Below, one piece after another: positions 1-64,000 of a stretch of 64,000 nt of DNA (positions within the stretch are counted from its first letter, which is position 1; every line of letters starts with the position of its first letter). The notes below the pieces were generated by a model. That model was not told the origin of the DNA. It ran no database searches and saw only the letters and a list, made by a program, of their open reading frames with translations. The stretch covers positions 62,001 through 126,000 of the IMG/VR virus record IMGVR_UViG_3300027573_000779. One strand, 5' to 3'. Both the position numbers and the translations under genes were made by a program.

Positions 1-1
1 T

Positions 2-586
2 GCTGGAGGCGCGGCGTTAGTAAGCGCGGCAGGAAAGAGGCTAAGTCTTCTTTTTAATGTTACCGGACATCACCTTTTCCTTTGTTCTCAGGTTAGAGAT
101 AAGATGGCTAAAGGGCCAATGGCACAAGCGGGAGGAAAAACAGCTAGCGGAGGCAACGCTCCAAAGTTTTATAGTTCGCTTATTTGCGAGATTAAAAGAC
201 CTTGGTCAGACAGATGGATTTACGAAAATCCTTCAGACAAAGACAGTAAAATTATTGGTAGAATGGTAGAAATCAAACTTGATAAAACGCCAAATGAAAA
301 AACAGGAGTTACCGTTATGTATCCTGTTAAATATGGGCTGAAGGGTGGCGTTTGGCGTGCCCATGAAGCCATGACTGTTGCTCAAAGCTGTGACATAGTT
401 AAACAAGCTAAGGCTTGGTATAACATTGAAGAATCATTTTTCGAAGATATGAAAACCAAAGGGATTAAGCTTGATTCTGATAAATTTCAAGGGGAACGGG
501 CGCTTAGAGATTGTTTTGATACCAATCCAGATTTAGTGGAATATGTTTTAACTCAAGGGAAGATAATCTGGCAGGCCAAAAAATGA
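2..586 (+). CDS. recA: RecA/UvsX-like recombinase, C-terminal part (5' truncated by window)
   Basis: Frame is open from position 2; translation includes LCSQVRDK...TASGGNAPKFYSS, matching the RecA NQxRxK...GGxAxKFYxS motifs, followed by KAWY and KFQG. Confidence 0.8.
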   Translation, partial: AGGAALVSAAGKRLSLLFNVTGHHLFLCSQVRDKMAKGPMAQAGGKTASGGNAPKFYSSLICEIKRPWSDRWIYENPSDKDSKIIGRMVEIKLDKTPNEKTGVTVMYPVKYGLKGGVWRAHEAMTVAQSCDIVKQAKAWYNIEESFFEDMKTKGIKLDSDKFQGERALRDCFDTNPDLVEYVLTQGKIIWQAKK

Positions 587-996
587 GGCTTTTTAATGTT
601 AAAGGAAAACTAGTCTATTTAAATGTTAAAAAGTATTTGATAGATTGGGACTCTGCCAGCAGGTCAAAACTGCAAACCAGAGTTAAAAAGTTCCTTAAAC
701 CGTTTTGGGAAAAACACTTATGTTATGAAGAGTTTCCCGTATATGGCAGTAGATTAAAAGTGGATTTTCTTAATGCTACTAAACGTATAGCCGTAGAGGT
801 TCAGGGCGTTCAACATGATAACTTTAATGAGTTCTTTCATAAAAACCGGCTTAATTATTTTTTTTCAATTAAGCGCGATGTTAAGAAACTTAACTGGTTG
901 GAAACGAACAAATTTAAAGTTTTAGAATTTACAGAGGAAGACGTTGAACAATTAACTTATGATTTTGTTTTGCAGAAGTTTGAAATTTATTTATGA
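583..996 (+). CDS. Vsr/DUF559-like PD-(D/E)XK endonuclease
   Basis: EEFPV...LKVDFL...IAVEVQGVQH motif; ATGA overlap with upstream gene. Confidence 0.7.
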   Translation: MRLFNVKGKLVYLNVKKYLIDWDSASRSKLQTRVKKFLKPFWEKHLCYEEFPVYGSRLKVDFLNATKRIAVEVQGVQHDNFNEFFHKNRLNYFFSIKRDVKKLNWLETNKFKVLEFTEEDVEQLTYDFVLQKFEIYL

Positions 997-2510
997 CAAC
1001 AGACGAAGGAAAAGAAACAACACCCTTATATTCGATAAGGATAGAAAAACATGTATTAGGCGGGTTAATTAAAAACCCAAAATCGTTAGTAGACATTACC
1101 GGCTTTGTTAAAAGCAGTGATTTTTTTGTTAAACCACACCAAGTTATTTTTGGTGTTTTGGAAAATTTAATTCTAACTAACACCCAGTTCGATGAAGTTA
1201 CACTCGCTCAAAGGATTAATGATTTGGGCGTTAAGTTTAAAGATAATATTAACATCTTTGATTACATTCAAACACTCGCATTTACTCAAATTACTCCCAA
1301 TGGCACCCTAAAGGCCGCTAAAGAGTTAATAAAGCTTCGAATCAAAAGAGAGATTTGTGCTACCGCTGATTCAATCAAAAACTATCTTCACGACACTCAA
1401 GAAGAAGATATTGATAAGATAATTGCTGAAGCTGACGCTATTTATAACAGAAACATTACAAGTTACAGTCTTCAGGATGAGCCGGTAGATGTATTTGAAG
1501 GTCTGGCTGACCTAATCGAAGAGAGGGGAAATTCTCCTATAGATGAAATCGGTTATCCTACTTTGTATCCAGAGTTTAACAGGCTTTTTGGAGGAGTGAG
1601 GCCGGGAAATATTTATGCAATAGTTGCAAGGCCGGGACAAGCAAAGTCAACTATGATAAGCGATATGTGTTATGGCATAGCCAAACTAACACGTTTTAAA
1701 ATTCCGGTTTTAATTCTAGATACTGAAATGAACACGACAGATGTTCGTTTTAGATTAGCTTCATCTATCACAGGGGTACCATTTTGGCATTTAGAAACAG
1801 GTAATTGGCGCAAGAACACAGAAATGTTTCAAAAGGTAAGGACAGTTCTAAAAGACCTAGAAGCGTTTAACTTTTTTCACTATCAAGTAGCTAATAAAAA
1901 CATTGATGAAATTGTTTCAATTATTAGACGTTGGTATTATTTAAAGGTTGGAAGAGGCAATAGATGTATTGTTGCTTATGATTACATTAAACTAACAGGG
2001 GAAAACGTAGCTCAAAATTGGGCAGAACATCAAGCTATTGGTGAAAAGATTAATAAGTTAAAACGTCTTTCAGATGAAATTCATTGCCCTATTATTACCG
2101 CAATGCAGCTTAATAGAACGGGCGAGAACTTTAATAAGAATAGTAAAGATGTTACCGATGATTCTTCAGCAATTTCTCTTTCTGATAGACTTCAATGGTT
2201 CGCCAGTTTTGTAGCTATTTTGCGTAGAAAAACATTAGATGAAATTGAAGATGATGGGATTGAGTTTGGTACTCACAAGCTAATTCCTACAAAAACCCGT
2301 TTCCAAGGCAAAGACGCTGCCGGTCATCAAGATTTGGTTCTTAGACCAACACCAGACGGCAAAAAGAGATATGTTAATAATTACCTAAACTACGATATAG
2401 CTAATTTTAAGGTTACTGAGAAAGGTTCTTTAAGAGATGTTGTAGAAGCACAAAAACTTAAGTATAACTTTAATAAAGATGATAAAAAGCCAGACGCAAC
2501 CCTTGAGTAA
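993..2510 (+). CDS. dnaB: DnaB-like replicative helicase
   Basis: N-terminal EKHVLGGL/DFFVKPHQVIF; Walker A ARPGQAKST; LDTEM; YDYIKL; AMQLNR. Confidence 0.93.
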   Translation: MTTDEGKETTPLYSIRIEKHVLGGLIKNPKSLVDITGFVKSSDFFVKPHQVIFGVLENLILTNTQFDEVTLAQRINDLGVKFKDNINIFDYIQTLAFTQITPNGTLKAAKELIKLRIKREICATADSIKNYLHDTQEEDIDKIIAEADAIYNRNITSYSLQDEPVDVFEGLADLIEERGNSPIDEIGYPTLYPEFNRLFGGVRPGNIYAIVARPGQAKSTMISDMCYGIAKLTRFKIPVLILDTEMNTTDVRFRLASSITGVPFWHLETGNWRKNTEMFQKVRTVLKDLEAFNFFHYQVANKNIDEIVSIIRRWYYLKVGRGNRCIVAYDYIKLTGENVAQNWAEHQAIGEKINKLKRLSDEIHCPIITAMQLNRTGENFNKNSKDVTDDSSAISLSDRLQWFASFVAILRRKTLDEIEDDGIEFGTHKLIPTKTRFQGKDAAGHQDLVLRPTPDGKKRYVNNYLNYDIANFKVTEKGSLRDVVEAQKLKYNFNKDDKKPDATLE

Positions 2511-2511
2511 G

Positions 2512-3399
2512 ATGGGCGTTCGAGAAGTCCTAGTTAGCCTAGGCTTTAACCCCTCTGACTTTGGTGATTATTATCGGATGAGACCTATTTATAGGGCTTC
2601 TGATAATAACACCTCTTTATCTGTTCATAAAAGAACGGGTAAATGGACAGATTTTGGTTTAGATAAAAAGGGCGACCTTGCCGAACTGGTTAAGATTTGT
2701 CTTAATTTAAGTAACATTGAGGAGGCTGAAGGTTATTTGGGAAACAATTTCCAAACTCAAAGGGAGTCATTAGTTATTAAATCGCGCCAAACTTTTGACA
2801 AAGATATTGTTACAAGTTTGAAGCCTATTTATGGTTATTGGGAAGGAAGGGGAATTTCTTCGATGACTTTAAAACTGTTTCAAGGTGGATTATGTGGTTT
2901 TGGGCGCATGAGGAATAGGTTTGTTTTTCCTATTTTTGACAGTAAAGGAACAGTTATTGGTTTTTGTGGAAGGGATATTACAGATAAGTCTAAGATTAAA
3001 TGGAAAATATTAGGTCAAAAAAACAACTTTTTGTATCCACTTAATGTTAACGAACAAGAAATAATTAAAGCAAAAAAGATAGTAATTGTTGAGTCAATAG
3101 GTGATATGCTCAGACTATGGGAATTAGGGGTTAAGTTTAGTATGGTTTTGTTTGGGGTTTCTTTAAGTATTGCGCAACTTAATAAACTTATTCAATTGGA
3201 CCCCGATGAAGTTTTAATAGGTCTCAATAATGAACCTACAAATAACAATATTGGGAATTTCGCGGCTGAAAAAATAAAAAGAATTCTGCTTAGGCACTTT
3301 GACCGCAAACAAGTCAGAGTAACTTTACCAATTCAAAAGGATTTTGGAATAATGAATTATCCTGAAATTGTAGAATGGAAACAGATTTATAACGTATAA
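2512..3399 (+). CDS. dnaG: DnaG-like primase (Toprim)
   Basis: RNRFVFPI...VIGFCGR...KWK, then VIVESIGD Toprim motif; follows helicase. ATG 2512 chosen over 2479 to avoid overlap. Confidence 0.85.
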   Translation: MGVREVLVSLGFNPSDFGDYYRMRPIYRASDNNTSLSVHKRTGKWTDFGLDKKGDLAELVKICLNLSNIEEAEGYLGNNFQTQRESLVIKSRQTFDKDIVTSLKPIYGYWEGRGISSMTLKLFQGGLCGFGRMRNRFVFPIFDSKGTVIGFCGRDITDKSKIKWKILGQKNNFLYPLNVNEQEIIKAKKIVIVESIGDMLRLWELGVKFSMVLFGVSLSIAQLNKLIQLDPDEVLIGLNNEPTNNNIGNFAAEKIKRILLRHFDRKQVRVTLPIQKDFGIMNYPEIVEWKQIYNV

Positions 3400-3402
3400 C
3401 AC

Positions 3403-3852
3403 ATGAACGATAAATTCAAACTTGCTGTTATTGGCTCGCGCTCTTTCACCGACAAAGAACGGCTTTATAAAATTCTAGACAAGAACATAGATAAGATTTC
3501 AGTTATTGTCAGTGGCGGAGCAAAAGGGGCAGATACTTTAGCTCATAATTGGTGCGAAGAAAGAGGGGTTCCCATTATCATTTTCTACCCTAGATGGCAC
3601 AAACTAGACGGCACCTTTGATAGAGGCGCGGGATTTAGAAGGAACAGGTTAATTATAAAACAGGCCGATAAGGTGCTCGCGATGTGGGACGGGGTGAGCA
3701 AAGGTACTCTTAATAGTATCGAAATTGCTAAAGAGCTTAAGAAGCCTATCAAAATTTTAACATTTACACCTAAGGTTGAGACCAAAACTGAACCTGAAAG
3801 CGAACTTAAAAATGGACAAAAAGAAACTCAAACTGTCAGCAAGCAGGATTAA
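3403..3852 (+). CDS. SLOG-family (YspA/DUF2493-like) protein
   Basis: AVIGSR, IVSGGAKGAD, AGFRRN, WDGVSKGT motifs. Confidence 0.8.
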   Translation: MNDKFKLAVIGSRSFTDKERLYKILDKNIDKISVIVSGGAKGADTLAHNWCEERGVPIIIFYPRWHKLDGTFDRGAGFRRNRLIIKQADKVLAMWDGVSKGTLNSIEIAKELKKPIKILTFTPKVETKTEPESELKNGQKETQTVSKQD

Positions 3853-4804
3853 AACCCTTAAAACTTGTTCTTGGATTTATTGGTGTAATTACATCCTTAA
3901 GTTACCTAATGGAGGAAATGATGGCTCTTCAAAGGGCGCCGTAGTTCATTTAGTTTTAGAGCTTCTTTTAAAACCTAAACATCGTAAACATTTTAATTCA
4001 ATTATAAAAGAAAACCATATTTATGGGTCAAAAGTAATTAAAAGATTAGTTATAAAACATGCTAACAGGTTAAGAGTGGGAGATGAAAATAACCTTGCCG
4101 ACATTAACAAAATGACGATGACGGCGCTCAATTTGGATTTCTTTTGTAAAGGGGCGGACAGAATAGTTCCCGAAGAAGAATTCACAATTGAAACCGAAGA
4201 TTACAAAATTACAGGCTTCATTGATAAGCTGGCTCATTACGGTAAGAGCAAGATGACCATTACAGATTATAAAACCAGCAAGAGGCAATTTGAAGGAGAT
4301 GATATAGATGGGAACATTCAGGCTTTTATGTATTCCCTTTATGTCTATAAAAAATACGGAGTTATTCCAGAAGTGACTTTTTTGTTTTTAAAGTTTCCCG
4401 AAGCGCCTGAAATTAAACCCAAAACTTGCACTCAAGAGGAGCTTTCCGGTTTTGAGAGTTATTTAACTTATCTCAAGGACTATTTGGCGAATTTTGACAT
4501 TTATAAAGCTACCGCTAATTATGCTGCCGATAATCCCGATATGAAGTGGCTATGTGGTTTTGCAAGAACCAAAGGTGAGCTTAAAAAAGATGGCTCTGTA
4601 AAGTGGCAGTGCCCGTTAAAATACGAGACGAACTATTATGCGCTAATTGATTTAAAAACCGAAGAAGTTCTTAAAACTAGTTTAAAAAGAAAAGATTTGG
4701 TTGAAAAAGAAGGGACCAAGGTTCATTTTTTAAGATATTTTGGTTGTCCAAAATACGGCAACAAACTCACTTATAAGTTTAAAAATACAGAATCAAAATT
4801 TTAA
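3812..4804 (+). CDS. PD-(D/E)XK exonuclease, Cas4/RecB-like
   Basis: LSASRIK..C, GAVVH, GFIDKL...ITDYKT, QAFMY and C-terminal cysteines. Start at ATG 3812 inferred. Confidence 0.8.
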   Translation: MDKKKLKLSASRIKTLKTCSWIYWCNYILKLPNGGNDGSSKGAVVHLVLELLLKPKHRKHFNSIIKENHIYGSKVIKRLVIKHANRLRVGDENNLADINKMTMTALNLDFFCKGADRIVPEEEFTIETEDYKITGFIDKLAHYGKSKMTITDYKTSKRQFEGDDIDGNIQAFMYSLYVYKKYGVIPEVTFLFLKFPEAPEIKPKTCTQEELSGFESYLTYLKDYLANFDIYKATANYAADNPDMKWLCGFARTKGELKKDGSVKWQCPLKYETNYYALIDLKTEEVLKTSLKRKDLVEKEGTKVHFLRYFGCPKYGNKLTYKFKNTESKF

Positions 4805-4807
4805 ATC

Positions 4808-4837
4808 TTGATTAGTTTACCAAGACTCGACTATTAT
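4808..4837 (+). promoter_or_regulatory. Candidate sigma-70-type promoter
   Basis: TTGATT-N18-TATTAT in an intergenic gap, 7 nt before ATG 4845. Confidence 0.45.
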
Positions 4838-4844
4838 TAGAATA

Positions 4845-5600
4845 ATGAACGTTTTACCTCTTTTTAAAAGTCATCATAGCCTAGGAAGAAGCATTTTGAC
4901 TCTTAAAGAGGCAGGCAAAACAAAACCCGGATTTCCCACTTCAATAATCGATTTAGTCAAAGAGAACAACATTAAAACCCCCTTTCTGATTGAAGACAGC
5001 GCCTCTGGATTTATTGAAGCTTATGAGAACTTTAAAAAGATTGGCGTAAATGTTGTTTTTGGATTTCGGGTAACAGCCACAGACGATTTAACGCTTAAAA
5101 ACGAAAGCGAACTTAGTAAGGAACACAAAATTGTAGTTTTACTTAAAAATCCAAAGGGGTATGATAACTTAATAAAGGTAATCACCAAAGCCTCAGTTGA
5201 CGGCTTCTATTACATTCCTAGAATTGACTATAAGAACTTGCGGGAGTTATGGTCTGAAAATTTAGCGCTAGCAATTCCTTTTTATGATAGTTTTTTGTAT
5301 CGAAATATTATCCTAGGAGGTTGTTGTGTTCCTGATTTAACAGGTTTTAATCCGGTTTTTTTTATGGAAGATAATTGTCTTCCGTTTGACTGGTTAATAC
5401 AAGAAGCTATTGAGAAATACACTGGAAACAATTTTAGGAAATTAGCCGCTAAAAGTATTTATTACAACACCAGAAAAGACTTTAAAGCCTATCTTACGAA
5501 CAGGTGTATAAATAATAGGAGCACGTTAGATAAACCCGAAATGGAACATCTTTCCTCTGCCGAATTTTGTTTTGAAAGCTGGAAGGAAAAAAATGTTTGA
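4845..5600 (+). CDS. Stand-alone PHP domain of DNA polymerase III alpha
   Basis: KSHHSLGRSIL, GFIEAY, VLLKNPKGYDNLIK, DGFYYIPRID match the DnaE N-terminus; metal-binding histidines look degenerate. Confidence 0.85.
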   Translation: MNVLPLFKSHHSLGRSILTLKEAGKTKPGFPTSIIDLVKENNIKTPFLIEDSASGFIEAYENFKKIGVNVVFGFRVTATDDLTLKNESELSKEHKIVVLLKNPKGYDNLIKVITKASVDGFYYIPRIDYKNLRELWSENLALAIPFYDSFLYRNIILGGCCVPDLTGFNPVFFMEDNCLPFDWLIQEAIEKYTGNNFRKLAAKSIYYNTRKDFKAYLTNRCINNRSTLDKPEMEHLSSAEFCFESWKEKNV

Positions 5601-6069
5601 TTTTGAAACCCAACTCAAGGTTGGAGAAACAGGAGAAGCTTTCTTTCTAAAATGCTACAAAGGCACCAAATCTGACAGCAGACAATATGATATAATTCTT
5701 GAAAATGGAGATACAGTTGAACTAAAGACTGATACTTACGATATGAACGAAACACCAAACTTTTTTATGGAGCAGTTTGGTAATGTTAAGAATGTTCCAG
5801 ATTCATTAGGTGGCGCTTGGAGGGCAAAGAGAGACAGGGTTAATTATTTTGTTTACTATTTTTCAAGCAATAGAACTTTTTTTTGGTTTGAACCGAATAA
5901 GCTTTGTAAGTTTTTAGATACTAATTTGAAAAAGTTTTTTAAAAAATTCATCAAAAATACTTCTTGGACCGCAGTAGGATATTTAGTCAAACGAAAAGAA
6001 ATTGAACATTTGTGTGTTTTAAAAGAAACTTTTAACCAATATGGACGAAAAATTGATATAATTACGTGA
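5593..6069 (+). CDS. Putative PD-(D/E)XK-type phage endonuclease
   Basis: GETGE...YDI...TVELKTD...NFFME pattern. Confidence 0.55.
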   Translation: MFDFETQLKVGETGEAFFLKCYKGTKSDSRQYDIILENGDTVELKTDTYDMNETPNFFMEQFGNVKNVPDSLGGAWRAKRDRVNYFVYYFSSNRTFFWFEPNKLCKFLDTNLKKFFKKFIKNTSWTAVGYLVKRKEIEHLCVLKETFNQYGRKIDIIT

Positions 6070-6875
6070 AAAGTTTTGGGCTATTAGATTTAAACGAAGA
6101 TTTGCTTCTTAAGCGTTATCAAGCTGGAGAAAGCATGAACGCTTTAAGGTATGAGTTCCATTGCGGTGCAACTACCTTAAAAACATGGTTGACAAATCGC
6201 GGCTGTCAAACACGAGATTTAATCTTGTCGCATCGCAAGGCTAACTTTGACGAAACTTATTTTGTCCAAATTGACAGTCATGAAAAAGCCTATTGGTTGG
6301 GGTTCTTGTATGCAGACGGAAACATTTATCAAAACAAATTGCAGCTTGGTTTGGCGCTGAAAGATAAAGGACATATCTCTCTGTTTCAGGAACATATTGC
6401 ATCTAATCACAAACTATACAAAGATAGAGACAGTTATAAATTGGTAATCAGGAGTCAAAAGTTAGTAGATTCCTTGGGTGAATTGGGATGTTTGCCTAGA
6501 AAATCATTTACTCTAAAATTTCCAACTAAAAGACAGGTTCAAAATCAATTTATAAATAGTTTTTTGTTAGGGTATTTTGATGGAGATGGATGTATAAGTA
6601 TTAGAAGCGCGGAATGTTGTTGGGTTTTTTCTTTAGTAGGGACCAAAGAATTTCTTGAAACTGTTAAGGCAATCTTAGTTCCTGTTGTGGATTCTAAAGT
6701 GTCTCTTTTTAAAGAAGCTCGCAGCTTTAATAATGTATGGGTGTTATCTGTTGGAGGAGGATTTAAAACGGAAAAGGGAAAGATTAAGTTACGTAAACTT
6801 TACGAATTTCTATATGAAAAATCAGATTTTTGTCTTCAAAGAAAAAGGGAAAAGTTTGAAAAAGTTCTTAACTAA
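6066..6875 (+). CDS. Free-standing double-motif LAGLIDADG homing endonuclease
   Basis: KAYWLGFLYADGNI and SFLLGYFDGDGCI motifs; N-terminal HTH-like segment. Confidence 0.88.
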   Translation: MKSFGLLDLNEDLLLKRYQAGESMNALRYEFHCGATTLKTWLTNRGCQTRDLILSHRKANFDETYFVQIDSHEKAYWLGFLYADGNIYQNKLQLGLALKDKGHISLFQEHIASNHKLYKDRDSYKLVIRSQKLVDSLGELGCLPRKSFTLKFPTKRQVQNQFINSFLLGYFDGDGCISIRSAECCWVFSLVGTKEFLETVKAILVPVVDSKVSLFKEARSFNNVWVLSVGGGFKTEKGKIKLRKLYEFLYEKSDFCLQRKREKFEKVLN

Positions 6876-6877
6876 AT

Positions 6878-7519
6878 ATGGACGAACATCTTTTAAGATT
6901 TAATAAAGATAAAACTTTTGTTTTTTTGGATTATGAAAGCTTCAATCTTTGTCTTAGTTTTTGCCACAACCTTCCTTGGCAGATTGCTATGATGAAGGTG
7001 GTTAACGGGCAGATTGTAGAAAGTTACGACAGGTATATTAAATGGAAAACCCATCTGAAAATCAGTGATGAAGCGGCCAAGATTACAAAATTTGACCAAA
7101 AGAAATTTGATGCTGAGGCGGTTTCTTCCGAAGAAGTGTATCCTGTTATGAAACAATGGCTTACAGAAGCCGATTATATTGTAGGCCATAATATTCTAGG
7201 CTTTGATATTTATCTTATTAAAGAGTGGTTTTTACTTAATAAGGATAATCCTAGAGAACTGTTTAAAAAGGTTATTTGCACAAACGTAATAGCTAAGGCA
7301 ATAGGTTTGGATATGACCACTCCTGACAAAAATAGACATTTGTTGGAGTTTCAATATCCAATTTTACATACCAGAAAAAGAGGTTTAAAAACCAGACTGG
7401 AGTTTTTGGGCAAGGAATACAAAATTGAGCATGATTATGATAATCTTCACAACGCTCTGGTAGACCTTTCTTTAAACGTTAAGGTTTGGAACAAACAAAA
7501 ATTTTCGATTGAAGTCTAA
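6878..7519 (+). CDS. DEDDh 3'-5' exonuclease (DnaQ/epsilon-like)
   Basis: ExoI FLDYES, ExoII GHNILGFD, ExoIII LHNALVD. Confidence 0.88.
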   Translation: MDEHLLRFNKDKTFVFLDYESFNLCLSFCHNLPWQIAMMKVVNGQIVESYDRYIKWKTHLKISDEAAKITKFDQKKFDAEAVSSEEVYPVMKQWLTEADYIVGHNILGFDIYLIKEWFLLNKDNPRELFKKVICTNVIAKAIGLDMTTPDKNRHLLEFQYPILHTRKRGLKTRLEFLGKEYKIEHDYDNLHNALVDLSLNVKVWNKQKFSIEV

Positions 7520-7536
7520 AGTGTGTAAAATAAGAT

Positions 7537-7737
7537 ATGGCGAGTTTGGATTTTGCATACGACCTGTTAGAACGTTTAAATGATGAAAAGATGAGCTACA
7601 CTCTTGTTGTTCTCCAAAAGGGAAAAAAACGATTTAAAGCAGATATTTTTCATAACGTCCGCGAACCTTTAGTTAAAGAAGCTATGTCAGAAGCCTTAGG
7701 TAAAGCTAAAAAACACGTCAAGTCCAAGACAAAATAA
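7537..7737 (+). CDS. Small hypothetical protein
   Basis: Fills the gap between exonuclease and DnaE; preceded by the GTGTAA motif. Confidence 0.6.
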   Translation: MASLDFAYDLLERLNDEKMSYTLVVLQKGKKRFKADIFHNVREPLVKEAMSEALGKAKKHVKSKTK

Positions 7738-7745
7738 CCCACTTT

Positions 7746-10361
7746 ATGCAAATAAATTCGATTGACGAATTCTTGAAAGAATTCGAACCTCTGGATTTTC
7801 CTAAACTTGGATATATTCGTTTACCTAAATTCGAACTTACAGAAGAGGATAAAAAAGAATATAGCCTTCAAAAAGATATTTCTTCAGAAGACCTATTACA
7901 CCATCTAGTAGAATATTTCTACAAACTTAAAAAAGAAAAAGGTTTAATTCCTCTTGATAAGGAGGACATTTATCGCGCCCGAATCAAGGAGGAAATGGAC
8001 ATTTTTAAAAAACTTTATTTTGTAGATTATATCCTGCTTATTTTCTCAATTCTTAAGTTTTGCCAAAACAAGAATATAATGAACTCTCCTTCTCGTGGTT
8101 CTTGTGGAGGTTCATTAGTTTTATATGTTATTGGGGTTACTTCTTTGGACCCTATTAAACATGGACTGCTTTTTGAGCGTTTCGTCTCTGCGGCTCGAAC
8201 TGAAATTAAGGAGCTTGATGGGAAACTTTATATTGCATCATCGTTTCTTCCTGATGTTGATATTGATTCAGACACCAGTTACAAACCATTAATCAATGAG
8301 TATTTAAACCAAAGGTTTGCGCACAAAACCTGCCGGATGCTGAATCTTAACCACATGAAAAGCAGACTTCTTATTAAAGAAGTTGGAAAAATTGTAGGCG
8401 GCAAAAGCGAAGTAGAAATGAATACTATTTCATCCCTAATTCCAACCTCTTTTGGAATACCAAAGGAGCTTAGTAAAGCTTATGAGGAAATAAAGGAGTT
8501 AAAGGAATGGTGTGATAAAAACAAAGAGAGCTATGAAATTGCGCTTGCTCTTCAGGAATTGATTAAAAACAAATCGGTTCACGCCTCTGGTATTTTTATA
8601 AGTGAAAACAGGCTTGATGAAACCTTACCTACTGAACTTACAAAAGATAAAGAAAAAGTCACTTCTTTTGACATGAAGTCTTGTGAAAAGCTAGGTATTA
8701 AGGTTGATAATTTAGGTCTTAAAAATCTTGCTGCTATTGCGCATTGTTTAAAATTGGTGGGTCAGGAACTTCATACAGTAGACGTAAATCACCCATCAGT
8801 TTATACTTATTTAAACAACAGCACGAATTATCATGGTGTTTTCCAATGTGAAGAAGGCAGCGGAAAAGACATTCTTTATAAAAGCAAACCAAAGAACATT
8901 GATGAAATTGCTGTCGCTATTGCTCTTAACCGGCCCGGATGTATCAAATTTGTAGACCGGTATATTGAGAACAAGCTTAGCGGAAATTATAAGATTGAGC
9001 CACGCGTTAAAGACATTCTTGAGCCGACTTTTGGGGTTATTATTTTTCAGGAACAAATTATAAAACTTTGTATTCGGATGGCTGGTTTTACTCCCCAACA
9101 AGCAGATGGGGTGCGCAAAGCGGTAGGCAAAAAAAACATGGATAAAGTTTTGGAATACAAACCTAAATTTATCGAGGGAGCTTTGAAAAATGAGTTTGCC
9201 AAAGAACTAACTGAAGAAATTTGGCAGGTTTTTGAAGATAGCGGCAACTATCTTTTTAACGCCAGTCATGCGGTTGGTTATGCTTATTTAACAGCTATAA
9301 CGGCCTATCTTAAAGCTAATTATCCAAAAGAATTCTTTTTATCTCTATTTATTCATTCTGAAAATGAACAATCTCAAATAGAAGAGATTTCAAAAATTTA
9401 CAGCGAGCTTAAAGATTTTAATATTAAACTTCTCCCGCCAAACCTATTGAAATCCCAAAGCAGTTTCAGTATCGAAAACGGAAATATAAGATTTGGTCTT
9501 TCGGCTATCAAGGGGAACGGGAAAGAAGCTGTTGAAAAGTTAAATGATTTCAGGAGCGTATATTCCAACAAGTTTGAGTTATTTCAAGCCGCCGAAGAAG
9601 CGGGCCTGTCTAAGGGGATTGTTTGTGCGTTAATCCAAGCTGGCGCTTTATCCGACTCTTTAGACCAAGGCAGAAGCTTGGTGGTTTTAGAAGCTCAACT
9701 TTGGAAGATTTTAAGTGACAGAGAAAAGAAAATAGCGATGCAGCTTGGTCAAAGTTATAATTTTGACCTTTGTTCTATCATCAAACAGATGAAGGTAATG
9801 ACCAATGAAAAAGGCAAACCTTTAATTAAAGAATCAAGGTATGAAACTATAAAAACCGACGCTGACCCATATTTTAAAATTTATAATAAAAACAAACGCA
9901 ACGAACAGTTCGCTAATTGGTTTTATGAAACCTCTCTTTTGGGTTATAGTTATTATAACAGCTTAAAGAATGTTTTTAAAGACCAGTTCCCAACTCTTCA
10001 AAGTATTGAGGAAGTTATAGCAGAAGCTCCCGAAAAGGATGTTTTCTTTACCGGTATTGTTCAGGAAACTGTTAATGCCGTTGCTAAAAACGAGAAAAAG
10101 ACCCGCTATTTTAAAGCTTCTATTAAAGACGAACATAACAAAATTGATGTTCTTTTATTTAACTTTTATATCGATAGATGTAAGGAAGAGAACCTGAAAC
10201 TCCCCGAAGAAGGAAACATCGTAATAGTCGAAGGAACCAAGAAAAAAGACGCTGTATTCGCTGACAAAATTATCATCCAAGATTATAAAATTTATATGAA
10301 GCTAAGTGATATTAAAAAAGACGAAGATAGTAAAAAAACACTTGAGAAAACACCCAATTAA
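7746..10361 (+). CDS. dnaE: DNA polymerase III alpha catalytic core (lacks PHP domain)
   Basis: SRGSCGGSLV, LLFERF, PDVDID, HASG, KVDNLGL, FQEQ, YLFNASHAVGY, IRFGLSAIKG, C-terminal OB fold. Confidence 0.95.
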   Translation: MQINSIDEFLKEFEPLDFPKLGYIRLPKFELTEEDKKEYSLQKDISSEDLLHHLVEYFYKLKKEKGLIPLDKEDIYRARIKEEMDIFKKLYFVDYILLIFSILKFCQNKNIMNSPSRGSCGGSLVLYVIGVTSLDPIKHGLLFERFVSAARTEIKELDGKLYIASSFLPDVDIDSDTSYKPLINEYLNQRFAHKTCRMLNLNHMKSRLLIKEVGKIVGGKSEVEMNTISSLIPTSFGIPKELSKAYEEIKELKEWCDKNKESYEIALALQELIKNKSVHASGIFISENRLDETLPTELTKDKEKVTSFDMKSCEKLGIKVDNLGLKNLAAIAHCLKLVGQELHTVDVNHPSVYTYLNNSTNYHGVFQCEEGSGKDILYKSKPKNIDEIAVAIALNRPGCIKFVDRYIENKLSGNYKIEPRVKDILEPTFGVIIFQEQIIKLCIRMAGFTPQQADGVRKAVGKKNMDKVLEYKPKFIEGALKNEFAKELTEEIWQVFEDSGNYLFNASHAVGYAYLTAITAYLKANYPKEFFLSLFIHSENEQSQIEEISKIYSELKDFNIKLLPPNLLKSQSSFSIENGNIRFGLSAIKGNGKEAVEKLNDFRSVYSNKFELFQAAEEAGLSKGIVCALIQAGALSDSLDQGRSLVVLEAQLWKILSDREKKIAMQLGQSYNFDLCSIIKQMKVMTNEKGKPLIKESRYETIKTDADPYFKIYNKNKRNEQFANWFYETSLLGYSYYNSLKNVFKDQFPTLQSIEEVIAEAPEKDVFFTGIVQETVNAVAKNEKKTRYFKASIKDEHNKIDVLLFNFYIDRCKEENLKLPEEGNIVIVEGTKKKDAVFADKIIIQDYKIYMKLSDIKKDEDSKKTLEKTPN

Positions 10362-10370
10362 AATTACAAT
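10342..10370 (+). promoter_or_regulatory. Candidate sigma-70-type promoter
   Basis: TTGAGA-N17-TACAAT, 11 nt before ATG 10382. Confidence 0.55.
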
Positions 10371-10381
10371 ATTAATAACTT

Positions 10382-10951
10382 ATGTTACAATTCTTTAAGC
10401 CCACTTCTCGCAATTCAGGGTCAGCCTGTTCTTTTTCAAACGATACCGAAAGAGAAGGATTTTATCTCTCAATGGTAAAACAAGCCTCATGGGATGCCGA
10501 AACCAAAAGAGGGAAGTTCTTTTCAAACAAGAAGAATCCCGAAGCCTCGGTTTCAGCTAAACTAAGCCTTACTGAGGTTGGTGGATTTTTAAATGTTTTA
10601 GAGAAAAACAAAAAGCTTCATTCTGTTCATAGCACTGATAAGCAAACCGTTATTATCGATTTCAGTCCTTACTTGAAGGAAAACGTGCAGATAGGTTTTA
10701 GTCTCTCTGTCAACAAAACAGCAGGCGAACAAAAAACATCCTTTCTTATTGGGTTCAACTTGGATGAAGGAAGAGTTATTAGGGAATACTGCGTAGCTTT
10801 TCTCCAACGTCAGTTTGCCGTTTTGGACGCTGTTGACACTGCTTATAGGGCTAAAGGTCAGGAGTGGAAGAAGAACAACCCTCCCGCTCAAACAGAACCA
10901 GTAGCACCCGTAGTTCCTCAGGAAGATGAATCTAATTTAGACAACGTGTAA
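10382..10951 (+). CDS. Hypothetical protein, possibly ssDNA-binding
   Basis: Beta-rich body with a Pro-rich, acidic C-terminal tail (PQEDESNLDNV), next to the polymerase. Function is inferred. Confidence 0.4.
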   Translation: MLQFFKPTSRNSGSACSFSNDTEREGFYLSMVKQASWDAETKRGKFFSNKKNPEASVSAKLSLTEVGGFLNVLEKNKKLHSVHSTDKQTVIIDFSPYLKENVQIGFSLSVNKTAGEQKTSFLIGFNLDEGRVIREYCVAFLQRQFAVLDAVDTAYRAKGQEWKKNNPPAQTEPVAPVVPQEDESNLDNV

Positions 10952-12921
10952 TGGAAAAGATTAAGGTTTTAATCCATACAGATTTTACCTTGGCCTTTAC
11001 TGGCTTTGGTAAGTTTATTAAGGGCCTGCTGAAGTATCTTCATGCTACGGGCAAGTATGAAGTTGTTCATTATTGTATGAACATGCAGCAAAACAACATT
11101 GACTTGAAAAGAACTCCATGGAAGTCAATTGGTTGTTTGCCTGATAATCAGCAGGAACTTAATAATATTTTAGCTCAGTTTCGGCCTGAAGAACGAGACC
11201 CTAAATTCAGGGAAATGTGTTATGGCTCATATTTCTTAGACAAAGTTATTTCTGAGGAAAAACCTGATATCTATTTTGGTATTCAAGATATTTGGGGGGT
11301 CCAATTCGCCGTTGGGCGCAAGTGGTTTAAAGACTTAACATCTGTAATTTGGACAACTCTTGATTCACTCCCGCTTTTGCCTGTTGCAGTTGAAAACGCT
11401 CCCTTGATTAAAAACTATTGGATGTGGAGTGATTTTGCAACCAAGGAAATGCACAGGTTGGGACACAAACATGTTCAAACCATGCACGGCTGTTTTGAGA
11501 CCAGACACTTTTTTAGATTGCCAGATGAACATCGAAAAAAGTTGCGCCAGTTTCATCAAATTCCCGAAAGCGCTTTTATTATAGGATTTGTATTTAGAAA
11601 CCAACTTCGAAAGTCGGTTCCAAATTTACTTGAAGGTTACCAGTTATTTAAAAAGCAAAATCCTAACGTTAATAGTCGCCTTCTTCTTCATACTTTCTTT
11701 GGTGAAGGTTGGAACATTCATAAACTAGCTGACGAATATGGAGTTTCCAAGGATGAAATCTTAACTACTTATATTTGTAGAGCTTGTAAGAATTATGAAG
11801 TTAAGCCTTTTACAGGACATGATTTGAATTGCCGTTTTTGCGGTGCTGAAAAGTCACAAATTACAACTAATGTAGGAGAAGGAATTTCTGAAGAACAACT
11901 TAATCATGTTTACAACTTAATGGATGTTTATTGTCATCCGTTTACCAGTGGAGGACAAGAACTTCCTATCCAAGAAGCCAAACTTACTGAACTAATTACT
12001 TTGGTGACTAATTATAGTTGTGGGGAAGAGAGTTGTTATCCCGAAGCAAAATCTCTTCCCTTGGAATGGACAGAATATAGAGAGCACGGAACAGAATTCC
12101 GTAAAGCATCAACTACCCCGGCATCAATTGCAAAACAACTAACTCATGTTCTAAAAATGAGCAAAAAAGATGTTAATGCTTGGGGCGTTCAGGCACGTAA
12201 ATGGACTCTTCAGAACTTTTCCGTTGAAGCTATTGGGCGCAAAGTTGAACAATTTATTGATGCTGTTCCACGCATTAAAAATCAGAATGTTTTTGACCTG
12301 TCTAAAAATCCAAAAGCTATTGTTCCTTATATTGCTGATAATAAAGAGTGGGTTAAAACGCTTTATTCTGAAATTCTAAAAACCCAAGTTTTAGATTCAG
12401 ATTCGGGACTTAATTATTGGTTAAATGAACTTAACGTTAACAAAAAACCAAGAGAACCAATTGAGGGTTATTTCAGGCAGGTTGCCGAACAGGAAAACCT
12501 AAAGACTAAGGGTTTCGACCTTGAAACTTGGCTGGACCCCGAAGACAAAGGTAAAAGGGTTCTACTAACTATTCCAGAAAGTATTGGGGATGTGTTCCTT
12601 TGTACTTCGCTTTTTGAATCTATTAAGGAAGCTTATCCAGAATATTCATTGTATGTGGCGACCAAACAAGAGCACTTTCCTATCCTAGACTGTAATCCCT
12701 ACATAAAGAAATGTTTGCCTTATATCCCTCAAATGGATTCACAGGTTTGGTTGGAAGGTATGTGGGAAAGCAAAGGGTTTTTTGAAGTGGCATATTTGCC
12801 TTTCATTGGAACTCAAAGATTTTTAGATTATCTTTGGAACGGTAATAGTCGCATACAATACGATATTAGAACTAGACATATAAAGTGGACCAGTAGCGAC
12901 CCCGTTGAAAGGAAGACATAG
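10951..12921 (+). CDS. Multidomain glycosyltransferase (GT4-like, Zn ribbon, DUF4214-like, GT9 N-terminal half)
   Basis: TGFG, RNQLRK, HPFTSGGQELPIQEA (GT-B/GT4); CRAC...CRFC insert; LYSEIL...GLNYW; SIGDVFL...ILDCNPYI. Confidence 0.8.
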   Translation: MEKIKVLIHTDFTLAFTGFGKFIKGLLKYLHATGKYEVVHYCMNMQQNNIDLKRTPWKSIGCLPDNQQELNNILAQFRPEERDPKFREMCYGSYFLDKVISEEKPDIYFGIQDIWGVQFAVGRKWFKDLTSVIWTTLDSLPLLPVAVENAPLIKNYWMWSDFATKEMHRLGHKHVQTMHGCFETRHFFRLPDEHRKKLRQFHQIPESAFIIGFVFRNQLRKSVPNLLEGYQLFKKQNPNVNSRLLLHTFFGEGWNIHKLADEYGVSKDEILTTYICRACKNYEVKPFTGHDLNCRFCGAEKSQITTNVGEGISEEQLNHVYNLMDVYCHPFTSGGQELPIQEAKLTELITLVTNYSCGEESCYPEAKSLPLEWTEYREHGTEFRKASTTPASIAKQLTHVLKMSKKDVNAWGVQARKWTLQNFSVEAIGRKVEQFIDAVPRIKNQNVFDLSKNPKAIVPYIADNKEWVKTLYSEILKTQVLDSDSGLNYWLNELNVNKKPREPIEGYFRQVAEQENLKTKGFDLETWLDPEDKGKRVLLTIPESIGDVFLCTSLFESIKEAYPEYSLYVATKQEHFPILDCNPYIKKCLPYIPQMDSQVWLEGMWESKGFFEVAYLPFIGTQRFLDYLWNGNSRIQYDIRTRHIKWTSSDPVERKT

Positions 12922-14096
12922 TGAATTTAATCGAGCGATACGCATTATCTTGTGGAGTTAAAATTGGAGAACCTTACATCTTCGAAAAGTTTTTCCCTTT
13001 ATCTATTGACAAGTATATAACTTTACATACAACCAGCAAAGAGGCCAAAAACTATGACTATTTTCAAGAAGTAGTTGATATTCTTTTCCCGATTTTAGAT
13101 AAGGAGAAAATTGGAATTATTCAACTTGGCACTCCCGAAGACAAGCCTATTTTTGGCGCTTATCGCCTCTGTGGTCAAACCGACATCAACCAAGCCGCAT
13201 ATGTTGTGAAACACGGTTTACTCCATATGGGTGTTGATAGCTTTCCTGTTCATATTGCTGGTCACTATAATAAACCCATTGTTGCCCTTTATTCAACAAA
13301 TTGGGCCGCTAACGTTTGTCCTTATTGGGGTGAAAAAGAAAAACAGACGCTTTTTGAGCCAGACCGAAGCAAACGAAAGCCTTCATTTTCAAACGTTGAA
13401 AGACCAAAGACAATCAACGAAATAAAACCCGAAGATATTGCGGAAGCAGTTTGTAAACATTTAAATCTTCCGTTTGATTATCCTTATAAGACTGTTTATG
13501 CTGGCGAAGGATTCGGAACGGCGAACGTTGAATGTATTTTGAATCAAGTAATAAATCCCGCCCAGTTTAATCTTTCCAATATAATTGTCAGGCTGGATTT
13601 GGAATTTAATCAAGAACCCCTTCCCGCCCAATTGTCACAAAGTCAATGTGTTTTGGTTACCAAACAACCTATTGAGCCGGGAATTCTTCAAACTTTTAAA
13701 CCTAATATTTTGGAAATAAACTATGAAATTACCAAACATGGTTCGCCAGACTTTATAAAGTTTGTAAGACAGTTGGGTATTAAGTATAATTTGTTTTCTT
13801 ATTTGGATGAAGAAGAACTTAATAAACAAAAAAGTTACTTCATGGATTTTGGAGTCATTTTTAAGCAAGATGTAGGTCGCCCGAAAGAGCTTGACAAAAT
13901 TCCCACATCTGAGTTATTCTATAAATCAACGAAGTTCACCCTGAGCAAGGGCAAGATTTATCCAAGCTATTATGCAGTTTTAAATGATTTACCCATAGAA
14001 GGAATTGGAAACCATGTGGCCACAATTCCAAACGAGAACCATTTAAACGAGCTTTGGAAAGAAAGCAGGCATTTGAGATTTTTTGTTAAGAAATAA
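12921..14096 (+). CDS. GT9 (heptosyltransferase-like) C-terminal-domain protein
   Basis: IIQLG, LCGQTDINQAAYVV, GVDSFPVHIA, PIVALY. Confidence 0.75.
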   Translation: MNLIERYALSCGVKIGEPYIFEKFFPLSIDKYITLHTTSKEAKNYDYFQEVVDILFPILDKEKIGIIQLGTPEDKPIFGAYRLCGQTDINQAAYVVKHGLLHMGVDSFPVHIAGHYNKPIVALYSTNWAANVCPYWGEKEKQTLFEPDRSKRKPSFSNVERPKTINEIKPEDIAEAVCKHLNLPFDYPYKTVYAGEGFGTANVECILNQVINPAQFNLSNIIVRLDLEFNQEPLPAQLSQSQCVLVTKQPIEPGILQTFKPNILEINYEITKHGSPDFIKFVRQLGIKYNLFSYLDEEELNKQKSYFMDFGVIFKQDVGRPKELDKIPTSELFYKSTKFTLSKGKIYPSYYAVLNDLPIEGIGNHVATIPNENHLNELWKESRHLRFFVKK

Positions 14097-14098
14097 TT

Positions 14099-14821
14099 AT
14101 GTATTATCCTCCTCCATTTTTAAGAAAAAGAAATGATTTAGGCTTGATTGACGATGGTTCTGTAATCTATGTTTATAAACCAGATGGAACTATTGATTGG
14201 CGCAGAATGGTTAAGCCTGAACATTTGGTTCCAAACAAAAGACTGACAGAAGAAAAGGATATCACTAAGCTAAGTGATGACAAGTTATTGATTGTTTTGG
14301 CAGGAATTAGGGATTTAGCGGCAGTTCGTGGTTATTGCGGCTTTCGTTTTATTTGTAATACAGCAACCGACATATTTGTTTCTGTTATTTGTGAAATAAT
14401 TTGGATAGGTAACTATGAACAGGGGGTTGTTCGTAGTTTTGAGGCTTATTCAAATATAGAAACCTCTGCAATGGCCGACGCTACACCCGAAAATACAGAA
14501 GGGTTTGGCATGAAATATTTGACGGCAACTGCGGAAAACCGCGCCTTTGTTCGTTGTGTGAGAAACTTCCTTAATATTGGTGTGGTTGGAGAGGAAGAAG
14601 TTTCAAGCGTTGTTAGCCCAACTCCTATTAGCAACAACCCATCGGCTTTTATTGTGCTTCAAGAACTGATGACTAAAAAGAAACTTTCTTTTTTTGATAT
14701 TAAAGCAAAGCTTGTAGAAGACAAATATCCAGAAGTTGATAAGGTTGAGAAACTTGAAGACATTTCTCAAGTAAAAGTTTTTGAGTTGATTAAGAAAATT
14801 CAAGAAGCTAAAAAGCACTAA
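14099..14821 (+). CDS. Hypothetical protein, possible Rad52-like single-strand annealing fold
   Basis: AMADA...TAENRAFVRCVRNFLNIG resembles the AxxRAxxRA helix of annealing proteins. Confidence 0.4.
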   Translation: MYYPPPFLRKRNDLGLIDDGSVIYVYKPDGTIDWRRMVKPEHLVPNKRLTEEKDITKLSDDKLLIVLAGIRDLAAVRGYCGFRFICNTATDIFVSVICEIIWIGNYEQGVVRSFEAYSNIETSAMADATPENTEGFGMKYLTATAENRAFVRCVRNFLNIGVVGEEEVSSVVSPTPISNNPSAFIVLQELMTKKKLSFFDIKAKLVEDKYPEVDKVEKLEDISQVKVFELIKKIQEAKKH

Positions 14822-17800
14822 CCATAACTAATGGAAGATGCATATTCGAATTATTTTTAACAACAATTTTAGCAATTTTTCTATCTTCGTTTAGAAAATA
14901 ACAAACGCCTTCCAGATAGTTAAATTTGGCTCGCTGAATGTAATTGTGCATGTCATTTTGATAAAAAATAAAATTTGACATGAGACCGAATCCTTGATAG
15001 GACCAGTTGCCGCGATTTACTAAATCAACCGTCATATCAGTGCCAACTTGAGTATAAATGCTACCGCTAACGCTGAAAGCTTGCACTGTAACACTGATAC
15101 TTGAGTTGGTATTTTTATAAATTTTAATTCTGTCTTTGTCATTACTATAGGTTCCAAGCTTCATTTCTCCAACTTTAGCTTGATTGCTGGTTCCTTCTCC
15201 TTCACTGAAACGAGTTGTATGATAACCGTCTTGACACAAAATACAAATTACATTAACATGTTCGTTTCCGTTTAGTCTAGCTGACCATTGACCACTAGTG
15301 GCTCTCATTACATAATAAGGTGTTTTTACGTCATAATTTAGGGCGCTATATTCAGGATATTCTGTTCCGCCATAAACAGCATTTACTGTGCTTAAAGTAT
15401 ACCATGGCTGATTTTGCGCATTATGAATGACTTTATTAGGATTATTATAATGAAAAAACCTTCTCCATTTATTGTTCCTAATATAAACTTTTTCTTCACC
15501 CCCCACCAAAGAAAATTGAACATACATAATATTTGATGGCAAGTATTGCAAGAAAGTCCCATCAACAATGTTTCTTCTGGTTCCATTAACGACAACCGAT
15601 GAATTAAAAACTGTTTTCCCTCCCGGCGTTTCCTGCATTCCTAATTGATTAGTATTATAGGGTGTCCAAATATAAACCTGTTCATCGTTTGTGTCTGCAC
15701 CAGTAACAAGAGTTTCGACTCCCAAACATTCTTCTATAACCGAATTAGCATTAGCAAATCGATTGTTTGGTACTATCATTGGGACCTCAAGCCCCATTCC
15801 TTCAGTTAGGTTTCCAAGGCTGTCTCTGCTTACAGTATTCCGAATGCCTATGTAACCAGTCATGTAGTTAGAAAACCACTCTTCGTTTGTATAAGAATTG
15901 TTATAAACAAAAGTTGATGATTCTATTCTGTTTCCATAAGGGGGAGCATGATTTAAATTAGAATTAGTTATAGTGGTTGTACCCGTGACCTCTTTCTCAA
16001 TATAATAACAATTATGATTTGAAGCCATAAAAGCCAGTTGGTAAGGATTATTGTGAAGTTGGTCTGCTACTTCATTTACAATATTTCTTCCTCCTGATAA
16101 TGGCAGTTTGTTTAAATTAATTAATATACTATTTTCATCAATACCAGACGTTAAAAAAGAACTGCTTCTAGTAAATTTAAATTTGTGTCGGACACCATTT
16201 AAATGCGACCAGTATCCACTTAGAGTAAACAATTCTGTATCTGGCAACGCGAAATTCCCAAGATTTTGCCCTCTAATACTTAAATTCCCAGTTAAAAAAG
16301 CATAAAACCTAAAGGCGTTGTCTGTAAATGGAGTTTTATACGAAGTTACTTCTGGCGGCAATGTGTCATAAACGACAATATTGTCGGGATTAGGGAAAAA
16401 GCCGCCATCTTGACGTTTGATATAAACAGGACCGCTAAAAGACCCCTCTGTTGGAGTATAGCCCTCAAACTTCATGGAAGAATTCCAGTCTTCAGTTCCT
16501 ATAAGTTTAGTTCTTGTGGTTTGTACTGGGAGTCCGTTCATCGTAATCCAAAAATAAACAGTGCTCCCATCAATGGTGCTGTCTAGAATTGAAGGATTAA
16601 GATTATGAGCATATCCATAAAAATATTCATTATTAGCAAACCGCGCATTAACAGTATTACTTGAATTATAAATGCCGCTTGTGATTAGCGCTATTGGGTC
16701 AAAAAAGTTTGCTGTATATTCTGTTTTTGCAGTCCCGGCATCTGTATGATAGTCAATTTTAACTAATTCAGTAGTAATTTCTGGAGGAATAGTTACTCTA
16801 ATTCCGGTTGAACTAGTGGTTCCAAGTCCGCCAGTTCTCCAACTTAAGTTGCTATTATCATAAAAACTAACTGTGTCAACATTATAAATATTTGAGCCTC
16901 TGATTGTTCCAGTATTGTTTAAAGGAATTCCGAAGTCGGGAACAATATCTGTTATAGTACTTAAAGGACTAAATTTTGTTGCTGAAATGCCGGTTTTATT
17001 TCGTTTTTCTGAAACAACGGTAATATAATCAGCTACAAAACTGCTTCCATAATTCGGCACTTGAGCTACAATTTCCTGCGAAGAATTAACATACATCTTG
17101 TTACAAACTCCAGTGCCTACCAAAACTTTTGAAATTTGAGAAAATCCGTTTCCTTCAATAGTTATATAATCACCCTGTCTTCCTTCGGTTGGAGTAAAGG
17201 AGCTAACAGTAATATTTAAAGTTGTAAAAGTAAAATTTGTTGCACTAATAGCCTGTTTCTGAACTGTAGGAATTGCTAGGGTGATAGGACCAGTAGTAGA
17301 AGTTAATGGAACATAAAATCTTACTAATGTTTCAGTGACTAAAAATGGCTTAACCCATTCTCCGTTGCCCACCTTAGCAAGCTCAATATAACGAAGATTA
17401 GTACCCACTACATCAACCAAGGTTCCAGCGCCCCCGGCTGAAGGACTAAAACTAGTAATAGTGGGATTGGCATCTACCATACTTTGGGTTGCCATAACCA
17501 CTTCCGAAACCTGAGTCACCGCTATCGTTTCAGTAATGATACCTCCTTCTGCAACACTTATTTCTTTGGAAGTAGCCAAACCTGAACCAATAAAAAACTC
17601 TTTTGTAACATTGTTTTGGTTGTTACACAAAATTTTCACTGCTGTTAAATAACCCGTTGGAGCTAATTTGTTTGTTACTCTAAAGGTTGTAAATTGTGAG
17701 CTTATTTGTCTTTGCCCCCTGACTATTCTGCTAGGAACAATTAAACCCCCTTGGACTAAAGGTTGAATGAAGTATTCTGGCGCTATATCAGCTTGAAAAT

Positions 17801-18302
17801 TCCAAGAAACATTACTAAACTTATACCAATTTGTAGATTCAGTAATTAAACTCTGAAAGCCTACGTCATTAGCGTGTAAAACCCCAGATGTATTAAAAGC
17901 AGGAGTGGCTGCAACCGGAACCGGATTTATAGCTCCCCCCAATTCCTCAAAAAAAGAGATTTCACAATTTGCTTGAATTGGAGCAGTTGGTTTAATGTTT
18001 AAACTATATGAAGTTAAATAACCACTATTAAACGTAAGACCTGCAAAGTTACCTGCAAAAGACCTGTTTTCGTCCCGAATGATATATTCAGTCATAATAT
18101 CACTCCCGGTGAGCCAATATGAAAGACGAAGTTTTCCTACGATACCGTTTGTAAAACTGAAATCATTATTAATAGTTGTGTCTAATAAATATTTAGGAAT
18201 AAGTTCGGCGCTAACTGACAAATCGGCGTTTGTGGCCACCACCAACCTGTTATTTAAATAAACTGGCAAATTCTGAAATGTATGATATAAATTGTTAGCC
18301 AT
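14808..18302 (-). CDS. Virion protein: tail-tube-like N-terminus plus IPT/TIG (Ig-like) repeats
   Basis: PTITSFSPSAGGAGTLVDVVGTN, VSSFTPTEGRQGDYITIEGNGF and TITDIVPDFG repeats; N-terminal GYLTSYSL motif shared with the tail tube gene. Confidence 0.7.
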   Translation of the reverse strand: MANNLYHTFQNLPVYLNNRLVVATNADLSVSAELIPKYLLDTTINNDFSFTNGIVGKLRLSYWLTGSDIMTEYIIRDENRSFAGNFAGLTFNSGYLTSYSLNIKPTAPIQANCEISFFEELGGAINPVPVAATPAFNTSGVLHANDVGFQSLITESTNWYKFSNVSWNFQADIAPEYFIQPLVQGGLIVPSRIVRGQRQISSQFTTFRVTNKLAPTGYLTAVKILCNNQNNVTKEFFIGSGLATSKEISVAEGGIITETIAVTQVSEVVMATQSMVDANPTITSFSPSAGGAGTLVDVVGTNLRYIELAKVGNGEWVKPFLVTETLVRFYVPLTSTTGPITLAIPTVQKQAISATNFTFTTLNITVSSFTPTEGRQGDYITIEGNGFSQISKVLVGTGVCNKMYVNSSQEIVAQVPNYGSSFVADYITVVSEKRNKTGISATKFSPLSTITDIVPDFGIPLNNTGTIRGSNIYNVDTVSFYDNSNLSWRTGGLGTTSSTGIRVTIPPEITTELVKIDYHTDAGTAKTEYTANFFDPIALITSGIYNSSNTVNARFANNEYFYGYAHNLNPSILDSTIDGSTVYFWITMNGLPVQTTRTKLIGTEDWNSSMKFEGYTPTEGSFSGPVYIKRQDGGFFPNPDNIVVYDTLPPEVTSYKTPFTDNAFRFYAFLTGNLSIRGQNLGNFALPDTELFTLSGYWSHLNGVRHKFKFTRSSSFLTSGIDENSILINLNKLPLSGGRNIVNEVADQLHNNPYQLAFMASNHNCYYIEKEVTGTTTITNSNLNHAPPYGNRIESSTFVYNNSYTNEEWFSNYMTGYIGIRNTVSRDSLGNLTEGMGLEVPMIVPNNRFANANSVIEECLGVETLVTGADTNDEQVYIWTPYNTNQLGMQETPGGKTVFNSSVVVNGTRRNIVDGTFLQYLPSNIMYVQFSLVGGEEKVYIRNNKWRRFFHYNNPNKVIHNAQNQPWYTLSTVNAVYGGTEYPEYSALNYDVKTPYYVMRATSGQWSARLNGNEHVNVICILCQDGYHTTRFSEGEGTSNQAKVGEMKLGTYSNDKDRIKIYKNTNSSISVTVQAFSVSGSIYTQVGTDMTVDLVNRGNWSYQGFGLMSNFIFYQNDMHNYIQRAKFNYLEGVCYFLNEDRKIAKIVVKNNSNMHLPLVMVSAF

Positions 18303-18305
18303 ATT

Positions 18306-19172
18306 TTAATAATACCTGCTTATTACAGTTTTACTTTTTGAATATTGCCCCACATCATTATTAAGGACCGAAGAGCGCACAATTCCTTTACTAATAAAAA
18401 CAGATGGATTTCTATCTAAGACTCCAGATATGGGAAAAAACACAATTTCATAATCAGACCCTTCAAATCCGGGGACGGGAGTAAGATTTAACGCTGTTTC
18501 GGGAGAAAAATCTACTGTATTAAACCCGCTATAAACATCATGAGTCACTTCAACAATTTCTTCAGCACCGCCATATTTAACCTCTACCGCCTCTGATTCT
18601 CCAACAATTGTCACAGGTATCCAATTAGCGCTAAACGAATAACTACAGTTAATTAAGTTTATCGTGGGTAAAGCTCTATATTCCAACGCATTTCCTACGT
18701 AAGGCTTTGATACACAAAGGGCTGTAGAATAATAGTGAGCTATTCCACTTGAATTGGTTATATTATGGTTAGTACTGTTTGATTTAGCGGTCAATATTCC
18801 TGATGTAGGATGAAAACTTATTAAACTTGCATTAACTTGGATTGGCTCATGTTCAACGGCATTGATTTGATAGGAACTTAGATAATAACGTCCAGTCACT
18901 TGTCCTATCGAAATTTCGAATTGATAGTCTTGGTCTGAACTGTTTAGATTCTTAATAAAGTTAAGATAGCTAAAAAAAGGCTCTTTGGCTGGTTCCATGA
19001 AATAAGAAAGACTCAAACTGCTTTGGGCAACCCCTTCATAAGAGTAAGAATAAGGGCGCATAAACCCCAAAGCCCTTATTGGCATTACCCTTGTATCAGA
19101 AGAAAGCGAAGCGGAAGTAGCCAAAATACCTGTTCCGTTAACCCTTACCTCACAATTCTCGAAAGAAATCAT
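18306..19172 (-). CDS. Tail-tube-like structural protein
   Basis: YYLSSYQI and SYSFSANWIPV motifs align by eye with 49747-50853. Confidence 0.5.
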   Translation of the reverse strand: MISFENCEVRVNGTGILATSASLSSDTRVMPIRALGFMRPYSYSYEGVAQSSLSLSYFMEPAKEPFFSYLNFIKNLNSSDQDYQFEISIGQVTGRYYLSSYQINAVEHEPIQVNASLISFHPTSGILTAKSNSTNHNITNSSGIAHYYSTALCVSKPYVGNALEYRALPTINLINCSYSFSANWIPVTIVGESEAVEVKYGGAEEIVEVTHDVYSGFNTVDFSPETALNLTPVPGFEGSDYEIVFFPISGVLDRNPSVFISKGIVRSSVLNNDVGQYSKSKTVISRYY

Positions 19173-19197
19173 CCTTTTTCCTTTAAAATTTTACACA

Positions 19198-20049
19198 TTA
19201 AAAGTCCACAAACCCTCGCAATTGTAAAGAAAGAATTATATTATCATTAATGCTACTGGTAAAACTATAATTTATAAGTTCCAGATTACCAAAGGTATAC
19301 GTCTTAATCAATTGGTCGGTTCGATAATCGTTGCAGGTTATAGTAAATTCTTTTACTGTTTTGGTGTTTAATATATTAAGAAGAGTTTTAAAAGTATATC
19401 TACCCAATTCCATCTGAGCGGAAAAGCTTACCGTAATTGGAGGGGTTGAATCCACTCTTAAAGGGGCAAGTTGACCCATTATATAAATCGGTGTTCTTGG
19501 GACCTCAAGGTTTAAATCAAAAGAAATAAGCCGATTATTGGTTAAATCATCCAAAGTAATTGTGATTGAGCCGCGATTTGGAATCAAAAAACTGTAATTA
19601 GCTGGAGTTAAACTGGCGCTTGCAAGCTCAGTTCTTTCACTTTCGACCATTTGGCCGAATGTTTCATAACCGTTAAAACTAGTGGTTATTTCTGGTATTT
19701 GATTGTCAGTATACTTAAGATTGTAAGAAGTTAAGTAAAGAGGGTTAAAAATCAGACCGTCTCCCGCCGCTTCAGCATTTTCCACAAAAACCAAATGTCC
19801 TGTTGCAGGATTAGCGCCAGTAAAACCAATAAACTGGTCAGAATTAACCAAAAACGATTGAGTGGTCAATCTCCCCAAAGATTGACCCCGAAGCATTGTG
19901 GAAGTTCTTTCAAGCCCCAGATGGAGAATTGGACCATAAGAGGCGTTTATTTCTGGCTGTATGCTTTGCAATCCAGCAATTTCCTGATGATTTAAGTAAA
20001 ATCTTTGGTTTTCTCTACTTACCTTATAATTAATGAACAAATCACTCAC
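19198..20049 (-). CDS. Tail-tube-like structural protein
   Basis: LYLTSYNL and ISFDLNLEVPRTPIYIMG motifs align by eye with 49747-50853. Confidence 0.55.
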   Translation of the reverse strand: MSDLFINYKVSRENQRFYLNHQEIAGLQSIQPEINASYGPILHLGLERTSTMLRGQSLGRLTTQSFLVNSDQFIGFTGANPATGHLVFVENAEAAGDGLIFNPLYLTSYNLKYTDNQIPEITTSFNGYETFGQMVESERTELASASLTPANYSFLIPNRGSITITLDDLTNNRLISFDLNLEVPRTPIYIMGQLAPLRVDSTPPITVSFSAQMELGRYTFKTLLNILNTKTVKEFTITCNDYRTDQLIKTYTFGNLELINYSFTSSINDNIILSLQLRGFVDF

Positions 20050-20057
20050 ATATTAAT

Positions 20058-20088
20058 TTACACGCCAATAGCGTTCCAAATTGTGTAA
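20058..20088. promoter_or_regulatory. Back-to-back GTGTAA motifs (candidate divergent late promoters)
   Basis: TTACAC at 20058-20063 (minus strand) and TGTGTAA at 20082-20088 (plus strand) in the 60-nt gap between divergent operons. Confidence 0.65.
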
Positions 20089-20109
20089 AATATTAAGAAG
20101 GTAAAAGGT

Positions 20110-20643
20110 ATGTCGTTGTATAACATTGCTGATTTCAATTCCAGCGCCCATTACTTTAAAAATGATATTGTGTGGGGTGGGGAAGAAGGTAAGCCAAATT
20201 ATTATTATTGTCTTATCGAGCATGATGCTGGTTCGTATACCTTTTCTACTGAAGTTGAGACTGGGACGCGATGGGGGGGCATTGTTACAATTAATGATGT
20301 AGCTACTCCCCATTTTCTATGGGTGGGTTCTTATGCTACTGCTATTCGTTTGCAACCAAAGGTAAAAGTTATTAAATTTGGTGATTCATACGAGCAAAGA
20401 ACACCAGACGGCATTAACTCTTCATTAATTGAGATTGATTATATTTTTGGCAATCGAGATATAAGGGAAGCTCAGGCCATTCTTCACTTCCTGAAAGAGT
20501 GTGGCGGCAGTACAATGTTTGTTCATACCCCTAGCGCCCCCTACGATTCTCAACGTAAGTTTGTTTGCCGCACATGGGACCACACCTTTGACTTTATTAA
20601 CAATTTTACAATTAGAGCCAAATTTGATGAGGTAGTTGCGTAA
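20110..20643 (+). CDS. Minor tail protein, lambda gpM-like (distal tail)
   Basis: PKVKVIKFGDSYEQRTPDGIN...AILHFL...FVCRTW...AKFDEV. Confidence 0.85.
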   Translation: MSLYNIADFNSSAHYFKNDIVWGGEEGKPNYYYCLIEHDAGSYTFSTEVETGTRWGGIVTINDVATPHFLWVGSYATAIRLQPKVKVIKFGDSYEQRTPDGINSSLIEIDYIFGNRDIREAQAILHFLKECGGSTMFVHTPSAPYDSQRKFVCRTWDHTFDFINNFTIRAKFDEVVA

Positions 20644-21662
20644 TGTTAAAATCTGAAGCAAGAGAAAGTATTAAGAAACTAAATGCGGATTTAATGTCTT
20701 TAAATCCAAGCGCTCTCATTACTATGTTTGAAATTGATGTTACCGATATAGCTTTTGATTTGGGTATTGATGTAGGAGAAAATACGGTTTTTAGGTTTCA
20801 CAATGTTCCTTCTCTTTTTAGTACTGATATTTTTTGGAAAGGAATAAGATATAGTCCCGCGCCCGTCAGAGCAGAAGGATTTGAACTAAACGCTAAAGGT
20901 ATTGTTGCCGCTCCAAAATTAAGTATTTCTTCAAATGAGGAGGGAATTGTTGCTTTGGCGACTTTGAAATCTTACTTAAGAGATTTAAATGATTTAGTGG
21001 GCGCAAGAGTGACCAGAAGAAGGACTTTAGCTAAATATATTGATGATGTTAATTTTATTCCCAATGAATTTGCGGCTGAAAGACCTTATGGATTTGCTCA
21101 GGATTGGAACGCCGAGTTTCCTCCCGATGTTTATTATATTTATCGAAAATCTAATGAAAATAAGTTTTTATTAGAATATGAATTAGGCTCGCCCATTGAC
21201 GTTCAAGGTATTCAGTTACCCAATCGATTAGTTAGCAAACAAAGATGTTTGTGGCAATATAGAGGAAACGGTTGTTTTTGGGAGAATGTAAACAACTATC
21301 TTGAAAATCCAGAAGTCTTTGAAAACTGTGGTGAATCAGTTTTCCCGCAACATGGTGCTCCCCCAGTAGCCAATACTCAAGACCAACTTATTATAGATTC
21401 TCTTGAAGTTGATGAATTGGTTTATAAAGGTCTTTGGAATTCTCTTACGACTTATGTTAAAGGCGATTATGTTTATTTAAAAAAAGATGGTATTAGTTTT
21501 TATTTTGCTTCTAAACAAAACAGTAACTTAAACCACCCTCCACCAAATAAAGATTACTGGATGGAAGACCAGTGCTCAAAAACTGTTAGAGGGTGTAAAC
21601 TACGCCATGGCACTTCTCTTCCTTATGGCGGATTTTATACCGTCCACAAATATGAAGGATAA
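20643..21662 (+). CDS. Minor tail protein, lambda gpL-like
   Basis: DLVGARVTRRRTLAKYID, CLWQYRGNGC, DQCSK..RGCKLR, LPYGGF. Confidence 0.9.
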   Translation: MLKSEARESIKKLNADLMSLNPSALITMFEIDVTDIAFDLGIDVGENTVFRFHNVPSLFSTDIFWKGIRYSPAPVRAEGFELNAKGIVAAPKLSISSNEEGIVALATLKSYLRDLNDLVGARVTRRRTLAKYIDDVNFIPNEFAAERPYGFAQDWNAEFPPDVYYIYRKSNENKFLLEYELGSPIDVQGIQLPNRLVSKQRCLWQYRGNGCFWENVNNYLENPEVFENCGESVFPQHGAPPVANTQDQLIIDSLEVDELVYKGLWNSLTTYVKGDYVYLKKDGISFYFASKQNSNLNHPPPNKDYWMEDQCSKTVRGCKLRHGTSLPYGGFYTVHKYEG

Positions 21663-21663
21663 C

Positions 21664-22407
21664 ATGTTAAGAACCACTTCATTAAACGAAATTAAACAAT
21701 ACGCTATTTTATCTAAACCTGAAGAATGTTGTGGTTTGGTTCTTGAAACTCTTACGGGTGTTAAAATTTGGCCAACTGAAAACTGTTCTGAATATGATAG
21801 AACTAAAACTTTTAAGATTCACCCTTTTGAAGTTATAAAAATTGAAGACCAAGGAAAACTAATTGGAATTTATCACTCCCATAACTCACCTTCTAAAGAA
21901 AGGATATTTTCGGAACTTGATATTCGTAATGCCCAAATACATAAAATAATGTCTATTGTTTATAACACTGTTGAGGAACAGTTTTGTTTTCTTACTGAAA
22001 CCAGCCAATTAAAGTATCTTGGGCGCAAGTTTTTGATTGGTCAAAACGATTGCTTCTCTTTAATTCATGATTATTTTAAAAATGAATTAAAAATAGAACT
22101 AGGAAATTATCCTAGAGATAACAAATGGTTTATTAAAAACCCAACCATCTGGCTAGACAATGTAGAAAAAGGGGGATGTAAAATAGTTTTTAAAGGTAGT
22201 GCTTTGGAAGAATTTGCGCTTAAAAAGTATGATATTTTATTAAGTGATGGACCAATTGAAGGAGTTCCATGCCATGGGGCGCTTTATATAGGCAACGGAA
22301 TGGTTCTTCACCATCCTAGAAACAAACTTTCCACCCTTGAACCTTTACATCAAACTCTAGCAGAAAGAATTCTTTTTGTAATTCGACATAAACATTATGG
22401 TAACTAA
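21664..22407 (+). CDS. Tail assembly protein, lambda gpK-like (JAB plus NlpC/P60)
   Basis: PEECCG, YHSH, DCFSLIHDY, HGALYIGNGMVLHH. Confidence 0.9.
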   Translation: MLRTTSLNEIKQYAILSKPEECCGLVLETLTGVKIWPTENCSEYDRTKTFKIHPFEVIKIEDQGKLIGIYHSHNSPSKERIFSELDIRNAQIHKIMSIVYNTVEEQFCFLTETSQLKYLGRKFLIGQNDCFSLIHDYFKNELKIELGNYPRDNKWFIKNPTIWLDNVEKGGCKIVFKGSALEEFALKKYDILLSDGPIEGVPCHGALYIGNGMVLHHPRNKLSTLEPLHQTLAERILFVIRHKHYGN

Positions 22408-23068
22408 AATTAAACTACATGGACATTTAGGAGACGCTATAGGTAAAGATTGGAAGCTGGCAGTTAAAAGCGTCAAAGAAGCCATTCATGCGATTAATAC
22501 CATAACTAAAGGTAAATTGTATCGCTATTTACTTAAAAAAGATTCTGAAGGGGCGCAATATAAGATTCTTATAAATGAGACCCCGGTTAGTCATTCCGTT
22601 AATAAAATTGATAGTAAAAATTGGGAAGAGGCCAAAAAAACTGAACTTGTAATGGAGATAAAAAATTTAAAAAGTATAGATATTGTTCCTATTATTGAAG
22701 GCGCGGACTCAGATTTTTTGTCTGTTTTATTAGTTATAGTTGGAGTAGTCTTAATTGTCGTTGGTTTATTGACTGGAGGCGTTCTTACGGCTGTTGGTGT
22801 TACTTTAGTAATAGGAGGCATAACAATGCTTCTTTCGCGTCCTCCCGAAATACCTAAACCAGATGATATTCAAAACATAGGTGGGGGAAGGTCTTACTTT
22901 TTTAATGGGGCTGTCAATATAACTACTGAGGGCGGACCTGTGCCTTTAGGTTATGGTGAATGCATTATTGGCAGTCAGGTTTTATCACAAGGTTTTGGAG
23001 TGGGGATTAGAACTGATTCCTTACCAAGATGGGAATATCCAGAAACAGTTCTTTATCCGATAACATAA
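22397..23068 (+). CDS. Tail assembly protein, lambda gpI-like
   Basis: IKLHGHLG, hydrophobic stretch, SYFFNGAVN..EGGPVPLGYG. Confidence 0.88.
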   Translation: MVTKIKLHGHLGDAIGKDWKLAVKSVKEAIHAINTITKGKLYRYLLKKDSEGAQYKILINETPVSHSVNKIDSKNWEEAKKTELVMEIKNLKSIDIVPIIEGADSDFLSVLLVIVGVVLIVVGLLTGGVLTAVGVTLVIGGITMLLSRPPEIPKPDDIQNIGGGRSYFFNGAVNITTEGGPVPLGYGECIIGSQVLSQGFGVGIRTDSLPRWEYPETVLYPIT

Positions 23069-23069
23069 C

Positions 23070-26000
23070 ATGGGCGCTCGAAGTGCATTAGAAGGACTTT
23101 ATTTTACCAAAGAAACATTTGATGATGGGACCAACACCGTTCTTCCTCAAAAGTTTACCACCGTGGTAAGTGTGGAAACTCTTGATTTACTCTCAGAAGG
23201 AGAGATACAGGGGCTAGTAGAAGGAAACTATTCATTTGTCGGAAGTGTCGGCAATGTAGGGTACACAAGTTATACTTTTAATGAATTTCCTGCTCTATAT
23301 GTAAACATGGGTATAGAAGGAACAAGCACTATTCCAACTTACGTTCGTTCAATCTATTTCAACGATATTCCTATTGTGAACGAAGAAGGACAACTTAACT
23401 TTGCTAATATTGACATCGTTCATACTAAAGGGCTTCCAGCCGGAAGTGATTTAACAGATTTAAGTACTCAATATTTAGCAAAACTAATTGGAGAGCAGTT
23501 GCGAGGTTGCGATATTGAAGCTTTTAAAGACGGAAAATTAATTGAAGACGAACAATTAAATATTTATTATGAACCTATTGGTTACCCTGATACTATAAAT
23601 GATAAAAACAATCACGCTACAAAACATGCTAAAGATGAAAAATTAATTCAGCCTTCAAAATATGCAAACCAAGTCTTTATAAAAGGAAAGGATTTGCAAA
23701 AATTAAAACCTTGGCCAATTCAACTTAAAAACTATACCAGTGTCTATCAACCAACTTTTAATGACAATATTAAAATCTACAAAATCCTGAACCGCGAATG
23801 TTTGGGTTGTTTCGTTAATTTAAAAGTTACTACGTTACAGGAAGGAATTGCTCAGGACGACGATGAGGATAGAAAAAAAGAAATTGATGCATTTTTTGGG
23901 AGTGTTGAACTTGACCAAAAATATAGAAAAATTGGCGACATAGTTAATTCAACCGTTTACATAGGTTTAAGTTATAGACCGCTTTTTGAAACGACCAGCA
24001 CCACAATAGACCCAAGAAGCAATTGGTTAGACGCTAAAATTGTCACCCTTACTGGCCGAACCATTAATGGTATTGTGGTTCCAACCAAACTAGACTTTCA
24101 AAACGAATATCCTCAATTTGATGATTTGTTTGATGATGATGATTTTATAGGTTGGGAAGTTTTAGTTTTTAGAATTACCAAAGATTCAGTTAATTCACAT
24201 ATCAGGAATTCAGTTGTAGTTGATAGTATTTCTGAAATGTATGGAACTAGATTCACTTATCCTTATGCAGCTTTAGTTAAATCAAAATTCAGTTCAGAAT
24301 ATTTTCAACAAATTCCCGAACGCGCCTTTAGAGTGCGACTTTTAAAAGTTAAAGTTCCAAGTAATTATAATGTAATTTTAAGAACTTATGATGAATCTGG
24401 CGGACCTTGGGATGGAACTTTTAAAGATGATAAAGAATGGAGTAATAATCCAGCTTGGTGTTATTATGATTTATTAACCAACCCTAGATATGGATTAGGG
24501 AAGTATATTGGTGAAGATTTTATTGATAAATGGACGCTATATGAAATAGCTAAATACTGTGATACTTTAGTTGATGATGGTTATGGGGGCGTTGAACCCA
24601 GATTTACTTTTAATTGGTGGTTTACTACCAGAGAAGAGGCTTACAAGGTTTTAGCTGACTTAACCAGCGTTTTTAGAGCGATGATTTATTATGGGTTTGG
24701 CACCATTTACACAATTCAAGATGCGCCTAAAGAAGCTGTTTATACATTTACCAACGCCAATGTAGAAGAGGGGCAGTTTAATTATAGTTCAAGCAGTAAA
24801 AAAGAAAGATATACTGTTGCGGTTATTCGTTATAATGACCCAAACAATATGTTTAGGCCAGCTTACGAACACATTGAAGACGTTGATGGTATTCGAAAAT
24901 ATGGAATTCGGGAAACTAACGCCACCGCTTTTGGTTGTTCCAGTAGAGGACAGGCTGTAAGACTGGGGAAATGGCTTCTTTTAACTAATATTTTAGAAAC
25001 TGAAATTCTAACTTTTACTGCGGGACACGAAGGTTCAATTTTAAGACCGGGAGATGTTATTTCGGTTTTTGATATTAATCGAAAGGCTCATCGATATGCA
25101 GGCAGAACAGTTTCTATTACTGAATCGGGGGGCAATACAACCGTTGTGTTGGATTCGGCGGTTACGGGTTTAATATCAGGCAGAGCTTATAGGTTTTCTA
25201 TTTTAGTTCCAACTTATTATTACGAGCCTTCTACAGTAACAGATTTAGATTTTTCTAATAGCGCTGAAATTCGCAGAAGTCCAATTCAGACTTTTAACAT
25301 AACTGGCGCAAGTTATAATTCAGCAACCACCAGTATAACCTTTACTGGCACTATTAACACTTCAGATTATCAACTAATTCAAAACATGATTTGGAGTTTG
25401 GATATTACTGACGATGAAACTTATGCGGAAGAAGATAAAAATTTTATAAGAGATAATGTTGATTTTTATAGAATAATTAGAATTTCTGAAAAAGACGACC
25501 ATAAATATGAAGTTGGGGCCGTTCAGTATGTCGAAGATAAATATGACAAAATTGAAGAGGGCATAGGGTTTGAAGTTTATATTCCAGAAGTTCAAAGTAT
25601 TCCTCCTTCTCCTAATGCATCTTTGGTTCTTCAAACGACCGAAGAAAACAAAATTAATAATGTAACTATTACTGCCGGTATTACTGGGGGATACTCGGAT
25701 GCTACCAGCATTGAGGTTTACATGAAAGCCGACAGTAATTTTGATGATAATAGTGTTCCTCACAGAGACTATAAGGTGGGCAAGTTTTTTGGAGTAGGAG
25801 CGGTTAATGTCGCCAAATTAATTCCTCAGGACAATAATAAAGATTATTTTATTCGGGTTTATACCAAAAACGACAAGTATGGCACTTATTCATCCACTCC
25901 TGCTACAGGAAAAATCTCTTATGTTGGTGGATTTGATGTAACTAAAATGAATATTTCAAGCCTTCAAATTCAGCAAGACTATACTGGATTTTCAGGCAAA

Positions 26001-27035
26001 GGGTTGATGACTAGTGAATATAATCCAGTTTTTACTTGGCAAGTAGGTGGTCTTTATGGGCCGGATTTGGTTAATGCTGAAAGAGCTTATTCATGTAGAG
26101 TTACAATTCGTCCTCCTCAGTATGCTTATAGTGGTTCAGTGGCGCGAAGCGGTCTTTATTGGGAACAAACCGGCATTAAAAGCACCAATGGATATTTCTC
26201 ATATCAGTTTCCTTTTGCTCTTAATAGTATAGTGCCGCAAGGTCCCCATAAACATTATGATATTGTAGTTGAAGCCCATGATGTAAATGGAAATACCTCT
26301 GCTGGCGGGAATATTAGCAATCAAAGCGGAACCTTTTATACAGGTTTTCATCAGTTTGATGTTGCTACCTTTTTAAAGCCAATTGATTCAGGCATTCAGC
26401 TTTCAAACAACATTATTACTTATGAATTTTCAGGCCAAGCAACGGGGGTTGATTTAAGTAGTGGTATTAATTTTCAAACCGAACAGTTTTTAGGTCCAAA
26501 TGGAGAAGTTGTTATTAACTTTCTTTCTGGAACACTGTCGCCAGACTTAAGAGGTTGTTTTATTTATGTAAGTTCGGGAGCTTTTCCTAAACGTGAAGCT
26601 GCGGCAGCTTGTTCTACTGGTTCAGTAATTCCGGCGACTGGAAACATTTTTGTTTATCGATACCAGTTTAAAGATTTAGACGTTAATACTCCTACAATTT
26701 ACCATCCTTACGCGGGAAGGATGATAAGAGGATATCCGACTGGTTTCATATCGCTGGCCTTTTATGATGCTTTTGATGAAGTAAAGCTGGAAAGAACCAA
26801 TGACAGGGAAGCTACTATAACGGGTTTATTTATGTCCAATAACGCTATTATTACAAATCGGCCCTATGTGGGCAGTGTAAATATAAGCGAAAAGGCAACT
26901 TTTAAAGACTTTAGAAACTCAAGTCCTTATAATGATATGATGGTTGTAAACTATGGGACACCAGCTAACCCAATTTATAGATTGGTTACTATAGACGCAA
27001 GCGGAAATCATGTGGTGGTAATGAGCAACATTTAA
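23070..27035 (+). CDS. Tail tip / host specificity protein, lambda gpJ-like
   Basis: DLLSEGEIQGLV, WDGTFK..WSNNPAWCYYDLLTNPRYGLG, AFGCSSRGQAVRLGKW, LRPGDVI. Confidence 0.93.
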   Translation: MGARSALEGLYFTKETFDDGTNTVLPQKFTTVVSVETLDLLSEGEIQGLVEGNYSFVGSVGNVGYTSYTFNEFPALYVNMGIEGTSTIPTYVRSIYFNDIPIVNEEGQLNFANIDIVHTKGLPAGSDLTDLSTQYLAKLIGEQLRGCDIEAFKDGKLIEDEQLNIYYEPIGYPDTINDKNNHATKHAKDEKLIQPSKYANQVFIKGKDLQKLKPWPIQLKNYTSVYQPTFNDNIKIYKILNRECLGCFVNLKVTTLQEGIAQDDDEDRKKEIDAFFGSVELDQKYRKIGDIVNSTVYIGLSYRPLFETTSTTIDPRSNWLDAKIVTLTGRTINGIVVPTKLDFQNEYPQFDDLFDDDDFIGWEVLVFRITKDSVNSHIRNSVVVDSISEMYGTRFTYPYAALVKSKFSSEYFQQIPERAFRVRLLKVKVPSNYNVILRTYDESGGPWDGTFKDDKEWSNNPAWCYYDLLTNPRYGLGKYIGEDFIDKWTLYEIAKYCDTLVDDGYGGVEPRFTFNWWFTTREEAYKVLADLTSVFRAMIYYGFGTIYTIQDAPKEAVYTFTNANVEEGQFNYSSSSKKERYTVAVIRYNDPNNMFRPAYEHIEDVDGIRKYGIRETNATAFGCSSRGQAVRLGKWLLLTNILETEILTFTAGHEGSILRPGDVISVFDINRKAHRYAGRTVSITESGGNTTVVLDSAVTGLISGRAYRFSILVPTYYYEPSTVTDLDFSNSAEIRRSPIQTFNITGASYNSATTSITFTGTINTSDYQLIQNMIWSLDITDDETYAEEDKNFIRDNVDFYRIIRISEKDDHKYEVGAVQYVEDKYDKIEEGIGFEVYIPEVQSIPPSPNASLVLQTTEENKINNVTITAGITGGYSDATSIEVYMKADSNFDDNSVPHRDYKVGKFFGVGAVNVAKLIPQDNNKDYFIRVYTKNDKYGTYSSTPATGKISYVGGFDVTKMNISSLQIQQDYTGFSGKGLMTSEYNPVFTWQVGGLYGPDLVNAERAYSCRVTIRPPQYAYSGSVARSGLYWEQTGIKSTNGYFSYQFPFALNSIVPQGPHKHYDIVVEAHDVNGNTSAGGNISNQSGTFYTGFHQFDVATFLKPIDSGIQLSNNIITYEFSGQATGVDLSSGINFQTEQFLGPNGEVVINFLSGTLSPDLRGCFIYVSSGAFPKREAAAACSTGSVIPATGNIFVYRYQFKDLDVNTPTIYHPYAGRMIRGYPTGFISLAFYDAFDEVKLERTNDREATITGLFMSNNAIITNRPYVGSVNISEKATFKDFRNSSPYNDMMVVNYGTPANPIYRLVTIDASGNHVVVMSNI

Positions 27036-27036
27036 A

Positions 27037-28341
27037 ATGATTACAAGGTATGCAGGCGATAGATATGTTGGGCTTACAGGAGATGTAAAGCCAACGGGTC
27101 TGCTTTCTGGCGCTTTATTTCTCGAAATACCGACTTTACATCGATATGCTTATTTACCTGAAAGTGGATGGCTTCTTCTTCCTGGGGGGTCAGGCAGTAG
27201 TGTCACTTACGTTGTTTCTGGTTCGGGCGTTCATTATATCCTTTCTGGGACTGGCATTGATGACCCAACAATAGTTAGAACGACTGGAACTCAAACAATT
27301 AGTGGTTTAAAAAACTTTACCTATTATCCTACTTATTTTTTAAGTCCCGGTATTAGTATTGGCAACAATGTACAAAGAGGGCCTTTCGATGTTAGATACG
27401 GATGGATTAATCCTCCTTCTGGATTAACTATTACCAAAACTTTTGATTATGCTTTTAATCTTTGGGATAATACAGATTATTTAACTTTTGAGGTTTATGC
27501 TTTTACTTACATAAGTGGTACTAAAATTTACAGTCCCGGTTTGTCTGGCGCTTATAGCGGAACAGGTAGTTTTGATTGGTTTAAAGTAGACCTTACTTGG
27601 TCGGGAGCGCCGGGGGCTAGTGGATATAAAGTGGTTTTTGGCGGCGATAATACCAACAATAGATTTAGAGACTATTATATTCAAACAGGCACAACTGGCC
27701 TGACTTATGGAACCTCGGGAGATGTTTTGACCTATGAAAGCCCAATAGTAGTCACTCCGCAAATTTCTTCAGGAATTGATTTATACATTGATGGTTCGGG
27801 CGACCTTCATACGGTAAAAGATATTTATTGTAGAAACATTTACGCTTTAAACCTAACTGGTTTAACTGGTGGAACTACTATAATTACCAGTGGAAGTTTC
27901 CCCTCTGGTGGCGTTAGTGGCGATATTTTTATTAAAAACCATGAAGGAACCGGAAGCGGCTATTGGACCGCTTTTCCTTTAAAAAGCAATTTAGTTCTTT
28001 GTTCTGCCTATACTCCTTCGGGCACTGGGGTTGATGTGGCCGAATATCCTGTTCCTTATGGGTTAGAAGGTACTAATAGTGTTACTTGGAACATTCGAAG
28101 AGCTACTTTTAGGGTTCAACAGTCGGGATTAACTTCTGCTGTGATGTTACAAAAATCTACCGGAATAGGAGTTTTTGAACCAGTAAATATTCATGTTCTT
28201 ACCTTAACAAGCGGCCTTTATGAGACCTATTTAACTACAGGAATGGGAACTTTAAATAGTAATGATAAGGTAAGATTTGCTGTAACTAATACTGGCTCAA
28301 GCGCAAATTGGACAATTACAATGGAACTTTCAAATAAATAA
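27037..28341 (+). CDS. Tail fibre-like structural protein
   Basis: Follows J; VRTTGTQTISGLKNF fibre motif; very rich in SG/TG dipeptides. Confidence 0.6.
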   Translation: MITRYAGDRYVGLTGDVKPTGLLSGALFLEIPTLHRYAYLPESGWLLLPGGSGSSVTYVVSGSGVHYILSGTGIDDPTIVRTTGTQTISGLKNFTYYPTYFLSPGISIGNNVQRGPFDVRYGWINPPSGLTITKTFDYAFNLWDNTDYLTFEVYAFTYISGTKIYSPGLSGAYSGTGSFDWFKVDLTWSGAPGASGYKVVFGGDNTNNRFRDYYIQTGTTGLTYGTSGDVLTYESPIVVTPQISSGIDLYIDGSGDLHTVKDIYCRNIYALNLTGLTGGTTIITSGSFPSGGVSGDIFIKNHEGTGSGYWTAFPLKSNLVLCSAYTPSGTGVDVAEYPVPYGLEGTNSVTWNIRRATFRVQQSGLTSAVMLQKSTGIGVFEPVNIHVLTLTSGLYETYLTTGMGTLNSNDKVRFAVTNTGSSANWTITMELSNK

Positions 28342-28343
28342 TT

Positions 28344-29309
28344 ATGGCTCAATTTACACAATATGATTCAACTGACGCAAGTGCGCCGACACTTAGCGGT
28401 ACTGTTGGTACTTTAATAACTGTTTTGGATGCCGTTCTAGTTAATGGGTATGGAAGTAAAAGCCCTGCGGGATGGACAAAACCATATTCAGGAACTAACA
28501 AAGCGGCTTATAGAGCGGGAGCGGGACTTCTTCATTATTCGAGAATTCAAGATGATGGTCCCGGTGTTCATGGCGGCAGAGAAGCAAGACTTACTAACTA
28601 TATTACAATGAGTGATGTAGATACTGGAACAGGACAAAATCCTACAAATTATAATGCTGCTGGATATGGATATGCAACTATTAGAAAAAGCGCAAGCGCT
28701 GATTCAACTACAAGAACTTGGAGGGTATTCGCAGACAATAGAACGGTTTATATTTTTATCCAAACAGGAGACGTAGCTAGTCGATGGCACGGTTTTTCTT
28801 TTGGAGAATTTTATAGCAATATAACTTACGATAGCGCTAGAACTTATGTGGTTGGGAATATTCAAGAAGCGGGAACCACTGGAGACTATAATGGATTGGC
28901 CCTCCATCATAAAATTAATCAAACCTCTAACTGTTTTAGTTTTTGTAGAGGTTATACAGGGGTAGGTGCGCCTGTTTTAGGGGGTATGTCTGGAGACCGG
29001 AGCGTTTCTCCTTCTAGTGGATTGCACTTAGAAGGAGGAGTTCCATGGCCTAATCCGATTGACGGAGGAGTTTATTTAGCCCCTTTGTATTTGTACGAAC
29101 AAAGCAATAGGGTTATTCGGGGTACATTAAGAGGATTTTGGCATTTTTGTCACGCTGTAAGCAACGTTAATGATGGAGATACTTTTACTGGCTCTGGAGC
29201 TTTGTCGGGTAAAACCTTTTATGTTGTTAAAAATACGGTTTTGCGTTCGGATGGTGGAGGTCCCGGAGTTTATATAATAGAAACAAGCAACACTTTGGAT
29301 ACAAACTAA
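28344..29309 (+). CDS. Tail-fibre-associated protein (paralog A)
   Basis: DASAPTLSGTVGTLITVLDAVLVNGYG N-terminus; tandem paralog of next gene. Confidence 0.6.
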   Translation: MAQFTQYDSTDASAPTLSGTVGTLITVLDAVLVNGYGSKSPAGWTKPYSGTNKAAYRAGAGLLHYSRIQDDGPGVHGGREARLTNYITMSDVDTGTGQNPTNYNAAGYGYATIRKSASADSTTRTWRVFADNRTVYIFIQTGDVASRWHGFSFGEFYSNITYDSARTYVVGNIQEAGTTGDYNGLALHHKINQTSNCFSFCRGYTGVGAPVLGGMSGDRSVSPSSGLHLEGGVPWPNPIDGGVYLAPLYLYEQSNRVIRGTLRGFWHFCHAVSNVNDGDTFTGSGALSGKTFYVVKNTVLRSDGGGPGVYIIETSNTLDTN

Positions 29310-30256
29310 TGAGAATAATAACCTACCAAGACACAAGTGCGCCGACCTTAAGTAGTTCGGCAGGAAGCTTAATAACTGTTTTGGACGCTGTTTTAGTTAA
29401 TGGTTTTGGTTCAACAAGCCCTTTGGGTTGGACTAAACCATATTCTGGAACTAATCAGGCAAAATATCGGATGGGTGCAGGTATTATGCATTATCTTCTT
29501 GTTGCTGATGATTCAACTTCAGGAAGTGCCACAATAGCAGCCTGTGCAGGATTTGAAACCTCAGATAGTATTAGTTCTGGCACAGGGCGCTATCCCGCTG
29601 TAGGTCAAGGAATAAGTTCTTTAGGATGGGTTTCGTGTGTTAAATCAACCGTTGCTTCGGCTCCTTGGTATATTATAGGAGATGAAAGGAGTTTTACTCT
29701 TGTAACTTATTTTAGTGGAACCGATGGTGGTGATGCTAGATGTTTTCATTTTGGAGAATATTACAACTATGGTTCCCCTTTTACCTATCGTGGAAATATA
29801 GTCGGACAAAGTTCATTTAGCACCAGCCAATCATTTGAAAGCCTCCACGCGGTAAATGTAATAAACACTACAGCCGCCATAGCTGGAAGTTTTGTTTGTA
29901 GGCCAGCTACCGGTAACCCCACATCTGTAAATGTTGGCAGAATTGGGGATAGGAGTCGCGGAGGTTATGACGCGGCTTCAAATAACATAGGAGTTGTTCC
30001 CTTCCCAAATTCATCAGATGGAGGAATTTATTTGGCCCCAATTAGAATAACCGACCCAACAACAACTCCCGTTGGTGGGATTTTGGGTCATTTAAGAGGT
30101 ATATGGCATCAGGTTCATCCTAGTCTTTCATTAGTTCATAAAGGTGTCTATCAAGGGTCGGGAGCTTTGGCGGGAAAGAGTTTTATTATGCTCTACAGTA
30201 GTATAGTTGTTGGGAACCATGTTTTTGAAATCAGCGATAATGTAGACACTAATTAA
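29309..30256 (+). CDS. Tail-fibre-associated protein (paralog B)
   Basis: DTSAPTLSSSAGSLITVLDAVLVNGFG; shares GWTKPYSGTN, DGGxYLAP and GSGALxGK with the previous gene. Confidence 0.6.
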   Translation: MRIITYQDTSAPTLSSSAGSLITVLDAVLVNGFGSTSPLGWTKPYSGTNQAKYRMGAGIMHYLLVADDSTSGSATIAACAGFETSDSISSGTGRYPAVGQGISSLGWVSCVKSTVASAPWYIIGDERSFTLVTYFSGTDGGDARCFHFGEYYNYGSPFTYRGNIVGQSSFSTSQSFESLHAVNVINTTAAIAGSFVCRPATGNPTSVNVGRIGDRSRGGYDAASNNIGVVPFPNSSDGGIYLAPIRITDPTTTPVGGILGHLRGIWHQVHPSLSLVHKGVYQGSGALAGKSFIMLYSSIVVGNHVFEISDNVDTN

Positions 30257-30258
30257 CT

Positions 30259-30759
30259 ATGCCTAACCAACCAATCTCAGGAAAAGCACGAATTGGATAT
30301 ATTGCGGTTTTGAGTCAAACAGCAGTAAGTATGCCTATTTTAAGACCCCTTAGGTTGCGTTGCATCCAAGCTGGCAACACTTATATGATATTAGGAGGAA
30401 GAGATAATACTGAAGGGAATTCACTTCAACCATGTTTAAAAATAGAATCTCAGGGGTATTATCAATTTAGATGGGGAAGAAGTGGGACCGTTCAAAGTAT
30501 CTCTGTAGACGTAAAACAAGCAGTTAATTTGTCTCCAAGACCTTCACTTTACGTTTATCCTAATACTGATATTGGGGTAACCGGGGTTTCTGGTTATGGG
30601 TATGAAGTTTTTGCAGCAAGCGGCGCAGGATGGGTAACAATTGGGCCTGTGCCGGTAACTGGCACTGGAATTGGTGCTGTTAAAGTGGAATTAAGGGCTA
30701 ATTATGATGGTCAATATAATAGTGCTCCCTGCTATTGGGACCATTTGGCAACTAGTTAA
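30259..30759 (+). CDS. Hypothetical structural protein (beta-sandwich-like)
   Basis: Tightly packed in operon; resembles the C-terminal domain of 37995-40706. Confidence 0.5.
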   Translation: MPNQPISGKARIGYIAVLSQTAVSMPILRPLRLRCIQAGNTYMILGGRDNTEGNSLQPCLKIESQGYYQFRWGRSGTVQSISVDVKQAVNLSPRPSLYVYPNTDIGVTGVSGYGYEVFAASGAGWVTIGPVPVTGTGIGAVKVELRANYDGQYNSAPCYWDHLATS

Positions 30760-30762
30760 TTT

Positions 30763-30951
30763 ATGGCAGAAAGTCAATTTAATAATTGGGTAGATGGGGC
30801 GCTTTTTCTTGATACTGGAGGCGATAATAACTTTGCGATGTGGTTTCAGGGTGCGCCAGTTTTCGACCTAAACGCCGAAGGCCAAGAGGAAGAAGAAGGA
30901 GGCGAAACTTTCATTAATGTTTCCAATAGGCGGCGCTGTGCTTTCTTTTAA
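30763..30951 (+). CDS. Small hypothetical protein
   Basis: Two WxxGAxxF-type motifs, also at the N-terminus of 40710-41231. Confidence 0.5.
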   Translation: MAESQFNNWVDGALFLDTGGDNNFAMWFQGAPVFDLNAEGQEEEEGGETFINVSNRRRCAFF

Positions 30952-30987
30952 TACTTTTCTCCCAAAAATTGTGTAAACACTCTTGAT

Positions 30988-31347
30988 ATGCAAGATTTTA
31001 ATGTGGAATTTTCTAATTCTATTGCTAAATGGCTTTTGGCCAAATCCAGCATATTAAATCCCAAAGTGGGCAGTTTTAATAAACTTTCTGCTATTTTTCT
31101 AAAAGGCAAGACTATTGAAGAAGGGGTGGCTTATGTTCTAAAATATATCCAGTCGCTTCATGAAAAAACAAAGGGTTTGGGTTTTGAGTTAGTCATTAAA
31201 GGCAAACAAGAAGAACTTGTTTATCCTATTGAGGAACTAAAAGCGGCGCAAGAAGAACTTAAAGCTTTAAATATCCAACAATTTAATTTTCCAGTTAGCG
31301 ATTTATACTTAGAACTCCCAAATCACGAACTTTGGTTTTCTTTTTAA
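30988..31347 (+). CDS. Hypothetical protein
   Basis: ORF preceded by TGTGTAA at 30970. Confidence 0.6.
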   Translation: MQDFNVEFSNSIAKWLLAKSSILNPKVGSFNKLSAIFLKGKTIEEGVAYVLKYIQSLHEKTKGLGFELVIKGKQEELVYPIEELKAAQEELKALNIQQFNFPVSDLYLELPNHELWFSF

Positions 31348-31370
31348 ATGTGTAATAATAAGGAACTTAT

Positions 31371-31721
31371 ATGAGCGAAAAACTTAATCAACTTAAGACT
31401 ATGATAGCGACATCTCAAGAAAATTTAAAAAAAATGCAGGCGGAAATGCCTGAAGATGACCGCATGAATAAAATGATGAAGGAAATGTATCGTTACATGG
31501 ACTATGTCATGGGCTATATCTATGAAATGGAGGCATCAGGATATAAACAGTGGGAAAGACATAATGTTGGGCACATCCCATCCGTGAAAGGTGCGGGTAA
31601 AATGCAAGCTGTTTTGGAAGCTCTTGGCCTTGATGATGATTATGAAGTTTATAAACCCATGATTTCTGTAGCTAAGACTAAGCGTGGGATGGAAATTGAG
31701 GCTAGTTATACAAAGAAATAA
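31371..31721 (+). CDS. Hypothetical protein
   Basis: ORF preceded by TGTGTAA at 31349 and an AAGGA ribosome-binding site. Confidence 0.65.
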   Translation: MSEKLNQLKTMIATSQENLKKMQAEMPEDDRMNKMMKEMYRYMDYVMGYIYEMEASGYKQWERHNVGHIPSVKGAGKMQAVLEALGLDDDYEVYKPMISVAKTKRGMEIEASYTKK

Positions 31722-33361
31722 TGAAACAACCAAAATATAAAATATTATTTTCAAGCACGGTTAAACCTATCGTTAGCGCCGAAAAGGATAAATATTTATC
31801 TATAGCTTCCCTTAATGAGCTTCGTTCGTTCCTTCCTGATTTAGATATAGAAGGCAATGTAGATGTTCTTCCGATATCATTTAACGCCTGTGTTGTAAAC
31901 AGGAGAAACAAAAATTTTCATGGCGTTGATACAACTATAGCTTTACAAATAGTTAAAAAGTTCCCTACAAAATATGTAAATATTGAACACTCAAGGGATA
32001 AGGTAGTTGGAACTATTATTAGCGCTAGTTTTTCTGAGTTCGGCACCGACAAACCTCTTACAGAAGAGGATATTAAAGATACTAAAAAACCATTTAATAT
32101 CACTCTATCTGGAATTATCTGGAGAGTAGTTAGTGAAGAATTGGCTGATAAAATAGAAGAGTCAAACGACCCCGCAAGTCCTTATTATGCAAAGATTTCC
32201 GCAAGTTGGGAGCTTGGTTTTTATGATTATGTAATAGCTAAATTACCCAAAAACAAGAAAAATCTGGAAGACGCTATCGAGATTATAAAAGACGAAGAAA
32301 AGATTCAAGAACTGGAAACCTCAATGAAAGCTGGCGCTCTTGAAGATGTTGAACTTTGCACATTGCCCGTAGGAGATGTTTTAGCTTATGGGATTGGATT
32401 AACTGAAACTCCCGCCGCTGATGTTCAGGGAATAGCTGTTCCCGAAGAAAATGTTCCCAAGGTAGTTAAAGCTGAAGTCACTTGCCAAGATTTAGTTGAT
32501 GATATAACCAGAGCGGGGGGCACAGTAGTCAACCCAATTTTTACCACCACCAACACAACTACAGGAGCAATTCAATTAATTTATCATCAAGTAGGCGAAG
32601 ACATGGCTGAAAACACTAAAAAACTAAGCAAGATAATTGATAATAAAGTTACAGAAGTAATTAGCCGCGAAATTCTACATCTACAAAATACTAGTTCCCA
32701 TATTAATAATTTAAATGTAAAAAAGGATAGCTTGACTATGAAGATTAAGGACGTTAAAGATATTACGGATGAAGCTCTGAAGACTATTACTGCCTCAGAA
32801 ATTACTGATTTCATCTCCGAACAACTAAAACAAGCTAATGAGCAGTATGTTACTGAAAAGAACGCCGCTCAGGAAGCTGCCAATAAAGCTAAGGCCGACT
32901 ACGAAGGTCTTTTAGCTGAAAGTAACACCCTCAAAACTAAACTGGCCGAAATTGAAAAGTCGTTGAATGACTTTAAGGAACAGGCCAAAGCTCGTGAGCT
33001 TCAGGAGAATTTTAATACCCATATGGGTCTTATTTCTGATAAATATGAACTTGATGACGAAACTCGGAAATTGGTTGCTTCCCAAATTCAAGGGCTTAGC
33101 AACGAAGATTTTGTACCTTATGAAAAGAATCTTTCGGTCCTTTTAAAAGGTAAAGAAAAGAAAGCTCAAACGGTTGTAGCATCTACTGATACTAAACCCA
33201 ATCCCGACACTATTGTTAGTGACGCAATTGATAAAGGAGCTAAAGACAAAGTTGTTGTTCCTGCTACCCCATCAAATCAACCTACACTGGAAGACAAATG
33301 GAAGGCAAGTTTTGGGCCTGAAGGATGGATAATTGGTGGAAACAGTAGAAAACACAACTAA
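31721..33361 (+). CDS. Prohead protease fused to scaffold protein
   Basis: N-terminal VNIEH..VVG and SASWE (His/Ser protease-like); C-terminal coiled coil; sits two genes before the major capsid gene. Confidence 0.7.
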   Translation: MKQPKYKILFSSTVKPIVSAEKDKYLSIASLNELRSFLPDLDIEGNVDVLPISFNACVVNRRNKNFHGVDTTIALQIVKKFPTKYVNIEHSRDKVVGTIISASFSEFGTDKPLTEEDIKDTKKPFNITLSGIIWRVVSEELADKIEESNDPASPYYAKISASWELGFYDYVIAKLPKNKKNLEDAIEIIKDEEKIQELETSMKAGALEDVELCTLPVGDVLAYGIGLTETPAADVQGIAVPEENVPKVVKAEVTCQDLVDDITRAGGTVVNPIFTTTNTTTGAIQLIYHQVGEDMAENTKKLSKIIDNKVTEVISREILHLQNTSSHINNLNVKKDSLTMKIKDVKDITDEALKTITASEITDFISEQLKQANEQYVTEKNAAQEAANKAKADYEGLLAESNTLKTKLAEIEKSLNDFKEQAKARELQENFNTHMGLISDKYELDDETRKLVASQIQGLSNEDFVPYEKNLSVLLKGKEKKAQTVVASTDTKPNPDTIVSDAIDKGAKDKVVVPATPSNQPTLEDKWKASFGPEGWIIGGNSRKHN

Positions 33362-33393
33362 TAACAATAAATTTTAAGGAGAAATAAAGAATT

Positions 33394-33945
33394 ATGCCAA
33401 ATATTAAACCATTTCGTACGGTAAATGAGTACGATGTACTTAACCTCTTCGCTTACAGTGGCACTTTGCCTGTCGTGGCTGGAACATTTGTAAGAATTTT
33501 GAGTGGGTGGGAACCGGGACAAGAACTCTCTGAACTAGGTTCAGTGGGTGCTTCCTACGCAAACACAGTGTCTCTCCGCTATGGTATCGCAGCCAAGGTG
33601 GGTATGACAAATCTAACGGGCTATTCTTCAATCGGCATGTTGCTTAACGATGTGCGCGAACTTGATGAAAATGGCGAAAAACTGATTTTTAAACCTCGTA
33701 AAGCTGCTGAAATGCAATGCGTGATAAGTGGACTGGCTGTTCCAATTGCTACTGCGGGTATCTTCCTGTATAGCGGCATTAACGGAACTCCGGTTGCTGG
33801 CAACCCCGCCTATTCTACTGGCGACGGTCAGCTTTCGACAACTCCAAGTCCTTCTTCGGGTCAACATGCGGTTGCCGAACGAGTTGGAACGTTCCTCGGA
33901 CCTAAGAGCAGCAACGGTTTCGCGTTGTTTAAGCTGGAGCTTTAA
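33394..33945 (+). CDS. Capsid decoration/cement protein
   Basis: Between scaffold and capsid genes; Gly-rich beta protein; strong AAGGAG ribosome-binding site. Confidence 0.6.
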   Translation: MPNIKPFRTVNEYDVLNLFAYSGTLPVVAGTFVRILSGWEPGQELSELGSVGASYANTVSLRYGIAAKVGMTNLTGYSSIGMLLNDVRELDENGEKLIFKPRKAAEMQCVISGLAVPIATAGIFLYSGINGTPVAGNPAYSTGDGQLSTTPSPSSGQHAVAERVGTFLGPKSSNGFALFKLEL

Positions 33946-33980
33946 TTCTAACAGAAAGATTTAAATAATAAGGATTTTAT

Positions 33981-35096
33981 ATGAAATTAAAACTTAAAGC
34001 CACACAAGAACAAATCGAGCTTATTAAGATGATAGGTTCTCGTAATCTTACGGAATCTCGTAAAGCTCAAGACATGTTGGCAGCTTTCATTGCAGAAGTC
34101 ATTAGCAAAGTACTTGCTCAAGCCGGTACCGCTTCTCTAATTTATACTGACAGCACTTTTAACGAGGATGATGACCCGTCAATTCCTCTGGAACTTTTCT
34201 ATGACCAAAATGAAACTCAATGGGTTACTGTTTGGTCTCAAGCAATTGCTGGTGGTTTGCCAACCTCCCAAGTTTCGGGAGTTGCTGAACTTAAAGTAAG
34301 CACTTATCGCCTTGATAGCGCGGTTAGTTTTGCTAAGAAATATGCGAGAAAGTCTCGCCTTGACGTAATTTCTAAAGCCGTGGAACGCATGGCACAGGAA
34401 ATTTTGGTTAAACAGGAACGTAATGCTTGGGCAGTTATTATGCGAGCGGTTTCCGAAGCTAGAACTAACGGAAATCTTCACATTTTAGAATGTCTAACTG
34501 AAAACGTATTCCAGTTGGATGACATGAATACACTCATGACTCTTATCCGACGCTTCAATACTTCATGGGCTAGCGGCACTCCTACTTCTTTGGACTCTTT
34601 TGGTCTTACTGACCTATTTGTAAGTCCTGAGATTAAGGAACAGATTCGCGCCTTTGCGTATGAGCCGATGAACACTCGGGCTGGCACTATGACTTCTAGC
34701 GGCGCTACTGCGGTTCCTCTTCCTGATTCTATTAGGGAGCAGATTTATCGCAATGTAGGAACTTCTGAGATTTATGGAGTTAATATCCATGACCTTAATG
34801 AACTTGGCCTTAGCCAAAAGTATAACACGTTGTTTCAAACCTTTGCGGGCGCTTTGGGAGTTGGTAAAAATTCCACTGAGTTTGTAAGTGCCAACGATGA
34901 AGCGCTTATTGGTTTTGACCTTGGAAGAGAATGTTTCATTCGTCCTCTGGCTCAGAACGCTGATAACGGCGGAACCGTAGTGTCTCACCCTGATGACCAA
35001 TGGGTTATTAGAAGTGAGAAGGCTGGTTTTTATACCGCAATTGAGGAAGGGCGTCTCTGCCTTGATGGACGTGGTGTTTGCGCCTTGGTTGTCTAA
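33981..35096 (+). CDS. Major capsid protein (HK97-fold expected)
   Basis: 371 aa after protease and decoration genes; LTDLFVSPE motif; strong ribosome-binding site; followed by a terminator. Confidence 0.8.
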   Translation: MKLKLKATQEQIELIKMIGSRNLTESRKAQDMLAAFIAEVISKVLAQAGTASLIYTDSTFNEDDDPSIPLELFYDQNETQWVTVWSQAIAGGLPTSQVSGVAELKVSTYRLDSAVSFAKKYARKSRLDVISKAVERMAQEILVKQERNAWAVIMRAVSEARTNGNLHILECLTENVFQLDDMNTLMTLIRRFNTSWASGTPTSLDSFGLTDLFVSPEIKEQIRAFAYEPMNTRAGTMTSSGATAVPLPDSIREQIYRNVGTSEIYGVNIHDLNELGLSQKYNTLFQTFAGALGVGKNSTEFVSANDEALIGFDLGRECFIRPLAQNADNGGTVVSHPDDQWVIRSEKAGFYTAIEEGRLCLDGRGVCALVV

Positions 35097-35118
35097 TTTT
35101 TAGATAATATCACAACTT

Positions 35119-35148
35119 AGAGGTAGAAGAAATTCTACCTCTTTTTTT
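35119..35148 (+). terminator. Intrinsic terminator
   Basis: AGAGGTAGAA-GAAA-TTCTACCTCT then T run. Confidence 0.9.
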
Positions 35149-35199
35149 GTTCTCTAAATTTAATTGCGTGTGTAACACTTCATAGGAAAAAGGCAATTT

Positions 35200-35535
35200 A
35201 TGCGAAGAAAAAAGGAACTAAAACAAATAGACGGTAAAGAAGAACGGCACGAACCCTCTTCACTAGAACAAATTTGGGGCGACTCGGGACTAAGTAAATA
35301 TAACACTTTTGATGTTAATACTTATAAGCAAAATCTGGCCGAAATGACTAAAGCGGACCTACAATCTCACGCTGTTAGAGTTAATATTATTCCAATAGAT
35401 GATAGAGAACAGCTAGTAAAAAGACTTGTTCGCGAATTTAATCGGCACGTTGGTAGTTTTCAACAGCCAGTTGTTAAGAAAAATGAAGTAAAACCAACAA
35501 AAGAAGTTTTTAAAATTCTAAGTGAAGGTAGATAA
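35200..35535 (+). CDS. Hypothetical protein
   Basis: Preceded by TGTGTAA at 35169 and AGGAAAAAGG. Confidence 0.65.
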   Translation: MRRKKELKQIDGKEERHEPSSLEQIWGDSGLSKYNTFDVNTYKQNLAEMTKADLQSHAVRVNIIPIDDREQLVKRLVREFNRHVGSFQQPVVKKNEVKPTKEVFKILSEGR

Positions 35536-35565
35536 GTGTAATCATTAATGGAGATTTTATAATTT

Positions 35566-36090
35566 ATGGCATCACTATTTTCATTTGCTGAAGACAACGG
35601 AGCCGCATTCGGAACCCCTGCTACAGGAAGCACAAGAACATGGTTCAGGACCGAATCTAACTGGAAAAACGTTGATGACTCAACAACGGCTTACAGTTCT
35701 TCACCAATCACAGCAGGCAATAACTCTTATGGTAAATACCAGTTTGGAGTTATTACAGGTACTTTTAATCAAGTAAGTAACGGTAAATTTGGACATACTA
35801 CAGGCACTTTTGGGGCCGGTATTACTTTAGTAGGTAGAGTTGACTCAGGTTATACTACTCCTGCTACAACCGCCCTAGGAAGCGCAACAAACATCACTGT
35901 GCCAAGCGGTCTAACAGATGCGGCTTTTACTGTTACTTTTGCGGGTAATGGTCCTCAGTATGCTAATAGTTCAACGTTGGCAGTTACGGGATACAGTATG
36001 TACCTAATTTCTCAACTTCAAACTACAACGGGAGCTTCGCCGGGCGACACCAGTACCGCTACCCTCACATTGCAGTACGACGAATCGTAA
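35566..36090 (+). CDS. Probable virion structural protein (Thr/Gly-rich beta sandwich)
   Basis: Composition and ending LQTTTGASPGD...LQYDES; has its own GTGTAA motif and terminator. Confidence 0.55.
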   Translation: MASLFSFAEDNGAAFGTPATGSTRTWFRTESNWKNVDDSTTAYSSSPITAGNNSYGKYQFGVITGTFNQVSNGKFGHTTGTFGAGITLVGRVDSGYTTPATTALGSATNITVPSGLTDAAFTVTFAGNGPQYANSSTLAVTGYSMYLISQLQTTTGASPGDTSTATLTLQYDES

Positions 36091-36122
36091 AAGTCTCTGG
36101 AAATCAACAACTTACAAATATT

Positions 36123-36151
36123 AACCCTCGAAAAGTTTTGAGGGTTTTTTT
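36123..36151 (+). terminator. Intrinsic terminator
   Basis: AACCCTCGAAA...TTTTGAGGGTT then T run. Confidence 0.75.
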
Positions 36152-36152
36152 A

Positions 36153-36181
36153 TTGACAAAAGTTGAAACTTTAAATATTTT
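36153..36181 (+). promoter_or_regulatory. Candidate sigma-70-type promoter of HNH gene
   Basis: TTGACA-N17-TATTTT. Confidence 0.55.
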
Positions 36182-36190
36182 TATTATCAA

Positions 36191-37078
36191 ATGATAAGTG
36201 CTGACAATCCTTATTTAAGCCAAAAAGAGTATTTCGAAAAATTATACGTAGAAGAAAAGAAAAGTTCTTGGGAAATTGCAAAACTTTTAGATATTTCACA
36301 AAACTCTGTAATGTGTATTTTAAAAGCTCATAATATCCCAAGACGCTCTTATAAAGAAAACAAAATGCCAGTCCCTAAAGGCTCTAATCTTTCAGAAGCT
36401 CACAAACAAGCTCTTTCTAAATCACATATCGGAAAAATTGTTTTAAATCCCGAAACAGGTCGCGGCTACAATTTCAGTCAAATTGAAGTTGAATGTGGCT
36501 TTTGTAAGACAAAAATCTTTAAAAAGAAATGCCACACCGAACAACACAAAGTTTTCTTTTGCAATCACAAATGTCACGCTGGTTATAAAAAGGGCAAACC
36601 AAGTCTACACTATGCACGTAAAAGCGTTGCTTGCACTGAATGCGGCGAAACTTTAATAAGAAAACGATGCGAAATTAACAAAAATAAGAACGGGCGCTTC
36701 TTTTGTGACCAAATTTGTGCTGGTATCTGGAAATGCAAAAACCTCACAGGAGACAAGGTTTATAATTACAGAGGCGGCTACGAGAAATGGGAAAATTATG
36801 GCCCATCTTGGCCTTGGGCGCGGAAACAAGCCCTAGAAAGAGATAATCATACTTGTCAAAACTGCGGCAAAACTAAACAAGACTTAGGTAAGGAACCAGA
36901 CGTTCATCACAAAATCCCCTTCAGATTCTTTGGTCTAGAACGCCACGAAAAGGCTAACAGGCTATCTAATTTAGTCTGCTACTGTCCCAAATGCCACAAA
37001 GATATTGAAGAACGCGACCTTCCAATGATTGAAAATTACGCAAAAATCGTTAGAGGAATTCACCTTCCAAAAGTATAA
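36191..37078 (+). CDS. HNH homing endonuclease with HTH, NUMOD3-like and Zn-finger domains
   Basis: EIAKLLDIS HTH; LSEAHKQALS; two CxxC...FCxxxC units; CQNCG...DVHHKIP...NRLSNLVCYCPKCH. Confidence 0.88.
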   Translation: MISADNPYLSQKEYFEKLYVEEKKSSWEIAKLLDISQNSVMCILKAHNIPRRSYKENKMPVPKGSNLSEAHKQALSKSHIGKIVLNPETGRGYNFSQIEVECGFCKTKIFKKKCHTEQHKVFFCNHKCHAGYKKGKPSLHYARKSVACTECGETLIRKRCEINKNKNGRFFCDQICAGIWKCKNLTGDKVYNYRGGYEKWENYGPSWPWARKQALERDNHTCQNCGKTKQDLGKEPDVHHKIPFRFFGLERHEKANRLSNLVCYCPKCHKDIEERDLPMIENYAKIVRGIHLPKV

Positions 37079-37100
37079 TACTTGGTAAACATAATACCAT

Positions 37101-37493
37101 ATGCAATTCAAATATCTTTTCGAGGCTCTTTTAAAAGACGAGTCGGTTATCAAACAAAACCAAGAAGACAAATCCGCTACTACAAAAGGGAAGAATTGTT
37201 TTTATGACGTTATGCAAAACATGGACAACCTTGTGGCCTTTGGTATGTTTAATCAAGAAAAAGACGAATCTTATGCTGTAGATTTAACCACTGGGCGCTT
37301 TGTTGTTAATGGAGCTTCTTTTTTTGTTCATGACGAACCCCTTTCAAACATTCGTCTTATTTACTTTAAGCGCAATTTTATTACTTTAAACTTACTAGAG
37401 AACCAAGAGGTCCGCGATGCGACCTATCATTTTGGTTTTCAAGCTAATCTTCCAAACGGCAGCAACTTTCAGCGAGTTATGGTTTTGCATTAG
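37101..37493 (+). CDS. Hypothetical phage protein
   Basis: VDLTTGRFVVNG, RLIYFKRN, YHFGFQ. Confidence 0.6.
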   Translation: MQFKYLFEALLKDESVIKQNQEDKSATTKGKNCFYDVMQNMDNLVAFGMFNQEKDESYAVDLTTGRFVVNGASFFVHDEPLSNIRLIYFKRNFITLNLLENQEVRDATYHFGFQANLPNGSNFQRVMVLH

Positions 37494-37544
37494 AGCTTCC
37501 ATAGTTTTCTAGTGTAAAACGTACCAGCTTAACTCAAAGAAAAT

Positions 37545-37572
37545 GGCCAAGAAGCAATTCTTGGCTTTTTTT
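37545..37572 (+). terminator. Intrinsic terminator
   Basis: GGCCAAGAA-GCAA-TTCTTGGCT then T run. Confidence 0.85.
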
Positions 37573-37624
37573 GTGTAATAGATAAAGAGAGGCAATACCA
37601 TGCTCCCCAACAATACAATGAATT

Positions 37625-37993
37625 ATGGCATATCAAGCGACAATTTTAAGTAGGATAACACAGTTCGGCACCACTCAGATTATTGCTGAATTTGTTGATA
37701 ATCAAGGAGTTATGCCGCGAAGAGTCGCAACTAGGGTTTGGAACAAAGAAAATGTTACTAATCCAGAACTAATTGTGGCGCGGAATGAAGTTATAGCTCA
37801 GTTAACAGCAGAATACGATGAACTTACTGAAAAAAATTCTAACATGACTACTTTTAAAGAAAAGTTGACTCAATATCTCGATACAAAAATATTAGAAATT
37901 ACAGAACAATATTTAGCCGACCTTCAAAACTATAACTTAAACGAAAAACAAATAGCAATAGCTTTAAAAGTAAGATTTAAATGGGAAGTTTAA
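37625..37993 (+). CDS. Hypothetical protein
   Basis: First gene after TGTGTAA at 37572. Confidence 0.6.
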   Translation: MAYQATILSRITQFGTTQIIAEFVDNQGVMPRRVATRVWNKENVTNPELIVARNEVIAQLTAEYDELTEKNSNMTTFKEKLTQYLDTKILEITEQYLADLQNYNLNEKQIAIALKVRFKWEV

Positions 37994-37994
37994 T

Positions 37995-40706
37995 ATGGCA
38001 AATTTAATAGCTTATCAAGACGGTAATTGGTCAGACCCTAATACATGGTATGTATTAGAAAATATGAGCGTGGGTATGATATGCAACATCGCGCCATCTA
38101 CATCATCCACTCAAAGAACTTATGCATCTTTTCCCTTTACTCCTCAATCTGGCGACTATGATGGTTTTGCTGTTCGATTTTTCCAAAAAAACAACAATGC
38201 TTCAACAGGAATGTATACAGGCGCAATCCTTCAAGTGGGGACCTCTGGCGAAATTGTAAGATATACTGGATTTGTTGAACATTTACCTAATACTTCAAAT
38301 GTTACAAACGCTTATGCTGGTCCTAGGTTTTTTAAATTTCAAACCCCAATTAATTTTACAGGTGGAACAAGCTACGTTATAAGTCTTAGAGCTTCAGCGT
38401 CTTCTCTTATTACTTTTGGTGGCTCTGGCACTTTATCTAATTTTGGTATTGGTTTGCGCCGAATGGCAACCCAAGCTCCAGCTAGCGGAGATATCTTGTT
38501 TATTATGGGAGAACAACAAGGAACCGGAGCTTTAAGTAATAGAGTTGTTACATATGATTTAACTTCAGGAGTTCCTTATGGTCCTGATAGAATTAACAAC
38601 GCGGACCAGTTAAGTATTTCGATTTCAAAAGGAGGAATTTTAAACTTCCCTCCTTCTGGTAATACCGGATATTATTTAAAATGGAGAGGATGTTTGTATA
38701 ACCATCCCGAAGGCGTAATTAACGTTGGAACGCCAGCAACAGGAATTCCTTCGGGTAGTACTGCAATTTTAGAACCCGATGGAATTACAGCAGCAGGAGA
38801 AGCTTATTTGTGTAACGGAGAATATGCAACTTTAAATCTTTGCGGTTCTCCTAAAACTTATTGGACAACACTTAAAAGTCATTATGGAGGGCGTGGACTA
38901 GCAACTCAAGTTAATACTGGAATTTCTTTTAGAGTATATACTGGATATGGACAAGATTTAACAACACTGTCGCCTAACAGTTATATTTATATTGATAATT
39001 CCAGTTTTGCTGTTCCAAAACAATTAACTACTGTTTCTGGCGCTTTAAGTGGTTTGTTATATAGCGTTGCTAGTACTACTGTAGCTGAAACAAGTGCTGG
39101 ATGGGCACCTTATACAAGTGGCGACCCCATTACTATAGAAGTAAATAATGCAAGTGGCTGGATATCGGGAGACACTCTTATTTTTAGTGAACTTGAATTA
39201 AATCGAAGAGAAATAAGAACCATTACTAACGTTAGTGGCAGTTTTATTACACTTAATTCAGGTTTTCTATATGCTCATATGGGGTCCGGTCATGTTGAAA
39301 GTCACGTAGCAAACGTTAGTAGGAACGTAACCTTTGGACGTGTCGTTGCTGCTACAGGAGGATGTTATAAACTATTACCTTCTGGAATTATAAACTTTAA
39401 AAATACATATTTTTCTCTTTTGGATACTGTTGTAAGCAGCACAAGAAAAGATATATATGAATATAATTCAGGATTTTTAATGGAAGGATGTGGTTGGAGC
39501 GGAAGAAGCAATAATATAACGTTTTTAAATTTTCCAAGCGACCAAAGAGGGGAACTTACAACTATAATTAAAAATAACATTATAGCTCACGCTAGCGCTA
39601 GCGCCAGTTCCACAATAGTTTATAGCGCCGTTGCTTCCAGTGAAAACAAAGGTGGAATTCAGTTCATCAATAACTTATTTTTAGGGGCAGCAGGGGGATT
39701 TTCTTTAAATAGAAATAACTGGCTCATTTCTGGAAACATTTTTTATCGTGGCAATATAACTTTTGCTAACGATTCTTTTCATAACGCAAATCAATTTTCA
39801 AATAACGCTTTTATTGGACTTGCTGAAAGTAGTAATTTTCCTATTAATTCAGTTTTTGAAAACTGTATGTTTAGATGGGAAACAGAAAGTGTCCCTATAA
39901 CAATAGGTAACACTTATAATAATTGCATGTTTCAGAGTAAAGGCTTAATTGAAACTTCTTTTAATAACGAGTTTGTTAAAAATACTTTTTTAAATTGTAA
40001 ATTTGCCTCTTTTCCATGGTCAGGCATTACAACGATACAAACAACTTCTACTCAAACCAATTTATACGACAACAAATTTGTTAATTGTGATTTTTCGTAT
40101 TTGTCGGGTAATAACTATATCGGAGCTACGAATGATATTAGTATTAGTGCAACTGGTACAATTTATCCAAAATTTGAATTTAACAATTGTGTTTTTAATG
40201 CGGCAACCCCAATATCGCTTAGTTTAGACAACTTTAATAAAGATTCAATTTTATCTTTTGTTAACTATAACAAAATAACCGGAAATAATTACATTTATAA
40301 AGCTTGGGGAGTTTTATCTACAGACACAACAATTGTATGGTCTACAAGCCCTTCAATGCGAATGACCCCAATAAGTAATAATAATAGATTACAAACTACT
40401 TCATTTTTTGTTCCCGTTCGAAGTGGCCAAAAAGGAAGCGCGGCTGTTCGTGTCAGACAGTCTTCAAATAGTGACGGAATTGAATATAATGGTGCAGTTC
40501 CTATTCTTGTTTTTCAAGAAAACATACCAATGGGTATTACTGGGGACATCATTATAGCTTCGGGAACTGCTGGTCTTTTTGGTACTTGGCAAATTTTGAC
40601 AGGACAAAGCTCCACTGCGCCTCAAGACGGAGTTATGAAGTTTGCTGTAACTTGCGGAGGACCAGCTTACAGTCAAGGTTGGGTTAATGTTGATGATTGG
40701 AGATAA
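37995..40706 (+). CDS. Virion protein with parallel beta-helix (pectin-lyase-like) region
   Basis: GNWSDPNTW N-terminus; repeated FxNCxF/IxNN strands; beta-sandwich C-terminus. Confidence 0.65.
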   Translation: MANLIAYQDGNWSDPNTWYVLENMSVGMICNIAPSTSSTQRTYASFPFTPQSGDYDGFAVRFFQKNNNASTGMYTGAILQVGTSGEIVRYTGFVEHLPNTSNVTNAYAGPRFFKFQTPINFTGGTSYVISLRASASSLITFGGSGTLSNFGIGLRRMATQAPASGDILFIMGEQQGTGALSNRVVTYDLTSGVPYGPDRINNADQLSISISKGGILNFPPSGNTGYYLKWRGCLYNHPEGVINVGTPATGIPSGSTAILEPDGITAAGEAYLCNGEYATLNLCGSPKTYWTTLKSHYGGRGLATQVNTGISFRVYTGYGQDLTTLSPNSYIYIDNSSFAVPKQLTTVSGALSGLLYSVASTTVAETSAGWAPYTSGDPITIEVNNASGWISGDTLIFSELELNRREIRTITNVSGSFITLNSGFLYAHMGSGHVESHVANVSRNVTFGRVVAATGGCYKLLPSGIINFKNTYFSLLDTVVSSTRKDIYEYNSGFLMEGCGWSGRSNNITFLNFPSDQRGELTTIIKNNIIAHASASASSTIVYSAVASSENKGGIQFINNLFLGAAGGFSLNRNNWLISGNIFYRGNITFANDSFHNANQFSNNAFIGLAESSNFPINSVFENCMFRWETESVPITIGNTYNNCMFQSKGLIETSFNNEFVKNTFLNCKFASFPWSGITTIQTTSTQTNLYDNKFVNCDFSYLSGNNYIGATNDISISATGTIYPKFEFNNCVFNAATPISLSLDNFNKDSILSFVNYNKITGNNYIYKAWGVLSTDTTIVWSTSPSMRMTPISNNNRLQTTSFFVPVRSGQKGSAAVRVRQSSNSDGIEYNGAVPILVFQENIPMGITGDIIIASGTAGLFGTWQILTGQSSTAPQDGVMKFAVTCGGPAYSQGWVNVDDWR

Positions 40707-40709
40707 TAA

Positions 40710-41231
40710 ATGGACTTTTATTGGAAAGATGGAATTCCGTTTATATACCAACAGAAAAGCGATTTAGGGCGCTATGTTTATTGGTTTGAAGGCAGTCCTT
40801 TCTTAACCACTCCTTCTACCGGCACTTTAACTCAATACATGTTTCCAATTGCCGATGTTTCAGGCTCTTGGACTCAATCTCCTCTTTATTCTAAAGTTAA
40901 TGAATATTACGCTGATGATTTAAATTATATACAGTCTCAGCCAGTACCGGTTAACAACGGAACTGAACTGTTATTAGGAACGGCGGGGAACATTCCTTCT
41001 TCTTTAACCGGTCATGTTCTAAGATATCGCTACGAAAAAAACATGAATTCGAGCACTGGAATTAATTTAACTATAGGTTTGTATCAAGGAAATACCCTCA
41101 TAAAAGAAGCAACTCACTCCAATCTCCAAAAGGGATGGGTCGATGGAGTGATGACTTTAACAACTGGAGAGGCGGCAACTATAACTAACTATACCAATTT
41201 AAGAGTTAGGTTAATAGCTATTACTGGATAA
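40710..41231 (+). CDS. Hypothetical structural protein
   Basis: C-terminal domain (PLYSKV...ITNYTNLRVRL) is paralogous to the C-terminus of 41233-43443. Confidence 0.55.
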   Translation: MDFYWKDGIPFIYQQKSDLGRYVYWFEGSPFLTTPSTGTLTQYMFPIADVSGSWTQSPLYSKVNEYYADDLNYIQSQPVPVNNGTELLLGTAGNIPSSLTGHVLRYRYEKNMNSSTGINLTIGLYQGNTLIKEATHSNLQKGWVDGVMTLTTGEAATITNYTNLRVRLIAITG

Positions 41232-41232
41232 A

Positions 41233-43443
41233 ATGGCTACACGTTTTTATTTCGAAAATACAAATTTCACTACTTTTTCTCCTCAGTTTAGTGGTTTTTG
41301 GGCTTATACCAGCGAAGCTGGTCGTTATAATCTAGTTGATTATAAATCAAACAACCCGTTAATAACTGGAACAACTATTGGTCCCACATGGAACGGCGCT
41401 GGTCTTGACCGTCAATATATTACAGAACCTTTATCTGCTCAAACCATTAATGGGACAGTTACTGGTCAGTTAATGGTTCGTGAGTACAACCCCGGCGATA
41501 ACGTTAATAGGTTAGTTACTTGTATTAAGGCAATTGATGGAAGCGGCAACTTAAGAGGTAGGGTTTTAACTACTGGTAACTATAGTAATACTACTACAGA
41601 ATTTGTTAATAACGTTAGTCATAGAAATAAAATCATTGCAACAAATACTTCATTAACCAGTGTTGCAATTCAAAGCGGCGACCGTCTTGTTATTGAATTG
41701 GGTTATACAGAAGCAGCAGGAGCAACCCCCGAAGCATCTGCTCTTTGGGGTTCCTTAACTTCTCTTGCTGATTTACCCGCAGATGAAACACAAACAACTT
41801 TAGGTATACCTTTTATTGAGTTTAGTATTGATGTAGTTCGCTTAAAAGCTAGAACTCAAAACGGTTTAGCTAAAATCGTCGCTCAAAAAAGGCAAGAGCA
41901 AACAGGTTTAGCCGCAATCATCAATCTAAGAAGTAATAGCCAAACAGGTTTGGCGAGGATTTTTAATACTTTAAGGAACGGTCAAACAGGTATTGCGCGA
42001 ATTTTAAACACTTCACAGCGTTCTCAAACAGGTGTTGCTAGAATTTTACTTTCTAAAAATAATTATCAAACGGGTATCGCTCGAATTTTTAATACTTTAA
42101 GAAATGGACAAACGGGGCGTGCAAGAATTTTAACTTCTTCCCTTCAATACCAGACCGGTGTTGCGAGAATTTTTAATACCGTTAGGTTTAGTATTAGCGG
42201 CAAAGCATCTATTGATACCGATACAACAACAATTCAAAATCACCAAACCGGCAAGGCTAGGATATTTAATACAATTAGAAATTATCAAACCGGCGTTGCG
42301 AGAATTTTTAACACTTTAAGAAACGGCCAGACCGGTGTTGCTAGAATTTTAGTTTCTAAAAATAATTATCAAACGGGCATTGCTAGAATATTTAATACCT
42401 TAAGAAAAGAGCAAACGGGCAAAGGCTTTATCGTCCCCAATCTTACCGCTTCTGTTTCTTGGATTAGGTTTGAATTTCCTGCTGGAAATTCAACAACTAA
42501 CAATCAAACCGGTGTTGCGAGAATTTTTAAAGCTTTACAAAACAGTTTAAATGGTATCGCTAGGATTTTTAAAACCATTCAACAAACTCAAACTGGACGA
42601 GCAAGAATAGTTTTTAGATATACAAATACACAAACCGGTGTTGCTAGAATTAAAGTTACAAGGAAAGAAAGTGGGGGATGGTGGTATTGGGGAAGAGATA
42701 TCCCCGGAGGAAATTACGTGCGTGCTAATAGTTTCCAAGACGCTTTAGAAAAACAACAAGCATTAGCTGATGAAGCGAGCGATATTTATTGGACAACAGA
42801 AAATCCAAACGGAGCTATTGATTTAAGTTATATTTATATTCAAAAATATTATCCACTTTTCCCTATAAACCACCAAGAATATTACGAAATTGAAGTTTAT
42901 AATGACGAAGAAGGCGTTGAGTATCATTATCTTTTTAATTCTGTTAATGATATTTATCCAAGACTTCTTGACATTTACGGAAGCCATTGGTTATTTGCTG
43001 GAGCTTTCTTTCCTGTCCAATACGGTAAAGCGAGCATTAGAAGTCCTTTTAAAGCTTATCCAATCCAAGACATAAATAGCGGGACTTGGAACACAACCCC
43101 TCTTTATAGTAAAATTTGGGAAGAAACGCCCGTTACTAATGATTATATTATATGTTCCCAAAATCCAAACAACGACACTTGTGAAATGCTTTTAAGTCCT
43201 TTAATGTCAGGTCATTACAGTTCTTTAAAATTAAACTATGTATACAAAAAACAAGAAACTAACTTTTATCAAATTAATTTAACAGTTCAGCTTTTTGAGG
43301 GGGCTGTTAAAAAACACGAAACAATATTACCTTTAATTTCTGGTTTGTGGACAACAGGAAGTGTTTCTTTAACCGCTCACGAAATCAAAAGTATAACAAA
43401 TTTCTCTGATTTAAGAGTAAAGTTTGTAGCAAATAGAGTATAG
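41233..43443 (+). CDS. Fibre-like protein with 14-aa QTGxARI repeats
   Basis: About 19 repeats between globular N- and C-terminal domains. Confidence 0.65.
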   Translation: MATRFYFENTNFTTFSPQFSGFWAYTSEAGRYNLVDYKSNNPLITGTTIGPTWNGAGLDRQYITEPLSAQTINGTVTGQLMVREYNPGDNVNRLVTCIKAIDGSGNLRGRVLTTGNYSNTTTEFVNNVSHRNKIIATNTSLTSVAIQSGDRLVIELGYTEAAGATPEASALWGSLTSLADLPADETQTTLGIPFIEFSIDVVRLKARTQNGLAKIVAQKRQEQTGLAAIINLRSNSQTGLARIFNTLRNGQTGIARILNTSQRSQTGVARILLSKNNYQTGIARIFNTLRNGQTGRARILTSSLQYQTGVARIFNTVRFSISGKASIDTDTTTIQNHQTGKARIFNTIRNYQTGVARIFNTLRNGQTGVARILVSKNNYQTGIARIFNTLRKEQTGKGFIVPNLTASVSWIRFEFPAGNSTTNNQTGVARIFKALQNSLNGIARIFKTIQQTQTGRARIVFRYTNTQTGVARIKVTRKESGGWWYWGRDIPGGNYVRANSFQDALEKQQALADEASDIYWTTENPNGAIDLSYIYIQKYYPLFPINHQEYYEIEVYNDEEGVEYHYLFNSVNDIYPRLLDIYGSHWLFAGAFFPVQYGKASIRSPFKAYPIQDINSGTWNTTPLYSKIWEETPVTNDYIICSQNPNNDTCEMLLSPLMSGHYSSLKLNYVYKKQETNFYQINLTVQLFEGAVKKHETILPLISGLWTTGSVSLTAHEIKSITNFSDLRVKFVANRV
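41851..42660 (+). repeat. Coding tandem repeat, 42-nt / 14-aa period
   Basis: For example QTGLARIFNTLRNG QTGIARILNTSQRS QTGVARILLSKNNY. Confidence 0.9.
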
Positions 43444-43446
43444 TAT

Positions 43447-46400
43447 ATGTCAACCAGATTATATTTAAATTGGAACGAATCGGGGTATAATGCATCCCTA
43501 AGTAAATATTACTCTGGATGGCAATCCGGCTCAAGTAGATTTTCAGTATATGGTTTGGTGCAAAAAGAAGGTATTACAGACAGATATGCTCCCAATCATT
43601 TAGACTTTCCTATAACTACCGGATTTATTCCGTTTGCTATGTCGAAAGCTCTCTCCGAACCCTTAGTTTCGGGAGTTTATAATACTGGATTGTTTTCTGG
43701 AATATCTACTTATTTATGTGGAAAAACCGGGACTTTTGCTATTCAGGTTGGTATTTATAATTTCGATGGGAGTCAGTTAAAAAGCGAAATTTTTCCTGTA
43801 ACAACCGGAAGAAACATAGTTATAACAGATTCTGTTCAAGGAAAATATCTTACAGATATTTTCCCAAACACAGGTTTGCATTCTGGTTTTACGGCAGATA
43901 GAGGAGATAGACTTGGAATAGTCTATGGTTTTTATAATAGAACTAATAGTACTAGTAATTTTCATTTTGAATCAGCCGCAACTACAAACATTGGAGATTT
44001 TTCATTTAGCGAAACCCCCGCAGAAGTATTCGATTTACCACAGTTAGGTACTTTTAAAAATCCTTGGATTGAATTTTCTAATAATTTTCAATTTGTTAAA
44101 ATAAAAAACATACAAGGAAAAGCGGCTATTAGCAGAGGAGCTAGGGATATAAGAGGAACTGCTAGAATTGCTACTCCTCCTTATTATTATGAAAATACCA
44201 CTCCGATAATATTGCCATATTACGGAGGAGGTTCGACCTATCCTTCAACAATTAATGTCACTGGTTTGGATTCAAGTAAAACTTCAGTGACCGTTTGGAT
44301 TAATGGATTTGCTTATACTAATCCTAGAAACGTAGAAATATTGTTGGTTTCTCCTAGTGGAAGAAATATTGTTTTGATGGGTGACAATTCACCGTCAACA
44401 ACTTCAGTTAGCGGTTTAAATTTAACTTTTAACCAAAGTTCTCCTCATATAATGGGAGCTAGTAAGAGGTTATCTGGCGTATCTTATCTCCCTACACTTA
44501 ATAATGAGTCTCGATTTTTCCCTCCTGCTTATTCTGGTATTATTGACAATACAATAGCTAATTCAAATTTGAATGTTGTTTCTGGAGACGACCCCAATGG
44601 AACTTGGTCGTTGTATGTTCTAACCCAAGACGCAAGAATTGGAGGAATTAAATCTTGGGGGCTTTCTTTTGCTAACAATGCAGCTCAAGTTGCTCATTTT
44701 TCATTAAGTGGAAGTTTTGGCCCATTAACCGTTCCAGAAACACAAAGCGGCAGAGCAAGAATTAAAGTTACTAGAACTCCAACTACAAATTGGATGTATA
44801 GTATAAAGACAGGAGGGGGCGACCCTGAAATTACTGATTTTGTTTCTGGATATTCATTCGGAGAAGCTATTTTAAAATCAACGGGAACTTATGAATATAT
44901 CTATCCATATGCTATTGTAGGAGACTTTCTCCAATCTTTTAGTGGTGTTGGTGGCAATAGAAATCATATAGAATTTTACTTTTCTGACCCAGAATGGGGG
45001 TCAGCGGTTTATTTAAGGAACGAACAACCCATTTTCCCCACTAACGATGGTCTGTTTTGGAGCAATGGTAATCAAGCCTACGAAATAACAGCGGGAGCAT
45101 TACACAATTCTGGTATTTGGGAATTACAACGACTTCTTTTTCCGGCGCAAATTGGTTTAGCTAAAATTATCAAATTAAACGTTAATAACCAAACCGCAGT
45201 TGCTAGGATTTTTAATACGGTTAGATGGTCTATTAACGGTGTAGCGCGAATTGCTGGCGCGGGAGCACAATCTTACGACCAATTAGGCAAAGCTAGAATA
45301 AGCACTACCACACAAAGAACTCAAACTGGTTTAGCGCGAATTTTAACCACCAGCCAAAGAACACAAACCGGCATTGCTCGAATTCTTAATACCAGCCGTT
45401 GGTCTCAAACCTGCATTTCTAGAATTAAGGTTACTACAACTCAAACTCAAAGTTGTAGGGCTAGAATTCAGGTTACAACTCGCAATAGTCAAACAGGTCT
45501 TGCTAGAATTAAGGCTACAAGTTCTCGCGTTCAAACAGGGTTGGCACGAATTTTAAACACTACACGAAATACCCAAACCGGTTTATCTAGGATTAAAACT
45601 ACAAGTAATTGGAGCCAAACTTGTAAAGGTAGAATTAAAGTTTCTACTTCCAATATTCAAACTGGCGTTGCTAGAATCAGAGTTTCAACAAATAGAACTC
45701 AAACCGCTTTAGCTAGGATTTTAAATACAAGCAGAACAAGTCAAACTGGTCGCGCAAGAATTCGGACAACAACACAGAATAGCCAAACTGGGGTTGCGAG
45801 GATTAAAGCCGCAACCAGTCGCTCTCAAACCGGTTTAGCAAGAATTTTAAATACTTCTAGATTTACTCAAACTGGCGTTGCTAGGATTAAAAATACAATT
45901 TCATGGACCCATACTGGCGTTGCTTACATTGCTGCTCTTGGAAGTCAGATTAGAGTTCAACTTGGTAAAGCTCGCATACTTAATACTGTTAGATATAGTC
46001 AAACTGGCAAGGCTAATATTAAACATATTAGGAGCTACACGCAAACTGGTATTGCTAGAATTCGCTGCACAATAAATAGAACTAATTCTGGTTTGGCGCG
46101 AATCAAAGCTTCAATATCTCAAAGTCAACTTTGCGTTGCTAGAATTAAGACTACAAGTTCTTTTAGCTGCCAAGGCAAGGCAAGAATTCAAAGAGCTTCT
46201 CAATGGACCGTTAACGGCCTAGCTAGGGTTAAAGTAACCGACAATAATTCTCAAACTGGCGTTGCAAGAATCAAGGCTACAACTCAGAATTCTACTCAAG
46301 GTAAAGGAAGAGTTCTCCGCACAATTCAGCAATCTCAAACTGGTAAGGGTTATATTACTGTATCGGCGGCTTCGAACCGGACCCAAACAGGTATTGCTAG

Positions 46401-46911
46401 AATTCTAAGAAGTTCAACTCAAAATCAGCTTTGTGTTGCTAGGATTAAAACTACTCAAAATAACAATGTTAATTGTGTAGCCCGAATTAAAACTACAAGT
46501 AGTAGAATAATTACTTGTATTTCAAGAATCTCTAAGTCTAGCACCCAAAATCAAACCGGTGTTGCTAGAATCAGAACTAGCACCAGAAATAGTATTTCTT
46601 GCTTAGCTAGAATCAAAACCACTACTTTAAACTCAACAACAGGTAAAGGTAGGATTCAAACTACTTCTAGACATAGCAATACTGGATTAGCAAAAATTAG
46701 AGTTTTAAAGACCCAAACTCTTACGGGTATAGCTAGAATTTTCGGAACTCAAAGAAGAACGACAACCGGTTTAGCTTTTATATTCCCTTATAGTATTACA
46801 GAATTACCTAAAAAGGAAATTATTGCTACTATTTTGGGTCAAAAAGTGACGGGTCCTCAAGGTGTCAGAATTGGACTAATTATCAAGGAGGTTATTGTTA
46901 GGGTTCCATAG
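43447..46911 (+). CDS. Fibre-like protein with proprotein-convertase P-domain and QTGxARI repeats
   Basis: YPSTINVTG...ILLVSPSG...NGTWSLYV...IKSWGLSF (P-domain); roughly 40 repeats. Confidence 0.7.
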   Translation: MSTRLYLNWNESGYNASLSKYYSGWQSGSSRFSVYGLVQKEGITDRYAPNHLDFPITTGFIPFAMSKALSEPLVSGVYNTGLFSGISTYLCGKTGTFAIQVGIYNFDGSQLKSEIFPVTTGRNIVITDSVQGKYLTDIFPNTGLHSGFTADRGDRLGIVYGFYNRTNSTSNFHFESAATTNIGDFSFSETPAEVFDLPQLGTFKNPWIEFSNNFQFVKIKNIQGKAAISRGARDIRGTARIATPPYYYENTTPIILPYYGGGSTYPSTINVTGLDSSKTSVTVWINGFAYTNPRNVEILLVSPSGRNIVLMGDNSPSTTSVSGLNLTFNQSSPHIMGASKRLSGVSYLPTLNNESRFFPPAYSGIIDNTIANSNLNVVSGDDPNGTWSLYVLTQDARIGGIKSWGLSFANNAAQVAHFSLSGSFGPLTVPETQSGRARIKVTRTPTTNWMYSIKTGGGDPEITDFVSGYSFGEAILKSTGTYEYIYPYAIVGDFLQSFSGVGGNRNHIEFYFSDPEWGSAVYLRNEQPIFPTNDGLFWSNGNQAYEITAGALHNSGIWELQRLLFPAQIGLAKIIKLNVNNQTAVARIFNTVRWSINGVARIAGAGAQSYDQLGKARISTTTQRTQTGLARILTTSQRTQTGIARILNTSRWSQTCISRIKVTTTQTQSCRARIQVTTRNSQTGLARIKATSSRVQTGLARILNTTRNTQTGLSRIKTTSNWSQTCKGRIKVSTSNIQTGVARIRVSTNRTQTALARILNTSRTSQTGRARIRTTTQNSQTGVARIKAATSRSQTGLARILNTSRFTQTGVARIKNTISWTHTGVAYIAALGSQIRVQLGKARILNTVRYSQTGKANIKHIRSYTQTGIARIRCTINRTNSGLARIKASISQSQLCVARIKTTSSFSCQGKARIQRASQWTVNGLARVKVTDNNSQTGVARIKATTQNSTQGKGRVLRTIQQSQTGKGYITVSAASNRTQTGIARILRSSTQNQLCVARIKTTQNNNVNCVARIKTTSSRIITCISRISKSSTQNQTGVARIRTSTRNSISCLARIKTTTLNSTTGKGRIQTTSRHSNTGLAKIRVLKTQTLTGIARIFGTQRRTTTGLAFIFPYSITELPKKEIIATILGQKVTGPQGVRIGLIIKEVIVRVP
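45148..46783 (+). repeat. Coding tandem repeat, 42-nt / 14-aa period
   Basis: For example QTGLARILTTSQRT QTGIARILNTSRWS QTCISRIKVTTTQT. Confidence 0.9.
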
Positions 46912-46937
46912 TTAATTTCAGTGTAAAATTAAAAGAT

Positions 46938-47279
46938 ATGGCAGACATTTATGATATTAGTGTAATTCAGGGCGAAAACATCTATTTGAGGGTTGTAGCT
47001 CTAGATGTTAACCAAAACCCTATTGATTTAACTAACTACACAGTGTCGGGCTATGCCAAGTACCGTTATACTGATACAGGAATAGTTTTAAACTTAAGAC
47101 CCGCAATTCACAGTAGTTATATAAGTGGCTACATTGATATTAACGTGCCGGAAACCGGGACCGCCCCTCTTCCTGTAATGCAAGGGGTTTATGATATTGA
47201 AATTCACAACCCTTTTACCAGTTATACCACAAAAGTTATAAAAGGTCTTTTTAATGTAGAACCGGAGGCGACAAGATGA
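46938..47279 (+). CDS. Small Ig-like virion protein (BppU N-terminal-like)
   Basis: IQGE...PIDLTNYTV...GVYDIEI...KGLFNVEPEATR. Confidence 0.6.
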   Translation: MADIYDISVIQGENIYLRVVALDVNQNPIDLTNYTVSGYAKYRYTDTGIVLNLRPAIHSSYISGYIDINVPETGTAPLPVMQGVYDIEIHNPFTSYTTKVIKGLFNVEPEATR

Positions 47280-47773
47280 AATTAGTAGATATTGTAGATG
47301 CACTATATCGTGAATTGGAAAATCCAACAGATATTTCCATAGCTGCTATCCATTTCTGGATGGAATCAAACTTAGGAAACTTAAATATAGCTGTAAACAC
47401 CGATTATAGCTTTAATACCTCCACAAGACAAATAAACGATAATGGCGGGAATGAGATATCAAATTTAGAAGATATTGCTATTTATAAACAACTTTATAAA
47501 GTTCATCGTGCTAAAGTCTTGGTTAGGCGTCATTTGGGAGCAGCAAGCACCGAAAGTATTATTCAAATTGATTCAGACGGTAGCTCAATTCGAAAGGTGA
47601 ATAAAACAACTTTAGCCGCCGAATACCGCCAACTTCTAAAAAATGAAGAGGATACATTAGACAATTTGGTTAAAAATTATGGTCATAATAGTACTCTACC
47701 TCTGCAAGTGGTTGGAGATGATACGGTTGCGGCTTATGAAGACGTTTTAGACCCCAATCCAAGAATAAGATAA
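47276..47773 (+). CDS. Putative head-tail adaptor
   Basis: Helical protein at the start of the neck gene block; positional inference. Confidence 0.45.
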   Translation: MKLVDIVDALYRELENPTDISIAAIHFWMESNLGNLNIAVNTDYSFNTSTRQINDNGGNEISNLEDIAIYKQLYKVHRAKVLVRRHLGAASTESIIQIDSDGSSIRKVNKTTLAAEYRQLLKNEEDTLDNLVKNYGHNSTLPLQVVGDDTVAAYEDVLDPNPRIR

Positions 47774-47774
47774 A

Positions 47775-48209
47775 ATGGCAGATTTGGTTTCAACGGCAGA
47801 CAGAACAGCGTTTATTAGTGGTTTAATTAATCACTTTGATACGTTTAAAGCTCCAATTATAGTTCATAAAGAACCTTTGACTCAGGTGGTGAACGAGAAT
47901 CAAAATCCTTTTATGGGATATGGGCCAATTGAGACTGATGTAACTTATGTTCCAGTTAGCGGCACTTTTTACGCAATAAAAGTTACTCATGATAGTATAA
48001 ACAATAATAATCTACCAATTATTAACACTCAACTGCCAACCAACACTATAAGAGTTAAGGTCTCTGGAGACGCAAAAAACTACATTTCTCAAGGCAAAAC
48101 AACAGCAATTACTTTCTTGGGCGAAATGTATAATCAAATCAGCGTCCCAATGCCCAAAAACTTTCTTGGATTTATTTTTTATTATTACGATTTAACTAAA
48201 GTTGAATAA
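47775..48209 (+). CDS. Putative head closure/stopper protein
   Basis: Size and position in neck block. Confidence 0.4.
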   Translation: MADLVSTADRTAFISGLINHFDTFKAPIIVHKEPLTQVVNENQNPFMGYGPIETDVTYVPVSGTFYAIKVTHDSINNNNLPIINTQLPTNTIRVKVSGDAKNYISQGKTTAITFLGEMYNQISVPMPKNFLGFIFYYYDLTKVE

Positions 48210-48211
48210 AC

Positions 48212-48835
48212 ATGGCAAAATATACAACAATCAACATTAATGTCTTAAATAAAGCAATTCAAAAAACTGCTAAATCTAGGACTAATTTTATGTTTAACGC
48301 TGCTAGAACAAAATTTGTGGCCGCTAAACAGAATATGTTGCGTGAGTTTGATGAGCATCCCGTTACTCAAGAATTGAAAGCTGGTCCTGAAGCAGAAGGA
48401 AACCCAAGTGGCACTTTAGGTGGACGCGCCAATCTTTATGCTTTTATTGGTTTTCCTGCCGAAACAGAACCAACAGAGATTATAAGAAGTGCCTTAGAAA
48501 GCTTTGTTAATATCTTAAATAACCCTACAATAACCTTTGGTTACAGGTCCGCGACATTTAGTTTTTCTGTCGTATATCCTTCTTTAACAGAGATTTATAA
48601 AGCGACCCCTTCACCTTTTAGTAGCAAAAGTTGGGTTAAAGGGATTGAAGATGGCATGTGGGGATTAACTCATTATTTAAATGGACTATATACAAACCCT
48701 CCAAAAGACTTTAGTGATTGGTCTAGGTCGGGACCTGCTATTGAATCTAAGTCCCAAGTAAGAGCAGATTCGTTTGAAGCTCGCCCTTATATGAAAGAAA
48801 TTCTTGAACATTTTGTAGCAAGAGTCAGCACATGA
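48212..48835 (+). CDS. Putative neck/tail completion protein
   Basis: Position; C-terminal ARPYM motif typical of HK97 gp10-like proteins. Confidence 0.45.
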   Translation: MAKYTTININVLNKAIQKTAKSRTNFMFNAARTKFVAAKQNMLREFDEHPVTQELKAGPEAEGNPSGTLGGRANLYAFIGFPAETEPTEIIRSALESFVNILNNPTITFGYRSATFSFSVVYPSLTEIYKATPSPFSSKSWVKGIEDGMWGLTHYLNGLYTNPPKDFSDWSRSGPAIESKSQVRADSFEARPYMKEILEHFVARVST

Positions 48836-49686
48836 GACCTCAATATGCCAATAGATTAATTTCAAGTTTTAACCTCTGGTTTAATAATACTCTTTTGAGG
48901 GAGGGGCAGGCTTATCAAACCACAACCTCTATCTTTTACCCAATTGGACAGGTTTACTATGGACTTTATACCTATGCAACTCCTTACAATCAATTCGTTT
49001 CAGATTATTCAGTAACGGGCGCGACGATTATCACTGGGGTTTATTTAAACGGAACCTTTGTTTCAACTGGCGTAAGTGGTTTAAAGGCAATAGATTACGA
49101 AAACGGCAGGGTTCATTTTACTGGCCAATTACCCTCAACCATTAGAGTTAGCGGCACTTTTTCCTTTAAAGAATTTAATGTTCAAATAACCGAAGAACAA
49201 GAAGAAAAGCTCCTTTTTGAAACAAAGTATAGCCCGCGTCCAAAACTAGGACAAGCTCCAACAGGTTTATGGGCAAGCACTTGGACCTATCCTATTATCT
49301 TTTTAAAGAACGTTGCAAGCGACAATAAACCGTTTGCTTTTGGAGGACAAGATGACTCAATTTATCAAATTTCCGCAATGATACTAGCTGACAGCCAATT
49401 TAACTTAGATGCTTTAAGCTCATTATTTGTGGATAAAACAAGAACAATATTAGGAATGTTAAATGAAAACGAATATCCGTACAATGTCTATGGTAGTTTT
49501 AAAACAGGACTATATAACTATACTGGCCTTGTTGCTAATAAAGATTATTCTTTTATAAATGATATCCATATATCTAAGTTCCAACCCAGTATTTATAGTC
49601 AGATGAAATTAGTGAATCCCGGCATTCATTTTGGTGTAATTGATTTTGAGATTAGTAAGGTAAGATATCCTAGACTAGGAACTTAA
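48832..49686 (+). CDS. Putative tail terminator protein
   Basis: Immediately before the tail tube gene; YPIIFL...PFAFGG. Confidence 0.45.
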   Translation: MRPQYANRLISSFNLWFNNTLLREGQAYQTTTSIFYPIGQVYYGLYTYATPYNQFVSDYSVTGATIITGVYLNGTFVSTGVSGLKAIDYENGRVHFTGQLPSTIRVSGTFSFKEFNVQITEEQEEKLLFETKYSPRPKLGQAPTGLWASTWTYPIIFLKNVASDNKPFAFGGQDDSIYQISAMILADSQFNLDALSSLFVDKTRTILGMLNENEYPYNVYGSFKTGLYNYTGLVANKDYSFINDIHISKFQPSIYSQMKLVNPGIHFGVIDFEISKVRYPRLGT

Positions 49687-49746
49687 AATTACTGTTCTCA
49701 TATTAATAAAACAGTTGTAATTAAACTTAGAAAACAGGACTAATTT

Positions 49747-50853
49747 ATGGCAAGAAACAGAGTTATTTATCAATCAGAGGGTGTATTTGCTGGTCAAAGA
49801 ACCCCTTGCACCGGTGTTAATCATACTGGCGCGGCTGATGTAAAAGAAATTTATCGTGTCCAAAGCGCGAATTATTCATTCAACCTTGGAAAACGAGACG
49901 TTAATCAATTTGGTGAACTCGCCGCAATCGATAGGATTCTAGTTGACCCTCCTACCGTTTCGCTCGATTTTACCTATTTGCTGGCCAATGTCTATAATGA
50001 ACAGGCATTGGGAATGACAGTTGGGATAAGCACTAATCCTACATCTAATGCTTTTTCAGGCATTTTTGCGGGTGCCACCGACGAAAAAGCTTACTGGGTT
50101 AAGACGGTTGCCTATGGTACTGACCTTCACGGTCTACCGTCTACTGGTTATGTTTTCGGCGCAATTGGTTTTGGTAACGGGTATATTAGCTCGTACAGTA
50201 TTGACGCTGCCGTAGGAGATTTCCCAAGAGCGAGCGTTCGTGTTGACTGCTCAAACATGAAGTTTGACAACTGGCTCAGCACCGACGAAGCAAAACAAAG
50301 CCCTTGTGTTAATAAAGAAAATGGAACACTCATTGCCGCAGATACTTATAGACTTCCTTCTGGAACGTCTACAACTTCTGCCCTTGACCAAACCACCGTT
50401 CTTCGTCCCGGTGACGTAGTTATGACTTGGGATAATGCCGCTGCGGCCACTATGGGCACGGCTATTAACGATGCCAAAATTCAAAGTTTCACTTTGTCTA
50501 GTGATATTTCTAAGACTCCGTTGAATAAGCTTGGAAGCAAGTTTGCATATTCGCAAGAAACCAACTTCCCAGTTACTGCCAGCCTTCGAATTACTGCTGC
50601 TGTGGGTGATATGAACACCGGTTCTCTTACCCAACTTCTGGAATCTACTGGAGTTAATACTGTGGGTGTCAAAATTTTTGCTCCTACGGGTTCTACCGTT
50701 AACTTCGGCTTTGACCTTAAGGGTGCTCAGCTTGATAGCCAAGAATATAGCTCCAGTATCGGTGATAGCAAAACTGTAACTATGAACTTCAGTGTTCCTA
50801 TTGCAGGCGCTAACGACCTTACTCGTGGTATTTTCCTAAGCGGAAGAGTCTAA
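49747..50853 (+). CDS. Major tail tube protein
   Basis: RVQSANYSF...DVNQFGEL; precedes chaperones and tape measure; followed by a strong terminator. Confidence 0.75.
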   Translation: MARNRVIYQSEGVFAGQRTPCTGVNHTGAADVKEIYRVQSANYSFNLGKRDVNQFGELAAIDRILVDPPTVSLDFTYLLANVYNEQALGMTVGISTNPTSNAFSGIFAGATDEKAYWVKTVAYGTDLHGLPSTGYVFGAIGFGNGYISSYSIDAAVGDFPRASVRVDCSNMKFDNWLSTDEAKQSPCVNKENGTLIAADTYRLPSGTSTTSALDQTTVLRPGDVVMTWDNAAAATMGTAINDAKIQSFTLSSDISKTPLNKLGSKFAYSQETNFPVTASLRITAAVGDMNTGSLTQLLESTGVNTVGVKIFAPTGSTVNFGFDLKGAQLDSQEYSSSIGDSKTVTMNFSVPIAGANDLTRGIFLSGRV

Positions 50854-50874
50854 TCCTGTTGTAAAATAAACTAG

Positions 50875-50907
50875 ATAAGCCCGAAGAAATTCGGGCTTAT
50901 TTTTTTT
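50875..50907 (+). terminator. Intrinsic terminator
   Basis: ATAAGCCCGAA-GAAA-TTCGGGCTTAT then T run. Confidence 0.92.
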
Positions 50908-50966
50908 GTTCTTTTTTTGGGAAACCTTGTGTAAAGATTAGTAGGTAAAAGGTCAGTTCCAAGGTT

Positions 50967-51281
50967 ATGGACATAAATAGTGAAAATCTGAAAGATTATA
51001 TTCTCTTTCATGTAACTAGAAAGATAACAAATCTTTATAAACATATACTTTTTATTCTGGAAGATTTGCGCGATGAAAAGTATTCAATGCAAGACCCAAA
51101 GAGTTATTCGCAAACCAGAAAACGGGTTTTGGATTTAGGAAATGACGCCATAAGAGAAATTAACGAACATTTTAAACATTTAGAGGTACAAATTAATGAA
51201 AACAAAACCCAATATCCAATCGGTGATTCGGGAACGTTTGTGTTTGCAAAGTCTTCAAAAAACAATGGAAGAAAAGTTTAG
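50967..51281 (+). CDS. Hypothetical protein
   Basis: Preceded by TGTGTAA at 50928 and AGGTAAAAGG. Confidence 0.6.
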   Translation: MDINSENLKDYILFHVTRKITNLYKHILFILEDLRDEKYSMQDPKSYSQTRKRVLDLGNDAIREINEHFKHLEVQINENKTQYPIGDSGTFVFAKSSKNNGRKV

Positions 51282-51429
51282 GGTGACGCCCAAGCTCGAA
51301 TATATTAAATCTACAGCTTTTTTAATTAAATTTAAAAACTGGGATGATAGCACTAAAAAAGACTTTATTAAAAATTTAGGCGGAAAGGTAAATTTTAAAC
51401 AAACACAGGAGTTTTTAAATACATTATGA
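51265..51429 (+). CDS. Small hypothetical protein
   Basis: Fills the gap; ATGA overlap with next gene; start uncertain. Confidence 0.4.
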   Translation: MEEKFRVTPKLEYIKSTAFLIKFKNWDDSTKKDFIKNLGGKVNFKQTQEFLNTL

Positions 51430-52151
51430 AAAAATTGCACGAGTTCACGGTATATAAGGAAACCGAAATAGAAGTTACGGTAAAGGATGAAAACGATAAG
51501 GACGTAGTAAAAAAGGAAAAGAAACGCGAGCCTTTTAAGTATTTTATCGCTAAACCTACCCGAAATCAAATTGATGAAGCAGACTTTTTCTATGCTCAAA
51601 AGTTTAATGAGGCGGCTAAAGCAGGACTTTTAACTAGAGCCTTGCTCGCTAAACGTTATTCAAACGATGGCGGCTCAATGAGTGAACCGGATAAAGAACA
51701 GTATGTATCGCTTTATACCGCCCTTTTTACCAAGGAAAATGAATATAAATCTTTAGCCGGTTTGCCGGAAGATAAGCAGGACAAGGAGAAAATAAAGAAA
51801 GTTACAGAAGAAATTATTGAGCTTCAAAAAGAAATTCAAGATTTTGAAGCTACCCAAATGAGTCTTTACGACCAAACTGCCGAAAGTTGGGCTAGGAATA
51901 AAACTATTCTTTGGTGGGTTCTTTTCCTGTCATATAAGTATACTGACGGCGAAAATTTTGAACCTGTTTTTAAAGGCCAGATTTTTGAGGAAAAAGACGC
52001 TGTTTATGGGGAAATTTGGGATTCAGAGGATAGTTTTCAGTTGGAAGTTGTTAATAAATTTGTCTTCTTTGTTAGTTTTTGGTATACAGGTCGCGCCAAT
52101 AAGCCAGAAGATTTTGCCGAAATAGCTAAAAGATTTGAACCAGAGTCCTAA
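51426..52151 (+). CDS. Putative tail assembly chaperone (gpG-like)
   Basis: Charged helical protein between tube and tape measure genes. Confidence 0.55.
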   Translation: MKKLHEFTVYKETEIEVTVKDENDKDVVKKEKKREPFKYFIAKPTRNQIDEADFFYAQKFNEAAKAGLLTRALLAKRYSNDGGSMSEPDKEQYVSLYTALFTKENEYKSLAGLPEDKQDKEKIKKVTEEIIELQKEIQDFEATQMSLYDQTAESWARNKTILWWVLFLSYKYTDGENFEPVFKGQIFEEKDAVYGEIWDSEDSFQLEVVNKFVFFVSFWYTGRANKPEDFAEIAKRFEPES

Positions 52152-52172
52152 AAATAAACTAACGTCCTGTTC

Positions 52173-52201
52173 GGCCCTTACCTAAAGTAGGGGCTTTTTT
52201 T
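52173..52201 (+). terminator. Intrinsic terminator
   Basis: GGCCCTTAC-CTAAA-GTAGGGGCT then T run. Confidence 0.8.
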
Positions 52202-52204
52202 GTA

Positions 52205-53221
52205 GTGAATAAACTAGATGAAATTAAACATAAAATTGCTCTTGCTGATATTTTAGTAGGTTATTCCACAGTAATATTTAATAATCAAACCATCTATATC
52301 AAACATTTTACCTTTCAAGAACACCTAAAAGTTGAACAAGAATATGAAACAAGCTTTGAAATAGCTGTTAAAAAGGGCGTTCCAACCATTGAAGACAAAA
52401 TAAAAGAACTTATTAAAGAAAAAGAGTGGACCGACGAAGAAGAAAAACAGTTCCAAAAACTTCCTCAAGATATAGGTATTTTAAAAGATACCAAGAAAAA
52501 ATTCTTCTTGGAAAAAGACGTGGAAAGAATTGATAAAAATATTAAGGCTGAAGAGGAGAAATTGCAAAAATTGGAGACTAAAAGAAACAGCCTATTAGGT
52601 TACACCGCAGAAACTTACGCAACAAAAAAAACTAACGAACTGTTTGTTTTTCATACCTTTAGAAATCAATTAGAACTAGATAAAACTTTATATTCTTGGG
52701 AAGAGTTTAATGAGTTGGATGAAAGTCAAATGGGCGATTTAATTAATCTTTTTAATAAAGATTGCGTTAGATTTGCCCCTCAAGAGATGAAAAAAACAGC
52801 TATTTTAAACTCTCACATGCAAATGATTTATTTGGCGGGAGAAGATTTGTGGAACTTTTATGGTAAGCCGGTAGTTCAATTTACCGCCCGTCAAAGCGAG
52901 CTTTATAGCCTAGGACGTTATTTTAAAGGACTTATTTCGGACTTAAAAGATAAGGTCACTAGCGATGTTTTAGACGACCCGGATAAACTAATTCAATATG
53001 TAGACTCTCAAAAAGCCGCTGAAACCCTTGGAACCGCCAAAATTCCTGAAGGAAAAGAATCAATTGGAGGAGGAACGGCTATTGTGGGAGCTTCCACTGA
53101 AGATTTAAAGAAATTAGGCTTAGATAAAGAAAAGGGCGCTGATAGTTTGGCTGAAGAAGCTGGAAAGAAAGGCGGCTCTTTAAATATGGAAGATTTATTA
53201 AAATTACACGGTTTGGTGTAA
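52205..53221 (+). CDS. Putative tail assembly chaperone (gpT-like)
   Basis: Directly before tape measure; FYGKPVVQFT..Q..L and DDPDKL motifs. Confidence 0.55.
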   Translation: MNKLDEIKHKIALADILVGYSTVIFNNQTIYIKHFTFQEHLKVEQEYETSFEIAVKKGVPTIEDKIKELIKEKEWTDEEEKQFQKLPQDIGILKDTKKKFFLEKDVERIDKNIKAEEEKLQKLETKRNSLLGYTAETYATKKTNELFVFHTFRNQLELDKTLYSWEEFNELDESQMGDLINLFNKDCVRFAPQEMKKTAILNSHMQMIYLAGEDLWNFYGKPVVQFTARQSELYSLGRYFKGLISDLKDKVTSDVLDDPDKLIQYVDSQKAAETLGTAKIPEGKESIGGGTAIVGASTEDLKKLGLDKEKGADSLAEEAGKKGGSLNMEDLLKLHGLV

Positions 53222-53241
53222 TATTATAAGAAGGATTAAGG
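53216..53241 (+). promoter_or_regulatory. GTGTAA motif and ribosome-binding site of tape measure gene
   Basis: GTGTAATATTATAAGAAGGATTAAGG immediately before ATG 53243. Confidence 0.6.
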
Positions 53242-53242
53242 T

Positions 53243-56200
53243 ATGGCCAATGATGGAGTAAGAGTACCTGTAGTACTAGAGTGGAATCAAGCGATTCAAG
53301 ACTCTATAGCACAGGCACGAAGAATCCCGCCAGTTAACGTTAGAGTTAATACTGGCCGGATTGGAGATGGTTTTAAACACGCGTCTAAAGAGGCCGAACA
53401 GTTTGAACGAGCCTTAGCTAGCGCCCAAACCCGCGTTTTAACCCTCGGGGCGTCTTTCGGCGCTCTGTTCGCAATTCAAAGAGGCTTTAAAGCCTTAATC
53501 CAAACAACCATTGATGTTGAAAAGCAGCTTAAAGACATTAATGTTATTTTGGGAGTAAGCACAAGCAGTCTTAGCACCTTTTCTGAGCAACTGTTTGGTA
53601 TAGCTAAAAATACCGGCCAAAGCTTTGAAACAGTAGCTAAAGCCGCCTTGGAATTTAGCCGCCAAGGTCTTGGAGTTCAAGAAACTTTAAAAAGAACCAA
53701 TGACGCCCTTATTTTAACCCGCCAAACTGGATTAGATGCCGCTGAAGCAACCGACGCTATCACTGCCGCTATTAACAGCTTTAGTCAAGCTGCTCTGACT
53801 TCAAGCGATATTGTTAATAAGTTTGCTAAGGTTGACCAAAACTTTGCAGTTAGTTCCGCTGACTTAGCAGAAGCTATTAAACGGGTGGGTTCTAGCGCTG
53901 AAGAAGCGGGAGTAGGAATTGATGAACTTATTGCTTTAGTTACCTCTGCCCAACAAATAACTCAACGTGGCGGTGCTGTAATTGGTAACGCTTTTAAGAC
54001 TATTTTTACTCGTACAGCCAGACCCCAAGTGCTTAATGACCTTGAACAACTTGGAATTACTGTCAGAAACGCTCAAGGAGATATTCTCCCGGCTGTTCAA
54101 ATCCTCACAAATTTGGCGAACAGTTATGATAATTTAAGTCAGGCCCAACAATCTGCCGCCGCTGAACTTGTAGGGTCTGTTTATCAAATTAACATTTTAA
54201 AAGCTTCTTTAAAAGATTTGGGTAAAGAACACTCGTTTTACTCTAAGGCTCTCAATGACTCTTCAACCGCAACTGACGAAGCTGTTCAACGTAACGAAGC
54301 TTTAAATACAACTCTAGCGGCTTTAATTAATAGAACTAAAGAAAACGTAAGGCAGTTTTCGGCTAATGTGGGACAGGACACTTTTGGCCCTTCAATTCGA
54401 AGAGTTGCTGGTCTTGCTAATGGTTTCTTGGAAAATGCTAATAACATTTTAGGTGCCGATAAAGCTGAAGTGGCTTTTAAAGAAATTGGTTCAGTTCTTG
54501 GAAAAGGACTGGTTAGGGGTTTTGGACAGTTCTTACAAGGTCCGGGTTTGGCGCTGATTGGTGTTGCACTGTTTAAATTTGCCAGTCAGTTCGCAAGGCT
54601 GGCAACAGAAGCTTATAAACTTTTGACTGACCTTAACAAAAGCACTGACCAAAGGGCCGCTATTGAGTCTCGCGTTTTAGGCGTTTTAAGACAAGAGCCT
54701 AATATTTATAGCCAAATACTAGGAAATAGTTTAAGTGTTGTTCAGGCACAAGAAAAGGTTCTTCAAATTATAACGGCACAAAATGCAGCCTTAAACGCCC
54801 AAAAAGCAATAGCTTCACAACTAACATCCACCCTCATTAATACTGGCGCAGTAGGAGTCAATCCTAAGACTAGGGAAGTGGTGACCAATCCAGCTTTAAA
54901 AAAAACACGCTCAGAAGGTAGCATTCCGAACTTTGCGGTAAATATTTTGGACGCTCAAAAGGAAATTGAAGGCGCTTATAAAGCTAAATACATTCCCGGC
55001 CAAGTGCGCCAAGTGGGAGACGCAGTAATTAATAATGCAGAAAGTATTAAAACTAGCGCCGCACACCCCCAAGAAAAAGCTATAGTGCCGCCTCAAGGCA
55101 GCGAAGCGGGACAAAAATACAAAGAAGCTTATCGAACTATTTATGGTAAAAGCCCTTATGGGGATGCAATTACCAAGGGGAGAAACGCTTTTCAGGTTCA
55201 GTGGATGAAGTCAATCGGCGCTAAAAGAGGGTTGGATTTAACTAATCCAGATAATATTTTAGTGCTTGCAAAACAGTTCAGAGAAACCTATGGGTCACAA
55301 CAGGGGCTGTTGCCATTTAATAAAGGAAAGGTGCCAAGTTTTGCCTCTAGTTTAACTTTATCAACTTCAAAAAACTTTGTTAAACTCGCAAAAGAAAGGG
55401 GTGTCAAAATTGTCAGAGAAGACCAGAGGGTTCCCCAAGGTAGTGCTTTTTATATTCGTTCTGGCGCAGAAGGAAAGAAAATAGTTCTTCCAAAAAAGAC
55501 TCCTATTGATGTTCTTGCTCATGAAGTAGGACACGACCTTTCATATGATTACTTAAATATATACTCTCCAAGACTTTTAAAAGAACAATCAGCTAACATC
55601 GAAGCCTTAAAAAGAATTCCCACAGAAAAAGAAAGACAGGGATATCGTGAAACACTAAGTCCTGCAACTAAAACATATAAAATTGGAATATTAAGAGGTA
55701 TTTTGAAGGATTTTGCTCCTAATATAGACGACGAAAGTATTTTTATTAATGAACTCAGAAAGCAGGAAGGCAAACATTCTGATAGATATTCCCCCGTAAT
55801 AAGAGCGCACAGTACCGCTTTGCGTGCTTTGATAAAAGATATAGGACCAAAAAAAGTAAAAGAGATATTGTCACAATTGCCCGAAATAGACAAAACCGAT
55901 TTAAAAAGAAAACCTTACGCTTCGGGGCACGTTCCAAACTTCAACCTCTTCAGTAAGGTTTCTACTGAAGACGAAGCTAACCGAATGGTTAAAGTCTCTT
56001 CGGTTAACGCGCTGAAGCCTTATTTGAAGAAATCAGAAGGTGATGTGCCAAATTTTGCCTCAGGGCGCGTCCCGAACTTTGCTTCTAGTTTATCTCTTTC
56101 AACTAGTAAAAAACTATTAAGGGAAGCTAAAAAAACAGGAATAAAAACACTAAGAACCAACGAACCAATACCTTATTATGATATTCCTTCGAGTTCGGTT

Positions 56201-59200
56201 CGCGCTCCAAAAGGAACTTCTTTTGATGTTATTGCGCACGAACTTGGTCACGGATTTTCTTATCAGGAAAACCCCCTTCTGGAAAGAGTGCGTTCAGATA
56301 TAAAATCAGAAGTGGGCGCTAATACTGAAATTTTAAACAGATTATCAGGAAAAGAAAAGAAATCATTTGCTAAACAAATGCTTAATCCTTTTAAAACCTA
56401 CAAGATAACATCTTTAGTTGATTCTTTAAGAGGACTGGTTCCCCTACCTGAGATGGTCAAAATCATTGGACAACACAGAATAAGAACCAAAGATTTAGGA
56501 AAAAGAGCCGGGGATTTAGGTAATTATAGTGATTTTAGAAAATCTCAATCACAAGTTCTAAGAGACATTGTTAAGACAGTGGGACCACAAAAAGTTAAAG
56601 AGCGCATTTCGAATCTTTCACCGGTTAATAAACAAGACTTAAAGGCGCGTTATTTTGCTTCAGGGCGAGTGCCCAACCTTGCCAAAAGTTCCTACTCTTT
56701 GGTTCATAGTACAACTCCACAGTTGGCTAAGACAATAGAGTCAGAGGGCCTTAAACCTAGAAGAAAAGAGGGCTTTGAAAAGGGGTATTTTTCGCAACAT
56801 GTTACTAACTTTGAGAAACTTGCTGAAGAAGTCAGAGCAAGCGAGTTTCCTGATTTGCCTAGTAGACTAAACTCGGTTTATTTAACTCCAGAAAGTCGAA
56901 AATTTAATAGGTTTGGAACGCATTTTAAAGTTGCCCCAAATAAAGAAAGCTATATTTTCAACTTAAAAAAGATAGATAAAGCTTTTGATTTAGCGGGTCC
57001 TTATGGGACGAGCACTGTTCCAAATACTAAATTACGCGAACTTGCTCGTGAATATTTCCAATCCGGCATTCCTTTAAATAGACAAAATCTAAATAAAGTT
57101 TTAGAAAAAGAGAAAGAAAATACGGGTTATGACTATGGAGACAATCCTTTTTTTGAAATCCTGACGCCGGGACCAGTTTCAGCTAAAAAAATAAAAAGGC
57201 TTAACTCAAAAGGCGCGGTTCCAAACTTTAATATTGATGTTAATGGTATTTTTTCACAACTTCCTGAGCGTGAACGCGTTGTAATAGAAGAACACGCCGA
57301 TGGATTAAAATTGGGCGAAATTGCAAAGAAATATAATATTTCAAGAAATAAAGCAAGCTCTATTTTCAATCGCGGACGTAATAGTTTTATAAAGCAATAC
57401 GGTTTGGCTAAAAAGGGTTTTGGAGAGTTCGCGGCACAAGGTAAAATCCCAAACTTTGCTAAAATCTACAAACTTCGCACTGGATTTCCTGAACATATTT
57501 TAAAACAAATTCAATCATTACATGGTAAACAATTACGAATATTTCCGACTAAGGACCACTTTCCTAAAGAGTTGCGAAACGATATTATAAAGTATGGAGA
57601 AAACAATATTCCCAAGTTTGACCCAAACTTAATAATCGACAGTAATGAAATTATTGAAGTTGAACACGATGATAATATTCGAGGACTTCATGGAACCAAT
57701 ATTGAGAAAATTGTAGTAAAGAAAACAACGCCTTATTTAGACCAACATCTGGCAATTGCCAAAGATGGCGGTATTAAGAGTATTTGGCACACTTTAAATC
57801 CAGACAGGTTTAATAAACCACAAAATCCTAGAAATAGAATTTATAGTCAGGGCCAAGTGCCGAATTTTGCTTCTTCATTTTCTAATATCAGTTTAGCAAA
57901 AGCTCCACATAATTCTACTGCGATAAGAAGACTGGGAATACCAAAAACCGGCAGTTATGCTTCCTATTACTTTGACAGGAATAAACACATAAACATAAGT
58001 TTCATTGAATCTAACCAAAAAGGGGACGCTTTTAGGTTATTTAAAGCTTTGGGGCGCACCGCCCGTAGAATTAAGCGTCCAATTATAAGTGAAACTCTAG
58101 TCAAATCGTCCAAACAACCTGACGAAAACCAAACTAATTGGGAACAACTTTTAGTAAGATATCCTCAATTACGCTACCGGGACTTACCAAACGCTTCAAC
58201 CAATGGGGTTTTTCGGCCAAATCTTCTAGGAAGTGAAGAACGAAGCTTTAACACCTTTGAAGAACTAAAAACTATAGTAAACCAAGTTCCTTCAGATATT
58301 TTCAAAAAAAACCTTAGAACAGGATTCACAAGTGTCGGCAACCTCTCCACTACTTTTAAAAACAAAGGGCAAGCGCCAAATTTTGCTTACATTCCATTCA
58401 TTTCTCCTCTTGTCGGGCGCGTGGTGACTAATTTGGTGCATTCTGGCGAAGGTTTTAGTATGGCGGCTTTAAAACCTGCTTTTAATTTTGCTAAGGAAAA
58501 GGGCATAAAACAAACGATTAAAAATATTATTTTAGACAAACCGGCGCACCAAGGAACTTTTTTTGGTTTTAACGAAGAAGGAAGAGAAGACTTCGGCTTG
58601 TCCGAATTTGGTTTTCGAAAAATGTTTGGTTTGGAACCTAGAATTCCACCAAATCCAGAAGTTAAACTCCGTCAAATTCCGGGCAAGAAAAACACCTATG
58701 CAATAGGTGGAAGAAATCCACTACAAAATTTTGGAGTTAATCTAACAACAAAAACTCCTCAAAATGTTAGATATCGCCCTCAAGACCCAAATACAATTAG
58801 AAGTTTGTTTAGGAGTCCAGATTTCGGAGCTTTTAACCTAGATGCCAACACCAAAAACAGAAAAATTCGCTATTCTGACACTTGGGATTTTGCACTCCAT
58901 GGGAGCGAAAAGTTGAATTTTAAGGAATTAAAAGACGAACTAAAAAGACGTTTTATTAGACAGCCCGAACTTGAATCTATCAAAGATGAATTTAAATTAA
59001 ACGTTCTTCCAAAAGTTTTAAAACAAAACCCTTTAAAAACAATTAAGGATATTAAAGAACTTTTTCCCAAAAACAGACTTAAGAGTGTTTTGAATCCTGC
59101 GAATCTTGTTTTCCAAGGTAATGCGGGAGCCAGTCTTTTTACTAATGAGCCGGTTCATTCTTATGGTAGTTCACAGTTAACAAAACTGTTTAGGAAGCTA

Positions 59201-62200
59201 GTAAACAGTGTCTCGTCACCAGCAACATTCGTAGGCCAAGTTACAAATCCCGATGACAAAAAACTTCTTTTTGATAGTCTTACTGACCTTGCAAATAGCG
59301 ATATAGACCTTCAAAAAACCAAAGCTACGCCTGCCGCCAAATTTTTAGGTACAAAATATAAACAAAACAAATTAAAAGAATCATTTATAACACTTCAGGA
59401 TAGATTGTATAATAGATTCAATTTTAATCCTTCTTCAAAACGTGATTTTAGTAATCGCAAGGACGCTTTTCCAATTGGCAAGCCGGGAATCAACATTTTT
59501 TCGGCTATAGAAAAATATGGTAGAGCCAAAGGTGAAGTGCCAAATTTTGCTTCCTCTTTGCCTTTATCAACCGCCAAAGAATTATTAGCTCTAGCCAAAG
59601 AAAGAAAGATTCGCATTACTAGAGATAAAGAACTTGGAGCTTTTCATAGATTTTCAGAAAGAAGAATTAATCTTCCTAAAGGCGAATCAATTGAAACTTT
59701 CGCGCATGAATTGGGTCACAGTTTATCTACCGATAATTTTTATAAATTTGCTAATGCAAATCGGATAGAAAGAGAAGTAATGGCTAATCAAGAGATTGTC
59801 CAACGACTGGTTGACCCAAAAGAACAAGAAACATTTAAAACAAACACTCTTGAATCTTTTAAATCTTATAAAAGCGGAATAATACTAGAACGGGTTTGGC
59901 CACAATTGCAAATTCCAGAAGAAAAACGCAATCAATATATTGAAATTCAACAAAAAGAATTTAAAAAAACTCAGAGAAGTAAAGGTATAAGTCCAGAGCA
60001 TCGAAGTAGCGCTGCTGTATTACGAAAACTTGTTAAAGATTTTGGGCCAAAAACCATAAAACAACTTATTAGTTCCACTCCCCGCGACGAGAGGGAAGCT
60101 TTAAAACTGCGCTATTCTTTTGGAAAAATCCCTAGTTTTGCCGTAATGAGTCCGCAGGAAAAAGCCTTTAAAGATATCGCTTTAAGACTAAATTCAGAAA
60201 AACATATAGGATATGGCCCACAAAAATATTTTTTACCATTTTTGTCTGATAAAACCGTAAATCCCTATCAATCATTATATTATAGCACCCCATACGAACA
60301 ACAACAAACAAAAAAAGAAGAAGTTGAAAAGAAACTAATAAATTTTATTCCCGAAGGTAAAAATTTCCTAAGACCATATAACAATATTCTACAGCAAGCC
60401 CCCGCTGTTAAAGATGCTTACAGGTTTGTAAGAAACCTTTTTGGTGATTTTGCTGGTCGTGGTTCTGGCGACCCTCTTGAGCGTTCTGCAAACAACTATT
60501 TGAAGATAATGCGTGGTTTACAAAAAACCGGTGTTTTTAAAGAAATAAACAAACTGTCGCCGCAACAATTATTAAGAGGAGGGATAAAATCAGGTAATCT
60601 TTCTCTATACGGTTTTGGGGGAGACCCCCTTCCTGAATCAAAATTCAAAACAAGAGCTTTGGAGTCTGGCAATCGCGACCTTGTGGCTAACGACCCATTA
60701 TATTCGTTTCATCAAAGGTTTGAAAGTAAAAAAGAAGAATTAAAACTAAGAAAACAGTTTAAAGCTTTTACAAGCTCCTTTGTAAACTCTGTTTCTAAAT
60801 TCAGGAACATTCCAAGAATAAAAAATAAACTTGAAGAAATAACTGGCGGTGACCATACAAGACTAGCCCTAACTGCAAAAAAATATATTCCGCCTGAAAT
60901 TTATGAACGTTTAGCTTACCTAAGCAAAACCTTTGTAAATACAAAACGGCAGGCTTATAATCTTGGTGTAGACATTGATTCTCCATTTTACTTTCGTGGA
61001 CAAAGTAGAAGCGAAGCGGCAATTTTAGACAAACTTAAAGAATTTACCTCTTTGGGATTTGCAAGTCAGACAGATAGATTAGGCGTTACTTTAAATAATA
61101 ATCCATTGTTTGCTGCTGCTTTTGGCGTTACTTCCGGCAAAGAGTTTGGAAAACCGGGGTTATTGGGAATTTATAGAAAAAAACAAATCGACAGTAGAGA
61201 ACCAAGAAGGCTAGGAGAAAACATCTCTTCTGGCAGGCTTAGAATAGATGACCTGTTTGGTTTTATTGATTTGGCGGCTCAAAAATTTGTTCCAGCGTCT
61301 TCTCTAAGTAAAGTATATGGTCCAGAACACGCGCCCTCTTCTGAAATTCTGGAGAAAACCAAATCTTTGCTAAGTAAAGAAGATTACGACATAATAAAAT
61401 CTCAAAGTTTACATAAAGATTATAATCCAAACACACAATTAACTCTTACAAGAGGATTAGATGTTCGTAGAGGAAAGAAAATATCAGACTACCGTGGTCC
61501 AAGTCAAACTAACCCCAATCTTGGCGAACTTTCTTTTAAAGAGTTGCTTGACTATCTAAAACACTCAATAGATACTACCCAACCGGGAGTTATTCCAACA
61601 GGTGGGCCAGAAAGTTCTTTTGCAAATGTCAGTTCTGACGCTATTTTAGTTAAAAACCGAAAAACCGCTAAAGAATTAGAAAATAAACCCGTTCAAAAAG
61701 AGGGACAGGCGCATTTCCAAAGGCTGGTCAGTCAATCAGAATTATTCGGATACGACAGACTACAAAACCTTTTTGATAACCCAAATCTTTCAACAGAAAG
61801 AAAAAACAAACTGTTGAGAAGCGGAATCGTTGTTAATCTTCCTGAAATTAGAGGGCAAATTGGATATAGAACGGCAGCACCCGAACGCGAATACCCAATT
61901 TTAACATCAACCCCAAAAACTTCTGGACCTGTAAATATTGGCAGATTATTTGCTGTTTCGCCTTATATATTCAAAAAATCAGGTTATTCAAAAGGAAAGT
62001 TGCCAAACTTTGCAAAAGCTCCGCAATTTTCTCAACTTCAATTAAAAGAAATTTTGGGCGGCTCAACTGAAGCTAGAAAAGCTGTTTTCCAAGACAGTCA
62101 ATTTGTTTTAAAATACGGAAAATCTTCTGGTCACGCTATAAATGAATTTGTTTCAAATAGATTATTTAATGCTTTTGGCGAAAACGTGCCCGAAGCTCAA

Positions 62201-64000
62201 TTAATTGACACTCCTCAAGGTAAAGCCTTTCTGTCTAAATTCATCCAAAGTCAATCTTTTGGAGAACTGTATGATAAAGGAGATATTAATACAAGACAAA
62301 GATTAATTCAAGGAGTTAAACCTTCTTTTGCGGCTCATGCGGCCTTTGCTAATTGGGACGCATTTGGCGATTGGAATCCAGCAGGAGCCAATGTAAGACT
62401 AGATTCAAATAATAGACAGTTTTTTGTGGACTTGGGTGGGGCTTTAGCTTATAGAGGTTTGGGCGCACCTAAACCCAATTTTGGTCCAGAAGTGCCCGAA
62501 CTGCGTTCTCTTATTGATTATGCATCTAATCCTTATGCTAAAGCCGCTTTTAAATTTCAACCAGAAGAGCTAAAATCTAATGTTGCCGATTTTCTAAAAA
62601 GAACTCCGTCAAATTTAAGCGGTTTGTTAGAGTCTTTAAATAGTGAAACCCAAGGGGACCCACATATCACTAAAGCACTAAAACAAATTCCTAATCGTTT
62701 AAATTATCTTAGAAACTTTATTAAATCCAAAGGTTCTATCCCAAATTTCGCGTTCTTTTCAGGAATAGCTTCTGTCGCGCAATCACTTACAGGAGCTAAA
62801 AAACTTCCAAAACAAAACATTCGTGCTAACATTACTCCCGAAGAAATGGAGGCAATCTATTTTAATTACGCTAAAACCATTTATAATCCTCAAAAAGGAA
62901 AAATCCCAGTAGGTTTAAATTATTTTGCGAACAAGGCTTTCAATTCCGCGATGTTTGAACATCAAGGCTCTTATGTTTTTGGTTCTCACGATAACGAGTT
63001 GTTCCTTCCAACTCACTTTGCTCCAAAAAGCTTAAAGGGCGGATTTGCGGCGCAAAAAGCATTAAGTGAATATTCTAATGTAATGTATGCCGTAACTCAG
63101 GAAATGACCCCAATGCTAGAAAGACTTGGGTTCAGTGTGGCTAAATCTGGAGTTAAAGTTCCCTTCAGGGGCGGAACTGCATTAAAAGACTTTTTGGTTT
63201 CTGATAAACTGCGAACCCCAATGTTTCTTACCAATTTCCTTTCTCAAATGAAACAGGGAGCGGGTTCTAAATACGTTAAACAATATTTAACAAGAGAAGA
63301 CCAAGCTAAATTTAGTCATTATTATCCTTATGGTGGGGGAACTCCGGGCGAAGATGAAGCTATTGAATACTTAAGAAACAGAGGAATTACAGCTAATCAG
63401 GGCAAAATTCCTTCGTCTAATGCGTATTTAAAAGCTAAGTTAACGCACGTCCCCAATTTTGCTCTTCTTGACTCTCTTAGGAGTTTAATTGATGTTCAAA
63501 ACAATAAGTTTTTGGGTTCGAAATTACCCAATACACTTGGAGAAATTTACCCTGTTATAAGGGACCAATTTCCTAAAATAGGACCAATCTTAAAGGGAAT
63601 TAACCCTAGATTACTACTAGATGATATTAATGTTGATAGTGGGACATTATATCGAGGTTTTGCTAGAGCTGTGCGCTCAAAAACATATGACGGTCCTTTT
63701 AGAGCATATGACAGTCCTATTAAACCCTCCGAAACCGTCACAGGTGAACTTGACTTTTTATATAACTTTACGCACGCTTTAAATAGAGGCCAACCGTTAA
63801 AATTCCAAAAAGCCTCGCTAGAAGCCCTGTTCCAAATTGGCGCTCAAGCAAAACAAGAAGGGATAACTGATAAAGTAGGTATCAATACAAATAGCGACCC
63901 ATTTTTTAGAAACCTCGGAAACCCGCAACAACATAGAGATTTTGCACGAAACTTTTTAAATTTAGATAAATCAAAACCCAATCAATCCTTTATTCAAAAA
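53243..64000 (+). CDS. Giant tape measure protein fused to an array of enzyme-like modules (3' truncated; absent from ORF track)
   Basis: Hand translation from ATG 53243 shows no stop in 3586 codons. First ~560 aa are TP901-type tape measure (AALEFSRQG, NFAVSSADLAEAIKRVGS, GAVIGNAFKTIFTR); the rest is modules separated by GxVPNFA linkers. Confidence 0.93.
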   Translation, partial: MANDGVRVPVVLEWNQAIQDSIAQARRIPPVNVRVNTGRIGDGFKHASKEAEQFERALASAQTRVLTLGASFGALFAIQRGFKALIQTTIDVEKQLKDINVILGVSTSSLSTFSEQLFGIAKNTGQSFETVAKAALEFSRQGLGVQETLKRTNDALILTRQTGLDAAEATDAITAAINSFSQAALTSSDIVNKFAKVDQNFAVSSADLAEAIKRVGSSAEEAGVGIDELIALVTSAQQITQRGGAVIGNAFKTIFTRTARPQVLNDLEQLGITVRNAQGDILPAVQILTNLANSYDNLSQAQQSAAAELVGSVYQINILKASLKDLGKEHSFYSKALNDSSTATDEAVQRNEALNTTLAALINRTKENVRQFSANVGQDTFGPSIRRVAGLANGFLENANNILGADKAEVAFKEIGSVLGKGLVRGFGQFLQGPGLALIGVALFKFASQFARLATEAYKLLTDLNKSTDQRAAIESRVLGVLRQEPNIYSQILGNSLSVVQAQEKVLQIITAQNAALNAQKAIASQLTSTLINTGAVGVNPKTREVVTNPALKKTRSEGSIPNFAVNILDAQKEIEGAYKAKYIPGQVRQVGDAVINNAESIKTSAAHPQEKAIVPPQGSEAGQKYKEAYRTIYGKSPYGDAITKGRNAFQVQWMKSIGAKRGLDLTNPDNILVLAKQFRETYGSQQGLLPFNKGKVPSFASSLTLSTSKNFVKLAKERGVKIVREDQRVPQGSAFYIRSGAEGKKIVLPKKTPIDVLAHEVGHDLSYDYLNIYSPRLLKEQSANIEALKRIPTEKERQGYRETLSPATKTYKIGILRGILKDFAPNIDDESIFINELRKQEGKHSDRYSPVIRAHSTALRALIKDIGPKKVKEILSQLPEIDKTDLKRKPYASGHVPNFNLFSKVSTEDEANRMVKVSSVNALKPYLKKSEGDVPNFASGRVPNFASSLSLSTSKKLLREAKKTGIKTLRTNEPIPYYDIPSSSVRAPKGTSFDVIAHELGHGFSYQENPLLERVRSDIKSEVGANTEILNRLSGKEKKSFAKQMLNPFKTYKITSLVDSLRGLVPLPEMVKIIGQHRIRTKDLGKRAGDLGNYSDFRKSQSQVLRDIVKTVGPQKVKERISNLSPVNKQDLKARYFASGRVPNLAKSSYSLVHSTTPQLAKTIESEGLKPRRKEGFEKGYFSQHVTNFEKLAEEVRASEFPDLPSRLNSVYLTPESRKFNRFGTHFKVAPNKESYIFNLKKIDKAFDLAGPYGTSTVPNTKLRELAREYFQSGIPLNRQNLNKVLEKEKENTGYDYGDNPFFEILTPGPVSAKKIKRLNSKGAVPNFNIDVNGIFSQLPERERVVIEEHADGLKLGEIAKKYNISRNKASSIFNRGRNSFIKQYGLAKKGFGEFAAQGKIPNFAKIYKLRTGFPEHILKQIQSLHGKQLRIFPTKDHFPKELRNDIIKYGENNIPKFDPNLIIDSNEIIEVEHDDNIRGLHGTNIEKIVVKKTTPYLDQHLAIAKDGGIKSIWHTLNPDRFNKPQNPRNRIYSQGQVPNFASSFSNISLAKAPHNSTAIRRLGIPKTGSYASYYFDRNKHINISFIESNQKGDAFRLFKALGRTARRIKRPIISETLVKSSKQPDENQTNWEQLLVRYPQLRYRDLPNASTNGVFRPNLLGSEERSFNTFEELKTIVNQVPSDIFKKNLRTGFTSVGNLSTTFKNKGQAPNFAYIPFISPLVGRVVTNLVHSGEGFSMAALKPAFNFAKEKGIKQTIKNIILDKPAHQGTFFGFNEEGREDFGLSEFGFRKMFGLEPRIPPNPEVKLRQIPGKKNTYAIGGRNPLQNFGVNLTTKTPQNVRYRPQDPNTIRSLFRSPDFGAFNLDANTKNRKIRYSDTWDFALHGSEKLNFKELKDELKRRFIRQPELESIKDEFKLNVLPKVLKQNPLKTIKDIKELFPKNRLKSVLNPANLVFQGNAGASLFTNEPVHSYGSSQLTKLFRKLVNSVSSPATFVGQVTNPDDKKLLFDSLTDLANSDIDLQKTKATPAAKFLGTKYKQNKLKESFITLQDRLYNRFNFNPSSKRDFSNRKDAFPIGKPGINIFSAIEKYGRAKGEVPNFASSLPLSTAKELLALAKERKIRITRDKELGAFHRFSERRINLPKGESIETFAHELGHSLSTDNFYKFANANRIEREVMANQEIVQRLVDPKEQETFKTNTLESFKSYKSGIILERVWPQLQIPEEKRNQYIEIQQKEFKKTQRSKGISPEHRSSAAVLRKLVKDFGPKTIKQLISSTPRDEREALKLRYSFGKIPSFAVMSPQEKAFKDIALRLNSEKHIGYGPQKYFLPFLSDKTVNPYQSLYYSTPYEQQQTKKEEVEKKLINFIPEGKNFLRPYNNILQQAPAVKDAYRFVRNLFGDFAGRGSGDPLERSANNYLKIMRGLQKTGVFKEINKLSPQQLLRGGIKSGNLSLYGFGGDPLPESKFKTRALESGNRDLVANDPLYSFHQRFESKKEELKLRKQFKAFTSSFVNSVSKFRNIPRIKNKLEEITGGDHTRLALTAKKYIPPEIYERLAYLSKTFVNTKRQAYNLGVDIDSPFYFRGQSRSEAAILDKLKEFTSLGFASQTDRLGVTLNNNPLFAAAFGVTSGKEFGKPGLLGIYRKKQIDSREPRRLGENISSGRLRIDDLFGFIDLAAQKFVPASSLSKVYGPEHAPSSEILEKTKSLLSKEDYDIIKSQSLHKDYNPNTQLTLTRGLDVRRGKKISDYRGPSQTNPNLGELSFKELLDYLKHSIDTTQPGVIPTGGPESSFANVSSDAILVKNRKTAKELENKPVQKEGQAHFQRLVSQSELFGYDRLQNLFDNPNLSTERKNKLLRSGIVVNLPEIRGQIGYRTAAPEREYPILTSTPKTSGPVNIGRLFAVSPYIFKKSGYSKGKLPNFAKAPQFSQLQLKEILGGSTEARKAVFQDSQFVLKYGKSSGHAINEFVSNRLFNAFGENVPEAQLIDTPQGKAFLSKFIQSQSFGELYDKGDINTRQRLIQGVKPSFAAHAAFANWDAFGDWNPAGANVRLDSNNRQFFVDLGGALAYRGLGAPKPNFGPEVPELRSLIDYASNPYAKAAFKFQPEELKSNVADFLKRTPSNLSGLLESLNSETQGDPHITKALKQIPNRLNYLRNFIKSKGSIPNFAFFSGIASVAQSLTGAKKLPKQNIRANITPEEMEAIYFNYAKTIYNPQKGKIPVGLNYFANKAFNSAMFEHQGSYVFGSHDNELFLPTHFAPKSLKGGFAAQKALSEYSNVMYAVTQEMTPMLERLGFSVAKSGVKVPFRGGTALKDFLVSDKLRTPMFLTNFLSQMKQGAGSKYVKQYLTREDQAKFSHYYPYGGGTPGEDEAIEYLRNRGITANQGKIPSSNAYLKAKLTHVPNFALLDSLRSLIDVQNNKFLGSKLPNTLGEIYPVIRDQFPKIGPILKGINPRLLLDDINVDSGTLYRGFARAVRSKTYDGPFRAYDSPIKPSETVTGELDFLYNFTHALNRGQPLKFQKASLEALFQIGAQAKQEGITDKVGINTNSDPFFRNLGNPQQHRDFARNFLNLDKSKPNQSFIQK
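54917..63463 (+). repeat. Dispersed in-frame linker repeat G-x-[VILA]-P-[NS]-[FL]-[AN]
   Basis: Copies start at 54917, 55325, 55925, 56039, 56063, 56663, 57212, 57440, 57851, 58367, 59531, 60122, 61994, 62732 and 63443 (THVPNFA), with a degenerate copy at 63401. Confidence 0.92.

What the first reader, a model, noticed from the sequence alone, without database searches (positions are those of the whole stretch)
57233..57439. Isolated sigma-70 region 4 HTH carried as a virion module
Seen: a 69-aa module, FSQLPERERVVIEEHADGLKLGEIAKKYNISRNKASSIFNRGR, bounded exactly by two linkers. Established: this matches the sigma region 4 pattern that binds -35 elements and the RNA polymerase flap. Inference: an injected transcription modulator or sigma mimic; very unusual inside a tape measure protein.
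Basis: partly seen in the sequence, partly recalled or inferred. Interest (0 to 1): 0.75.

Follow-up and report, generated by a model that had tools for sequence, protein, structure and literature searches.

The report
Sigma-4-like HTH module inside tape measure
A giant tail tape measure protein of an uncultured 209-kb phage carries, among about sixteen linker-separated passenger modules, a small DNA-binding domain resembling the promoter-reading end of a bacterial sigma factor; it may be shot into the host with the DNA, but its delivery and its target are untested.

Summary
Window 57233-57439 (+) encodes 69 aa, residues 1331-1399 of a 5,468-aa tape measure protein (TMP). The segment lies exactly between two copies of a G-x-[VI]-P-N-F-[AN] linker. 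This protein has 17 such linkers and the rest of the 209-kb genome has none.

The module is a four-helix HTH of the sigma region 4 / LuxR class. Pfam Sigma70_r4 scores 24.0 bits against a cut-off of 24.1, and TIGR02937 gives E 5e-7 over its region-4 end only. The AF2 model's matches in the PDB are mostly sigma domain 4. A 35%-identical module between the same linkers in a second phage TMP passes the Sigma70_r4_2 cut-off. It is not a sigma factor, because region 2 is absent.

The TMP belongs to a large uncultured family: 519 IMG/VR loci, of which 80 were read. Conserved ends and the conserved linker frame a shuffled set of more than 100 mostly unknown module families. The HTH module is in 2 of about 90 TMPs read.

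The closest precedents are the P23-45 TMP-fused virion RNA polymerase and zincin-bearing polyvalent proteins.

Delivery into the host, release at the linkers and action on transcription are plausible but inferred. The verdict is a new variant of a known kind.

The parts
53243..64000 (+). In-window part (aa 1-3586) of the 5,468-aa tape measure protein gene. The ORF ends at genome 131649, 5,649 nt beyond the window end.
   Evidence: no stop over 16.4 kb. PF10145 97.6 bits. PHROG TMP families on the N-terminal core and phrog_934 on the C-terminal part. tblastn to annotated TMPs.
53603..54163 (+). TP901-type TMP core (PhageMin_Tail), aa 121-307
   Evidence: E 1.2e-27. It is 38-46% identical to the N-terminal cores of related giant TMPs P0040-P0048.
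54530..54607 (+). Hydrophobic, membrane-segment-like stretch, aa 430-455, upstream of the cargo region
   Evidence: Kyte-Doolittle scan. Further such stretches lie at aa 4056-4080, 4112-4134 and 5244-5263, beyond the window.
54917..63463 (+). Cargo region as far as the window shows it: 15 of the 17 G-x-[VI]-P-[NS]-F-[AN] linkers (aa 559 to 3407) and the modules between them. The region continues to aa 3805 outside the window.
   Evidence: The same linker recurs in related TMPs. A logo from 511 linkers gives G100, P100, N96, F/Y96. Linker codons vary synonymously.
57212..57232 (+). Upstream linker GAVPNFN (aa 1324-1330)
   Evidence: Low AF2 confidence (about 47) in the model.
57233..57439 (+). 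The 69-aa module (aa 1331-1399): a sigma region 4 / LuxR-class four-helix HTH with a short basic tail
   Evidence: Homologous module in L042.
57254..57379 (+). Core matched by Sigma70_r4 and r4_2 (module residues 8-49). AF2 helices are ERERVVIEEHA, LGEIAKK and RNKASSIFNRGRNSFIKQY; the last two form the HTH.
   Evidence: profile positions 3-45 of 50. (helices at model residues 19-29, 34-40, 45-63; pLDDT 79-88).
57440..57460 (+). Downstream linker GKIPNFA (aa 1400-1406)
   Evidence: Low AF2 confidence.
56684..57211 (+). Module upstream of the HTH (aa 1148-1323), function unknown. Its C-terminal end is also found upstream of the HTH module in L042.
   Evidence: DUF2441 E 9e-4, below cut-off. phrog_5663 E 3e-8, unknown function. 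BLASTP of L042 aa 47-196 against P0001 aa 1286-1408.
55346..55924 (+). Zincin-like module 1 (aa 702-894), HEVGH
   Evidence: Paralogous to the other two. H-E-x-x-H plus a downstream Glu are invariant in the alignment. phrog_87 metallo-protease E 0.004.
56084..56662 (+). Zincin-like module 2 (aa 948-1140), HELGH
   Evidence: Weak Pfam reprolysin/M13/M4 hits centred on the motif. Weak language-model leads to LPD1/5/23 domains of polyvalent proteins.
59552..60121 (+). Zincin-like module 3 (aa 2104-2293), HELGH
   Evidence: phrog_87 metallo-protease E 2.4e-5.

Best explanation
The segment is a genuine, independently folding HTH domain of the sigma region 4 / LuxR class. It is one of about sixteen passenger modules strung on a conserved G-[FLY/x]-[IV]-P-N-[FY]-A linker in the middle of the tape measure protein of a sheath-less, siphovirus-type 209-kb phage. 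As part of the TMP it would be loaded, extended or loosely folded, in the tail tube lumen. It would then be expelled into the host envelope and cytoplasm ahead of the DNA, where a small all-helical domain can refold. There it most likely acts in the first moments of infection by binding DNA or the host RNA polymerase. Two routes are plausible: occupying the beta-flap site of sigma region 4, or sitting on -35-like sequences. Either would bias host-polymerase transcription before any phage gene is expressed. SHOWN: the domain class, the exact linker boundaries, TMP identity, the modular family architecture, a second occurrence of the module, and the phage's apparent dependence on host RNA polymerase. 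INFERRED: presence in the virion, delivery to the cytoplasm, release at the linkers, and the molecular target.
For: Domain class: Sigma70_r4 and r4_2 E about 3e-5. TIGR02937 E 4.7e-7, covering only its region-4 end, positions 111-160 of 165. PHROG sigma-factor families 351 and 1740. The AF2 core has pLDDT 79-88 and four helices. Foldseek's PDB list is dominated by sigma domain 4 (SigF, SigR, SigW, SigE, SigL/SigD), with LuxR-type regulators and YlxM also present. The ESM neighbours are stand-alone 60-75-aa PF08281 proteins at score 0.96 with 181 shared features. The alignment to SigW domain 4 is colinear, including the 'RGR' end of the recognition helix.
Selection: a 35%-identical module sits between the same linkers in an unrelated-size TMP (L042) and passes the Sigma70_r4_2 cut-off, 27.4 vs 25.7 bits. 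The module's GC and GC3 equal the rest of the gene, so it is not a fresh insertion.
Carrier: TMP identity and membrane-like segments on both sides of the cargo region.
Cargo logic: more than 100 module families are shuffled between conserved ends in about 90 TMPs. They include a GNAT and a staphylococcal-nuclease-like module and three zincin-like modules here. This matches the polyvalent-protein theme (PMC5512222).
Precedent: P23-45 gp96, a 5,002-aa TMP whose N-terminal part is a virion RNA polymerase that transcribes pre-early genes (PMC10770324).
Host-polymerase dependence: a phage sigma-like gene is present, and no T7-like or beta-prime family hit was found.
Against: No experiment or tool here shows that the module is in virions, reaches the cytoplasm, is cut free, or binds DNA or polymerase. 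The module's own Pfam score is just under the cut-off. Pairwise matches to solved structures are not significant, and CENP-B/Psq-type HTHs score as well as SigW, so 'sigma-like' could be no more than 'simple HTH'. The module is rare in the family (2 of about 90 TMPs) and has no other relative among 1.84 billion representatives, so it is dispensable for the family. Only about 6 of 90 TMPs contain any HExxH, so the embedded zincins cannot be the general enzyme for the linkers, and cleavage at the linkers is unproven. In the best-studied phages, TMPs end up in the periplasm and inner membrane, not clearly in the cytoplasm (own knowledge). All modules of this TMP are basic, pI 9.1-10.4, so the basic recognition helix is not distinctive.
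Confidence: 0.4

Rival explanations
1. DNA-handling role rather than transcription. The HTH holds or guides the leading end of the phage genome, as a pilot or end-protection function, while the TMP forms the entry channel. It has no contact with RNA polymerase.
For: The domain class binds duplex DNA, and the recognition helix with its tail carries 9 basic and 1 acidic residues. The TMP lies next to the DNA end in the virion and leaves just before it (own knowledge; the model discussed in PMC10770324). Generic HTH families (HTH_23, HTH_28, Mor, CENP-B) score only a little below sigma-4.
Against: The module is absent from nearly all family members, which eject DNA without it. The N-terminal 'LPERER' helix and the colinear match to ECF sigma domain 4 are more specific than a generic HTH.
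Confidence: 0.2
2. Passenger without a task of its own. The module is a captured HTH-coding fragment that now serves mainly as helical filler, adding about 10 nm to a tail whose length is set by the TMP.
For: Embedded motifs in other TMPs add to tail length (own knowledge: mycobacteriophage TM4). The cargo region is extremely variable, with many single-occurrence modules. The module is rare and has no close relatives.
Against: Two copies only 35% identical keep the HTH hydrophobic pattern and both pass or touch Pfam cut-offs, which argues for purifying selection on the fold. Filler would not need exact linker boundaries or an intact recognition helix.
Confidence: 0.2
3. Works in the producing cell, not in the next host. 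While the TMP precursor accumulates late in infection, its HTH binds DNA or polymerase, for example to tune late transcription together with the phage's own sigma-like protein. It is then trimmed away at the linkers before tail assembly.
For: TMPs of lambda and T5 are proteolytically processed during assembly (own knowledge). Three zincin-like modules sit in the same protein. The phage encodes a sigma-like protein with a divergent C-terminal HTH.
Against: There is no similarity between the module and the phage sigma. Making a regulator as 1% of a 600-kDa structural precursor is uneconomical. Most family members have linkers but no zincin.
Confidence: 0.08

Closest known systems
Thermus phage P23-45 gp96: tape measure protein fused to a virion RNA polymerase (PMC10770324)
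   Same: Both are giant TMPs (5,002 vs 5,468 aa) of sheath-less long-tailed phages. Both carry a transcription-related part plus metallopeptidase and membrane segments. In both the part is thought to enter with, or just ahead of, the DNA.
   Different: P23-45 carries a complete two-barrel RNA polymerase at the N-terminus. Here there is no DxDxD motif and no polymerase, only a 69-aa sigma-4-like HTH in the middle of the protein. No sequence relatedness was found: nothing in the phage collection matched the cargo region. The linker-delimited cassette architecture is not described for gp96.
Polyvalent proteins of phages and conjugative elements (Iyer et al. 2017, PMC5512222)
   Same: Both are very large proteins stringing together unrelated domains. 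Both have one to five zincin-like metallopeptidase domains interspersed among the others. They are proposed to be delivered at invasion and cut into working units.
   Different: That survey does not mention tape measure proteins (0 occurrences). Its hallmark LPD, ArdC, methylase and ART domains are not detected here by Pfam; only weak language-model leads to LPD1/5/23 were seen. The conserved G-F-I-P-N-F-A linker is not part of that description.
Sigma-70 family region 4 (Pfam PF04545 / PF08281), especially ECF sigma domain 4
   Same: The helix order, the 'LPxRxR' first helix and the HTH with an R-G-R-type recognition-helix end are shared. The fold matches SigW, SigE, SigR, SigF and SigL domain 4.
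   Different: There is no region 2 or 3, so it cannot act as a sigma factor. The score is 0.1 bit under the PF04545 cut-off. It is embedded in a structural virion protein.
Stand-alone 'sigma factor-like HTH' small proteins (60-75 aa, PF08281-only clusters in the ESM Atlas)
   Same: They have the same size and the same single-domain make-up, and they are the nearest neighbours by language-model features.
   Different: Those are separate genes of bacteria and phages with mostly unknown roles. This one is a module of a 5,468-aa protein. No sequence-level relative was found.
Phage factors that target sigma region 4 or the beta-flap: T4 AsiA/MotA (PMC6755090), Xp10 P7 (PMC3985653), P23-45 gp39 (PMC4124052), phiEco32 gp79 (PMC12276001), T4 gp33 (PMC7824862)
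   Same: They have the same presumed target, the sigma-4 / flap interface of host RNA polymerase, and the same purpose of redirecting transcription.
   Different: All of them are made after infection from early genes and none is known as a virion component. None is a sigma-4 homologue except in the loose sense that gp33 is a flap-binding HTH.
TMP-related modular effectors of contractile injection systems (Sle1; PMC13277306)
   Same: Both are tape-measure-derived carriers with exchangeable functional domains, loaded in a tail tube and expelled.
   Different: Those are bacterial CIS cargo with one C-terminal functional domain. This is a phage TMP with many internal modules and a repeated linker.

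Membership tests
Tape measure protein (TP901-type, PF10145) | PhageMin_Tail core above the Pfam cut-off | tested here: met
   97.6 bits vs 33.2. 20 PHROG TMP families, best E 1e-47.
Tape measure protein (TP901-type, PF10145) | Membrane-like segments and a long C-terminal TMP region | tested here: met
   Hydrophobic stretches at aa 430-455, 4056-4134 and 5244-5263. phrog_934 TMP on the C-terminal part.
Tape measure protein (TP901-type, PF10145) | Located in the tail lumen and sets tail length | not testable with these tools
   The phage is uncultured; no particles are available.
Sigma-70 family sigma factor | Region 2 (core binding, -10 recognition) | tested here: not met
   Only positions 111-160 of 165 of TIGR02937 match. 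No Sigma70_r2 in the module or in the adjacent modules. The single r2 hit in the genome is a separate 233-aa gene.
Sigma-70 family sigma factor | Region 4 HTH | tested here: inconclusive
   PF04545 24.0 vs 24.1 bits and PF08281 23.9 vs 25.7. The homologous L042 module passes PF08281, 27.4 vs 25.7. The fold agrees.
Sigma-70 family sigma factor | Binds the beta-flap tip and -35 DNA | not testable with these tools
   Needs pull-down, EMSA or complex modelling.
LuxR/GerE HTH (PF00196) | Score above the Pfam cut-off | tested here: not met
   19.0 vs 23.5 bits. LuxR-type regulators (VpsT, RcsB, EvgA) do appear among the fold matches.
Polyvalent proteins (Iyer 2017) | Many unrelated domains in one giant phage protein | tested here: met
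   17 linkers delimit about 16 modules. Only the three zincin-like modules are paralogous; the others have no internal match.
Polyvalent proteins (Iyer 2017) | Zincin-like metallopeptidase domains, often several, interspersed | tested here: inconclusive
   Three paralogous modules have invariant HExxH plus Glu and phrog_87 hits. No significant Pfam or PDB sequence match.
Polyvalent proteins (Iyer 2017) | Signature LPD / ArdC-N / ART / methylase domains | tested here: not met
   None found at Pfam E up to 1 in this TMP or at E up to 0.001 in 102 module representatives. Only weak ESM leads to LPD1/5/23.
Polyvalent proteins (Iyer 2017) | Delivered into the recipient cell at invasion | not testable with these tools
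   Inferred from TMP identity only.
TMP-fused virion RNA polymerase (P23-45 gp96 type) | Two-barrel polymerase with a DxDxD metal site in the TMP | tested here: not met
   No D.D.D in the 5,468 aa. No RNA polymerase family hit in the genome.

The most novel reading that the evidence does not exclude
The G-F-I-P-N-F-A-linked middle region of this TMP family is a general, previously undescribed phage platform for firing proteins into the host through the tail. It spans hundreds of TMPs and more than 100 module families. In this phage one passenger is a sigma-4 decoy that docks on the host RNA polymerase beta-flap at time zero. It would either displace host sigma region 4 to shut off host promoters or, while still tethered to the TMP pore, hold host polymerase at the entering genome end so that transcription starts there and helps draw the DNA in.
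Probability: 0.15. Interest if true: 0.85.

Novelty: new variant of a known kind. Interest (0 to 1): 0.62.

Why it matters
If the module is delivered and active, it would be the first virion-borne sigma-domain mimic. That would mean a phage can touch host transcription before any of its genes are expressed, without carrying a polymerase. The carrier matters more widely. A large uncultured TMP family, with 519 loci in IMG/VR, uses one conserved seven-residue linker to frame an exchangeable set of mostly unknown modules. That is a ready catalogue of candidate early-acting phage effectors, and a natural design for loading foreign proteins into a phage tail. The function of the linker itself (cleavage site, chaperone or tube docking site, or both) is an open question that can be tested directly.

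Tried and rejected
1. Close relatives of the module. phmmer against 1.84 billion representatives found only the protein itself. The next hits were tandem arrays of generic HTHs (HTH_7, HTH_23/28, Mor) that score by summing repeats, not true relatives.
2. A word search restricted to aa 1318-1412 among proteins of 3,000-9,500 aa found only self.
3. Scans of IMG/VR with the two-sequence HTH alignment and with the L042 module found nothing new.
4. The metagenome scan returned four unrelated HTH proteins (an AraC type, a 195-aa ECF sigma and others), none in a TMP.
5. The GenBank phage collection has no DNA or protein match to the cargo region.
6. Prophage or host search: the conserved 70-aa module has no relative in 185,579 representative prokaryote genomes (after an unusable alignment). 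The host remains unknown. There are no tRNA genes in the window.
7. The idea that the embedded zincins are the linker protease for the whole family is rejected, because only about 6 of 90 TMPs have any HExxH.
8. The idea that the linkers are DNA-level recombination repeats is rejected, because their codons differ synonymously.
9. The idea that the module derives from, or pairs with, region 4 of the phage's own sigma-like protein is unsupported: there is no similarity.
10. The idea of a hidden P23-45-like polymerase in the TMP is rejected: there is no DxDxD.
11. A k-mer search for a repeated promoter-like motif found only a coding 12-nt repeat elsewhere in the genome.
A profile search of the zincin alignment against PDB sequences gave nothing significant.
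Full report
OBSERVATION. They are residues 1331-1399 of one uninterrupted reading frame. The frame starts at window 53243, leaves the window, and ends at position 131649 of the 208,933-bp genome; the window is genome 62001-126000. The product is 5,468 aa. Immediately before the module lies GAVPNFN (aa 1324-1330) and immediately after it GKIPNFA (aa 1400-1406).

The protein has 17 such G-x-[VI]-P-[NS]-F-[AN] linkers between aa 559 and 3805. The strict form occurs 13 times, always in this frame. It occurs nowhere else in the six-frame translation of the genome, and 0.012 copies are expected in a shuffled TMP.

WHAT THE CARRIER IS. Residues 121-307 match PhageMin_Tail (PF10145) at 97.6 bits against a cut-off of 33.2. 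The first 558 residues match 20 PHROG tape-measure families, best E 1e-47, and the C-terminal 1,663 residues match another. tblastn finds annotated tape measure proteins of Bacillus and other siphophages at about 26% identity.

The genome is an IMG/VR virus record rated 100% complete. No tail sheath family is detected. A lambda gpJ-like Phage-tail_3 protein is encoded at window 23070-27035. The phage is therefore of the long, non-contractile type. Hydrophobic, membrane-like stretches lie on both sides of the linker-rich region.

WHAT THE MODULE IS. Several lines of evidence agree.
- Pfam gives Sigma70_r4 (E 2.8e-5, 24.0 bits, cut-off 24.1), Sigma70_r4_2 (23.9 vs 25.7) and, more weakly, GerE/LuxR (19.0 vs 23.5).
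- NCBIfam TIGR02937 (sigma-70/ECF superfamily) matches at E 4.7e-7, but only over its last 50 positions, which are region 4.
- The PHROG sigma-factor families 351 and 1740 match at 2e-6 and 9e-6.
- A single-sequence AlphaFold2 model of module plus linkers has mean pLDDT 69, with 79-88 in the core. It shows helices ERERVVIEEHA, LGEIAKK and RNKASSIFNRGRNSFIKQY, while both linkers score below 50.
- Foldseek against the PDB returns mainly sigma domain 4 (SigF, SigR, SigW, SigE, SigL, SigD and the primary sigma in initiation complexes), together with LuxR-type regulators and YlxM. TM-scores normalised by the model are 0.5-0.65 and probability is 1.0. E-values are weak (0.06 or worse), as expected for about 55 aligned residues.
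- The language-model search places the module next to clusters of stand-alone 60-75-aa proteins, of which 84-97% carry PF08281 (score 0.96, 181 shared features).

Pairwise sequence matches to solved structures are not significant: CENP-B E 0.2, SigW domain 4 E 0.6. The SigW alignment is nevertheless colinear over 47 residues, including the R-G-R end of the recognition helix. The assignment is therefore 'sigma region 4-like HTH', well supported as a class but borderline as formal family membership. It is not a sigma factor: region 2 is missing from the module and its neighbours.

A SECOND COPY ELSEWHERE. The TMP has relatives. A word-index search found nine giant proteins (3,187-3,745 aa; eight of the nine carry PF10145) that share the N-terminal core at 38-46% identity and only scattered modules. 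All of them carry the same linker.

A 70-aa module that closes the linker region (aa 3728-3798) is conserved at about 50-58% identity. It retrieved 519 loci from IMG/VR, of which 80 could be read. Their TMPs are mostly 1,400-5,000 aa and most carry 3-12 strict linkers, with a range of 0-12.

In one of them, L042 (IMGVR_UViG_3300044699_000039, nt 2041-2319), a module 35% identical to ours, counting the linkers, sits between GLVPSFA and GIIPNYA. On its own it passes the Pfam cut-off for Sigma70_r4_2, 27.4 vs 25.7 bits. The end of the module upstream of the HTH, and a relative of our aa 1716-2096 module downstream, are also shared. The TMP gene of L042 is broken by frame changes upstream of this region.

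No further copy was found among about 90 TMPs read, in 1.84 billion protein representatives, or in the IMG/VR and metagenome scans. The module's GC (0.36) and GC3 (0.25) match the rest of the gene. Two diverged copies that keep the HTH pattern argue for selection on the fold. The rarity shows that the module is an accessory.

THE ARCHITECTURE AROUND IT. Across 511 linkers the logo reads: small residues, then G (100%), F/L/Y, I/V, P (100%), N (96%), F/Y (96%), A (64%). Within our gene the 17 linkers use different synonymous codons. Conservation therefore acts on the peptide, not on a DNA repeat.

Between the linkers, 412 modules from about 90 TMPs fall into 102 clusters, and half of those clusters are seen only once. 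Pfam recognises almost none. In 102 representatives it finds one GNAT acetyltransferase, one staphylococcal-nuclease-like module, PGDYG, a doubtful RhoGAP, DUF2441 and our HTH.

Our TMP also holds three paralogous 190-aa modules with invariant H-E-x-x-H and a downstream Glu. They hit PHROG 87 'metallo-protease'. They have no significant Pfam or PDB sequence match and give only weak leads to LPD domains of polyvalent proteins. Only about 6 of 90 family TMPs contain any HExxH. These zincins therefore cannot be the general agent acting on the linkers. Whether the linker is a cleavage site for another protease, a docking site for the tail chaperone or tube, or both, remains open.

HOW IT MOST LIKELY WORKS. 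It is established for other phages that the TMP fills the tail tube and is expelled into the envelope ahead of the DNA (own knowledge; summarised in PMC10770324). Thermus phage P23-45 shows that a TMP can carry working transcription machinery. The N-terminal part of its 5,002-aa TMP is a virion RNA polymerase that transcribes pre-early genes (PMC10770324).

Iyer et al. describe 'polyvalent proteins' of phages and plasmids: giant chains of unrelated domains with one to five interspersed zincin peptidases. They are proposed to be delivered at invasion and cut into units (PMC5512222). That paper does not mention tape measure proteins.

Our phage has a sigma-like gene (Sigma70_r2 over the cut-off). 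No detectable RNA polymerase was found, and the TMP has no DxDxD. It therefore probably relies on host polymerase.

Putting this together, the best reading (confidence about 0.4) is that the HTH is a passenger delivered with the TMP, which acts at once on DNA or on host polymerase. The steps of delivery to the cytoplasm, release, and target are all inferred.

The rivals are these.
- A DNA-end or pilot role without polymerase contact (0.2).
- Helical filler with no task of its own (0.2).
- A role in the producing cell before trimming (0.08).

COMPARISON AND NOVELTY. The module works like, and looks like, sigma domain 4, but it fails the test for a sigma factor. The carrier is a true TMP. The whole resembles polyvalent proteins and the P23-45 TMP fusion in logic, but it differs from both. 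It has no polymerase and no LPD, ArdC or ART signature domains. It does have a conserved seven-residue linker framing exchangeable modules.

Six literature searches were run, four of them on tape measure proteins. None found a description of this linker, of this TMP family, or of a sigma-domain module in a TMP. I rate it a new variant of a known kind. The interest lies partly in the module and at least as much in the cargo-bearing TMP family it reveals.

LIMITS. The phage is uncultured and its host is unknown. The family was not found in representative prokaryote genomes. Only 80 of the 519 family loci were read.

Noticed in passing
Outside the window: genome about 142.46-143.16 kb, minus strand (L002:1051-1752:-): The phage encodes a 233-aa sigma-like protein. 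Sigma70_r2 is over the Pfam cut-off. Two CxxC pairs lie between region 2 and a divergent C-terminal HTH that Pfam's region-4 models do not recognise. It shows no similarity to the TMP module.
   Followed up: partly
L001:11182-11394 (TMP aa 3728-3798, beyond the window end) and L005-L084: A 70-aa module bounded by two linkers closes the cargo region. It has relatives at 519 IMG/VR loci and is about 50-58% identical in the TMPs aligned, with many invariant residues (RE, NPxGL, DEPxG, QGI). It has no Pfam or PHROG match and its function is unknown.
   Followed up: partly
L042:1-4164 (IMGVR_UViG_3300044699_000039): The TMP gene that holds the second HTH module is split over at least two reading frames upstream of the module. 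This is either an assembly error or a decaying gene.
   Followed up: no
Outside the window: genome 166-195 kb: A 12-nt periodic repeat, TTGGTCCC[AG]AAC, occurs dozens of times on one strand only. It is probably tetrapeptide-repeat coding sequence in several genes.
   Followed up: no
window 993-2510, 7746-10361, 10951-14096, 36191-37078: The window also encodes a DnaB-type helicase, a Pol III alpha-type polymerase, two glycosyltransferase-like proteins and an HNH endonuclease.
   Followed up: no
window 23070-27035 and 43447-46911: A lambda gpJ-like tail protein (Phage-tail_3) lies about 26 kb upstream of the TMP gene, which is an unusual gene order. A 1,154-aa protein has a proprotein-convertase P-domain-like stretch. 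Most structural genes between them have no PHROG or Pfam match.
   Followed up: no
window 53243-64000 and L001 (whole TMP): Every module of the TMP is basic, pI 9.1-10.4. The two conserved modules flanking the cargo region and the N-terminal core have higher GC (0.40-0.42) than most of the variable modules (0.32-0.38).
   Followed up: no
window 56039-56083: Two linkers stand in tandem, separated by one residue (GDVPNFA-S-GRVPNFA, aa 933-947). They are preceded by a 31-aa mini-module (aa 902-932).
   Followed up: no
L090 (ENA ERZ19026949, scaffold_67, 211 kb): The nearest giant relative, P0040 (3,401 aa), sits on a 211-kb metagenome scaffold with the same local gene order. This suggests a clade of roughly 200-kb phages with such TMPs.
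   Followed up: no

Follow-up and report, generated by a model that had tools for sequence, protein, structure and literature searches.

A conserved two-block unit in giant phage tail tape-measure proteins with motifs reminiscent of R-S-E ADP-ribosyltransferases

We describe a 355-residue unit that is found in only 8 proteins, the copy studied here included, among ~15 billion searched. That copy forms the C-terminal part of one cargo module of a giant phage tail tape-measure protein, and it consists of two conserved blocks whose invariant residues recall R-S-E-type ADP-ribosyltransferases (ARTs). An NAD+-using R-S-E-type ART is the likeliest single specific mechanism for the unit and our best specific guess, a tentative and unproven one. 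The layout of the host protein is also new: it is a modular tape measure in which copies of a peptide motif set off up to 17 modules, and within the genome this motif is confined to the giant ORF. Enzymes carried on tape measures, phage-injected ARTs and polyvalent multi-domain virion proteins are already known.

A giant modular tape-measure protein from a poorly charted phage

The window, the whole stretch of 64,000 nucleotides that was analyzed, corresponds to positions 62001-126000 of a virus record of 208,933 bp (~209 kb) from an uncultured phage; the record is rated complete by CheckV. Toward its 3' end the window enters a very large reading frame:

53243-64000, + strand, running past the 3' end of the window: giant tape-measure ORF (5,468 aa in the genome, G000:C1:115243-131649)

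Residues 121 through 307 of this ORF match PF10145 (PhageMin_Tail, TP901-type tape measure) with E 1.1e-27 and 97.6 bits (cut-off 33.2), and the 5,468-aa product is by this membership a phage tail tape-measure protein. In tblastn, residues 1 through 560 also hit proteins annotated as tape measures in Bacillus, Lactococcus and Staphylococcus phages (24-26% identity, E 1e-10 to 1e-17). The phage is otherwise very poorly charted; of ten ORFs upstream of the giant ORF, nine lack any PHROG match and the other has a weak match to a family of unknown function only.

Behind the N-terminal tape-measure domain lie ~17 cargo modules, each 8 to 624 residues long; the separator between them is the peptide G-x-[IV]-P-N-F-A, which may also be written G-x-[VI]-P-[NS]-F-A. 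The ORF holds 16 separator sites by the strict pattern and 17 by a looser one, and its C-terminal 1,669 residues are free of the motif. All 14 genomic occurrences of the strict core G-x-[VIL]-P-[NS]-F lie in the giant ORF; composition would predict 0.28. Summed over the eight tape measures that carry the 355-residue unit, there are 50 separator sites. The fixed residues of the motif are encoded by freely varying synonymous codons; it is therefore conserved as a peptide and not as DNA, and on this ground we rejected a role as a DNA recombination site. A protease of the HExxH type acting in cis as universal reader of the separator was likewise rejected, as three of the related proteins (P0003-P0005) have the motif without HExxH.

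Little of the remaining cargo is recognizable. The HExxH modules of the giant protein give only weak reprolysin-type matches (E 4e-4, below the cut-off), and the module at residues 1148 through 1323 gives a sub-threshold match to DUF2441 (E 8.6e-4; 19.7 bits against a cut-off of 25), a family that Pfam assigns to the ART clan (PMC7955679).

The largest module contains a rare unit with strongly constrained residues

The initial annotation had singled out positions 60143-61993 as the largest module of the protein. This segment is indeed exactly one module (residues 2301 through 2917), the longest of those bounded by the motif, and each sequence string on which the annotation relied is present in its place: FYFRGQSRSE at 60986-61015 (Arg codon at 60995, R2585 of the ORF), GVTLNNNPLFAAAF at 61082-61123, LTLTRGL at 61439-61459 (Arg at 61451, R2737), KHSI at 61559, GVIPT at 61586 and PEREY at 61880-61894 (E2881 at 61883, E2883 at 61889). 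Comparison with homologs divides the module and its surroundings as follows, all on the + strand:

60122-60142, +: separator GKIPSFA, upstream of the module (aa 2294-2300)
60143-60925, +: variable N-terminal part of the module (aa 2301-2561, 260 aa), an orphan sequence
60926-61993, +: conserved 355-aa unit (aa 2562-2917), present as a single copy in each of 8 giant tape measures
60965-61309, +: N block of the unit (aa 2575-2689)
61310-61420, +: poorly conserved linker between the blocks (aa 2690-2726), variable in length among relatives
61421-61975, +: C block of the unit (aa 2727-2911)
61994-62014, +: separator GKLPNFA, downstream of the module (aa 2918-2924)

When 1.84 billion cluster representatives were searched exhaustively with phmmer, one other protein matched (P0003, E 1.5e-16), and over module residues 280 through 606 only. 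Word-index searches seeded from relatives added six more (P0004-P0009), giving 7 relatives in all. Every one of them is a giant tape measure (3,285-4,300 aa) with the PF10145 N-terminal domain and the separator motif, as in the window's protein, and those that were traced come from metagenomic phage contigs. No more relatives were found in IMG/VR, in JGI metagenome contigs or, using tblastn, in 50,697 phage records. For module residues 1 through 265, neither the exhaustive search nor the related giant tape measures yielded any relative; residues 2301 through 2561 are helical in a single-sequence AlphaFold model of the whole module that is of junk quality (pLDDT 34).

In the alignment of the 8 sequences, which share ~25% identity with the window's copy, 32 of the 356 columns (9%) are invariant. 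Invariant arginines number 3 of 23, R2585 and R2737 among them, and the only invariant glutamates (2 of 20) are E2881 and E2883 of the ExE. None of the 4 histidines is invariant, and the unit has no invariant cysteine. R2585, R2737 and E2881/E2883 are under strong constraint, and the Arg and ExE residues picked out by the initial annotation from one sequence turn out to be these invariant ones. In a single sequence the pattern lies within chance, to judge from shuffled module sequences, 43% of which yield [FYWL]-R-[GK] followed by E-x-E within 220 aa; conservation lifts it above chance.

Two conserved blocks and a predicted strand order

The N block has invariant F-R-G (R2585, codon 60995-60997), F-T-S-x-G (aa 2601-2605), I-Y (aa 2643-2644) and D2676. 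In the 7 relatives F-R-G is followed, after ~30 aa, by G-x-x-V-[ST]-S-S-L-x-K-A-x-G-Y; at the [ST]-S-S position the window's phage has N-N-N (aa 2618-2620, nt 61094-61102). A conserved ExE is not present in this block, which offers only an N-E in 5 of the 7 relatives, missing from the window's copy. The earlier suggestion that the first of two ART domains might be degenerate agrees with both of these departures.

The C block has invariant L-x-R (R2737, codon 61451-61453), P-G (aa 2781-2782) and E-R-E (aa 2881-2883, nt 61883-61891), and it closes with an N-I-G-R-L-F-A-x-S strand whose G...S is invariant. The arginine of the block stands in the context L-x-L-[YF]-R, and E-R-E leads into an aromatic/hydrophobic strand, after which comes another strand. 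Between this arginine and E-R-E, [ST] is conserved at residue 2791 (nt 61613-61615), followed by S2792, which is Ser in 6 of 8 members. The candidate equivalent of the ART S-T-S motif is loose, the G-F-I-S position being Pro in 4 of 8.

An AlphaFold model of the unit built from the 8-sequence alignment has an overall pLDDT of 49, rising to 60-80 for unit residues 170 through 345. In this pLDDT-49 model six strands are predicted for the C block: R2737 lies in strand 1, S2791/S2792 fall at strand 2, and E-R-E occupies the front edge of strand 5. This agrees with the ART strand layout, which places Arg on strand 1, Ser on strand 2 and ExE at the front of strand 5 (PMC7955679); E-R-E is the ExE variant given for human ART5 (PMC7955679). 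Searches with the same model found no fold match above noise in the PDB (Foldseek, VIA), BFVD or the ESM Atlas, and one fold search gave scores within the range that chance reaches by the tool's own guide. Co-folding of the N block and the C block with NAD gave ipSAE values of 0.09 and 0.00, which we count neither for nor against any reading.

The N and C blocks were never found apart in the 8 proteins, and hhalign detects no relation between them. The initial annotation had read the module as tandem ART-like domains; two conserved blocks joined by a variable linker bear out the bipartite part of that description, and the absence of an ART profile match and of a detectable relation between the blocks does not bear out the rest.

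Comparison with known ADP-ribosyltransferases

R-S-E ARTs carry an aromatic-R-G on strand 1 and a [QE]-x-E. At motif level only, the first has counterparts in F-R-G at R2585 and L-x-L-[YFT]-R at R2737; the second is present in the C block, where invariant E2881-R-E2883 starts a predicted strand. Profile comparisons do not place the unit among these enzymes. Neither the module nor any of the 8 members matches the Pfam ART clan, even at E 10, and PHROGs and NCBIfam have no match for the module or its homologs. Searches against PDB profiles returned chance-level rows only and no ART; these rows included picornavirus VP4 (E 0.18), a chance-level hit, and a stretch of Mononegavirales L protein (E 0.7) resembling E-R-E...G-R-L-F-A, which we rejected as chance.

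The T4 enzymes Alt, ModA and ModB offer a close comparison by motif. They are phage-encoded, and an aromatic-R-G strand is common to them and the unit. Their serine-rich strand followed by an L..A..F/Y helix has its counterpart in the N block of the 7 relatives, and their E-x-E followed by an aromatic/hydrophobic strand has one in the C block. T4-type ModA/ModB read Y-R-G, G-E-V-F-S and S-F-T-T-S-L, in the same order as the N block of the 7 relatives. The differences are substantial: the T4 motifs fit into ~110 aa, whereas those of the unit are spread over 300 aa and two blocks, and there is no significant profile similarity, as hhalign of both blocks against an alignment of nine T4-type ModA/ModB sequences gave probabilities of ~1% or less. 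In the non-significant hhalign output, F-R-G is set on the Y/W-R-G of Mod.

A further lead, and only that, is ADPrib_exo_Tox (PF03496; C3, VIP2 and iota-type toxins), whose Y/F-R-G, G..F, x-S-[ST]-S-L....A..F and hydrophobic strand resemble the N block of the relatives; the family differs in that PF03496 finds nothing at E 10 in the whole genome and matches none of the 8 members. Queried with the whole unit, an ESM feature search returned leads in the ART clan, of the H-Y-[EDQ] type, at 0.82-0.83, which is below the 0.9 mark and in the chance range, and the C block alone hit no named cluster. The H-Y-[EDQ] class (Arr-ms, ART-PolyVal), which has its His on strand 1 and its Tyr on strand 2, was discarded as a candidate, with 0 of 4 His conserved and no Pfam match. 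Judged by sequence and profile similarity, the unit falls outside the known R-S-E ARTs; as the pLDDT-49 model does not establish the ART fold either, a split beta-sheet with three strands in each half and helices on its flanks, we do not file it in any ART family, and these results neither uphold nor refute the ART interpretation of the initial annotation.

Candidate functions of the unit

Several observations nevertheless favor an R-S-E-type ART as the specific mechanism. Both arginines and the ExE are invariant over 8 homologs as divergent as these, the local contexts of the arginines and of E-R-E are ART-like, the C-block model has the appropriate strand layout, and the N-block motifs of the 7 relatives follow the ModA/ModB order. 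Context adds the sub-threshold DUF2441 match in another module and the frequency of ARTs in polyvalent proteins. The same proposal is weakened by the want of support from the ART clan, PDB profiles and hhalign and by the loose C-block S-T-S. It is weakened too by the distribution of the unit, which is the sole cargo module common to all eight tape measures, the remaining modules being shuffled or absent; presence in all of them is at least as compatible with a core function of the tail as with a variable effector.

In this reading the flagged module is cargo inside the giant tail tape-measure protein, and its C-terminal 355 residues form an enzyme-like body of two blocks. The C block would be the active ART domain, acting through R2737, S2791 and E2881-x-E2883, and a second ART-like lobe would be formed by the N block, with F-R-G and [ST]-S-S kept in the relatives; in this phage, where the serines are lost, the N block is probably non-catalytic. 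We infer an ART fold, the use of NAD, ejection into the host and the existence of a target there. At infection the unit would pass out of the virion through the tail, together with the tape measure, and would then act on a target in the host, in the manner of T4 Alt, which is delivered from the head. A more ambitious version, which we regard as unlikely, would make the unit the founder of a new and very divergent R-S-E ART family with a pseudo-enzyme lobe and an active lobe, fixed in a clade of giant "polyvalent" tape measures that deliver a string of effectors via the tail lumen, the separator serving as a dedicated processing or docking peptide.

A function that every infection needs would account well for universal presence, and the unit might accordingly be a non-ART enzyme that works on the cell envelope during tail penetration, such as a new peptidoglycan or teichoic-acid hydrolase with D2676, E2881 and E2883 as acid/base residues and the three arginines binding an anionic substrate. 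Related Firmicutes-type tape measures do carry wall-degrading domains (lysostaphin/ALE-1-type annotations, for example, lie under the SPbeta-like matches), the role is vacant here, since no recognized lysin domain occurs anywhere in the eight tape measures, and the unit obtained no ART match. It matches no hydrolase family or fold either, however, and having no invariant Cys or His it cannot be of the CHAP/NlpC or M23 type; its Arg and ExE contexts also seem more ART-like than known muramidase motifs. We consider an envelope enzyme improbable.

A structural role is also doubtful. As a folded or partly folded part of the tape measure, the unit could serve in tail assembly, as a plug or anchor in the tube or baseplate, or as a trans-envelope channel, with the invariant residues required for folding or subunit contacts. 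It is universal and single-copy in the family, its C-terminal end always abuts the separator in the 8 giant tape measures, the models are of low confidence and no enzyme family is recognized, all of which speaks for a structural element. On the other side, a charged cluster (three Arg, E-R-E and one Asp) is invariant where no more than 9% of the columns are, as is more typically the case at an active or ligand-binding site, and the coiled-coil parts of the tape measure do not resemble the mixed alpha/beta structure predicted for the unit.

Least probable is one bipartite ART in which the N block supplies R2585 and the serine strand and the C block supplies E2881/E2883, ~220 aa being inserted between: F-R-G, [ST]-S-S and E-R-E do form the canonical triad in canonical order across the family, no convincing ExE is seen in the N block itself and the blocks never part, but an invariant Arg in an ART-like strand is already present in the C block, the window's copy has N-N-N in place of the serines, and the serine strand lies ~260 aa from the ExE here, against roughly 40-60 aa in Mod/C3-type enzymes. 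We know of no precedent for a gap of that length in an ART. These four readings together leave some of the probability unassigned.

Relation to known phage systems

With an ART as the preferred reading, the consequence would be that host-modifying enzymes can ride on a tape measure, which is another way in than the one taken by Alt, packaged in the head, or by MuF fusions, and that a family missed by current profile libraries is added. Delivery with the virion, which is known for T4 Alt, is expected rather than observed for the unit; Alt differs in residing in the head, whereas the unit lies in the tail tape measure and its N block has lost the serines in this phage. ART chemistry, or processing at the separator, if shown, would raise the interest of the finding, and a structural unit or a lysin would shrink it to a new domain of a familiar class.

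Other tape measures with extra domains are those of SPbeta-like Staphylococcus phages, which bear a lysostaphin/ALE-1-type peptidase and have a homologous TP901-type N terminus. They carry one or two recognizable wall hydrolases, in contrast to the ~17 mostly unrecognizable modules here, and the unit matches no lysin family.

The polyvalent proteins of phages and conjugative elements, whose most frequent protein-modifying domains in phages are ARTs (Iyer et al. 2017, PMC5512222), are similar in being very large virion-associated polypeptides with many unrelated modules that are shuffled between relatives, and in combining HExxH peptidase-like with, possibly, ART-like modules (PMC5512222). None of their hallmark Pfam families (MPTase, ART) scores above threshold in the giant protein, and their typical ART (H-Y-D, ART-PolyVal) is unmatched in a unit that has no invariant His. 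They differ further in their scaffold, which here is a tape measure, a term that occurs 0 times in PMC5512222, and in that the modules here are set apart by the strict G-x-[IV]-P-N-F-A peptide.

The separator peptide and module shuffling

A peptide of the form G-x-[VI]-P-[NS]-F-A divides the tape measure ORF into modules (window 53243-64000, continuing to G000:C1:131649 of the viral genome). The separators lie at aa 559, 695, 895, 933, 941, 1141, 1324, 1400, 1537, 1709, 2097, 2294, 2918, 3164, (3401), 3721 and 3799. The strict core is present in 14 copies genome-wide against 0.28 expected, and all 14 lie within this ORF. Across the eight related giant tape measures there are 50 separator sites, with Ala or Ser at position −2 in 42, and the codons of the separator vary synonymously. 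The peptide may act as a signal for processing or for docking; the literature searched makes no mention of it.

Modules of the tape measure ORF:
Window 55343-55924, aa 701-894: first HExxH module
Window 56081-56662, aa 947-1140: second HExxH module
Window 56684-57211, aa 1148-1323: DUF2441-like module (sub-threshold Pfam match)
Window 57254-57379, aa 1338-1379: small helix-turn-helix-like module between the separators at aa 1324 and 1400
Window 59549-60121, aa 2103-2293: third HExxH module
Window 62015-62731, aa 2925-3163: module immediately following the Arg/ExE module
Window 62732-63442, aa 3164-3400: module after the aa 3164 separator

The last of these shares homology (E 1e-57 to 1e-60) with the N-terminal portion of the Arg/ExE-holding module in two related tape measures, P0003 (aa 644-1694) and P0004 (aa 776-1849). 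Two modules of the window thus correspond to a single module in these relatives, which shows that modules have been shuffled around the separators. The intervening module (aa 2925-3163) gave a faint kinase-like match to HipA_C (E 0.05), by itself at chance level.

Within the second conserved block of the Arg/ExE unit, the hairpin E-R-E-[YF]...N-I-G-R-L-F-A (window 61775-61954; positions 119-178 of the block's profile) is weakly similar to K-E-R-E...G-R-x-F-A of Mononegavirales L polymerases (PDB 6u5o, 8fpj); at E 0.7, we judged this likeness to be chance.

The upstream virion region

Ten ORFs, including ones of 1,154 and 736 aa, precede the tape measure (window 41233-53221). Nine lack any PHROG match at E 1e-3, and the 736-aa ORF matches only weakly a family of unknown function (E 4.4e-4); almost nothing in this phage's virion module is charted.

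Other cargo modules

The three HExxH modules, each of ∼195 residues, are paralogous (mutual E ∼1e-25); each carries the HExxH motif and opens with S-S-L-x-L-S-T directly after a separator. Pfam returned only weak reprolysin/thermolysin-type matches (E 4e-4 to 6e-3). Such modules are absent from the relatives P0003-P0005, and in P0006-P0009 HExxH occurs in a different context.

The DUF2441-like module scores below threshold against PF10386 (E 8.6e-4; 19.7 bits, cut-off 25), and the other giant tape measures yielded no homologue of this module. DUF2441 is a family of the Pfam ADP-ribosyltransferase (ART) clan. The module contains both L-V-H-S-T-T and S-V-Y-L-T, which, as sequence motifs, look like those of an H-Y type ART. 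The small module that follows has weak sigma-70 region 4 and LuxR-type helix-turn-helix matches (E ∼1e-3, under the cut-off) and is possibly DNA- or RNA-polymerase-binding cargo.

What the first reader, a model, noticed from the sequence alone, without database searches (positions are those of the whole stretch)
62015..62731. HipA / PI3-4-kinase-like kinase module with intact catalytic motifs
Seen: Gly loop LGGSTEA (62054), FVLK, NEFVSNRLF...VPE, catalytic ANWD...N (62348) and VDLGGALAYRG (62426). Established: this order defines atypical HipA/PI-kinase-like kinases found as toxins and effectors. Inference: an injected kinase, functionally analogous to the T7 gp0.7 host-modifying kinase but delivered as protein.
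Basis: partly seen in the sequence, partly recalled or inferred. Interest (0 to 1): 0.78.

Follow-up and report, generated by a model that had tools for sequence, protein, structure and literature searches.

The report
Kinase cargo inside giant tape measure
The stretch encodes a real, apparently intact atypical protein-kinase domain. It is one of about fifteen cargo modules threaded into a 5,468-residue tail tape measure protein of an uncultivated 209-kb groundwater phage, so the tail probably carries it into the host at infection.

Summary

All eight residues invariant across the 75-member alignment are present, including the Lys, Glu, Asp, Asn and Asp of a kinase catalytic core. It does not pass the tests for the HipA or PI3/4-kinase families. 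It belongs to a large family with no Pfam model (2,295 cluster representatives). That family usually sits in MuF- or portal-fused "polyvalent" phage proteins alongside ADP-ribosyltransferase and NUDIX domains.

Here the carrier is different. The module lies in one 5,468-aa tape measure protein, exactly between two copies of a conserved linker, G-x-(V/I/L)-P-N-F-A. The protein has 17 copies of this linker; about 0.04 are expected by chance. At least 294 related giant tape measure proteins share the backbone. The 119 whose sequences I examined also share the linker but carry other cargo, and none has this kinase.

Delivery into the host, release from the polyprotein and the substrate are all inferred. 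I rate this a new variant of a known kind, with interest 0.6.

The parts
53243..64000 (+). Giant tape measure protein ORF. It runs 5,649 nt beyond the window end; the full ORF is 16,407 nt and 5,468 aa.
   Evidence: ORF listing. PF10145 PhageMin_Tail at E=1.8e-26. 25-27% identity to annotated tape measure proteins of Bacillus and Lactococcus phages. Relatives are named TP901-family tape measure protein by JGI.
53603..54163 (+). PhageMin_Tail (TP901-type tape measure) core domain, aa 121-307
61994..62014 (+). Upstream linker motif GKLPNFA (aa 2918-2924)
62015..62731 (+). Atypical protein-kinase-like cargo module (aa 2925-3163)
   Evidence: Family search, alignment A1, AF2 model at pLDDT 93.7, fold matches, independent HMM at 137 bits.
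62054..62074 (+). Gly-rich nucleotide loop LGGSTEA. The second Gly is invariant in the family.
62111..62113 (+). Invariant Lys 2957 (FVLK), the predicted ATP-phosphate-binding Lys
   Evidence: 75 of 75 sequences
62144..62146 (+). Invariant Glu 2968 (NE), the predicted alphaC Glu
   Evidence: 75 of 75. This is the only region that aligns with HipA at sequence level.
62351..62392 (+). Catalytic loop NWDAFGDWNPAGAN, with invariant Asp 3039 (62357) and Asn 3050 (62390)
62429..62437 (+). DLG motif, with invariant Asp 3063 (the predicted metal-binding, DFG-like Asp)
62732..62752 (+). Downstream linker motif GSIPNFA (aa 3164-3170)
55325..55945 (+). HExxH (zincin-like) module, paralogue 1, flanked by linker motifs
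   Evidence: Paralogy at E about 1e-30, alignment A4, weak Reprolysin hits.
56063..56683 (+). HExxH (zincin-like) module, paralogue 2
59531..60142 (+). HExxH (zincin-like) module, paralogue 3

Best explanation
Window 62015-62731 encodes a self-contained atypical protein-kinase-like domain of about 240 aa. It has a reduced helical C-lobe, and its nearest solved relative by fold is CtkA. The full catalytic set is present: Gly loop GGST, Lys 2957, Glu 2968, Asp 3039...Asn 3050 and Asp 3063.

The domain is one cargo module of a 5,468-aa tape measure protein in a 209-kb phage from groundwater whose tail looks siphovirus-like. In this protein a conserved N-terminal part of about 700 aa and a conserved C-terminal part of about 1,800 aa bracket an array of about 15 unrelated modules. 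The C-terminal part contains the hydrophobic, membrane-inserting segments. The modules are separated by the linker G-x-(V/I/L)-P-N-F-A.

Inferred mechanism: the tape measure protein lies in the tail tube and is expelled into the cell envelope ahead of the DNA. The cargo array follows in unfolded form. The kinase then refolds in the host, perhaps after cleavage at the linkers. There it uses ATP to phosphorylate a host target, most likely Ser or Thr residues of a protein, to help the infection get established.

Shown: the fold, the conserved catalytic residues, family membership, tape measure identity and the linker-bounded modular layout. Inferred: enzymatic activity, the substrate, delivery and release.
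For: Fold:
- AF2 model with pLDDT 93.7 and pTM 0.91.
- Foldseek gives TM 0.63 to CtkA and 0.63-0.68 to Rickettsia RP146/RC0188.

Catalytic residues:
- All eight invariant columns of a 75-member alignment are present.
- The departures D108H and R137F covary in other members of the family. That points to a maintained structure rather than decay.

Family:
- 2,295 representatives.
- Of 52 full-length members, 23 carry Phage_Mu_F, 3 carry portal domains, 9 carry ADP-ribosyltransferases and 6 carry NUDIX.
- The same domain occurs in Gordonia phage proteins and in a 'portal protein' at TM 0.7-0.8. It also occurs in cellular proteins named only for their ADP-ribosyltransferase or NUDIX domains.
- Iyer et al. 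2017 (PMC5512222) describe injected polyvalent proteins that include kinases, released by embedded metallopeptidases.

Carrier:
- PF10145 match.
- Hydrophobic segments occur only in the C-terminal backbone.
- Phage-tail_3 and BppL_N genes lie upstream, and no sheath or MuF was found.
- At least 294 giant relatives share the N- and C-terminal backbone but have shuffled cargo.

Linker:
- 15 strict copies against 0.04 expected by chance.
- It is found only in this ORF of the genome.
- It is conserved as a peptide and not as DNA.
- It flanks both ends of every HExxH module copy and of the kinase.
Against: - No biochemical evidence exists for this family. The ATP-docking attempt produced nothing.
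- The module sits on a long branch. It replaces three near-invariant second-shell residues: D108H, D125A and R137F.
- How folded-domain cargo totalling about 3,200 aa fits in a tail tube is unexplained.
- The cargo could be cleaved off before assembly and never be delivered.
- The HExxH module, a candidate release protease, occurs in only 4 of 120 related tape measure proteins. Its fold match to metalloproteases is not significant.
- The kinase fold also supports small-molecule and lipid kinases and non-kinase chemistries.
- The host is unknown.
Confidence: 0.6

Rival explanations
1. It is an active phosphotransferase, but its substrate is a small molecule, nucleotide signal or lipid rather than a protein. 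In that case it would resemble APH or choline kinases or LepB-type lipid kinases, for example by neutralising a host immune messenger or altering the envelope.
For: Weak APH, choline-kinase and PI3_PI4_kinase hits recur in the family. Language-model neighbours include LepB_N clusters. The family co-occurs with NUDIX, ADP-ribosyltransferase, RelA_SpoT and pyrophosphatase domains that act on nucleotides.
Confidence: 0.2
2. The kinase acts in the producing cell or is never delivered. The cargo array would be cut away during tail assembly, much as some tape measure proteins are trimmed, or it would serve assembly itself, for example by phosphorylating phage proteins.
For: Folded domains cannot fit in a tail tube. 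The linker motif could be an assembly-time processing site. No data place the cargo in virions.
Against: The same kinase family is overwhelmingly attached to virion-anchoring domains (MuF, portal), for which injection is the accepted reading (PMC5512222, PMC9503650). Cargo varies freely between closely related tape measure proteins, which fits host-directed effectors better than an assembly function.
Confidence: 0.13
3. It is a catalytically dead pseudokinase or a mere spacer that adds length to the tape measure.
For: It sits on a long branch and has three substitutions at near-invariant positions. Tape measure length sets tail length.
Against: Every universally invariant catalytic residue is retained. 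The substitutions covary in other members. A spacer would not need to preserve a kinase active site at about 30% identity to its relatives.
Confidence: 0.05
4. It is a HipA-type toxin of a toxin-antitoxin pair that phosphorylates an aminoacyl-tRNA synthetase.
Against: The score is below the Pfam cut-off. There is no HipA N-terminal domain and no HipB or HipS neighbour, and the module is embedded in a structural protein. hhalign against E. coli HipA gives a probability of only 5.9%.
Confidence: 0.02

Closest known systems
CtkA (JHP0940) of Helicobacter pylori, a Ser/Thr kinase encoded on the tfs3 conjugative element and dependent on its type IV secretion system (PDB 3AKJ/3AKK/3AKL; PMC5536186)
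   Different: There is no detectable sequence similarity, even with a family profile. CtkA is a free-standing protein delivered by a type IV secretion system to eukaryotic cells. It is not a segment of a phage tail protein.
Kinase domains of phage and plasmid 'polyvalent proteins' (Iyer et al. 2017, PMC5512222), and MuF-fused effector proteins
   Same: - Same concept: many effector domains in one virion-associated polypeptide, injected with the DNA, with embedded metallopeptidases proposed to separate them.
- Relatives of this kinase are mostly in MuF or portal fusions with ADP-ribosyltransferase and NUDIX domains.
- The family is common in Verrucomicrobiota and Chlamydiales genomes, as that paper reports for its kinase.
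   Different: - The carrier here is a tape measure protein, not MuF or portal. The genome has no detectable MuF.
- The paper's text never mentions tape measure proteins (its term count).
- The signature the paper describes for its kinase (loss of the C-lobe, a conserved Gln, an insert between a conserved His and Asp) does not obviously fit this family's NWD...DN loop.
- I could not obtain their alignment, so whether the two families are the same is unresolved.
HipA/HipT toxin kinases
   Different: No N-terminal HipA domains, no antitoxin, below the Pfam threshold, and a different catalytic loop.
Tape measure proteins with embedded enzymatic motifs, and the tape-measure-related modular effector Sle1 of contractile injection systems (PMC13277306)
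   Same: A tape measure scaffold carrying exchangeable functional modules that are expelled from a tail-like tube.
   Different: Those carry one functional domain. This protein carries about 15 modules totalling about 3,200 aa, separated by a dedicated linker motif, and includes a kinase.
T7 gp0.7 protein kinase
   Same: A phage kinase thought to act on host proteins at the very start of infection. This functional analogy is also drawn in PMC5512222.
   Different: gp0.7 is expressed from an early gene and is not packaged. It belongs to a different sequence family. The analogy is inference only.

Membership tests
Protein-kinase-like superfamily (fold level) | Bilobal fold: N-lobe beta-sheet with alphaC helix, hinge, and a catalytic loop and metal-binding loop in the C-lobe | tested here: met
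Protein-kinase-like superfamily (fold level) | Gly-rich loop, ATP-binding Lys, alphaC Glu, catalytic Asp with downstream Asn, and metal-binding Asp | tested here: met
   G2940, K2957, E2968, D3039, N3050 and D3063 occupy columns that are invariant in 75 of 75 family members.
Protein-kinase-like superfamily (fold level) | ATP-dependent phosphotransfer | not testable with these tools
   The complex-prediction job with ATP and Mg was not folded.
HipA toxin family | Match to HipA_C or HipA_2 above Pfam's gathering score | tested here: not met
   13.4 bits against a cut-off of 30.5, covering only profile positions 19-67. hhalign to E. coli HipA gives probability 5.9%.
HipA toxin family | N-terminal HipA domains and an adjacent HipB or HipS antitoxin gene | tested here: not met
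   The module begins at the Gly loop directly after a linker motif and lies inside a 5,468-aa ORF.
PI3/PI4-kinase family | PF00454 match and a DRHxxN catalytic loop | tested here: not met
   This module has no PF00454 hit, and only 1 of 75 relatives has a weak one. The loop reads NWD-x9-AN. PI3K structures reach only TM about 0.44.
CtkA-like kinases | Sequence homology to CtkA | tested here: not met
   No PDB sequence hit with the single sequence or with the family profile at E<=10. The similarity is structural only.
Polyvalent (multi-effector, virion-delivered) phage proteins, in the sense of Iyer et al. 2017 | Several unrelated effector domains in one polypeptide that is anchored to a virion component | tested here: met
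   About 15 linker-bounded modules, including a kinase, three HExxH modules and a sigma70_r4-like HTH, within a tape measure backbone. The anchor is a tape measure rather than MuF or portal.
Polyvalent (multi-effector, virion-delivered) phage proteins, in the sense of Iyer et al. 2017 | An embedded metallopeptidase able to separate the domains | tested here: inconclusive
   Three paralogous modules have invariant HExxH plus a downstream Glu. Pfam hits are weak, the model is mediocre and the fold matches are not significant.
Tail tape measure protein | Tape measure core domain, position in the tail gene block, and hydrophobic segments | tested here: met
   PF10145 at E=1.8e-26. tblastn hits to annotated tape measure proteins. 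Synteny with a relative's tail genes. Hydrophobic segments at aa 4056-4080 and 5244-5263.

The most novel reading that the evidence does not exclude
A widespread lineage of uncultivated phages from groundwater, freshwater and marine samples has turned the tape measure protein into a multi-effector delivery polyprotein. In this it is functionally akin to MARTX toxins or MuF polyvalent proteins. Interchangeable cargo domains (kinase, GNAT, ADP-ribosyltransferase, ParB, peptidase and others) are strung between copies of a dedicated A/S-x-G-x-(I/V)-P-N-F-A linker. The linker would serve as the processing or docking signal that lets cargo be threaded through the tail and released in the host. The kinase here would then be the first recognised tail-lumen-delivered phage kinase.
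Probability: 0.35. Interest if true: 0.8.

Novelty: new variant of a known kind. Interest (0 to 1): 0.6.

Why it matters
Phage proteins injected with the DNA decide the first minutes of infection, yet few have been characterised. This case does three things.

- It defines a large family of phage-borne kinase domains that has no Pfam model, and gives it a confident structural model.
- It shows the family riding in a different vehicle, the tape measure protein, in a phage that lacks the usual MuF carrier.
- It exposes a conserved linker peptide that marks module boundaries in the 120 giant tape measure proteins I examined.

If the linker is a cleavage or docking signal, it gives a direct experimental handle on how large protein cargo passes through a phage tail. 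It would also be a natural cassette system for loading proteins into tails.

Tried and rejected
- PHROGs, NCBIfam and PADLOC give no hit for the module.
- PDB sequence searches with the single sequence and with the family profile give nothing relevant.
- tblastn of the module against 50,697 GenBank phage records gives no match at 1e-5.
- hhalign of the family profile against E. coli HipA aligns only the alphaC region, with probability 5.9%. I therefore did not use it to transfer catalytic residue numbers.
- Complex prediction with ATP and Mg was not folded and counts as no evidence.
- I tested whether the three HExxH modules are the universal protease for the linker. I rejected this as a general rule because only 4 of 120 related tape measure proteins have the module. 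Its AF2 model (pLDDT 72) gives only non-significant metalloprotease-like hits, and its profile finds nothing in PDB.
- I tested whether the linker is a DNA-level recombination repeat. I rejected this because synonymous codons differ between copies and there is no tandem DNA repeat.
- I looked for signs of recent acquisition of the kinase. The GC and GC3 of the module match the rest of the ORF.
- A word-based search for other giant proteins with a close copy of this kinase finds only the protein itself.
- Atlas searches of the two downstream modules (aa 3172-3402 and 3409-3722) give nothing usable.
- PHROGs on ten upstream structural ORFs gives nothing.
- Host inference failed. Cluster members carry no organism names, and the kinase is about equally distant (about 30% identity) from all bacterial homologues.

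Full report
**Observation**

The window is bases 62001-126000 of a 208,933-bp virus record that CheckV rates complete. The reported stretch lies in a single open frame that starts at window 53243 and is still open at the window end. Fetching the downstream DNA shows that the frame is 16,407 nt, or 5,468 aa.

LGGSTEA starts at 62054, FVLK at 62102 and NEF...VPE at 62141. ANWD starts at 62348, and the loop's Asn is at 62390. VDLGGALAYRG starts at 62426. There are no stops, and the standard code suffices.

The same DNA occurs without differences in contigs from freshwater-sediment runs of other studies. The apparent source is a groundwater metagenome.

**Is it a kinase?**

Curated libraries barely see the module. 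Pfam gives only HipA_C at 13.4 bits against a cut-off of 30.5, and PHROGs, NCBIfam, PADLOC and PDB sequence searches give nothing.

An exhaustive phmmer search finds 2,295 representatives at E<=1e-3. Almost all are domains inside proteins of 250 to 7,100 aa, and some carry two to five copies.

A 75-member alignment has eight invariant columns: G16, K33, E44, D115, N126, D139, G141 and G150. Our sequence has all eight. They fall in the pattern GGST ... VxK ... HxxxE ... NWD-x9-(D)N ... xDxGG. A profile built without our sequence scores it at 137.5 bits.

So the fold and the catalytic constellation are those of an atypical protein-kinase-like enzyme. Three near-invariant second-shell residues differ in our copy: D108H, D125A and R137F. 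D108 and R137 change together in other members too (H/F three times including ours, N/M once). I read that as a compensated contact rather than decay. The module sits on a long branch of the family tree.

**Which family?**

It fails the tests for HipA. It scores below threshold, has no N-terminal HipA domains and no antitoxin, and hhalign gives probability 5.9%. It also fails for PI3/4-kinases, with no PF00454 match and no DRHxxN loop. It shares no detectable sequence similarity with CtkA.

Its own family has no Pfam model. Of 52 full-length members, 23 carry Phage_Mu_F and 3 carry portal domains. Nine have ADP-ribosyltransferases, 6 have NUDIX, and others have RelA_SpoT or a pyrophosphatase. 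BFVD shows the same domain (TM 0.7-0.8) in Gordonia phages Sixama and GodonK, and in proteins named portal or ADP-ribosyltransferase. AFDB clusters show it in cellular proteins named only for their ART or NUDIX parts.

One relative has five copies plus an ART and sits next to a siphovirus tail gene. Another, in a bacterial genome, has three copies plus NUDIX, a tyrosine phosphatase and an SH2 domain. In species genomes the family is commonest in Verrucomicrobiota. It is also present in Chlamydiales, Planctomycetes, Cyanobacteria, Chloroflexota, actinomycetes, Legionella and Patescibacteria.

This is the world of the 'polyvalent proteins' of Iyer et al. 2017. That paper reports a distinctive kinase in such proteins, mainly in Verrucomicrobia-Chlamydia and Bacteroidetes (PMC5512222). 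The phyletic match suggests it may be the same family. Their verbal signature does not clearly fit, however, and I could not see their alignment.

The host ORF is a tape measure protein. The evidence is:
- PF10145 at aa 121-307 with E=1.8e-26.
- 25-27% identity to annotated tape measure proteins of Bacillus, Lactococcus and Staphylococcus phages.
- Hydrophobic segments only in the C-terminal third.
- Upstream genes with Phage-tail_3 and BppL_N.
- No detectable sheath.

Between aa 559 and 3801 the protein contains 17 copies of G-x-(V/I/L/A)-P-(N/S)-F-(A/N). Fifteen of these match the strict pattern, against 0.04 expected from shuffles. The motif occurs in no other ORF of the genome. Its codons vary between copies, so selection acts on the peptide.

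The kinase lies exactly between copies at aa 2918 and 3164. Three paralogous 200-aa HExxH modules each begin and end at a copy. Other modules include a sigma-70 region-4-like HTH.

**A lineage of giant tape measure proteins**

The N-terminal 560 aa finds at least 294 proteins of 3,000 to 7,750 aa at 40-54% identity. They come from groundwater, freshwater and marine metagenomes, on contigs of up to 203 kb. The closest ones share aa 1-700 and about 3630-5468 with ours, but their central cargo differs or is shuffled.

Across the 120 proteins I examined, the linker occurs 964 times, against 6 in shuffles. The median spacing is 177 aa and the consensus is [AS]-[SGK]-G-[FY]-[IV]-P-N-F-A. Precomputed Pfam lists show occasional GNAT, PF18760, ParB, glucosaminidase, pesticin and AAA_33 cargo.

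The kinase profile hits only our protein among the 120. None of the 149 best kinase relatives shares our tape measure backbone. The genome has no MuF and only this one copy of the kinase. I found no paper that mentions the motif.

**Mechanism**

The following is shown: a kinase-fold module with intact catalytic residues; membership of a family typical of virion-delivered multi-effector proteins; its position as a linker-bounded cassette in a tape measure protein; and cassette variability between related phages.

The rest is inferred from established knowledge. Tape measure proteins lie in the tail tube and are expelled into the envelope before the DNA. Iyer et al. propose that polyvalent proteins are injected and then separated by embedded metallopeptidases (PMC5512222). 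Tape-measure-related modular effectors exist in contractile injection systems (PMC13277306).

On that basis I infer that the cargo array leaves the tail unfolded with the tape measure protein. The kinase then refolds in the host, possibly after cleavage at the linkers, and phosphorylates a host target. Because the closest folds are Ser/Thr protein kinases, I favour a protein substrate. The frequent company of nucleotide-directed enzymes keeps a small-molecule substrate open.

Weak points are as follows. There is no biochemistry for this family. It is not known how about 3,200 aa of cargo is stored in the virion. The role of the linker is unknown. The HExxH module is rare in the lineage (4 of 120) and only doubtfully a peptidase.

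**Verdict**

The most interesting part is the carrier: a polyvalent tape measure protein with a dedicated inter-module linker, of which this kinase is so far a unique cargo. I rate it a new variant of a known kind, with interest 0.6.

Noticed in passing
window 54917, 55325, 55925, 56039, 56063, 56663, 57212, 57440, 57851, 58367, 59531, 60122, 61994, 62732, 63449 (first base of each motif; for 63449, the first base of THVPNFA). Two more lie beyond the window, at L002:11161 and L002:11395.: A repeated linker peptide G-x-(V/I/L/A)-P-(N/S)-F-(A/N) delimits every module of the tape measure protein. It is conserved across 120 related giant tape measure proteins (964 copies against 6 in shuffles). 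It is absent from all other ORFs of the genome and is encoded with varying synonymous codons. Its function is unknown: it could be a cleavage site, a docking site or a hinge.
   Followed up: partly
window 55325-55945, 56063-56683, 59531-60142: Three paralogous modules of about 200 aa have invariant HExxH and a downstream Glu. Each is bounded by the linker motif. They are candidate release peptidases, but only 4 of 120 related tape measure proteins have the module and its structural matches are not significant.
   Followed up: partly
window 57254-57379: A 76-aa cargo module contains a sigma-70 region-4 / LuxR-type helix-turn-helix (Pfam E=7e-4, below the cut-off). It may be a delivered transcription-factor-like module.
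   Followed up: no
window 56813-56986: A weak DUF2441 match lies in the module at aa 1141-1324. The precomputed Pfam list for the whole protein also names PF10386.
   Followed up: no
window 62753-64000 and beyond (aa 3172-3722): The two modules downstream of the kinase have no recognisable relatives in Pfam or in the Atlas. The second contains a GTLYRGF stretch that made me think of ADP-ribosyltransferases, but nothing supports this.
   Followed up: partly
proteins P0154-P0272 (relatives): At least 294 giant tape measure proteins (3,000-7,750 aa) come from groundwater, freshwater and marine metagenomes. They share conserved ends and have variable cargo, with occasional GNAT, PF18760, ParB, glucosaminidase, pesticin and AAA_33 domains. 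I found no publication describing this lineage.
   Followed up: partly
L006:8001-18251 (P0005) and L007:8001-17393 (P0006): One relative has five tandem kinase copies plus an ADP-ribosyltransferase and sits next to a Sipho_Gp37 tail gene. Another, in a bacterial genome, has three kinase copies with NUDIX, a tyrosine phosphatase and an SH2 domain, and a 2,506-aa paralogue lies beside it.
   Followed up: partly
window 993-2510, 7746-10361, 23070-27035, 27037-28341: The phage encodes a DnaB-type helicase and a bacterial-type DNA polymerase III alpha subunit. It also has a 1,321-aa Phage-tail_3 (lambda J-like) protein and a BppL_N-like baseplate protein. None of the ten structural ORFs tested upstream of the tape measure gene (window 37995-53221) has a PHROG match at E<=0.001 apart from one marginal hit of unknown function.
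   Followed up: no
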